Below are positions 1 to 31,496 of a stretch of 31,496 bases of DNA, one piece after another; the stretch's first letter is position 1, and the number at the start of each line of letters is the position of its first letter. The notes beneath the pieces were generated by a model. It was not told the DNA's origin and did no database searches. It saw nothing but the letters and a program-made list of their open reading frames with translations. Origin of the DNA: Candidatus Omnitrophota bacterium (GTDB taxonomy: Bacteria; Ratteibacteria; UBA8468; B48-G9; JAFGKM01). The translations under genes and the position numbers were made by a program. The DNA is taken from NCBI GenBank assembly GCA_016928555.1, contig JAFGKM010000021.1, positions 1 to 31,496 of the forward strand, written 5' to 3'.

Positions 1-741
1 AAAGTTGGAAATCTCATAGCGGCGGTAGTCATGCTCCTTAAGGTATTCTGCGGCAAAAAGATACATCTCCGCATCCATCTCCTCGCCGGGAAAAATAAGC
101 CGTTCACCGACCGGTTCGCCGTCTTCCGAATATTTTTTTTCCCACATCGGAGTGCCTTCTTCAACCTGCAGGTTATAACAGGAAATATGCTCTGGGGCGA
201 GGGAAACTGCCTTGCGGATATCTTTTCCCCACAGAGAAAGCGTCTGGTTGGGAAGCGCGAACATCAAATCAAAGCTTATGTTCTCAAAACCTGCCGAGCG
301 GCAGTCGTTATAAGTCCTTACGGAATCATTCGCCTTGTGTATGCGGCCGAGAATACCGAGCAGACCGTCGTCAAAACTCTGCACGCCGAGTGAAACCCTG
401 CTGATCCCCGTTTCTCTGAACGCCTTCAGTTTATCCGCATCAACGGCGCCCGGGTTTGCCTCTATCGTAATCTCCCGCTCTCCGGGGAAATCCGGACAGA
501 TTTTTTTTATCGCGGAAAAGATGCTCCCAACGTGGCGGGGGGAAAGAAGAACAGGAGTTCCTCCTCCCATATAGACGGTAGAAATCCCTCCGCGCAGAAA
601 ATTTTCCCGCGCTTTTAATTCCTTCAGGAGGGCGGAAACATACATGTCTACAGTTTCTTCATCAACGCCGGCAAAGGAGACAAAATCGCAGTAGCCGCAT
701 TTCTTTACGCAGAACGGTATGTGGATGTATAGTGCCGTCAT
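1..741 (-). CDS. hemW: HemW-like radical SAM heme chaperone / oxygen-independent coproporphyrinogen-III oxidase-like protein. Only the N-terminal 247 aa are in the window; the gene continues past the window start.
   Basis: The reverse-strand frame is open from 741 down to base 1 and translates to [20 protein letters not shown]..., with a CxxxCxxC radical SAM motif and a GGGTP motif. Its ATG (741..739) overlaps the lepA stop (ATGA), the classic lepA-hemW arrangement. It is absent from the ORF track because no stop codon falls inside the window. Confidence 0.8.
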
Positions 742-2519
742 TTGTTTATTTTCAGCACCGACAGGAAAACGTCCTGCGGGATATCCACGCTCCCTATCCT
801 CTTCATCCTTCTTTTTCCCTCTTTCTGTTTTTCAAGCAGTTTGCGCTTCCTGGTTATATCGCCGCCGTAGCATTTCTGGAGAACGTCCTTGCGCATGGGA
901 GCGATAGTCTCGCGCGCGACAACCTTGCCTCCGACTACCGCCTGTATGGGAATCTCAAACTGATGCCGGGGAATCTGCGTGCGCAGTTTCGCCGCCAGCT
1001 CCCTGCCGACGTACTGTACATTCCTGCGGGAGACGATTGCACTTAACGCGTCAACAGGCGCGTAGTTCAGGAGGATATCCATCTTTACGACATCCGAGAC
1101 GCGGTATTCCGTTACTTCGTAATCCATTGAGGCGTAGCCGCGCGTCACCGCCTTAAGCCGGTCGTGAAAATCAACTATAATCCTTGAAAGGGGAAGCTCA
1201 AATATCATCATGAGGCGTTCCGGGTCAAGGTATTCTGTGGAAATAAACTCTCCCTCCTTCTCTTTTACAAGCTCCATCACCGCTCCCATGTACGAGGAGG
1301 GCGAAAGGACTGTCAGACAGCAGTACGGCTCTTCAATCGCCGATATATCTGCGGCGGGAGGAAGGAGCGAAGGGTTTTCTATCATTTTAGACGTCCCGTT
1401 TTTCAATATCACTCTATATACGACGCTCGGAGCGGTGGCGACAATATCCAGTTCAAATTCCCTCTCAAGGCGTTCCTGTACAATTTCCAGGTGCAGAAGC
1501 CCCAGGAAGCCGCACCTGAACCCGAATCCCAGCGCGGTGGACGTTTCAGGTTCGTAGTAGAGAGCCGCATCATTCAACTGCAGTTTCCCTATGGCCTCCT
1601 TCAGAAGCCCGTAGTCGTCGCCCGAGACCGGATAAAACCCGCAGAAAACCATCGGCTTCATCTGTTTATAGCCGGGAAGCGGCTTGGGCGCGGGGTTAAC
1701 CCAGCCGGTGACGGTATCGCCCACCCGGCAGTCCCTGACCTCCCTGATGCCTGCAATCATATATCCGACCTCTCCGGGAAGAAGCTTCTGCGCCGGAACC
1801 TGTCCCATTCTTAAATACCCCACTTCCTGCACCTCAAATTTTTTGTCAATGCTCATAACCTTTATATCTTTCCCGGCGGCAAGCTCGCCGTTGAACACGC
1901 GCAGTCTTGCCACAACCCCGCGGTATGAATCGTAATGCGAGTCAAATATAAGCGCCTGAAGGTGAGAGGCGCCTGTCACTGCAGGAGGCGGCACGCGCTC
2001 AATAATCGCCCGGATAATTTCCTTCACTCCCTCGCCTGTCTTTGCGGACGCAAGCAGAACGTCTTCCGGCTTTATCCCGAAGGCGTTCTTAAGCTCTTCC
2101 TTGACGCGGCCGGGGTCAGCCGAAGCAAGGTCTATTTTGTTTATGACGGGGATTATCGCAAGGCCGCCGGCCAGCGCAAGATGCGCGTTTGCAAGCGTCT
2201 GCGCCTCTATGCCCTGCGTTGCGTCAATGAGAAGAATTGCACCCTCGCATGCGGCGAGCGAGCGCGAAACCTCGTAGGAAAAATCCACGTGCCCCGGCGT
2301 ATCTATGAGGTTCAGAATATAGCCCTCATGCTCCATCCTTACCGCCTGCGCCTTTATGGTGATGCCCCTTTCCCGCTCAAGGTCCATCGTATCAAGCACC
2401 TGCTCCCGCATCTTGCGGTCCTCAATCGTGCCCGTGAATGAAAGCAGGCGGTCTGCAAGCGTGGATTTGCCGTGGTCAATGTGCGCAATGATTGAAAAAT
2501 TCCTTATCCGTGTAATCAT
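738..2519 (-). CDS. lepA: Elongation factor 4 (LepA), a translational GTPase.
   Basis: 593 aa beginning [26 protein letters not shown], with GTPase G1-G4 motifs and EF-G-like domains. The match to LepA/EF4 is unmistakable. Confidence 0.95.
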
Positions 2520-2545
2520 AACCTGTTATTATACTACAAAAGAGG

Positions 2546-5167
2546 TTAAACCGGTGTGGAAAGATAACAGACGGCTTTCTGCTGTTCCGGGTTAACCGCA
2601 ACCTGAGCGTACATTCCACCAGCCGCTGAGGGAACGTCTATAACCTTGACATACCCGGCAAATTCTTTGTCTTCCGGCAGAAGCAGGGGAAGGGAATTTT
2701 CCGCCCCGTTGAAAAATTTTCCGTTGAATGCGGTGTTTGCCTCTTCGGGATAAACTGCGATAAATATAATTCTGTTTTCCACCAGGTCCTGAAAAAAGTG
2801 CGTTCCGAAGGATATCTCGGGTATATGCCCGGATTTCTCCTGCGCAACCTCAACCAGCACCGAGGCGTTGCTTATATCCGCATAGGTGGCGTTGACGCCA
2901 AGATCAACGTTGCTGCTGCCCCATCTGCCGGGTCCCATCAGCATGATTTTTTCTCCGGAGAGTGCGGGATGATTGTTAATCCTGCCTACAAGCCTGCCGA
3001 GCGATTTTTTTATGACGGCCGATGAAATGCCGCCGTATTTCCCGGAATCAACGTAAACGATGTATTTTATATTGCTTATCTGCCCGCCGTAAACCATCTT
3101 GTCAGACCGGAATAAAACGAGTTTCCTGTCAATGCTTTCGGGTATTATGACGGAAACGGCGGTGCCGGGCAGAAAAAGAGGACGGCACTGCAGAAGGTTG
3201 ACCTTTACCCTGTTTCCCGGATAGAGTGCGGCTGTAAATTCAATTTCCACGGGATGCCCGTACCCTTCCTCAAGCTTAGTCAGAACAGCGTCAATGACCT
3301 CTATCATATCCGTATCTTTTATCAGGTTGTTGAATGTCAGAACTGTTTTCCCGCCGTAATTCTCCATATAACCTGTTGCAGAGTCATACAATCCCCCTTC
3401 TTTCAGCATGGAGACGAAAAGATTCATGTACGGATAATCGCCTGCGGAAAGAAGCTCGTTAACCTCCGCGGTTTCAAACCTGTTTTTTGCGATGTCAAGC
3501 ATATCAACCTGTTTCTGGGAATACTTAACCACCTTCTCCCCTATCTCGGGACGGAGCTGTGGATTGCTTACCGGTATCATCCTCGCATAATCCCCCGCAG
3601 TCCTATCCACCGCCCTGGTCCCCAGTCCGAAGACCAGGCGGATCATACCCTTCTTCGGGTCTATTTTCTTGTTCCAGTTATAAATGTTTCTGGAAAAAGC
3701 CACCCCGGCAAGCGAAGGGAAAAAATAATTCCCGTAAGGCATCCCCGAAACCCTCTGGACAAGTATCGCCATCTGTTCCTCGCTGGCCGCCAGGTCTCTT
3801 TTTGCCCTGTACGAAAGCGCATCCGGATTAAGAGTGCTCGCATATACCAGCTTGACGGCGTTCAGGAACACTTCCATCCGTTCTTCAAACGCGCCCTGGT
3901 TGGCGCAGAACTCACTGCGGTACTTGCCTGCAAATGCATTCCCGAAACTGTCTTCAAGAAGACTGCTTGACCGGACGATAATCGGCGACTGGCCGAAATA
4001 ATCAAGAATGTTTCTGAACTGCTCCATGATGTGCCCGGGAAAAGCCCCTTTCAGGAATTTTTCTTCTATGACGGCAAACTCCTCCCGGCTCACCGAACCT
4101 GATGCAACCGCCCGGAGCCTCAGTTTAAAAAGGTCGTTGTCAACGAGAAAGGTGAAAAATACGTCCGAGCCGATATAAAACGAATCATGGGGCTCAATCC
4201 TCCCCCTGAAATAATCTTCCCCGCCTTTCTCCGAAAGCAGTATTTTCCTTGCCAGCAGCATCCCCGCAGACTTTCCGCCTATGCGCCCCGACCCTATAAG
4301 GCGGTTTCTTATCGCAATCAGGTCATCCGAATTTATGTAAAGTCCCGAAAGCCTGTTGAATTCCGGATGCTCCCCGAAAATCATGCGGGAAAATTCCCTC
4401 TTCAGAGCCGCCAGTTCCTGATTTTTTTCATCAAATCCTTCTTCCCTGTACCGGAGCAGTTTCCCGTAGACGCTCTCCCACGGCGCAACGGACCTTTCGG
4501 CGCCCTTCAGCGGATAGGTGTGCGCTATGGAAGAAACAGCGGCGGCTTCTCCGCTCCGGAAAACAGGCTTTATCCCGTCAGGGAAAACCGTGTACGGTAA
4601 AAACATCTGGGGAGAATACCTGTCCCACACCTTCAGAGGCTGTATGTACATGGCGCCGTTTGCATGGAATACGTCTATCAGAATCTGCGTGGTGTCGCGT
4701 ATTTTTGCGACTGCGCCGTGGGAATGCCTGCCGCGGGTGAGCGAAAAATATGCCACCGTCTGCTGGTCGTATAAAAACGGGCAGGTTATGCGGAAAAAAT
4801 TCGCAAGAAGCTCATCGGTCGCCCATGTTTCCACCAGAGAGGAAAGATTGTCAAACACGTAGCAAATCCCTTTGCCTTCCCTTTCAACTATCTCGTGCAC
4901 CTGGCGGCTGAAAGAATCAAACCCTTCTCCCGGATTGACTTTCGCAACGACGACCCCATGCTCTTTGGACAATACCGGAGGGTCTGACGAAAACCTCATA
5001 TATATGCATCTTATGCCGCCGGAAACAACGCTCTTTACGAAAGGTTCCGCAAAATACCTGTAATCCCCGGGTTGCTCAACCTGCCACACGACATTATCGC
5101 TGAATCTTATTCCGTTCAGTATCTCGTCCAGAGCGGTTATTCCGCTTGATATCTCTTTTCTTTCCAT
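2546..5167 (-). CDS. Multidomain protein with an N-terminal degenerate KaiC/RecA-like domain (no Walker A), a central PPDK_N-type PEP/pyruvate-binding ATP-grasp domain, and a C-terminal ~230 aa of unknown fold. It is a putative phosphotransferase or dikinase-like enzyme.
   Basis: The ORF track gives an 880-aa ORF (2546..5188). The second ATG, at 5167 (MERKEISSGITALDEILNGI...), has an AAAGG Shine-Dalgarno sequence and the first has none. GGKSAGMLLARKIL matches the PPDK_N nucleotide-binding motif, and ...VEIEFTAAL...LLQCRPL matches the end of the PPS/PPDK ATP-grasp (DIEWA...LQARP). The N-terminus resembles a KaiC/RadA fold (ITALDEILNGI) but lacks GxxxxGKT. No phosphohistidine swivel motif (GGRTSHAAI) is present. 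Confidence 0.75.
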   Translation of the reverse strand: MERKEISSGITALDEILNGIRFSDNVVWQVEQPGDYRYFAEPFVKSVVSGGIRCIYMRFSSDPPVLSKEHGVVVAKVNPGEGFDSFSRQVHEIVEREGKGICYVFDNLSSLVETWATDELLANFFRITCPFLYDQQTVAYFSLTRGRHSHGAVAKIRDTTQILIDVFHANGAMYIQPLKVWDRYSPQMFLPYTVFPDGIKPVFRSGEAAAVSSIAHTYPLKGAERSVAPWESVYGKLLRYREEGFDEKNQELAALKREFSRMIFGEHPEFNRLSGLYINSDDLIAIRNRLIGSGRIGGKSAGMLLARKILLSEKGGEDYFRGRIEPHDSFYIGSDVFFTFLVDNDLFKLRLRAVASGSVSREEFAVIEEKFLKGAFPGHIMEQFRNILDYFGQSPIIVRSSSLLEDSFGNAFAGKYRSEFCANQGAFEERMEVFLNAVKLVYASTLNPDALSYRAKRDLAASEEQMAILVQRVSGMPYGNYFFPSLAGVAFSRNIYNWNKKIDPKKGMIRLVFGLGTRAVDRTAGDYARMIPVSNPQLRPEIGEKVVKYSQKQVDMLDIAKNRFETAEVNELLSAGDYPYMNLFVSMLKEGGLYDSATGYMENYGGKTVLTFNNLIKDTDMIEVIDAVLTKLEEGYGHPVEIEFTAALYPGNRVKVNLLQCRPLFLPGTAVSVIIPESIDRKLVLFRSDKMVYGGQISNIKYIVYVDSGKYGGISSAVIKKSLGRLVGRINNHPALSGEKIMLMGPGRWGSSNVDLGVNATYADISNASVLVEVAQEKSGHIPEISFGTHFFQDLVENRIIFIAVYPEEANTAFNGKFFNGAENSLPLLLPEDKEFAGYVKVIDVPSAAGGMYAQVAVNPEQQKAVCYLSTPV

Positions 5168-5266
5168 AACCCGCCTTTTATGAAACATCAGGGATTTTTT
5201 TAGTATAGACCGCCGCTTTCCCCGCTGTCAAAAAAACATCGGGAATTTTATACCGGAAAGCCGCAC

Positions 5267-5296
5267 TTCAATTTTTACGCCGCTTTATGGTATAAT
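5267..5296 (+). promoter_or_regulatory. Sigma70-type promoter for the downstream aldolase-like gene: -35 TTCAAT, 18-nt spacer, extended -10 TGgTATAAT.
   Basis: A consensus TATAAT lies at 5291..5296 with TG at 5288..5289. TTCAAT lies at 5267..5272. An AAGGAG Shine-Dalgarno sequence sits 8 nt before the ATG at 5318. Confidence 0.5.
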
Positions 5297-5317
5297 CAGC
5301 GGAACAAGGAGCCAGAC

Positions 5318-6319
5318 ATGGAAGAAAAGAAACAGGCGGCAATCGCGGCAACGAAGGGAGAGTGGGTCACGTACAGGCCCGATATAAAAGTGCTTGACTG
5401 CACCATAAGGGACGGCGGATTGATGAATAAGCACCTGTATGACGACGCCGTTGTAAAGAAGATTTACCAGACGTGCGTTGAAGCGGGAATAGACTACATA
5501 GAATTCGGATACAAATCCTCAAAAAAAATCTATTCCCCGGCGGAATTCGGACCGTGGAAGTTCTGCGACGAAGACTCCATCCGCAGGATTGTGGAGAAAA
5601 ACAAAGGCCCTATCAAGATTTCCGTAATGGCAGACGCCGAAAGGACCGACTACCACACTGATATACTTCCGAAAGAAAAAAGCGTCATTGACATGGTAAG
5701 GGTGGCAACCTACATCCACCAGATACCCGAAGCGCTTGACATGATTAAGGACGCCCATGACAAGGGATATGAAACCACAGTCAACCTAATGGCCGTCTCC
5801 ACCGTACAGGACAGGGAGCTTGACGATGCACTTGCGGCGCTTGCGGCAAGCGACGTGAACGTCATCTACATCGTTGACAGCTTCGGAGCGTTCTACGGAG
5901 AACAGATACGCGACCTGACGCTCAAGTATCTGAAATACGCAAAAGCGGCGGGGAAAGAGGTCGGCATCCACACGCACAACAACCAGCAGTTGGCATACGC
6001 CAACACCATAGAATCTCTCATTGCCGGGGCAAGCAGGCTGGACGCGAGCATGGCCGGACTTGGCAGAGGCGCGGGCAACTGCCAGATTGAGCTCCTGCTC
6101 GGATTCCTGCACAACCCGAAGTTCAACCTGCGTCCGGTTATCCAATGCATCCAGGAATACGTTGAGCCGCTGAGGGAAAAACTGCGCTGGGGATTTGACA
6201 TACCCTACATGCTCACCGGGCTTCTCAACCAGCATCCGAGAGATGCCATGAAATTCATGGAAGGCGACGACAGGAAAAACCTGATAAAGTTTTACGACGC
6301 CATCATGGAAGAAGAATAA
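5318..6319 (+). CDS. DRE-TIM metallolyase (HMGL-like pyruvate carboxyltransferase domain), similar to 4-hydroxy-2-oxovalerate aldolase or citramalate/isopropylmalate synthase catalytic domains.
   Basis: 333 aa with LDCTIRDGG near the N-terminus and the GIHTHNN (HxH) metal-binding motif typical of the HMGL-like family. A strong Shine-Dalgarno sequence and promoter lie upstream. Confidence 0.7.
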   Translation: MEEKKQAAIAATKGEWVTYRPDIKVLDCTIRDGGLMNKHLYDDAVVKKIYQTCVEAGIDYIEFGYKSSKKIYSPAEFGPWKFCDEDSIRRIVEKNKGPIKISVMADAERTDYHTDILPKEKSVIDMVRVATYIHQIPEALDMIKDAHDKGYETTVNLMAVSTVQDRELDDALAALAASDVNVIYIVDSFGAFYGEQIRDLTLKYLKYAKAAGKEVGIHTHNNQQLAYANTIESLIAGASRLDASMAGLGRGAGNCQIELLLGFLHNPKFNLRPVIQCIQEYVEPLREKLRWGFDIPYMLTGLLNQHPRDAMKFMEGDDRKNLIKFYDAIMEEE

Positions 6320-6323
6320 CTTT

Positions 6324-7691
6324 TTACCTGCGGCCGCCCTTCTCTTTTCTGTTTTCCGGACCGTTCTTCTCCCGTTCCTGCGATTTCTCTCTGTTCCGGA
6401 AAGCGTCCGCGGCGCGCTCTATCACTTTGCCGAGAGAAAGCTTAACTTCCCCGTCGCGCGGTTTATTCCTGTCCCGGGCGAAGGTTCTGCCGTCATAAGC
6501 ATCGCCGTCAATAACCTCCGGGGACTCATCGAGGGGCTTGTCTTTTGTTTCTTTTGGAATTTCAGGCGTGATTATCTTATTTTCCGGCTTTGCCCGCCGG
6601 GAATCTTCATCGCCATACCGGCGGTCGTTGGTAGAACCCGGTTTAGCTATAACAGACGGTTTATCTGCGGGAGGCGCCGGCTGAACTATATTGCTTTCCG
6701 GACTTTCCCTCCTGTTATCTCTATCGCCCCCTCTGCCTTCGTCGGGAGAACCCGGCCGTTCAGGCCTTTTTTCCGGCGGGGAAATGCGCGGCGCGGGGTC
6801 TTTCAGGACAAGTCTCGGCGGCTTCTCCTCAAACCTGTCTCTCGTATCCCTGTCCCTGTAATCAACCCCTCTCCTGTGGTGCGGGTCATGCCGCCAGTAA
6901 GGCTCGTCATAATACCGGCGTACGACCGGCTTATGGTATCTGCAAGCGTCGCCCAGTACTATGTAAATTCTGAAAGAAGGCCAGTCAAAGAATGTCCATG
7001 AGAACCATCCTATGCTTATATAAAACGGAGAACTGTACCGGACATGCCTCACACCGAAGGCGTGACCGGGGGGAGAATACCAGCAATACGGCGGGTAAGC
7101 GGGATAACTCCACCTGCCGTACACATAAAGCGGGTCATATACAGGCACATAAACCACGCTGGAGACAGCCGGCTCAATCTTTATGATCTTCCGCTCTACA
7201 ATTACTTTCTGCTCCCTGTTGCTTTTGAGATTACCTTCTTTGTACGCCCTGTCGCGCAGTTCCTGTACAACGTCAATAATATCTTCCTCCTGGCTTAGAA
7301 AGGCATCACCCAGCCTTCTCGTCTGGTCAAGTTTGTCGCTTAGGGCAGACAAAACGTCAGGGAAATTGCATAGTGATTTAACGCTGGTATCCCAATCCTT
7401 TTCCAGAAGGGCGCTGTACAGTTCGTCGCCCTCCGGATTATTATTTCTGGTCATCCAGCGTTCCGCCTCCACAATCTCAAGAGGATAGGTTGACGCCATC
7501 AACACCTGGGCAAGCAGTGAATCCGGATACAGGGCAATGGGGGCAAGCATCTGCGTAAGCTCCGCCCTGCTGAATTCTTCATCCCGCTCCCTCTCATAGT
7601 ACCCCTGCGCCGGCGCCGCCGGCATAACAACAAAGAGAGCTAAAAGTGCAAGCGCCGTACCTTTCATAAAATTCCTTATAATAATTTTCAT
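6324..7691 (-). CDS. Secreted DUF3300-family protein with a long, highly charged R/D/E/P-rich C-terminal low-complexity tail.
   Basis: 455 aa. Signal-peptide-like N-terminus (MKGTALALLALFVVMPAAPAQG). LAPIALYPDSLLAQVLMASTYPLEIVEAERW is the DUF3300 hallmark. The C-terminal ~180 aa is RD/RE/P-rich. A GGGGTGA Shine-Dalgarno sequence lies upstream. Confidence 0.8.
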   Translation of the reverse strand: MKIIIRNFMKGTALALLALFVVMPAAPAQGYYERERDEEFSRAELTQMLAPIALYPDSLLAQVLMASTYPLEIVEAERWMTRNNNPEGDELYSALLEKDWDTSVKSLCNFPDVLSALSDKLDQTRRLGDAFLSQEEDIIDVVQELRDRAYKEGNLKSNREQKVIVERKIIKIEPAVSSVVYVPVYDPLYVYGRWSYPAYPPYCWYSPPGHAFGVRHVRYSSPFYISIGWFSWTFFDWPSFRIYIVLGDACRYHKPVVRRYYDEPYWRHDPHHRRGVDYRDRDTRDRFEEKPPRLVLKDPAPRISPPEKRPERPGSPDEGRGGDRDNRRESPESNIVQPAPPADKPSVIAKPGSTNDRRYGDEDSRRAKPENKIITPEIPKETKDKPLDESPEVIDGDAYDGRTFARDRNKPRDGEVKLSLGKVIERAADAFRNREKSQEREKNGPENRKEKGGRR

Positions 7692-7824
7692 GGAAGTTCA
7701 CCCCCTTTCTTCTATTATTCTGACTCCCTCCGCCCGAAAAGGTTTAGCGATATTTCTTATTTTTTGAAAACCGTAAATTAATAAGCCCTTTGCAGAGTTT
7801 GCGGAAAAAAATATGCGCTAAACC

Positions 7825-7854
7825 TTATTGCTTGCTGCCTGTCTAAAGTATAAT
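7825..7854 (+). promoter_or_regulatory. Putative sigma70 promoter (-10 TATAAT at 7849..7854, weak -35) for the Met-rich protein gene.
   Basis: A perfect TATAAT hexamer lies ~40 nt upstream of the ATG at 7893. The -35 element is poor (TTATTG, or TTGCTG with a short spacer). Confidence 0.3.
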
Positions 7855-7892
7855 TAAAAGAGGTTTCTGGAACGGATTACAAGGAGGACAGC

Positions 7893-8399
7893 ATGAACAG
7901 AAACGCAATAGTCTGTCTGGCCGTAATGCTCGCGGCAAGCGCAGGGTTCTGCCAGGAAGCGAAACCCGGTGTGCAGGCGCTGGCTGGGCAAGAAGCCATG
8001 TACATGGACGGACAATGTACGCCGGACAGAGAGCAGATGCAGATGAGAGGGAAAATGCAGCAGGGAATGCAGCAGCCCGGTATGATGCGCCCCATGATGG
8101 GCAAGAACATGCCTCAGCAGCCCGGTATGATGCGCCCCATGATGGGCAAGAACATGCCTCAACAGCAGGGTATGATGGGACACGGAATGGACAGGGGAAT
8201 GATGCGGCAGGGGATGCAGGGACAGATGCAGACGAAACCGCAGGCATCCATGGTTCCGTCTGACAACGGCGGGATAATAGTGCTCAGGGGAAACACGCTT
8301 TACAAGTTTGACAAAAATCTTAACCTGCTCCGGGAAGCCGTACTCCCGCGCCCTGAAAAGGAAATTGAGAAAAAGCCTCCGGTCAAGGATAAAGAATAA
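7893..8399 (+). CDS. Small secreted Met/Gln-rich protein with two tandem 15-aa repeats (QPGMMRPMMGKNMPQ) and an MGHGM motif. It may be a periplasmic Cu(I)/Ag(I)-binding protein.
   Basis: 168 aa with an N-terminal signal peptide (MNRNAIVCLAVMLAASAGFC). A strong AAGGAGG Shine-Dalgarno sequence sits 7 nt upstream. Composition is strongly biased toward M, Q and G. The overlapping His-rich ORFs on the opposite strand are the antisense image (CAT/ATG). Confidence 0.7.
   Translation: MNRNAIVCLAVMLAASAGFCQEAKPGVQALAGQEAMYMDGQCTPDREQMQMRGKMQQGMQQPGMMRPMMGKNMPQQPGMMRPMMGKNMPQQQGMMGHGMDRGMMRQGMQGQMQTKPQASMVPSDNGGIIVLRGNTLYKFDKNLNLLREAVLPRPEKEIEKKPPVKDKE
8073..8162 (+). repeat. Perfect tandem direct repeat of 2 x 45 bp inside the Met-rich protein gene.
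   Basis: Unit cagcccggtatgatgcgccccatgatgggcaagaacatgcctcag at 8073..8117 is repeated at 8118..8162 with 44/45 identity. It encodes QPGMMRPMMGKNMPQ twice. Confidence 0.9.
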
Positions 8400-8485
8400 C
8401 CGGTATTTTCGGCAATAAAGTTGTGCCTTTCCCCTTGCCCGCTTTTTGACATTTCCGGCATGCAGGATAAAATAAAAGCACATTT

Positions 8486-9409
8486 ATGCCTATTTTCTCT
8501 TACAGGGCCGTTGATAAAGACGGCAAAACCGGAAATGGCCTGCTCAGGGCAGGGGATTACAGGCAGGCGGTTGAGCTCCTGCACACCGAGGGTTTTTCCC
8601 GTGCAAAAGTAAGACTTTACTGTAAACCTCCGAACTTTATGGCTCTGGCGGTTTTTTCAATATTCTTTGCTTTCGTAATATTCGGAATTGTTGTAATCGT
8701 TGCGGGAAAAACCTCAAATATACGTTCGGCAAGAGAGGCTGTCCCTCCCCTGCTTATACTTCTTTTCGTTCTGGCGGTACTAATCGTTTTTTTCAGAATA
8801 TACCTGCGCCAGACCCTCCGTGAAAGGACGAAAGCATACCTGGACACGGGCGGAGAAAACGAAGCTTATCTGCTTGGGAAAGAGGTGCGGGGGGAGTTTA
8901 TCCCGGAAAAGGAACCCAGGCCGGTTGTCGTCTATGAAAACGGAGTAAAAAAACAAAAAGTTTTAACAGGCAAGCTTGAACGTTTCGGTCTGCCGAATTA
9001 TCTTCATATGCTTATCTGCCTGTCGGGCTACTATCTGCCTGCAATTGCTCTTTGGGCGAGCATCCCGGACACGGAACGGAGGGTAACGGATTCAGTTATT
9101 CCTGCGTGGGGCATCGCTCTCGGACTTTCTCTTTTAGTCATCCCCGCATTATTTGTCACCCTCGCGCTCAAGTTCTCCAGAACCGTTGTAATAACCATCT
9201 CCACAATTGCGGCATTACTTCATTTTCTGCTCCTGCGCAATGCTTATATCCAAAGGCCGGAATCTGCCGCGGTCTACGAAATAATGTCATCCCATCCGGT
9301 TCACACAATTCTGGCATGGGTAATACCCGCTGGAACAATGATACTGCTGGAACGCAATAAAAGAATAAAAGACCTCATACGCCTTGAAATCCCCGTATAC
9401 GAGGAATAA
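8486..9409 (+). CDS. Hypothetical polytopic membrane protein (~6 TM).
   Basis: 307 aa with several hydrophobic segments. The N-terminal ~40 aa (FSYRAVDKDGKTGNGLLRAGDYRQAVELLHTEGF) resembles the GspF/PilC N-terminal motif, but the rest does not. No clear Shine-Dalgarno sequence is present and the start is uncertain. Confidence 0.5.
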   Translation: MPIFSYRAVDKDGKTGNGLLRAGDYRQAVELLHTEGFSRAKVRLYCKPPNFMALAVFSIFFAFVIFGIVVIVAGKTSNIRSAREAVPPLLILLFVLAVLIVFFRIYLRQTLRERTKAYLDTGGENEAYLLGKEVRGEFIPEKEPRPVVVYENGVKKQKVLTGKLERFGLPNYLHMLICLSGYYLPAIALWASIPDTERRVTDSVIPAWGIALGLSLLVIPALFVTLALKFSRTVVITISTIAALLHFLLLRNAYIQRPESAAVYEIMSSHPVHTILAWVIPAGTMILLERNKRIKDLIRLEIPVYEE

Positions 9410-9435
9410 CGCCCTCCCAGGTAAAACCCTTCTTT

Positions 9436-10611
9436 TCACATTACGTCGCCGGAGAAGTAATCGTTAATCTCTTTAGGAACAGGCGGTATGTCAAAGGGCA
9501 TATTCCCGCCCCTCAAGGACAGCGCCGCATAATACCCTGCCGCTACGCTGCAGCGCGCCGCGATTGCCGAAGTGGTTATTTTACTCCCGTTCCTGACGTA
9601 ATTTATAAATTCACTGACTATGCTCGGATCGGCTCCGCCGTGTCCTCCGGACACTTCAGGAATAAAGTGATTTTCGTCTCCGTACGGATTGTAGGCGTAT
9701 CTTCTGTTCCATAAACGTATAAACGTTTCCCCGGGACGGTCCCCGAAATTCTCAATGCGGCCATCGGTGCCTATTATAGTATAGTTTCTCCACGCATCAG
9801 GCGTGTAATGGCACTGCTGGTACGACGCAAAAACGCCATTGTCCATCTCCATCAGCATCATGCTTATATCCTCAACGTCTATCACCGGATTGAGGCCCTT
9901 TTGTGAAAGGGGAGGCCAGTTTTCCCGGACGAAAGCGGCGTTGCCCCTATCGGAAGGGCTGTGCCTGTCGGTTATCCTGTCGTACAGGGTCAGACCGCCC
10001 ACAGCTGTTACGCGTTTTGAGAATCCTCCGCAAAGCCAGTGCAGGACATCTATGTCATGCGCCCCCTTTTGCAGGAGGAGGCTTGTGGATTTACTGCGTT
10101 CGGCATGCCAGTCCTTGAAATAGGCATCGCCGCCGTAAGCAACAAAATGCCTGCACCATCCTGCCTTAATCTCTCCTATCCTTCCTCCGTCAATAAGCTC
10201 CTTCATCTTTTTCACAAAACTCATATGCCTCATGTTGTGCCCTACATAAACCTTTCTTTTGAGCCGGAAAGCGGTTTCAAGGATTCTGTCGCATCCTTCC
10301 ACCGTGATTGCCATGGGTTTTTCAAGGTAGACATCTTTGCCGGATTCCAGAGCCGCTATTGTGTGTTCTTCATGAAGAAAATCCGGGGAAGTGACAAAAA
10401 CGGCATTTATGTCCTTCCTGTCAAGCATCTTCCTGTAGTCGGCGGTAACGAAAACTCCGGTCCCGTATTTTTCCCTGAACCCTGAGAATTCTTTTTCGTT
10501 TACATCCGCCCCTGCCGCAAGATAAACCCCCTCTTCCGGCTTATGCGCATTGTTTGCCAGTTGACCTCTCCCCCCTATCCCTATCACTCCTATCTTAAGT
10601 TCCTTTGACAT
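9436..10611 (-). CDS. Gfo/Idh/MocA-family NAD(P)-dependent oxidoreductase.
   Basis: 391 aa with an N-terminal Rossmann motif (KIGVIGIGGRGQ), EKP, and GHNMRH motifs characteristic of the family. A strong TAAGGAGG Shine-Dalgarno sequence lies upstream. Confidence 0.85.
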   Translation of the reverse strand: MSKELKIGVIGIGGRGQLANNAHKPEEGVYLAAGADVNEKEFSGFREKYGTGVFVTADYRKMLDRKDINAVFVTSPDFLHEEHTIAALESGKDVYLEKPMAITVEGCDRILETAFRLKRKVYVGHNMRHMSFVKKMKELIDGGRIGEIKAGWCRHFVAYGGDAYFKDWHAERSKSTSLLLQKGAHDIDVLHWLCGGFSKRVTAVGGLTLYDRITDRHSPSDRGNAAFVRENWPPLSQKGLNPVIDVEDISMMLMEMDNGVFASYQQCHYTPDAWRNYTIIGTDGRIENFGDRPGETFIRLWNRRYAYNPYGDENHFIPEVSGGHGGADPSIVSEFINYVRNGSKITTSAIAARCSVAAGYYAALSLRGGNMPFDIPPVPKEINDYFSGDVM

Positions 10612-10772
10612 AGTGCCTCCTTAGACATCTTCCGGATATTCTATTCAATTTCCCCGCCTGCGTCAATCCATTGCAAAACCGCAATTCGTTCATTTGACTT
10701 TTCAGGCATGGGAGTTACAATAAGACTGCCGGCTTTTCATCCCGAAACGCCGGAATACGACGGGAGGTAAGA

Positions 10773-11627
10773 ATGAACGCTTATCACTGGATTGGAATTG
10801 CCGTTTTTATTTTTCTTCTGGGCATCAAGATAGTCAGGCCCACCCACAGGGGGCTTGTTGAAAGACTGGGTAAGTATAACCGTTTTGCAGGTCCGGGCTT
10901 TCACTGGGTTTTTCCCATTATAGAGCAGATATACCGCATAAACGTCACCGAACAGATGGTTGACGCCGAGCCGCAGGAGATTATCACCAACGATAATTTG
11001 AACGCCCGGGTTGACGCGCAGGTTTATTTCAAGGTTAAATCCGACGCAGAGAACGTCAAGAACAGCCAGTACAACGTGAACAACTACCAGTGGCAGATAG
11101 TCAACCTCGCAAGGACCACCCTCAGAAATATCATCGGCACGCTGACTCTTAAATCCGCAAACAGCGAAAGGGGCAAGATCAACCTGGAACTGCACAAGAC
11201 TCTCCGGGATGAAACGTCAAGCTGGGGCATTGAAATCGTGAGAACGGAACTGAAGGAAATCTCGCCTCCGGAAGACGTCCAGGAAACAATGAACAAGGTT
11301 GTGAAAGCGGAGAACGAAAAGATTGCCGCCATAGACTTTGCAACCGCGACCGAAACAACAGCCGACGGAGTGAAGAGAGCGGAGATTAAAAAGGCGGAAG
11401 GCATCAAACAGGCGAGGATACTGCAGGCCGAGGGCGAAGCCGAGGCTATACGGCTGGTAAACGAAGCTGCTGAAAAATATTTCGTGGGCAACGCGCAGAT
11501 ATTGAGAAAACTTCAGGCGGTGGAAACCGCCCTGCAGGAAAACACAAAGGTCGTCGTTCCCGCAAATGCCGAATTGATAAACGTAGTCGGGGAAATGGCC
11601 GGCATAATACCCGTGAAAAAATCATAG
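10773..11627 (+). CDS. SPFH/band-7 (stomatin/prohibitin/HflK-C-like) membrane protein.
   Basis: 284 aa with an N-terminal TM segment, the SPFH core (...YRINVTEQMVDAEPQEIITNDNLNARVDAQVYFKV...) and a coiled-coil Ala/Glu-rich C-terminus. A GGGAGG Shine-Dalgarno sequence lies upstream. Confidence 0.85.
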   Translation: MNAYHWIGIAVFIFLLGIKIVRPTHRGLVERLGKYNRFAGPGFHWVFPIIEQIYRINVTEQMVDAEPQEIITNDNLNARVDAQVYFKVKSDAENVKNSQYNVNNYQWQIVNLARTTLRNIIGTLTLKSANSERGKINLELHKTLRDETSSWGIEIVRTELKEISPPEDVQETMNKVVKAENEKIAAIDFATATETTADGVKRAEIKKAEGIKQARILQAEGEAEAIRLVNEAAEKYFVGNAQILRKLQAVETALQENTKVVVPANAELINVVGEMAGIIPVKKS

Positions 11628-11674
11628 AACTGCGCACTGAATGCTTTGTTTTTACAGGATGCCTTACAGCAGGG

Positions 11675-12141
11675 TTATGCGTAGCGGGATATCTCCCTTA
11701 ATAGAATTTCGTGAAAATTACGGATAATATTTTGCTGGTCCAGCGGGAGGAAATCTCTCAGTTCTTTTTCTACCGATAATTTTCCCTGCTTGAGCCGGAA
11801 TTTGATTTCCCTAAGAAATTTTCTCTGTTCTACGGAAACAAGCCCTTTCCGCAGAAGAAAGTATAAATCATAATAATCGCGCGGCTTTGCCCTGCTTAAA
11901 ACCGCCTCCAGTTTTTCATCAATCAGCTTCATCCGGGGAAGCATTGCACAAGATTTATTCCGAATCCGGAAAAATCAAGGTCTTCGGAAAAACGGGGACT
12001 CTGGAAAACAATACGCAAGGCGGTGCCTCCTTTGAAAAGGACTTTCTCCGAACTTTTCTCCCGATAAAGGGACGAAAGGAATAGATGCTGGACATATTCT
12101 CTGGCGATGTTTATCTCTGTCGTCTTGTACTGCAGAGCCAT
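11675..12141 (-). pseudogene. abiEii: Disrupted AbiEii/AbiGii-family nucleotidyltransferase toxin gene. It is frameshifted and internally shortened.
   Basis: Two ORFs in different frames overlap by 16 nt. ORF 11929..12141 carries the N-terminal NTase motif FKGGTALRIVFQSPRFSEDLDF, and ORF 11675..11944 carries the C-terminal KPRDYYDLYFLL motif. Together they give ~155 aa against ~270 aa expected. The locus lies 18 bp downstream of the antitoxin gene. Confidence 0.6.
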
Positions 12142-12159
12142 CCTTTTTATAATTTCGCG

Positions 12160-12759
12160 TTAAGCATATATCTCCTCTATCAAGCGGTTAAGCCCCTTGT
12201 TATTGAATAATTCCGCATAGCGCAATATTTTCCTTTTATGAAGGCCGGAAACATCAAGCCGCCCGTTGAATTCATAAGTCTTCCTGCTCACGAAATAGAG
12301 ATAATCAACCAGCGCTTTTTCTCTGTCTGCAATAAGCGCTGTTTTACCCCCGATTTTCTCCGGCAAATATCCGGTAAAAGCAGGTATTTTTATCTTATGG
12401 TAACGGAATTCCTTACCCAGCGTTTGAAATCGGGCTGTTGGTTGCGTGGTGACTGAAGTGACCGCATATACCGCTTCAGGAATCATATGATAATAGGCAA
12501 GCGCAAAAGTGAGAGAAATATATGAAGGGCGGTAAAGCGCATTGGCTGTCTCCCATTCCGAAGGGAGCCGGCTTTTTAAAGCATAGAGACTATTCCTTAA
12601 TTTAACAACTGCTCCTTTTTTGACATACCTGGTCAGAAAAAAACGTATGGATATTTCCGAAACTCCAAGTATATGCTTCAAATCAACCGGAGAGAAAAGC
12701 GCCAACTCCGTATCCATCACCTTTTTTTCCACCTCAATCCAATTTAATATTTTAGCCAT
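12160..12759 (-). CDS. abiEi: AbiEi-family type IV toxin-antitoxin antitoxin (wHTH transcriptional autoregulator).
   Basis: 199 aa. It sits immediately upstream of the AbiEii remnant in the same orientation, which is the canonical abiEi-abiEii operon order. Its size and N-terminal wHTH-like segment are consistent with AbiEi_4. Confidence 0.6.
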   Translation of the reverse strand: MAKILNWIEVEKKVMDTELALFSPVDLKHILGVSEISIRFFLTRYVKKGAVVKLRNSLYALKSRLPSEWETANALYRPSYISLTFALAYYHMIPEAVYAVTSVTTQPTARFQTLGKEFRYHKIKIPAFTGYLPEKIGGKTALIADREKALVDYLYFVSRKTYEFNGRLDVSGLHKRKILRYAELFNNKGLNRLIEEIYA

Positions 12760-12799
12760 ATTGCTAAATATTTTAATCCTTTATTTCTTTAACGTCACG

Positions 12800-13501
12800 T
12801 CAGTTTCGTCCAGGAACGACGGATTTAACCGCTTCAAACGGGATGTTGAGGACAGGCTTGTTTTGGGAAGCTTTGAAGCTGAAATGCCACCACTCGGTTC
12901 TGATTGAGGCGAACCCGCGCCTCTCCATCGCCTCCTTCAGAATACGCCGGTGCGCTATAGCGTCGGCAGTAAGATGCTGATAATCGCGGTGCGCCTTTTC
13001 GGTAAAATTGTCAAATTCCGTGGGCATCTCCACATCCCGTCCCTCCATATCCGCCAATCCGACATCCACCGCACAGCCCCTGTTATGCATTGACCCTTTT
13101 TGGGGGTCGGCTACGTAATTCGGATTCGGCATAACCTCCCACATCTTTTTTTGCACCGAAAACGGCCTGTACCCGTCATATATCTTCAGGCGAAAGCCCT
13201 GTTCTTTGAGGTCATCCTGCACCGCCTTGAGCGCCAGCGCAGCCTCCTCAAGCAAAAAACAATCTGCGGAAGGGTAAAGAACCTTCCCCGTAAAATTATC
13301 CGCCGTTGCGTAGCGGATATCAAGAATGATATCAGGTATAACCTCTTTCACCTCAACCAGCGGAAACTGCGTGCGTGTTTCAGACGCAACCTGCGCTTCT
13401 TCTCCGGCCGATTTCTCTTCTCCTGTGCGAACATATAAAAAAATTGAAGTCAAAAATACAAGCGATATACCGGTTATTATCCATCTTTCCAGCCTGCGCA
13501 T
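12800..13501 (-). CDS. ddpX: Membrane-anchored D-alanyl-D-alanine dipeptidase (VanX/DdpX, peptidase M15D).
   Basis: 233 aa with an N-terminal TM anchor. DIRYATADNFTG, YDGYRP, SMHNRGCAVDV and EWWHF match the VanX Zn-ligand and catalytic motifs. An AAAGGAG Shine-Dalgarno sequence lies upstream. Confidence 0.85.
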   Translation of the reverse strand: MRRLERWIITGISLVFLTSIFLYVRTGEEKSAGEEAQVASETRTQFPLVEVKEVIPDIILDIRYATADNFTGKVLYPSADCFLLEEAALALKAVQDDLKEQGFRLKIYDGYRPFSVQKKMWEVMPNPNYVADPQKGSMHNRGCAVDVGLADMEGRDVEMPTEFDNFTEKAHRDYQHLTADAIAHRRILKEAMERRGFASIRTEWWHFSFKASQNKPVLNIPFEAVKSVVPGRN

Positions 13502-13563
13502 ATCGCTCCTTTTTAAATGCTCCTCTCAAGTTTTAAAGATTGCCGGGATGTTTCCAATGATTC

Positions 13564-13974
13564 TTAATCCGGCATGAGATTAGAAATCAGATTATTTATC
13601 CAGCCGGCGGCTCTTTCACTGGCAGGTTCCGCTTTAACCGGCTTTTCCATTTTCCCTTCCTGAACAAACGCCTTTATTTTTTGAAGCTCTCCCCTGTCAA
13701 ACCAGATGCCCTTGCACTTTTCGCAGATGTCAACCGCAATCTCCGTACCGGGGAACTTGACCGTATAGAAAAGGGGATTCCCGCATCCGGGGCACGTCCT
13801 TGCTTCCCGGGAGACTGCCTGAAAATCGGCGTTTTCGGAAATTTCAAATATCTCGTAAAGCTCACTGCCGTTAACCCAGAGGCCCGAGCAGAGGCCGCAC
13901 CAGAATACAGGCGTTCCGGGCCGGTACTCCGTTTCAGTCAGCGCAATTCCGCACCTCGGGCATTTTATCACCAT
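13564..13974 (-). CDS. Double zinc-ribbon protein (2 x zf-TFIIB-like CPxCG...GxWxDxGEL domains).
   Basis: The true start is the internal ATG at 13974 (MVIKCPRCG...), which overlaps the stop of the upstream TPM gene (ATGGTGA). The longer ORF 13564..14238 would run through that gene. Two CxxC...CxxC zinc ribbons each end in WVNGSEL / WFDRGEL. Confidence 0.6.
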   Translation of the reverse strand: MVIKCPRCGIALTETEYRPGTPVFWCGLCSGLWVNGSELYEIFEISENADFQAVSREARTCPGCGNPLFYTVKFPGTEIAVDICEKCKGIWFDRGELQKIKAFVQEGKMEKPVKAEPASERAAGWINNLISNLMPD

Positions 13975-14792
13975 GAACCGGTAGCGCCTCCTCCGCCGCT
14001 GAACCCTCCGCCGAATCCTCCTCCGAATCCGCCCGCGCCTCCGCCATGCCTGGATGCCTCGCCAATTCCCCGCAGGATACCTGCGATTATCTTGAAAAGA
14101 ACGATAAGGAGTATGAATATGGCGCCCACCACAACCCAGCCCCAGCCCTTTTTCCCGTTTCTGAAAAGAGAGACTGCGACGGCAATGAGCGCAACAATAA
14201 TTATGGGGATAATGACAAGGCTTTTTGGGAAAGTCCACCTTACACGGCCGAATTCCAGGGCAATTGCTTTTGCGCCTTCCCGAATTCCCCTGCTGAACTC
14301 GTTCTTCTTGAACCGGGGGATTATTACCCTGTCCATTATTTCAGCGGCATCCCCGTCGCGCGAACGGCCGTATCCTGCGCCGAGCTCAATCCTTGCTTTC
14401 CGGTCTTCTTTTGCAACGAGAAGCAAAACCCCTTTATTCTCCGGAAGATTGCCTATTCCGTATTTATTGAAAAGCCCGGTTGCAAACTCCTCTATCGTGT
14501 TACCGCCGCCCGGGTAATCCCTGATTGAACCTATTGTAACCACCGCCATTTCAAATCCGGACTTTTTTTCTGTCTGGTAAATCATCACGTTAAGATATTT
14601 TTTGTCCTCCTCGGTGACGATGCCGGCCGCATCGGTCACGTAACCGCCCGAAGGTACCGGATACGGAGAATAATCCTTTGCTGCGTCAGCGGCAGGCAGG
14701 GTTTCGGATTCAGGCTGTGCAAAGAGGGACGCGGAGAGTAACAGCAGAAGGGAAACTGCCGTAAACAGCATCTTATTCCTCGCCATATTCAA
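13968..14792 (-). CDS. TPM-domain protein (YgcG-like) with signal peptide, C-terminal TM helix and Gly-rich tail.
   Basis: 274 aa with an N-terminal signal peptide and a TPM_phosphatase-like core (GIVTEEDKKYLNVMIYQTEKKSGFEMAVVTIGSI...GVLLLVAKEDRKARIELGAGYG). A TM helix follows, then the GGGAGGFGGGFGGGFSGGGG tail typical of YgcG-like proteins. Confidence 0.7.
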   Translation of the reverse strand: MNMARNKMLFTAVSLLLLLSASLFAQPESETLPAADAAKDYSPYPVPSGGYVTDAAGIVTEEDKKYLNVMIYQTEKKSGFEMAVVTIGSIRDYPGGGNTIEEFATGLFNKYGIGNLPENKGVLLLVAKEDRKARIELGAGYGRSRDGDAAEIMDRVIIPRFKKNEFSRGIREGAKAIALEFGRVRWTFPKSLVIIPIIIVALIAVAVSLFRNGKKGWGWVVVGAIFILLIVLFKIIAGILRGIGEASRHGGGAGGFGGGFGGGFSGGGGATGSW

Positions 14793-15225
14793 TATCGTCG
14801 GATAACTCGTTCCTGTCGTCTTTCCTGCAGGGGAAATACGCCTTCAATTGAACGCCTATCGTTTCTATCGCTTCAGCCAGGCCCTTTCCGAAATCGCCGC
14901 GGCTGAAGTTCTCTTCCATCCTGTCTTTTATCCCGTCCCAGAAGTCCGCGGGCACCTTGCTGTTAATGCCTTCGTCCCCGTAGATTAAGAATTCCCGGTT
15001 GGCGGTCACAAGATAGATTAATACGCCGTTTCTTTCTTTGGTCTTTGAAAGGCCCAGCTTCCTGAACACGCGGCCGGCCTTATCCTCAATGCTTCCCCAG
15101 CAGAACCGGCCGATGAATAACTTTATCTCGCCGGAAGTTTCTTTTTCCGCTTTATCAATTGCCCCGTCAATGAGTCTTTTTTCTTCTTCCGAAAGGAACT
15201 TTTTCGGGTCGGCCGGTCTTTCCAT
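14773..15225 (-). CDS. TPM-domain protein without a signal peptide.
   Basis: 150 aa with a TPM-like pattern (LSEEEKRLIDGAIDKAEKETSGEIKLFIG...NGVLIYLVTANREFLIYGDEGI). It overlaps the downstream TPM gene by 20 bp. An AGAGG Shine-Dalgarno sequence lies upstream. Confidence 0.65.
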   Translation of the reverse strand: MERPADPKKFLSEEEKRLIDGAIDKAEKETSGEIKLFIGRFCWGSIEDKAGRVFRKLGLSKTKERNGVLIYLVTANREFLIYGDEGINSKVPADFWDGIKDRMEENFSRGDFGKGLAEAIETIGVQLKAYFPCRKDDRNELSDDIEYGEE

Positions 15226-15377
15226 TTTGCCTCTGTTGTTTGGAATGCATGAGTTAATTCAAGCCTTTTTCAATGTAATCTTATCACCTCCTTTTCAGTG
15301 ATGTCAAACTGCGCTTTAACCGGCGGGTTGTAATTTCCGCCGGAAAGTCTTAAAATCTAAGCACAGGAGGGCACACC

Positions 15378-16235
15378 ATGCTAAACGAAAAAGTGAAAAG
15401 CAGGGTTCTCGCCTTTCAAAAGGCGGAAATCACCGAACATTTCATCTATGGAAAACTGGCTTCCCGCACGAGAGACGCCCGCAACAGAAAAATCCTTGAC
15501 GGCATCTCCGAGGAAGAACTTAAACATTTCAATATATGGAAGGGCTATACGGAAACCGAAGTGAAGCCGGACAGAGTCAAGATATGGCTTTACACTTTTA
15601 TCTCCGCGGTATTCGGGATAACATTCGCCATAAAGCTGATGGAAAAAGGAGAAGGCAGGGCGGAGGTATCCTACAGGGAGATTTCCGAATTCATACCGGA
15701 AGCGGACAGCATAGCACATGAAGAAGAGGCGCATGAAAATGAACTTATCTCTCTTATAGACGAAGAACGGTTAAGATACGCGGGCTCAATGGTCCTGGGG
15801 CTCAACGATGCCCTGGTTGAACTTACCGGCGCCCTGGCAGGTTATACCCTCGCGCTTCAAAACGTGCGGCTCATCGCCGTAACGGGGCTGATTACCGGCA
15901 TAGCCGCATCCCTGTCCATGGCGGCATCCGAATACCTCTCAACCAAAACTGAAAGCGGAGGGAAAAACCCTGTAAAAGCATCCGTCTATACCGGCATCGC
16001 CTACATCCTGGCGGTCATCATTCTCATTCTGCCCTTCTTCCTCTTTAAAAACATCTATCTATGCCTGGGCGTTACCGTCTTCAACGCTATAATCCTTATT
16101 CTGATTTTTTCCTTCTATATCTCCGTAGCGAAAGGGCTTTCCTTCAAAAAAAGGTTTTTTGAAATGGCGCCGCTCACCCTGGGGATATCCGCTCTGACCT
16201 TCGGCATCGGCTTTTTAATCAAGGGATTCCTTTGA
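15378..16235 (+). CDS. VIT1/CCC1-family Fe/Mn transporter with an N-terminal ferritin-like (rubrerythrin-like) domain.
   Basis: 285 aa. The N-terminal ferritin-like E..H-containing region (EEEAHENE) is followed by the VIT signature GLNDALVELTGALAG and 4-5 TM helices. An AGGAGGG Shine-Dalgarno sequence lies upstream. Confidence 0.8.
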   Translation: MLNEKVKSRVLAFQKAEITEHFIYGKLASRTRDARNRKILDGISEEELKHFNIWKGYTETEVKPDRVKIWLYTFISAVFGITFAIKLMEKGEGRAEVSYREISEFIPEADSIAHEEEAHENELISLIDEERLRYAGSMVLGLNDALVELTGALAGYTLALQNVRLIAVTGLITGIAASLSMAASEYLSTKTESGGKNPVKASVYTGIAYILAVIILILPFFLFKNIYLCLGVTVFNAIILILIFSFYISVAKGLSFKKRFFEMAPLTLGISALTFGIGFLIKGFL

Positions 16236-16300
16236 ACCCGGGCGGCACTGCATCATTCAAAGAAAACCGAGCAGGGGATATTTCCACCCTCCGAAAAGAA

Positions 16301-17503
16301 TCAGAAGAAACAGCGGCGCAACGGCCTCTTCCCTGCCATGGTTTTTTCCATTAGAACCGGCGCCGGGGAAACGGTGAACTCGCCGAACCTGTCGTTTATC
16401 CTGTCCGCGGCAGACACCAGCCGCTCCCGCTTCCTGTCCCTTTCAAAAAGAGGGACGCTTTCCTGCCCCTTGATGAGGTTTGAGACGCTCACCCCCACCA
16501 GCCGCACCGGCTTTTTCATCCGGAACGTTTTCATGACCGAGAGTGCCGCGCCGTAGACGATGCCCCCGTCGCAGGTGTGGCTCTGCACGCTTTTCTGCCG
16601 CGCCAGTGTCTCAAAATCGGAAAACCTCACAATCAGGGTTACGGTCCTGCCGCGGTACCCGTCCTTCCTCAGCCTTCTGCCGACCTGCTCGCAGAGCCGG
16701 TAAAGAGTGGATTCCACCAGAACGGGGTCCGACGTATCGCGGAAAAGCGTATAGGAATGCCCCACGGACTTGCATTCCTCCTCACTGCAGAAGAGTTTCA
16801 CCTCCGAAGAATACTCTCCCCTGCCCATGCGGCGGAGAACATGCCCGTTGACACCGAAGACAGCGGTTAATTTTTCATCCGGATACTCCCCAAGCTCCCG
16901 GCAGGTTCTTATCCCGAGGGAGTTTAATTTGAGTGCCGTCTTTTCCCCGATGCCCCAGAGTTTCTCCACCGGCAGATCCTTAAACAGCTCCGGCACGTCC
17001 TCTTTTTTTATCACGGTAAGCCCGTCCGGCTTTACCATGTCGCCGGCAAGTTTTGCCAGAAGCTTGTTGGGCGCAATTCCCACCGAGCATGTCAACCCCA
17101 GTTCCGTCCTTATCCTTTCCTTGATATTCAGAGCCGCCGCCTCTGCGCCGCCGAACAGCCCCATGGTGCCGGTTATATCCAAAAAGGCCTCGTCTATGGA
17201 ATAGCACTCCACCCGCGGCGTGAATTCCCTCAATATTTCAAATATTCTGGAAGTGGTGCTTAAGTATTTCACCGAATTTCCAACCACTACCTCCGCCTGC
17301 GGGCACAACCTCAAGGCCTGTTTCAAGGGCATGCCGGATTTTATTCCGTATTCCCTTGCCTTATAATTTGCCGTGGCGACAATCGTCCGGGTTTCCGGGT
17401 CGCCTGACACCACCACAGGCTTCCCTTTCAGAAACGGGTTGCTTCTCTCCTCCACGGAAGCGAAGTAAGCGTCCATATCCACATGAAGAATAACCCTGTC
17501 CAT
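16301..17503 (-). CDS. dinB: DNA polymerase IV (Y-family translesion polymerase).
   Basis: 400 aa beginning MDRVILHVDMDAYFASVEE, with the SIDEAFLD motif and little-finger domain. It is unmistakably DinB. Confidence 0.93.
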   Translation of the reverse strand: MDRVILHVDMDAYFASVEERSNPFLKGKPVVVSGDPETRTIVATANYKAREYGIKSGMPLKQALRLCPQAEVVVGNSVKYLSTTSRIFEILREFTPRVECYSIDEAFLDITGTMGLFGGAEAAALNIKERIRTELGLTCSVGIAPNKLLAKLAGDMVKPDGLTVIKKEDVPELFKDLPVEKLWGIGEKTALKLNSLGIRTCRELGEYPDEKLTAVFGVNGHVLRRMGRGEYSSEVKLFCSEEECKSVGHSYTLFRDTSDPVLVESTLYRLCEQVGRRLRKDGYRGRTVTLIVRFSDFETLARQKSVQSHTCDGGIVYGAALSVMKTFRMKKPVRLVGVSVSNLIKGQESVPLFERDRKRERLVSAADRINDRFGEFTVSPAPVLMEKTMAGKRPLRRCFF

Positions 17504-17505
17504 GC

Positions 17506-17754
17506 TCAGCCCTCAACATAAATGCGCTCCAGCATCCACTTCAGTTTCCCCGTATAAAACGACAGCTCGTACATATTGGCGCCGGCCGCCACGGAGAAGT
17601 AATAAATCACCTCTTCGCCGTTTTTGTCATGCCAGACGTAATTCACTTTTTCAACCGGATATCTCCTGCCATTCCAGACAAACCACCCCGGCCTGACACC
17701 GCTCCTTCCGAATACCGCTCCAACCTCCACGTCTTCAAGGATTTCTTCCGTCAT
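17506..17754 (-). CDS. Conserved-looking hypothetical protein (82 aa) encoded between lexA and dinB.
   Basis: An AGAGAGGAAA Shine-Dalgarno sequence overlaps the lexA stop. The ORF's stop TGA is 2 nt from the dinB ATG. It shows no TM segment and no recognisable motif. Confidence 0.55.
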   Translation of the reverse strand: MTEEILEDVEVGAVFGRSGVRPGWFVWNGRRYPVEKVNYVWHDKNGEEVIYYFSVAAGANMYELSFYTGKLKWMLERIYVEG

Positions 17755-17770
17755 TTTGCAGTTTCCTCTC

Positions 17771-18364
17771 TTAGCGGTAATACCTGATAAGCCCCGTGAC
17801 TCTGCCGATTATTTTCACCCTGCCGTCCACCGGTATCGGCTTATAAGCCGGGTTGGCCGGCTCAAGGAAAACCCCCTTCCCCCTGCGCATAAACCTTTTA
17901 ACCGTGGCTTCGTCCTCAATCAGGGCGATGACTATTTCGCCCTCCCTGCAGGACTCCTGCGGACGCACAACCACATAGTCGCCCTCGCGGATGCCCGCTC
18001 CGGCCATACTGTCCCCCTTCACCTTAAGAGCGAAAGTTTTCCCGTCCCCGGCGAGTTTTTCGTCAACCCTTATTTCACCCTCTATGTTTTCCATGGCAAG
18101 CTCCGGCTCGCCCGCAATTATCCTTCCGGCTACGGGTATTGACGGATACATGGACTTCCTCAACAGCCTTATGCCGCGCGACACCCCCGGTATGCACTCT
18201 ATGCATCTCTTGTTCGCAAGGGCTTTCAGGTGGTCCCTTACACTGCCCGTGGAAGAGCATGAAAACCTCTTCCCTATCTCCCGTATCGTCGGAGGATATC
18301 CTTTCTCCCTCACGGTTTTCTCGATATAGCCGAATATCTCTTTCTGCCTCTCGGTCAATTCCAT
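17771..18364 (-). CDS. lexA: LexA SOS repressor (S24 autopeptidase).
   Basis: The N-terminal wHTH (MELTERQKEIFGYIEKTVREKGYPPTIREIG) and C-terminal S24 domain carry an Ala-Gly cleavage site, catalytic Ser (KGDSM) and Lys (VKRFMRRGK). The start was taken at the internal ATG at 18364, which has a GGAGGGG Shine-Dalgarno sequence. The longer ORF extending to 18445 is upstream read-through. Confidence 0.9.
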   Translation of the reverse strand: MELTERQKEIFGYIEKTVREKGYPPTIREIGKRFSCSSTGSVRDHLKALANKRCIECIPGVSRGIRLLRKSMYPSIPVAGRIIAGEPELAMENIEGEIRVDEKLAGDGKTFALKVKGDSMAGAGIREGDYVVVRPQESCREGEIVIALIEDEATVKRFMRRGKGVFLEPANPAYKPIPVDGRVKIIGRVTGLIRYYR

Positions 18365-18389
18365 GGTTTTCCCCTCCGACATGACTATA

Positions 18390-18405
18390 CCGCACATTTG
18401 TGCGG
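18390..18405 (-). promoter_or_regulatory. Perfect inverted repeat CCGCACA-tt-TGTGCGG 26 nt upstream of the lexA start codon. It is a candidate LexA operator (SOS box).
   Basis: Seen directly in the sequence: 7-bp perfect arms with a 2-nt spacer, placed where an autoregulatory operator is expected. Its sequence differs from the E. coli (CTGT-N8-ACAG) and Gram-positive (GAAC-N4-GTTC) consensi. Confidence 0.4.
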
Positions 18406-18575
18406 CTGTCAAGGACCACAGGCCTGAGAAAACGGGTAAAGACATATCTGCCGCAACAATATAGGTAGTTACCGTCCGGAAGGATATGTTATCTGCTGCT
18501 GATTACGATAAAAACCGCCGTGGCAATGCCTGTAAAATTCCGTCCGCGGTCCTTGTCTTGGCCGCCGCCTCAAGT

Positions 18576-19217
18576 TCAACGCCGGAAGGCAATTCGTTTA
18601 ATACCGCCTGCACATTTTCGCCTATTTTTGTATCCCGTTGTTATTGCAGGCCCTTCGGTGGAGAATAGTTTCTGGCTTACGACTGTAAATCCTGCGTCTG
18701 CCATTAAAGTTTTAATGCCTTCCGGACTGAAATATTTTTCCGAATATAATTTTTCCGCAATCGTGTTTTCCAGAAAATCCACGACTACTATTTTGCCTCT
18801 CTCTTTCAAAATCCTGTTGCACTCCTTGAGTGCGGACAAAGGGTGGGCAATTTCATGCAGGGAATACAGGCTTGTCACCGCTGAAAAACTTCCGTTTTTA
18901 AAATTGTTCAAATTCTCCGCATCTCCTTTTACGCATCTGATTTTTGTCTTGATTTCCCGCGGGATTTTTCTTGCAGTGTCCTTAAATTTCTCGCCGTCAA
19001 TATCCAATCCCACAACATATATGTTCTCACTCCCGGCAAGATATTCAACAAGCCCGCATCCGCCGCATCCTATATCCAGCACCCGTTCGTCCCCGGAAAG
19101 GTTCTTCATGATGCCGGCAAAAATCTTGTCTTTCAATTTGCCGTAATAATCAACTTCTTCCCCCGCATCCTTTTTCATAACCTGTTTCCCGCCTTGCCTG
19201 ATACTTTCTCCTTTCAT
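18576..19217 (-). CDS. Class I SAM-dependent methyltransferase.
   Basis: 213 aa. Motif I is VLDIGCGGCGL, with an acidic residue after beta-2 (GLDID) and motif IV. Its ATG overlaps the groES stop (ATGA). Confidence 0.8.
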   Translation of the reverse strand: MKGESIRQGGKQVMKKDAGEEVDYYGKLKDKIFAGIMKNLSGDERVLDIGCGGCGLVEYLAGSENIYVVGLDIDGEKFKDTARKIPREIKTKIRCVKGDAENLNNFKNGSFSAVTSLYSLHEIAHPLSALKECNRILKERGKIVVVDFLENTIAEKLYSEKYFSPEGIKTLMADAGFTVVSQKLFSTEGPAITTGYKNRRKCAGGIKRIAFRR

Positions 19218-19498
19218 TCCGGAATTCTGTCTGATGCTTCATACTTTACCAGAAGGTCTTCTTCAGTCAGCAGTATATAATCTCTGCCTTCCATCTTGAC
19301 TTCAGCTCCGGAAAATTCCTTGTAGACAATCCTGTCTCCCACTGCAACCTCGTCAGTCGCATCTTTTGCGACTGCAATAACCTCGCCTTCCTGAATCTTT
19401 TCTCTGGCGCTGTCAGGGATATATATTCCTCCTGATGACTTGCCTTCAGATTCAAACGGCTTTACCAGAATACGCCCGTTAACCGGTCTTATTTTCAT
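19214..19498 (-). CDS. groES: GroES (Cpn10) co-chaperonin, with no adjacent groEL.
   Basis: 94 aa beginning MKIRPVNGRILVKPFESEGKSSGGIYIPDSAREKIQEGEVIAVA, a canonical Cpn10 including the mobile loop. The next gene downstream is a methyltransferase, not groEL. Confidence 0.85.
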   Translation of the reverse strand: MKIRPVNGRILVKPFESEGKSSGGIYIPDSAREKIQEGEVIAVAKDATDEVAVGDRIVYKEFSGAEVKMEGRDYILLTEEDLLVKYEASDRIPE

Positions 19499-19512
19499 AT
19501 GAACACCTCCTT

Positions 19513-20094
19513 TCAGGTTGAAAGAATTCTGTCAATTTTTGACTTGTCAAATCCTACTACCAGATTCCCGTCTATATCAATCTGGGGCACAGCCATCTGT
19601 CCGCTGCGCCTGGCCAGCCTTTCTGCTGCATTCTGATCGCGGGATATGTCCACCTCTCTAAAAGCAACGCCCTGTTTTCGCAGATATGTCTTAACTAATC
19701 CGCAGGCCGGACATCCAGGGCTTGAGTAAACGATTACCCTGCGGACCTTTTTACCCTTATCGCTTTTATGCAGAGACGGATGCGCCCCGCATAAAACCCT
19801 GGCATAAAACTGCGAACTTTCAACGCCTTCTATCCGTCTGACAGTTTTCCCGTTTTGCAGTGCCAGTACGGTGGGCACACTGGCAACTCCGAATTGTTTA
19901 TGCAGCCCTTTAACTTTCTGAACGTCAACGATGTATACCGGCATCCCGCTGTTTTCTTTGTCAAACTCCTCAAGTTCTTTGAGAGAGCGCTTCGCGTTTG
20001 GAGAAAAATCCGCATAAAATACCACCACCAAAAAAACCTCGTGCTCTTTTTTTACCTGTTCAAAATGCGATTGGTCTTTTATCCATTCAATCAT
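19513..20094 (-). CDS. Fusion of a thioredoxin-like domain (no CxxC) with a glutaredoxin/NrdH-like domain (CPAC).
   Basis: The C-terminal half (VIVYSSPGCPACGLVKTYL...VPQIDIDGNLVVGF) is a glutaredoxin fold with a CPxC motif. The N-terminal half is Trx-like, with FSPN in place of CGPC. The ORF-track start at 20118 is a TTG abutting the ferredoxin stop, and the ATG at 20094 (MIEWIK) with a GGGAG Shine-Dalgarno sequence is more likely. Confidence 0.7.
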   Translation of the reverse strand: MIEWIKDQSHFEQVKKEHEVFLVVVFYADFSPNAKRSLKELEEFDKENSGMPVYIVDVQKVKGLHKQFGVASVPTVLALQNGKTVRRIEGVESSQFYARVLCGAHPSLHKSDKGKKVRRVIVYSSPGCPACGLVKTYLRKQGVAFREVDISRDQNAAERLARRSGQMAVPQIDIDGNLVVGFDKSKIDRILST

Positions 20095-20118
20095 TGTGAA
20101 TACTCCCGTGTCTCTCAA

Positions 20119-20496
20119 TTATAATAATCCGGAGTCTTTCATTTTCTCAAGTTCCGCCAGCGTTTGCTCGGCAACAACCTTCTCTTTGTTCCAGTGTTTT
20201 ATCATTCGCCCCAAACACTTGTTTTTCTCCTGCTCGCTGCCGAGATGCTTTGCACAGAGCTCCATGAACTTTTTTGTCTCTTCTATGTTCACCTTGACAT
20301 CCTGCGGTATTTTTTCCCCGTCGTGACGGACTGCCTGCTGGGGGCAGACGCTGTGGCATGTACCGCAATGAACGCATCCATCCATATCTATTACTGCAAC
20401 TGCATCATTGTCGCCCGCCATTGAGATTGCACCCACAGGACATTTATCAACGCAAATTTCACACCCTGTACATTTTTCCTTATCCACCCACGGCAT
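20119..20496 (-). CDS. 2x[4Fe-4S] ferredoxin-domain protein.
   Basis: 125 aa containing CTGCEICVDKCP and CVHCGTCHSVCP, two CxxCxxCxxxCP motifs. Confidence 0.85.
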   Translation of the reverse strand: MPWVDKEKCTGCEICVDKCPVGAISMAGDNDAVAVIDMDGCVHCGTCHSVCPQQAVRHDGEKIPQDVKVNIEETKKFMELCAKHLGSEQEKNKCLGRMIKHWNKEKVVAEQTLAELEKMKDSGLL

Positions 20497-20540
20497 TTTA
20501 AACCTCCTCGTAGTTGTAAAGTAGTCTTTGTTTTATTAAT

Positions 20541-21911
20541 TCAAAAAACTCTGGATTTTTTCCTGCTGTGGAATTCCCAGAAAGCGCTTTCAGCCGCCAG
20601 AGCTATCGGTTCCTTACCCGGGTCAGGAGACAACTCCGGCTGGCCGGCGCATCTTAAAGTGGTCAAGTCCAGAACGTTTAAACCGCATCTTATTGCCAGA
20701 GAAATTACGTCAATATATCTTACAGGGCATTCGGAATCGCTGACTATCTGGCCGCCTATAAGCTTCTGGCTTTTTTTGTCAAATACAAGTTTTACGGCAT
20801 AAGGCATCCGCCCCCGTATCATTGAGTGCTTGCTTATTGATTCTTCCTTCGCCGTAACCACTTCAATTCCTTCTTTTTTTGCCTCCATTGCGGTAATTCC
20901 CGCACCCGCAATAGATTTATCAAAAAACTTGGTGCAAAAACTATTTACAAAGTGGGGGAATTTGATACCGAACCCTAAAATGTTTTTGGCTATGACTCTG
21001 CCGGAGATAACTGCATTGGGGCGCAGCTGCCCGAGTGTCGGCTTTCCCGTAACATGATTTTTATATTCTATAAGGTCCCCCCCTGCATATATATCAGGAT
21101 CGGATGTCTGTAAATATTCATTGACTTTTAATCCCTTTTCCCCGATTTCCAATCCGGCTTTTTTAGCCAATTCAACATTACAGCGGGCGCCTGCAGAGAT
21201 TACAACCATATCCGCATCTATTTTTTCCCCCGAGGTTAAAAAGACCTTTTCAACGCTGTCATTACCCTCAATTTCCGTTAACCTCTGATTCAGCTTCAGT
21301 TGAACCCCATGTTCCTGCATATACGCCTGTACGGATTCAGACATATCCGGGTCCAGAATATTTGACATAATATGCCCGCACATTTCAATAAGGGTGACCT
21401 TTAATCCCTGCCGGGAAAGCAGATAGGCCTTTTCAACCCCTATGGCGCCTGCCCCCAGAAGAACGGTATTCCTTACCCGCCTTGAATTTATCCAGTTAAG
21501 AATATTAATGGCATCGTCGCTTGAACGGAGGGTAAAAACTCCCTTCAGGCCAATGCCCGGGATTGGAGGAATAACGGGCTTTGCACCGGTTGCCAAAACG
21601 AGTTTATCGTACAAATAGGTGCTTTTTTCAGATGTTGTAACGGACTTTTTTACCGGGTCTATCGCTGTTGCCGCGGCATTTACAAGTTTTATCCCCTTTT
21701 CTGTAAATATACTGTCGTCTTTATAAGAAGGGTCAACCATTACGTCCCCGCAGCAGATATACGGGGTGGCACACCGCGTCAGGAGGCCTCTTTCCTGAGG
21801 CTCCCGGATGATGACCACATCAACAGAAGGGTCTAATTTCTTTATCATCAGGGCGGCTAATGCTCCGCAGCCCGAACATCCGATTACAGCAACTTTTTTA
21901 ACCTTCGGCAT
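20541..21911 (-). CDS. FAD-dependent pyridine nucleotide-disulfide oxidoreductase (NADH oxidase / CoA-disulfide reductase family).
   Basis: The N-terminal FAD motif is KVAVIGCSGCGA and the NAD(P) motif is VLLGAGAIGVE, with a C-terminal dimerisation domain. The start is assigned to the second ATG (21911, MPKVKK), which has an AAAGGGGAG Shine-Dalgarno sequence. The ORF track extends to 21935. Confidence 0.85.
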   Translation of the reverse strand: MPKVKKVAVIGCSGCGALAALMIKKLDPSVDVVIIREPQERGLLTRCATPYICCGDVMVDPSYKDDSIFTEKGIKLVNAAATAIDPVKKSVTTSEKSTYLYDKLVLATGAKPVIPPIPGIGLKGVFTLRSSDDAINILNWINSRRVRNTVLLGAGAIGVEKAYLLSRQGLKVTLIEMCGHIMSNILDPDMSESVQAYMQEHGVQLKLNQRLTEIEGNDSVEKVFLTSGEKIDADMVVISAGARCNVELAKKAGLEIGEKGLKVNEYLQTSDPDIYAGGDLIEYKNHVTGKPTLGQLRPNAVISGRVIAKNILGFGIKFPHFVNSFCTKFFDKSIAGAGITAMEAKKEGIEVVTAKEESISKHSMIRGRMPYAVKLVFDKKSQKLIGGQIVSDSECPVRYIDVISLAIRCGLNVLDLTTLRCAGQPELSPDPGKEPIALAAESAFWEFHSRKKSRVF

Positions 21912-21992
21912 TTTTCTCTCCCCTTTAATTTTCATGGTATGTTAAATTTGGCTGTGTTTTTATTTTTTTCTCCCTCTCCCTTGATAATATTG

Positions 21993-23636
21993 TTACTTCT
22001 GCAAGATATTTCTGTTAAAATACATGTTGCCGGCTACCATATACTGGAATTCCGTCCCTTCAAGCTCATTGGGCTTTGTGTGGCGGGCAAAAACGGCTAT
22101 TCTCTCGGCATCAGCTCTTCTCCTTTTTGAAAGAAGCATGTCTCTTGCCCCTGCCAGAGCGCCATTTCCGAACCTGACAAACTTATTTTTATCTATTGGC
22201 GGATATAATCCGATTTTCATTGCATTGGAAACGTCTATGAAATTACCGAATGCCCCCGCCAAAAATATTTTTGAAACATTGTCGTAGCTTGTTCCGAAAT
22301 ACTTGACCAGCAGGTCCTGGTCCGTACGCAGTCCGGCCTTGGCCATTATCAACTGGTTTATGTCATCCTGCGAAATAGACAACCCATCGGTTATCCGGTA
22401 AGGCGAGCCAATCCTCGCCCTTTCGTCCATAACTCCAATGCGCAGAAGTTCGGCGAGCAAATCTATCACCCCGGAACCGCAGACTCCCGCCGCAGGCTTT
22501 CCCCCGAGAGTGGCGTATTCCAATTTGCCGTTGTCCGACCACACGTTTGTTATCGCCCCTTCTACGGCTCCGACGCCGCAGCTTATCTGATACCCTTCAT
22601 AGGCCCCGCCGGCCGCACAGGAAGCAGTCATTATTTTATGCCTGTTTCCAATCACAACCTCTCCGTTGGTTCCTATGTCTATAATCATCTCTATATCGCC
22701 GCTTTCATACAGCCTTGTGGATATTATATCGGCCAAGCAATCGGCTCCTGCATGGCCTCCGATAAGGGGAGGTCCGTAAACCCTGGCTTCAGGGTTAAAG
22801 CTGAAACCCATACCTGAAGCGGAGAGCGTCACAGGCTTCTTGTCCGATGGTTCAAAAGGCATGACCGCCAGCGGGCTCGGGTCCTGTCCGCAAAAAATAC
22901 TTCTCATTATGCTGTTTCCGACAATAACAACATCATAAATATATTTATTTATTGAATCAGCCGCAACCTTGAGATTTTCTTCCATTTCTTCAAGACTGCT
23001 TTTTATGCCGTTAACCACAACCGCCTGAAGTTCTTTTAAACCGCCTTCGTGGGTCATGGCATAGCCGCCCCTTGAAATTACGTCGTTTCCATAAGCAATC
23101 TGAGGGTTTTTACTGGCGATAGTTCCTATGTTTTTGCCTGTCTCCAGGTCTACAACCTGCATTACCAGAGTGGTTGTTCCTATGTCTACAGCCAGCCCCA
23201 GCATCCTGCCCTTGTAACTTCCGAGCTCTTCCCCTGTGTGATAAAACACCTTGCCGTCTTTTCTGAAAACGCAGGGAGAAATTTCAACGCCCGTATCAAT
23301 ACTTTCAGTCAGGATGGTGTATTTCCCGAAATCCCTGATAAAAATTTCAATGTCGGAATCATCCCGTGCAACTCTTGCCTGGCAGGCCAGTCTGTATCCC
23401 GGCGTCAATTTTGCCCTGTCAAGAAACTTCTGTTCGGCCGGTGTAATTTTCGTTAATGAGGACAATCCTTTTTCAACCCTTATCAAGTCTTTCTCGCATC
23501 TCCCCTGTCCGCCGCACTCACTGTTAATTTCTATGCCGCCCGCACGCCTTATATGTTCCAGCACTGTCCGGCCTACAACAAGATTTATCCCTTTTTTTCT
23601 CCCTGTCTCATACTGGGGGAAATACATCTTTCCCAT
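21993..23636 (-). CDS. RACo-like protein: N-terminal 2Fe-2S ferredoxin domain plus an ASKHA-fold ATPase (DUF4445-type reductive activator of corrinoid / metalloenzyme family).
   Basis: 547 aa. The N-terminus (INSECGGQGRCEKDLIRV...LACQARV) is a plant-type 2Fe-2S fold. It is followed by LAVDIGTTT, an ASKHA phosphate-1 motif, and further actin-like ATPase motifs. An AAGGAGG Shine-Dalgarno sequence lies upstream. Confidence 0.75.
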   Translation of the reverse strand: MGKMYFPQYETGRKKGINLVVGRTVLEHIRRAGGIEINSECGGQGRCEKDLIRVEKGLSSLTKITPAEQKFLDRAKLTPGYRLACQARVARDDSDIEIFIRDFGKYTILTESIDTGVEISPCVFRKDGKVFYHTGEELGSYKGRMLGLAVDIGTTTLVMQVVDLETGKNIGTIASKNPQIAYGNDVISRGGYAMTHEGGLKELQAVVVNGIKSSLEEMEENLKVAADSINKYIYDVVIVGNSIMRSIFCGQDPSPLAVMPFEPSDKKPVTLSASGMGFSFNPEARVYGPPLIGGHAGADCLADIISTRLYESGDIEMIIDIGTNGEVVIGNRHKIMTASCAAGGAYEGYQISCGVGAVEGAITNVWSDNGKLEYATLGGKPAAGVCGSGVIDLLAELLRIGVMDERARIGSPYRITDGLSISQDDINQLIMAKAGLRTDQDLLVKYFGTSYDNVSKIFLAGAFGNFIDVSNAMKIGLYPPIDKNKFVRFGNGALAGARDMLLSKRRRADAERIAVFARHTKPNELEGTEFQYMVAGNMYFNRNILQK

Positions 23637-23688
23637 TTTACCTGCCTCCTTATATAAAAAAATTTTTATTGCATCATCTCAATTTGAC

Positions 23689-23716
23689 TTGACAATTACC
23701 CTCTTTAAGTTATAAT
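23689..23716 (+). promoter_or_regulatory. Near-consensus sigma70 promoter (-35 TTGACA 23689..23694, 16-nt spacer, -10 TATAAT 23711..23716) for the arsR-ferredoxin operon. It overlaps an AT-rich repeated element (TTATAAT-TATA-TTATAAT) that is a candidate ArsR operator.
   Basis: Both consensus hexamers are perfect. The ATTATAAT element is self-complementary and occurs twice across the -10 region. Confidence 0.6.
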
Positions 23717-23752
23717 TATATTATAATATTAGAATGTTTGCAAGGGAGGATA

Positions 23753-24046
23753 ATGTATAACAGCAAATACAGAGAGATTTCTGATTTTTTCAACGCCCTT
23801 TCCCATCCGGTACGGGTTGAGATAGTTGCAGAACTGTTGAACGGGCAGAAATGCGTAAGCGATATGAGGGAACTTATAAAGGTAAACCAGCCTAATGTGT
23901 CCCAGCATCTTTCTGTTTTGAAATCGGCAGGGGTTGTTGACTGGGAGCAGACAGGCAAAAGAAAATGCTACTTCTTAAAAAACCCTGCCCGGCTGAGAAA
24001 AATTTTAAATTCTATGAAGGAGAAAAAAAATGTTTCAGGCGGATAA
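23753..24046 (+). CDS. ArsR/SmtB-family metalloregulatory transcriptional repressor.
   Basis: 97 aa from the ATG at 23753, with a GGGAGG Shine-Dalgarno sequence. The track ORF starts at a TTG at 23738. The wHTH is ALSHPVRVEIVAELLNGQKCVSDMRELIKVNQPNVSQHLSVLKSAGVV, with a Cys in helix alpha-3 (CVSD). Confidence 0.85.
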   Translation: MYNSKYREISDFFNALSHPVRVEIVAELLNGQKCVSDMRELIKVNQPNVSQHLSVLKSAGVVDWEQTGKRKCYFLKNPARLRKILNSMKEKKNVSGG

Positions 24047-24356
24047 GGAAAAATGCATAGGCTGCGGCGATTGCGCCAAGGTCTGTCCCGTTAAGGCAAT
24101 ATCAATAGAAGATGACAAGGCAGTCGTCAGCGATAAATGCGTTGATTGCGGCAGATGCGCCCAAGTCTGCCCTGTTGGAGCAATTTATCCCGTGGCAGTA
24201 AAACCTCAAAATTTCTATCCCGGCCCGGGTCAAGGATTTCCCTTTTCGCCCTTCGGCGCAGGAGGCGGCCAAGGAAGAGGTATGGGAAGGGGAAGAGGAA
24301 TGGGCCGCGGCCCCCGAGCCGGAAGGGGCGGAGGCAGAGGCGGCGGAAAGCGGTAA
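24030..24356 (+). CDS. 2x[4Fe-4S] ferredoxin with a C-terminal Gly/Arg-rich (RGG-like) tail.
   Basis: 108 aa with CIGCGDCAKVCP and CVDCGRCAQVCP. The C-terminal tail is GAGGGQGRGMGRGRGMGRGPRAGRGGGRGGGKR. An AAGGAG Shine-Dalgarno sequence lies upstream. It overlaps the arsR-family gene end by 17 nt. Confidence 0.8.
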   Translation: MFQADKEKCIGCGDCAKVCPVKAISIEDDKAVVSDKCVDCGRCAQVCPVGAIYPVAVKPQNFYPGPGQGFPFSPFGAGGGQGRGMGRGRGMGRGPRAGRGGGRGGGKR

Positions 24357-24368
24357 ACCCGCTTTTTT
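24347..24368 (+). terminator. Putative intrinsic terminator after the ferredoxin gene.
   Basis: The hairpin is AAAGCGG-taaac-CCGCTTT followed by TTT, and the stop codon TAA lies in the loop. Confidence 0.5.
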
Positions 24369-24687
24369 CATAGTATTATCCGGTCAGGAAATTTCCGAAC
24401 CCCGCATAAAATCTGCAGTTATTCGTGCATTTACTGCCAGATTGGAAGAACCCTTAACATGCATGCCGAAAGAAAACCGTTCTATAACCCGAAAGAGCTG
24501 CCAAAATCCGTGTAGAGTGTCAGGCTTTAGACCTCTCTTGATAGATTTCATGGCACAACTTTGCCCCAAAACCAACTCGCCCTTTTACTCTGTTCCAGCA
24601 GGGATTCAAACTGCTCCGGAGAGGAATGAGAACATGCAGAATTATTGGTAACCTTTGTATATTTTCGAAAAAACAATATACTGTTAC

Positions 24688-24713
24688 GGTAAGTAATTCA
24701 GGTTAAGTAATTC
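24688..24713 (+). repeat. Tandem direct repeat GGTAAGTAATTC / GGTTAAGTAATTC 15 nt upstream of the antiporter start.
   Basis: The repeat is seen directly. It lies at the 3' end of a ~370-nt untranslated leader (24357..24727). Confidence 0.6.
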
Positions 24714-24727
24714 GGACCGAGGAAAAA

Positions 24728-26413
24728 ATGTTTGATATTGGAAATAAGATTCCTATGCTTTCCAGCATTGAGTTGAATGCGATTTTTCTGCTTGGCTTGA
24801 TTCTCTTTGTCGGCATAATGGGCGCAAGGAGTTTTCAAAAACTCAAATTACCGCAGGTTGTAGGATATATCATAGTAGGAATTATCCTGGGACAGTCCGG
24901 TTTAAATATAATAAATAAAGAGATTATTGAAACCTTTGTACCGTTTAACTATTTCGCGCTGGGAATTATAGGATTCACAATAGGCGGAGAACTCAATACG
25001 GAAGTCTTCCGGCGCTACGGCAGGCAATTTGTAATAATATTATTGGCAGAAGGATTAACGGCTTTCTTCGCGGTGTTTCTTCTTGTGGGCATTCTGGGAA
25101 CATTTATTCTGGGAAACAGCGCATACGCATGGGCTCTCGGGTTATTACTGGGGGCTATTGCCTCCGCCACTGCTCCTGCTGTTACCGCCAATGTCCTCTG
25201 GGAGTACAAGGCTCGCGGGCCCCTGACCACAACAGTTCTGGGGATAGTGGCATTGGATGACGGACTGGCGCTGATATTGTTTGCTCTCGCCAGCAGTATT
25301 GCCGCCGTAATACTGGGAGCCAACCCATCCTTGTCTTCCGCAATATCCCGGGCCGTCTATGAAATCGGAATGGGAATTTCTGTCGGATTGATATTCGGCC
25401 TGGGTCTCATACAGATTCTAAGGAAATATGCGGAAAAAGACAAGATTCTGGTTTTTTCTTTATGCGGCATACTTTTTGCGCTGGGGCTGGCATTGATAAT
25501 GAAGATAGACATGTTATTGGTAGCGATGACTATGGGCGTTATTCTGATAAACAGGGAGCCCCGCTTGAGCAGGGATGTATTTAAATTGGTTTCCGGGTTT
25601 GCAATGCCTTTTTACATACTGTTTTTCGTGCTTGTAGGAGCGAAATTCAATGTGCATACTACAACCGCAAAGGCTATCGCTCTCGTTTTGATTTACCTCT
25701 TAAGCAGGACCGCGGGTAAAATGGCTGGAGCCTCCTTTGGTGCAAAAATTGCAGGCGCGAGCAAAACCGTCCGTAAATATCTGCCTTATTGCCTCTTAGG
25801 CCAGGCAGGCGTTGCTATCGGTCTTTCCATTCTTGCATATCAGCACTTTCCGGGAATGATAGGCAGCTCCATAATTGTCGTAGTAACCCTCGCTACATTT
25901 GTATCCGAGATTTCAGCGCCTCTCTGTGTCAGATATGCCGTTGTCAATGCGCAGGAAGCCGGGTTGAATATAACCGAGGATGATGTGCTTAGCAAAACAA
26001 AGGTCGGCGAGGTGATGGATAAAAACCCTCCAAGGGTATATGAAAACACGCCGATTAAAGATATTCTGGATATTTTCGGCGAAAGCAGTTATCAAACCTA
26101 TCCGGTAGTCAACAGGGGCAATACTTTAAGAGGAATCATTACCATTGAGAGTATAAGGAAAGCATTCGCTTACAGCGAAATGGGGAGACTTATTATTGCC
26201 CATGATATCATGGAACCGGCGGCAACAAGGCGGATATCCACGGATTCTTCCCTTCTGGAAGCTGAAGAGATTATGGATAAGTATGGCGTTGATTATCTGC
26301 CCATTGTCAACGGAAAGTCGATTTTAGAGGGTTTTATGGAAAAACGAGACATACACAGGTTTGTTTCTTCCAGATTAATCAAGGTCAAGGAAGAATTAGA
26401 TTCAAGGGGCTGA
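24728..26413 (+). CDS. Cation:proton antiporter (CPA/Na+-H+ exchanger family) with a C-terminal CBS-domain pair.
   Basis: 561 aa with ~12 TM helices in the first ~400 aa and a Na_H_Exchanger-like pattern. The C-terminus carries two CBS motifs (VGEVMDKNPPRVYENTPIKDILDIF..., HDIMEPAATRRISTDSSLLEAEEIM...). A GAGGA Shine-Dalgarno sequence lies upstream. Confidence 0.8.
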   Translation: MFDIGNKIPMLSSIELNAIFLLGLILFVGIMGARSFQKLKLPQVVGYIIVGIILGQSGLNIINKEIIETFVPFNYFALGIIGFTIGGELNTEVFRRYGRQFVIILLAEGLTAFFAVFLLVGILGTFILGNSAYAWALGLLLGAIASATAPAVTANVLWEYKARGPLTTTVLGIVALDDGLALILFALASSIAAVILGANPSLSSAISRAVYEIGMGISVGLIFGLGLIQILRKYAEKDKILVFSLCGILFALGLALIMKIDMLLVAMTMGVILINREPRLSRDVFKLVSGFAMPFYILFFVLVGAKFNVHTTTAKAIALVLIYLLSRTAGKMAGASFGAKIAGASKTVRKYLPYCLLGQAGVAIGLSILAYQHFPGMIGSSIIVVVTLATFVSEISAPLCVRYAVVNAQEAGLNITEDDVLSKTKVGEVMDKNPPRVYENTPIKDILDIFGESSYQTYPVVNRGNTLRGIITIESIRKAFAYSEMGRLIIAHDIMEPAATRRISTDSSLLEAEEIMDKYGVDYLPIVNGKSILEGFMEKRDIHRFVSSRLIKVKEELDSRG

Positions 26414-26453
26414 TTCCTGCATGGCTCCGGCGTCAGAGAGAAAAAAAACATGA

Positions 26454-27797
26454 CTACATTTCCCAGGGGGGGAACAATAAGCCCAACACCTTTTTAACCG
26501 ACCAGTCCCTCTGCGGCTTAAGCCGTCTTATTACTGCAAGCAGGAAAAAAAGGACCAGGAGCATTATCTGGAAATAGGTGCGATATAAAGGCAGTCCTTC
26601 CAGACCAAATATGCCGAGAATGTACAGAATGCCGCCGCCCAAGAACGCACCGGAGATACCTGCAGCAACTCCCGACAAAATACGCATGATAAGTATGCTG
26701 CCAACCCTGTGAGAATCTTCAACAACATTGAGAAAAGCGTGGCTGAGACAGATAATAATCCCCGTTTTACAAAAGCCGGCGGTGAAAAAGGATAATAGAG
26801 CGGGGACCATGAGAAAGTCAGCCGGGGAGAAGGCCCAGTAAGATGTCACAATAAAAAGCCCTATAACATACAGGATTAAAAGAGACCTTGGCCCTGCCCT
26901 GTCTGCAATAAAGCCGTTTATCGTGGCTGATAAAATTCCGCCTATAAGCAGGAACGCAGAAAATACGAGTACTGTGAAATCCGATACTCCGTAGCCGTTT
27001 TTTACAGATATAATCATAAAGGGAACTATAAGAGTGAAGGCGACAAATCCCGCACACCATGCAAACAAAAGCCTGCGGGTCTTTTCAAATTTCCAGATAC
27101 CGGATAACGAGTAGGACAAAGGCCTCTGCGCCGAAATTCTCGGAGCGCTTGATTCCGGGATGCCTGCAAGTACGGTGCTGGCATAAAACCCTGCAATACA
27201 GCCGCTGATAAGAATCAGCTGGTAAATCCATAAGGCATCGCTGTATTTCAATATAAATGCTATAAGCAGCATGGTAAGCAAGTGTGTAATATTGATTCGC
27301 ATCGTAAATCCGGAAAGGAAAATCCCCCGTTCAGCCGGATCGGTAATTTCGCCCGCCAGCGGCGTGGCAGCAATTGAGCCGATACTGCGAAACAGGGCAA
27401 AGCCGAAAGCCCCTGCCATGATAAGGGTTGTAACTGCCTGCTGCGATACTGCCTTTCCTGCCTGCGGCGCAATGACCATTAAAGATGCCGACACATAGCG
27501 GAAAAACCAGCCGAGCGCCCATGTCTGCGCCAACCCTATACGTGATACCATTGTTTTTCCTGCTACCATGAAGGGCATTGATAAGTGGACAAAAGAGGCC
27601 AGTACCGCAACCGCAGGCGCGCTTAAACCATTACGGATGGCATATAGGATAAGGATGCTTTCAAGCAGGCAGGCCACCGATATACCGTTAAGCAAACCGA
27701 ATTTGAGATATAAACGCCGGCCTTCTGCTTTTTCTTGCAGAGTAAGAGACAAGGCAAAGTTTTTTTCTTTTAAAAAACGGCTTTTGGTTTTTACCAT
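26454..27797 (-). CDS. MFS-like polytopic transporter.
   Basis: 447 aa with ~12 hydrophobic helices in two 6-helix halves. No substrate-specific motif is recognised. Confidence 0.65.
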   Translation of the reverse strand: MVKTKSRFLKEKNFALSLTLQEKAEGRRLYLKFGLLNGISVACLLESILILYAIRNGLSAPAVAVLASFVHLSMPFMVAGKTMVSRIGLAQTWALGWFFRYVSASLMVIAPQAGKAVSQQAVTTLIMAGAFGFALFRSIGSIAATPLAGEITDPAERGIFLSGFTMRINITHLLTMLLIAFILKYSDALWIYQLILISGCIAGFYASTVLAGIPESSAPRISAQRPLSYSLSGIWKFEKTRRLLFAWCAGFVAFTLIVPFMIISVKNGYGVSDFTVLVFSAFLLIGGILSATINGFIADRAGPRSLLILYVIGLFIVTSYWAFSPADFLMVPALLSFFTAGFCKTGIIICLSHAFLNVVEDSHRVGSILIMRILSGVAAGISGAFLGGGILYILGIFGLEGLPLYRTYFQIMLLVLFFLLAVIRRLKPQRDWSVKKVLGLLFPPWEM

Positions 27798-28000
27798 TTA
27801 AATAATGCGGTACATTAATTGAGTTATTTTTTTCGGCGGTTTTTAAAACTTTATTGATGATTGCTTCACGGAATAACAGTATATCACCGTACTCCTGCTT
27901 TGTCTATCTTCTTCCTCTTGCCGCCATATAAAGATGTAACCCGCAGGTATACAAAACAAGAAAAATTTAAACAGCCGGCAGGAAATTCAACATTTTCGTA

Positions 28001-28069
28001 TTCCGCCGCAAAGTTGCCACCCATAACGGTAAGGTTGCCGCCTGAAACGGTGATGGCTTCCGCCGCAAA
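28001..28069 (+). repeat. Nested direct repeats upstream of the nuclease-helicase operon: TTCCGCCGCAAA x2 (28001 and 28058) flanking GTTGCCRCC-N3-AACGGTRA x2.
   Basis: The sequence reads TTCCGCCGCAAA-GTTGCCACC-CATAACGGTAAG-GTTGCCGCC-TGAAACGGTGATGG-CTTCCGCCGCAAA. The repeats are direct, not inverted, and lie 60-130 nt upstream of the ATG at 28130. Confidence 0.6.
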
Positions 28070-28129
28070 TCAGAGCTTGCTTTTAACCTCCCGAGAGATT
28101 AAAATAGACGAAAGGTTTTTCCCAATGAA

Positions 28130-29617
28130 ATGAAAATGAAAAACACACCCTTCCTGTCCAAGAGCAAATATGTAGATGGGCTTAAATGCCTTAAGCTTCT
28201 GTGGTATGAGTATAACCGCAGGGAAGAGATACCGGAGACAGATGACGGGACAACGGCTTTATTTGAGCAGGGCAAAGCCGTCGGAAAGCTGGCGCACAAA
28301 CTCTTTCCCGGAGGAATCCTGCTGGAAAGGGACGCAGAGCCGGAAAAGCAGGCTGAAAAATCCCTGAAAGCCGCCAGCCTCGGAAAACCGCTGTTTGAAG
28401 CGGGGTTTATCTTCAACCGGTTATACGCCCTGGCAGATATCCTTCTACCTGTTTCCGGTGGTGTCTGGGACCTTATAGAAGTTAAAAGCGCAACTTCCGT
28501 CAAAGAAGTATATTGCCGCGATGCGGCATTCCAGAAACATGTATATGAAGGCGCAGGACTGCGTATCCGGAAGTGTTATATTATGTATGTAAATAATCAA
28601 TACGTAAGGCAAGGCGATATAGACCCTGAAAGATTGTTGACCAAAGAAGACATTACAAGACAGGTAGATGCTATTATTCCGTCTGTGGAAGCAAATGCCC
28701 AACAGATGCTTCAGGCTATACGGGAACACACTTGTCCCGATATAAAAATCGGACAGCATTGCAATTCTCCATACCCGTGTCCTCTTGAAAGCGTTTGCCG
28801 GGACTTTCTCCCCCGGGATGGAAATGTTCTTTGCCTGGTTTCGCCCGGAAAAAGGCCGTATGAACTGATAGAAAAAGGAATATACAGCATATCCGATATT
28901 CCCGGTGACGGCGGCCTTAATGAAAAACAGAAAATCCAGGTTGAATGCCATAAGACAGGACAGCCGCATATCAATAAAGGCGGGATAAAGCAATTCCTCA
29001 ATACGCTTAAATACCCCCTGTATTTCCTTGATTTTGAGACCATCGCCCCTGCAATACCCGCCTATGACAACTCAAGGCCGTATGAAACAATCCCCTTTCA
29101 GTATTCCCTGCATATTGTCAGAAAAGAGGGGATGGAGCCGGAGCATCACTCATACCTTGCGCCCGGTAATAAAGACCCGCGGCCCGAGATATTGAAGCGG
29201 TTGAAGCAATTGCTTGGGAATTCCGGTTCTGTCATTGCCTATAACGCCGCATTTGAGAAGACTGCCATGAGGAAGGCTGTTGAAATATATACCGAGTACA
29301 GGGAATGGCTAAAATTGATAGAAGAGCGGGTTATTGACCTGCTGACCCCTTTCCGCAGTTTTCTTTACTACCACCCCTGCCAGGAAGGAAGCGCTTCCAT
29401 CAAAAACGTCCTTCCCGCGATGACAAACTCCGGTTATTCCTATATGGAAATCGCTGAAGGCGGCACGGCAAGCATTGAATATTCCAGAATAACCTTCGGG
29501 GAAGACGTTCCTGAAGAAGAACGGCAGCGCATCCTCTCCGCTCTTGAAAAGTATTGCGCTCTCGATACAAAAGGCATGATAGAAATAGTGGATGAACTAA
29601 GAAAACTATGCAGATAG
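28130..29617 (+). CDS. Two-nuclease-domain protein: N-terminal Cas4/RecB-like PD-(D/E)XK nuclease with a probable 4-Cys Fe-S cluster, plus a C-terminal DUF2779-like RNase H-fold (DEDD-type) exonuclease domain.
   Basis: 495 aa. The N-domain has a D...ExK core (LADILLP...WDLIEVKS) followed by the QxxxY motif (AAFQKHVY), and Cys residues at LKC plus C-x8-C-x5-C-x5-C (CPDIKIGQHCNSPYPCPLESVC). The C-domain carries YFLDFETIA (Exo I-like D/E) and AYNAAFEKT (Exo II-like). The gene's stop overlaps the helicase start by 10 nt. Confidence 0.7.
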   Translation: MKMKNTPFLSKSKYVDGLKCLKLLWYEYNRREEIPETDDGTTALFEQGKAVGKLAHKLFPGGILLERDAEPEKQAEKSLKAASLGKPLFEAGFIFNRLYALADILLPVSGGVWDLIEVKSATSVKEVYCRDAAFQKHVYEGAGLRIRKCYIMYVNNQYVRQGDIDPERLLTKEDITRQVDAIIPSVEANAQQMLQAIREHTCPDIKIGQHCNSPYPCPLESVCRDFLPRDGNVLCLVSPGKRPYELIEKGIYSISDIPGDGGLNEKQKIQVECHKTGQPHINKGGIKQFLNTLKYPLYFLDFETIAPAIPAYDNSRPYETIPFQYSLHIVRKEGMEPEHHSYLAPGNKDPRPEILKRLKQLLGNSGSVIAYNAAFEKTAMRKAVEIYTEYREWLKLIEERVIDLLTPFRSFLYYHPCQEGSASIKNVLPAMTNSGYSYMEIAEGGTASIEYSRITFGEDVPEEERQRILSALEKYCALDTKGMIEIVDELRKLCR

Positions 29618-31143
29618 AGATTACGGAACAATTCCAGCAGGCTATAGACCTTATAGAACATGGCAATAAGAATGTTTTCATTACCGGCAGGGCGGGCACC
29701 GGCAAATCCACTCTTTTAAGATACCTGAGAACTATTACATACAAAAAGGCGGTTGTCCTCGCTCCCACAGGCGTTTCAGCTCTCAACGTGCAGGGGCAGA
29801 CCATCCACTCCTTTTTCCGGTTCAAGCCCGATATTACCCTTGATAAGGTAAAAAAAATAGTCAAAAACCCTGCCGACAATATCTACCAGAAGCTTGACAC
29901 CGTAATCATAGACGAGATATCCATGGTAAGGGCGGATATACTTGATTGCGTTGACAGGTTCATGCGGCTCAACTGCAGCAGGGTCAGCCCGTTCGCAGGC
30001 AAGCAGATGGTATTTTTCGGAGACCCTTACCAACTGCCTCCGGTCATCACCCCGACAGAGAGAAAAATATTCAAGGGCAAGTATTCCTCGGGCTACTTTT
30101 TCTCCGCCGACGTGATGAAGGAGATTTCCTTTGACATAGTGGAACTGGACAGGATATTCCGGCAGACCGACGAGGGTTTCATAAGGATACTCAACAGCAT
30201 AAGAAACAATACGGTTACAGACACGATGCTTGATGAACTTAATACTCGCTGCATGCCTGAATTTGAACCTGATAGAGACAGCTTTTTCATCTCACTTACA
30301 ACAAAAAACGACAAGGCGCTGGCGATGAATGAAAGAAGGCTGGCGAAGCTTCAGGGAAAGGAATACACATTTGAGGCGGAGATTAAGGGGAAGTTTGAGA
30401 AAGCCGCGTATCCCACCGACAAGGTTTTTCGCCTGAAGGAAAACGCACAGGTAATGATGCTTAACAACGACCAGCAGAAACGCTGGGTCAACGGAAGTAT
30501 CGGCAGGATAATCATGGTAGAGCCGGAAGGAGAAACAATCATCGTCCAGTTGCTCGGCGGTAAAACAGTTGACGTGACTCCTTACGAATGGGATATATTC
30601 CGCTACGTCTATGATGAGGATACAGACCAAATTGATACGGAACAGGTAGGCTCTTTCAAACAGTATCCTTTGAGGTTGTCATGGGCGGTGACTATCCATA
30701 AAGCGCAGGGCAAGACATTTGACAATGTGATACTGGACATAGGCGCCGGGGCGTTCACTCCAGGGCAGGTATATGTCGGCTTGAGCAGGTGCGTATCCCT
30801 TGAAGGGCTGGTGCTGAAGAAAAAGATACGGAAACAGGATATCTTCATAGACTGGAACGTGGTGAAGTTCATGACGGGATACAGATACGCCATATCGGAA
30901 AAGGAAATGCCGGTTGAAAAGAAAATAGAGATTATAAAAGATGCCATAAAAAAGAAGAGCGAACTGGAGATAATATACCTGAAAAAGAACGACGAGAAAT
31001 CCATGCGGGTAATCCTGCCGGAATGCGTGGGGAAGATGGAGTTTATGGGTAAGAGCTTTACGGGAATAAGAGCATTTTGCCGCAAGAGCAACGAAGAGAG
31101 AACCTTCCGCGCAGACAGGATTCTGTCTCTCCGGTTGTTATAG
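29608..31143 (+). CDS. PIF1-family SF1B DNA helicase with a C-terminal WYL domain.
   Basis: 511 aa. Walker A is GRAGTGKST and Walker B is DEISMV. The Pif1 signature is FFGDPYQLPPV, followed by RQTDEGFIRILNSIR, and motifs V/VI are TIHKAQGKTFDNV. The C-terminal ~80 aa (LEIIYLKKNDEKSMRVILPE...AFCRKSNEERTFRADRILSLRLL) match the WYL-domain pattern, ending in the F-R-x-D-R-I motif. Confidence 0.9.
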   Translation: MQIEITEQFQQAIDLIEHGNKNVFITGRAGTGKSTLLRYLRTITYKKAVVLAPTGVSALNVQGQTIHSFFRFKPDITLDKVKKIVKNPADNIYQKLDTVIIDEISMVRADILDCVDRFMRLNCSRVSPFAGKQMVFFGDPYQLPPVITPTERKIFKGKYSSGYFFSADVMKEISFDIVELDRIFRQTDEGFIRILNSIRNNTVTDTMLDELNTRCMPEFEPDRDSFFISLTTKNDKALAMNERRLAKLQGKEYTFEAEIKGKFEKAAYPTDKVFRLKENAQVMMLNNDQQKRWVNGSIGRIIMVEPEGETIIVQLLGGKTVDVTPYEWDIFRYVYDEDTDQIDTEQVGSFKQYPLRLSWAVTIHKAQGKTFDNVILDIGAGAFTPGQVYVGLSRCVSLEGLVLKKKIRKQDIFIDWNVVKFMTGYRYAISEKEMPVEKKIEIIKDAIKKKSELEIIYLKKNDEKSMRVILPECVGKMEFMGKSFTGIRAFCRKSNEERTFRADRILSLRLL

Positions 31144-31443
31144 AGGTTTGTTTCTCTCAACGGATTATATTAATATCCCTTTTGTCCGAATCTCTCCAGG
31201 GGCTTCTCCATCCAGCAATAGACCTCTTCCCGCTTTTGAAGAAATTCCGCAATATTCCCATTCTATCCCCCTCGGAATTCATTCAAGCGGTCAATATATG
31301 ACCAATTCCAGTTCCACCGCTCCCTTTCTAAAAAAAGTCAACAAGGTCCCTCTCAGTTTCTGAATAGATTTGTCACACTTCCAAGACTCACAGAATGAAC
31401 CTTCAGACTTGGAAACGGCGGAAAGCCCTGTGGCTGTGGGGAG

Positions 31444-31496
31444 TGCGAGGGGGGGGAGTTGAACCCCCATGCCTTGCGGCACTGGATCCTAAGTCC
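31444..31496 (-). tRNA. tRNA-Leu (anticodon UAG), 3' portion only. The gene continues beyond the window end.
   Basis: The reverse strand reads ..GGACUUAGGAUCCAG, with anticodon loop CUUAGGA (U33, UAG, G37). A long variable arm (UGCCGCAAGGCAU, class II tRNA) follows, then the T-arm GGGGG-UUCAACU-CCCCC, the acceptor 3' strand CCCUCGC, and discriminator A. CCA is not encoded. Confidence 0.65.

Follow-up and report, generated by a model that had tools for sequence, protein, structure and literature searches.

Two overlapping genes on a contig from a Candidatus Omnitrophota bacterium, one for a double-headed nuclease and one for a helicase, raise the question of whether the pair is an anti-phage system, a machine that processes DNA ends in the service of genome maintenance, or two enzymes that merely lie side by side. 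The window analysed here is the whole stretch of 31,496 nucleotides (contig JAFGKM010000021.1), and a sequence-only reading of it had put forward an undescribed defence or DNA-end-processing system. We took up that proposal with profile searches, structure prediction and a survey of related loci.

The overlapping genes and their upstream region

The features of the locus are collected in Table 1. The two overlapping genes described by the sequence-only reading were confirmed by the ORF coordinates, which place the ATG of gene 2 at 29608 and the TAG of gene 1 at 29615-29617. The same overlap was seen in three related loci (L085, L086 and L138), in the last of them as ATGCAAATAG, and the two genes probably form one operon and are translationally coupled. 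The start of gene 1, formerly taken as 28130, had to be moved: the ATG opening that upstream version of the ORF (28130..29617) is not conserved in the relatives, and the ATG at 28136 is both conserved among them and the choice of NCBI.

Table 1. Features of the locus, with positions counted from the first letter of the window
Feature	Position	Strand	Basis
Two exact TTCCGCCGCAAA copies	28001-28012, 28058-28069		Repeat search
Conserved 5' leader, putative operon promoter	28057..28135	+	Nucleotide homology with relatives
Gene 1, DUF2779-family dual nuclease, 493 aa	28136..29617	+	ORF list, Pfam PF11074
Cas4/RecB-like PD-(D/E)XK nuclease domain, aa 1 to ~230	28136..28825	+	Motifs, fold match
DEDDy-type 3'-5' exonuclease domain, aa 293-493	29012..29614	+	Motifs, fold match
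10-nt overlap ATGCAGATAG, gene 2 start and gene 1 stop	29608..29617	+	ORF coordinates
Gene 2, Pif1-family SF1B helicase with C-terminal WYL, 511 aa	29608..31143	+	ORF list, Pfam PIF1/AAA_30/WYL
WYL domain of gene 2, aa 440-509	30925..31134	+	Pfam PF13280, PADLOC WYL model
PIN_3 toxin remnant, last 20 residues	31236..31295	+	tblastn
3' part of class II tRNA	31444..31496	-	T-arm match; rest read by eye

Upstream of gene 1, where a repeat-containing control region of 330 bp had been described, the intergenic region measures 338 nt and does hold a direct repeat, TTCCGCCGCAAA, in two exact 12-nt copies. Conservation of this region in the closest relative, L085, is limited to the ~80 nt next to gene 1, and of the two repeat copies L085 keeps only the proximal one. 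That copy lies in the 5' leader together with a TAAAAT hexamer resembling a -10 element, and the leader is the putative promoter of the operon. Promoter and terminator scans gave counts not above those of shuffled sequence, and the TTGCTT-17-TAAAAT site picked out by eye in the leader was missed by the consensus promoter scan.

Nucleotide homology to the window starts at 28057 in L085 and at 28073 in L138, and the sequences are unrelated further upstream. In L085 the homology, which begins ~80 nt upstream of gene 1, ends 1 nt past the Pif1 stop codon. The gene 1-Pif1 module is a discrete block between variable, toxin-antitoxin-rich flanks. L085 has a divergent lexA gene 320 nt away from the operon, with 93% identity to its counterpart in the window, and upstream of lexA in both there is a conserved palindrome, CCGCACATTTGTGCGG, a candidate LexA operator. 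SOS control of the window operon was considered and dropped as unsupported, since this candidate operator is absent upstream of the operon, with no copy near it even when 3 mismatches were allowed.

Gene 1 encodes a predicted dual nuclease of the DUF2779 family

The product of gene 1 is 100% identical to an NCBI entry (DUF2779 domain-containing protein, Candidatus Omnitrophica) and matches Pfam DUF2779 (PF11074) over aa 298-423 at 1.1e-40, with 139.3 bits against a cut-off of 23.3. When conservation was judged over 38 homologues, with residues numbered on the 493-aa protein, C18, D101, E115, K117, Q133, C209, C215 and C221 were invariant in the N-terminal domain, as were D299-F-E301-T, E374 and D477 in the exonuclease domain; D112, Y137, Y369 and N370 were kept in at least 90% of the homologues. 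The PD-(D/E)XK domain comprises D101, E115, K117, Q133 and Y137, with the D / E-x-K triad of Cas4-like domains present, and the four cysteines (C18, C209, C215 and C221) form a putative Fe-S site. The C-terminal domain has all four acidic residues and the Tyr expected of a DEDD(y) exonuclease, in the motifs D299-x-E301, N370-x3-E374 and Y473-x3-D477.

An AlphaFold model of gene 1 (pLDDT 88.9) gave fold matches to the Cas4, Exo5 and Dna2 nucleases for its N-terminal half and to DEDD exonucleases for its C-terminal half; searching PDB chains by sequence gave no match at E<=1, and the structural matches come from fold comparison only. The earlier call of a Cas4-like Fe-S nuclease fused to a DEDD exonuclease thus holds at the level of Pfam, motifs and fold: the motifs it named are real and conserved across the 38 homologues, both domains matched the nuclease folds it expected, and the DUF2779, PIF1 and WYL profiles matched as it had predicted.

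DUF2779 corresponds to family F.17 of Majorek et al. 2014 (PMC3985635), and its dual-nuclease architecture has already been published, both in that work and in mSphere in 2026 (PMC13621843). The family is large, with 11,403 representatives at 50% clustering, nearly all of ~490 aa, and in the literature we found no biochemically or genetically characterised member. A scan of the genome collection with the gene 1 protein alone returned 4 loci.

Gene 2 encodes a Pif1 helicase with a WYL domain

Gene 2 matched Pfam PIF1 (PF05970) at 1.1e-26 with 94.2 bits, and AAA_30 as well. Its WYL domain was matched by PF13280 (3.8e-6; 27.2 bits against a cut-off of 21.8) and by the PADLOC WYL model (6e-10), in agreement with the earlier assignment of gene 2 as Pif1 plus WYL. 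The helicase motifs are intact (Walker A GRAGTGKS, DEIS, GDPYQL and TIHKAQG); UvrD_C_2 matched as a sub-threshold fragment only, and the recD and RecD2 models scored far under their cut-offs. Among PDB chains, 8bns_A (E 5.2e-172) and 8bnv_A (E 1.7e-158) matched over the full length.

The protein has the same core, C-terminal WYL and length (~510 aa) as TePif1 (Thermotoga elfii), DdPif1 (Deferribacter, 8BNV) and SsPif1 (Sulfurihydrogenibium, 8BNS), which were studied as solo helicases and whose operons and neighbours are not discussed in PMC9964779. The WYL of TePif1 and DdPif1 binds the 5' ssDNA tail, and 5'->3' unwinding combined with ssDNA binding by WYL was demonstrated with TePif1, the evidence for DdPif1 being a model (PMC9964779); by analogy with these homologues, gene 2 would unwind 5'->3' and bind ssDNA through its WYL domain. 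That paper attributes WYL to certain Pif1 helicases of thermophiles (PMC9964779), yet the Pif1-associated WYL occurs here and across many uncultured lineages from environmental metagenomes.

A proposed helicase-nuclease for DNA ends

What might the two proteins do together? In the reading that we favour, to which we give a probability of about one half, the locus is a lineage-specific two-gene operon in which two widespread, normally stand-alone proteins are joined as one helicase-nuclease acting on DNA ends. A 5' single-stranded tail would be the loading site of the Pif1-WYL helicase, whose WYL domain would hold the 5' ssDNA; the enzyme would then translocate 5'->3', unwinding the duplex. Both unwound strands would be degraded by the DUF2779 protein, the Fe-S Cas4-like domain taking the 5'-ended strand and the DEDDy domain the 3'-ended one, and in consequence DNA ends, flaps or stalled intermediates would be resected or destroyed much as by RecBCD/AddAB or Dna2. 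We infer the coupling of the two proteins, whether physical or functional, as well as the nuclease polarities and the substrate.

In favour of this reading we count the invariant catalytic residues and confident folds of both gene 1 halves, and the full-length homology of gene 2 to solved Pif1-WYL helicases. The overlap kept in four lineages, the sharp borders of the homologous block, the pairing in all close relatives of gene 1, the reversed pair on the viral contig L109 (both described below) and the lexA near the operon in L085 count on the same side. Cas4-like nucleases have become tied to helicases more than once, as in UvrD-Cas4 and YprA-Cas4 (PMC5704561, Hudaiberdiev 2017), and in COG2251 proteins DUF83 is joined to an RNase H-like exonuclease and tandem AAA domains (PMC3985635). 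Against it we count the usual solo occurrence of both genes. We prefer a role in accessory genome maintenance, in the sense of repair or the clearing of linear or damaged DNA, and such an activity could double as protection from foreign linear DNA, as that of RecBCD does. The helicase-nuclease logic of the sequence-only reading was reasonable, and the domain calls behind it were right.

Flanks, neighbours and the question of defence

A different possibility is a system dedicated to defence against phages or plasmids. WYL or Pif1 would then be the sensor of phage ssDNA or of replication intermediates, and the dual nuclease would destroy the invading DNA, or the host DNA as abortive infection. 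We consider this unlikely, although several features of the surroundings speak for it. The flanking DNA varies from locus to locus and is rich in toxin-antitoxin and abortive-infection genes: AbiEi/AbiEii in L085; RHH-PIN, an AbiEi_4-like gene and DUF4411 in L086; and, in the window, a PIN remnant. By tblastn this remnant shares 85% identity with an intact PIN toxin (residues 120-139) encoded upstream of the pair in L086, and on this match it reads as a decayed toxin-antitoxin module. The pair also sits on the 3' side of a tRNA gene, the 3' end of which points toward gene 2. Of the tRNA-Leu gene claimed for this flank, only the T-arm scores in an E-value search (tRNA clan match, E 0.0023); what is present is a minus-strand 3' fragment that the end of the contig truncates. 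No tRNA was reported at the window's end by ARAGORN or by Rfam at the gathering threshold, and the identity as Leu with anticodon UAG was read by eye from the anticodon loop, the long variable arm and the acceptor strand.

Relatives of gene 1 elsewhere also point towards defence. DUF2779 genes adjoin GajA/GajB (L089), type I restriction enzymes, BrxL, IetA and PbeA, and on an Arcobacter plasmid one of them overlaps the gene of a NACHT NTPase; genes for an SbcC-like protein, an SF1 helicase and a dGTPase lie close by. At 32 IMG/VR loci, a sample biased towards islands, the neighbours were mostly methylases, ResIII, GmrSD, BrxL, HsdR, Mrr, OLD and WYL-WCX regulators. The carriage of DUF2779 on 33 plasmids and its filing under 'immunity connections' in mSphere 2026 (PMC13621843) count on the same side.

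Set against these points, clear defence genes made up roughly 8% of 140 immediate metagenome neighbours in a rough tally of the top 25 listed, most contexts being unremarkable, and distant Pif1-WYL helicases stand alone among housekeeping genes. A DUF2779 member, MMSYN1_0389 of JCVI-syn3.0, is quasi-essential in the minimal Mycoplasma genome (PMC13621843), which argues for a maintenance role. PADLOC-DB v2, the kind of defence-model search that the sequence-only reading had recommended, gave no match to gene 1 at E<=0.01 and only partial matches to gene 2, in the generic helicase/WYL regions of PDC-S68, RecD-like, WYL and Nhi. The wider window consists of housekeeping genes; no integrase was found among its genes, the GC content (0.468 vs 0.488) showed no marked shift, and the tRNA 3' end occurs once, giving no att repeat, with the far side hidden by the contig end inside the tRNA. 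Together with the PADLOC result for gene 1, these observations do not bear out the description of the module as horizontally acquired defence cargo. On the side of that description are the sharp homology borders, the lineage-specific, toxin-antitoxin-rich flanks, and the frequent position of DUF2779 elsewhere beside Gabija, BREX, restriction, GmrSD, OLD and NACHT genes.

The boldest form of the defence idea, that DUF2779 is a large unrecognised class of defence-island effectors and its operon with Pif1-WYL a self-contained anti-phage system, strikes us as improbable. In an anti-phage setting the WYL-bearing helicase would detect and unwind phage intermediates containing ssDNA, and the two-headed Fe-S/DEDDy nuclease would then degrade both strands; if true, bacteria that perhaps have no RecBCD would possess in this operon an immunity module of the RecBCD kind.

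Distribution of the pair

Whether the two genes remain neighbours in other genomes was the test set by the sequence-only reading, and the answer depends on distance. Among DUF2779 relatives with at least 72% gene 1 identity and readable downstream DNA, the window included, Pif1 was paired in 4/4, with the same overlap, and in a fifth lineage, at 71% gene 1 identity, the pair is probably present. At 34-71% identity a Pif1 gene was nearby in 0 of 84 DUF2779 loci, and across 90 DUF2779 loci no neighbour was conserved. Seen from the Pif1 side, about half of the close orthologues, including those at 88, 77, 76 and 72% identity, have no adjacent DUF2779, and the paired Pif1 genes are not monophyletic in the Pif1 tree. 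The pairing is confined to one narrow lineage, the fifth at 71% probably included, and this narrowness weakens the earlier reading. In its favour, the pair does not occupy a universally conserved core position; such a position had been named beforehand as an outcome that would refute the claim.

A second pair was found on a viral contig (L109), where the order is reversed (Pif1->DUF2779), the genes are separated by a 4-nt gap and the identities are 40% and 34%. This pair is independent of the Omnitrophota one and lies on an unrelated contig. A related phage contig, L136, has Pif1 with no DUF2779 beside it, a clean presence/absence contrast that also counts against the helicase-nuclease reading. 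A tblastn search of 50,697 GenBank phage records with gene 1 gave no match, and a scan of IMG/VR for close relatives of Pif1-WYL found nothing.

These data bear on the view that the adjacency is without functional meaning, a chance juxtaposition in one Omnitrophota ancestor that was then inherited while the enzymes work alone. Both families are overwhelmingly stand-alone, and the lack of a conserved DUF2779 neighbour, the unpaired and non-monophyletic Pif1 orthologues and the contrast between L109 and L136 all suit this view. Three points make it unlikely nonetheless. The overlap has been kept, identical or with 1 nt of difference, in four lineages whose gene 1 and gene 2 products are 72-84% and 73-93% identical, that is, over ~25% protein divergence, while their flanks came to differ completely. 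The two genes also adjoin each other independently on L109, in the opposite order, where chance would be expected to yield an estimated ~0.1 such events in the ~120 loci examined. Finally, a helicase with a Cas4-like nuclease is a recurrent functional pairing (PMC5704561).

Comparison with known systems

The helicase-nuclease that we favour shares parts with several known machines. The fold of the gene 1 N-terminal domain matches CRISPR Cas4 (8d3l_I, 4ic1 and 7mi4), with four invariant Cys. Its cysteine spacing is CX5CX5C, unlike the CX2CX5C usual in Cas4. Cas_Cas4 (PF01930) did not match gene 1 at E<=0.1 and no cas genes were found among the annotated ORFs of the window, so that we regard this domain as at most a solo Cas4-like domain. 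Eukaryotic Dna2 fuses an Fe-S RecB-type nuclease to an SF1B helicase, whereas the window has two separate ORFs, a motor of Pif1 rather than Dna2/Upf1 type, and an additional DEDDy exonuclease and WYL. With the multi-subunit AddAB, RecBCD and AdnAB the pair would share one nuclease site per strand polarity, the polarity being our assumption for gene 1; in fold comparison the nuclease domains of AdnA/AdnB are similar to the Cas4-like domain, and RecD of RecBCD is an SF1B relative of Pif1. Unlike these enzymes, neither gene has a full UvrD/Rep-type SF1A core or evidence of Chi recognition, and the presumed 3'-strand nuclease has a DEDD fold rather than a second RecB fold. MrfAB of B. subtilis is an operon of a helicase and a DEDDh exonuclease; its motor, MrfA, belongs to the SF2 DExH helicases, and MrfB lacks the Cas4 domain that gene 1 has.

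COG2251/TM0106-type fusions join a RecB nuclease to an RNase H-like exonuclease (with or without AAA), the exonuclease being PF13482 and not PF11074. Nhi, Hna, Gabija, Hachiman and UvrD-Cas4/YprA-Cas4 follow the same nuclease-plus-helicase logic, and helicase-linked Cas4-like nucleases have been proposed as defence components (PMC5704561); the Nhi model covers only part of gene 2 (E 2e-5), and gene 1 has no defence-system profile match. Closest to gene 1 is MMSYN1_0389/F.17, where a Cas4-like PD-(D/E)XK domain precedes a DEDD exonuclease in which Tyr replaces His, and where the D/E/K triad is conserved. Gene 1 has all four Fe-S cysteines, MMSYN1_0389 only two (PMC13621843), and the overlap of gene 1 with a Pif1 gene is an arrangement unreported in Majorek 2014 (PMC3985635) or mSphere 2026 (PMC13621843).

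The claim of an unrecognised architecture fails for each protein singly, since both belong to published families (PMC3985635, PMC13621843, 8BNS/8BNV), and the locus alone will not surprise a specialist, pairings of a helicase with a Cas4-like nuclease being a known theme. New here, as modest leads for the discovery of defence systems, are the recurrent adjacency of DUF2779 to Gabija, BREX, restriction and NACHT genes and the second, reversed Pif1-DUF2779 pair on a phage contig. For the DUF2779 family, the Pif1-WYL operon offers a concrete hypothesis, the bipolar degradation of helicase-unwound DNA, and the biochemically tractable Pif1-WYL helicase gives an experimental handle on this very large family.

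A predicted dual nuclease of the DUF2779 family

The window, a contig of 31,496 bp, comes from a metagenome-assembled genome of Candidatus Omnitrophica (Omnitrophota), and NCBI entries 100% identical to each of the two proteins exist. For gene 1, the longest open reading frame begins at an ATG that is not kept in L085, the closest of the relatives compared here (L-numbers denote their loci or contigs); ATG 28136 is both the start kept in relatives and the one chosen by NCBI, and gives a protein of 493 aa. DUF2779 was its only Pfam match (1.1e-40, aa 298-423), NCBIfam gave a weak, sub-threshold match to the UU173 family, and none of the PADLOC models of anti-phage defence systems matched it. 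In an alignment of 38 homologues (52-84% identity), C18, D101, E115, K117 and Q133 are invariant in the N-terminal half, as are C209, C215 and C221 further on and D299-F-E301-T, E374 and Y473-C-x-x-D477 in the C-terminal half; D112, Y137, Y369 and N370 are at least 90% conserved. In the N-terminal part this amounts to a predicted PD-(D/E)XK triad plus QxxxY and four cysteines, and in the C-terminal part to a DEDD set that includes a tyrosine (DEDDy-like). The AlphaFold2 model was confident (pLDDT 88.9, pTM 0.85), and in Foldseek its N-terminal half matched Cas4 structures (best-scored 8d3l_I, E 2.9e-5; also 4r5q, 4ic1 and 7mi4) together with Exo5, ACE1 and AdnAB nuclease domains, and its C-terminal half RNase T.

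Conserved residues and fold matches thus bear out the sequence-only reading of gene 1 as a Cas4-like nuclease joined to a DEDD exonuclease. The accompanying remark that the exact architecture is not recognised among named systems does not apply to gene 1 by itself, since the same two-domain fusion is already published (PMC3985635, PMC13621843). Majorek et al. (2014) assigned PF11074 to the 3'-5' exonucleases, a clade within the RNase H-like superfamily, and pointed out its fusion to DUF83/Cas4 (PMC3985635). In JCVI-syn3.0, the quasi-essential DUF2779 gene MMSYN1_0389 is reported to encode a Cas4-like domain fused to a DEDD domain in which Tyr replaces His (mSphere 2026, PMC13621843). The DUF2779 family comprises 11,403 representatives of 50%-identity clusters (E<=1e-3), nearly all of them stand-alone proteins of about 490 aa.

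Features at and around the module
Feature	Position	Strand	Remark
Unannotated 447-aa ORF	26454..27797		divergent from gene 1
Gene 1 ORF, longest form	28130..29617	+	ORF call
Gene 2 ORF	29608..31143	+	ORF call
PIN_3 toxin remnant, last 20 residues	31236-31295		85% identity to the intact toxin upstream of the L086 pair
Putative 3' part of class II tRNA	last 53 nt, acceptor end at 31444	-	features read by eye

The neighbouring helicase

The two open reading frames share a 10-nt overlap on the plus strand. Gene 2 matched PIF1, AAA_30, AAA_19 and WYL in Pfam, its complete set of helicase motifs is intact, and it aligned over its full length with the Pif1 proteins of Sulfurihydrogenibium (PDB 8BNS, E 5e-172) and Deferribacter (8BNV/8BNX, E 2e-158). 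The paper on these structures (PMC9964779), like the earlier work on TePif1 that it cites, regards the WYL domain as an accessory module binding ssDNA on its 5' side. Pif1-WYL helicases of about 510-550 aa are very widespread, being found in Aminicenantes, Atribacteria, WOR-1, Patescibacteria, Nitrospirae and Armatimonadota.

Conservation of the pair

The synteny of the two genes held among DUF2779 relatives of at least 72% identity and was not seen in the flanks of 84 loci at 34-71%. In the former group, every relative with readable downstream DNA was paired (its DUF2779 gene adjoins a Pif1 gene) likewise with a 10-nt overlap: L085 (gene 1 84%, gene 2 93% identity), L086/87/88/95 (75% and 73%) and L138/L139 (72%, and about 89% over the first 215 aa of gene 2). 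Locus L005, whose gene 1 is 71% identical, ends in ATGCAGGTAG followed by a MQVEKFVE reading frame, and to judge from this end it is probably also paired with Pif1. The partner is missing at 67% (L089) and 66% (L007) identity, and no Pif1 homologue was found in the flanks of the 4 genome and 80 metagenome loci at 34-71%, 52 of which had at least 1.5 kb of downstream DNA. When all neighbours of 90 loci were clustered, no conserved partner of DUF2779 emerged, and no neighbour cluster occurred in more than 5 loci. In L089 (3780-8146), the DUF2779 gene is immediately followed by the known defence pair Gabija, comprising GajA (PADLOC E 1e-293) and a truncated UvrD-type helicase resembling GajB.

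Pif1 orthologues also occur without an adjoining DUF2779 gene (L090, 88%; L091, 77%; L092-94, 76%; L137, 72%), the paired members are not monophyletic in the Pif1 tree, and distant Pif1-WYL genes are solo, amid housekeeping genes. An independent pair lies on viral contig L109 (4332-7479), a predicted phage, where a Pif1 gene (40%, no WYL) is followed after 4 nt by DUF2779 (34%), the reverse of the order in the window; it adjoins a ResIII-endonuclease gene and terminase genes. In L136, whose Pif1 is 92% identical to that of L109, DUF2779 is absent at exactly that spot, a clean presence/absence difference.

In L091, the Pif1-WYL gene and CorA lie between an M15 peptidase gene and two TPM genes. 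These flanking genes are adjacent in the window (12830-15233), so the place of the Pif1-WYL gene on the chromosome varies between close relatives.

A discrete block in a fluid spot

Overall, the window is an ordinary stretch of chromosome, with genes for LepA, a PPDK-like enzyme, DUF3300, an SPFH protein, an M15 peptidase, TPM proteins, lexA with dinB, thioredoxin and reductase genes, RACo and a Na+/H+ exchanger, and no integrase gene among those annotated. The GC content is 0.468 in the module versus 0.488 in the rest of the window. Nucleotide homology with L085 spans 28057-31144, beginning about 80 nt before gene 1 and ending 1 nt beyond the Pif1 stop codon, and picks up again only at lexA (17771-18370, 91%); the interval between lexA and the operon measures 9.7 kb in the window (18371-28056) versus 234 nt in L085 (644-877). 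Downstream of the pair, L085 carries AbiEi/AbiEii; in L086 the pair is preceded by RHH-PIN and followed by ARPP-1, MerR, an AbiEi_4-like gene and DUF4411. In the window, the helicase gene is followed by the PIN_3 remnant, which looks like a decayed toxin-antitoxin module, and then by the tRNA. Since the homology borders are sharp and the downstream regions differ between lineages, the module is a self-contained block within a stretch that is locally fluid and rich in toxin-antitoxin genes; no direct sign of mobility was seen.

The extra DNA at 18371-28056, which encodes a methyltransferase, a Trx-Grx fusion, a pyridine-nucleotide disulphide oxidoreductase, RACo, a Na+/H+ exchanger and the 447-aa ORF, is a large indel between genomes about 90% identical to each side. 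Elsewhere, 11674-12781 shows 74-77% nucleotide identity to the AbiEii/AbiEi-like pair of L092 (8938-10252) and may be an AbiE-type toxin-antitoxin module; the ORF at 12160..12759 had no Pfam match.

What was reported as a tRNA-Leu gene beside the module is cut short where the contig ends; its assignment to Leu is plausible by eye. The fragment has an anticodon loop CUUAGGA, a long variable arm, a T-arm GGGGG-UUCAACU-CCCCC and a terminal acceptor strand with discriminator A. Neither ARAGORN nor Rfam at gathering threshold called an RNA gene in the window, the T-arm alone scored in an E-value search, and no second copy of the tRNA 3' end was present in the window.

Because lexA is the divergent neighbour of the operon in L085, SOS control was considered. 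A perfect 16-nt palindrome, CCGCACATTTGTGCGG, is a candidate LexA operator of this Omnitrophota lineage. It lies at 18390-18405, a short way upstream of lexA (whose true start is at about 18364) and within a 25-nt block 96% conserved in L085 (780-804); dinB is the next gene after lexA. The palindrome occurs once in the window, with no copy near the operon, which leaves SOS control unsupported there.

Defence genes around the wider family

That the pair is a dedicated defence system was weighed against the surroundings of DUF2779 genes at large. The 140 immediate neighbours from metagenome loci represented 144 Pfam families, of which WYL was the commonest (five genes, two of them Pif1-WYL), as it was overall (5/140 and 4/116); SIR2, ResIII and HD_3 followed with three each, and LexA, GmrSD and HsdR with two. 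Among the PADLOC matches listed for these neighbours were GajA, type I restriction enzymes (2), BrxL, IetA (2) and PbeA (2), and defence genes formed a minority, about 8% by a rough tally of the best 25 matches listed. No homologue of gene 1 was found in 50,697 GenBank phage records; 33 of 72,556 plasmids, mostly from Arcobacter and Helicobacter, carried one. On Aliarcobacter butzleri plasmid p63 (L096, 4914-8343) the order is PDDEXK_4, DUF2779, (P-loop)WYL-WCX. On Aliarcobacter cryaerophilus plasmid pM830MA (L097, 1-13006), genes for an SbcC-like ATPase and a NACHT/DUF4145 NTPase, the latter overlapping DUF2779 by 14 nt, precede it, and genes for a 779-aa hypothetical protein without Pfam match, an SF1 (AAA_11/AAA_12) helicase and a dGTPase follow; this apparent operon, so far uncharacterised, looks like a cluster of the defence type. 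In 32 IMG/VR loci, a sample biased towards islands, the neighbours were mainly restriction-modification, BREX, GmrSD, OLD, Mrr and WYL-WCX genes. We consider a dedicated defence role for the pair less probable than coupled end processing.

A proposed end-processing machine

The overlap kept across about 25% protein divergence, the sharp block borders, the constant company of Pif1 in the high-identity DUF2779 subclade and the independent reversed pair all argue that the two products cooperate in this lineage. Set against them, a purely fortuitous adjacency, to which the partnerless loci might point, seems to us the least probable reading. We favour a coupled end-processing machine, with a probability of about 0.5; it may serve maintenance, the role we prefer to immunity. 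The most economical mechanism would be a two-subunit helicase-nuclease in which Pif1-WYL would translocate 5'->3' and unwind, the Cas4-like domain with its putative Fe-S site would break down the 5'-ended strand and the DEDDy domain the 3'-ended strand. Exo5 is a 5'->3' ssDNA exonuclease. So is Cas4 (PMC5704561). The proposed machine resembles Dna2 and RecBCD/AddAB/AdnAB in its logic, and stands outside these classes because of its separate polypeptides, Pif1-type motor and DEDD second nuclease.

What the sequence-only reading observed was largely confirmed, and its interpretation was supported in part only. Each protein falls into a family already described; what is new is their combination in one operon, which has a narrow distribution. 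The main value of the locus lies in a hypothesis that can be tested for DUF2779, a large family still uncharacterised.
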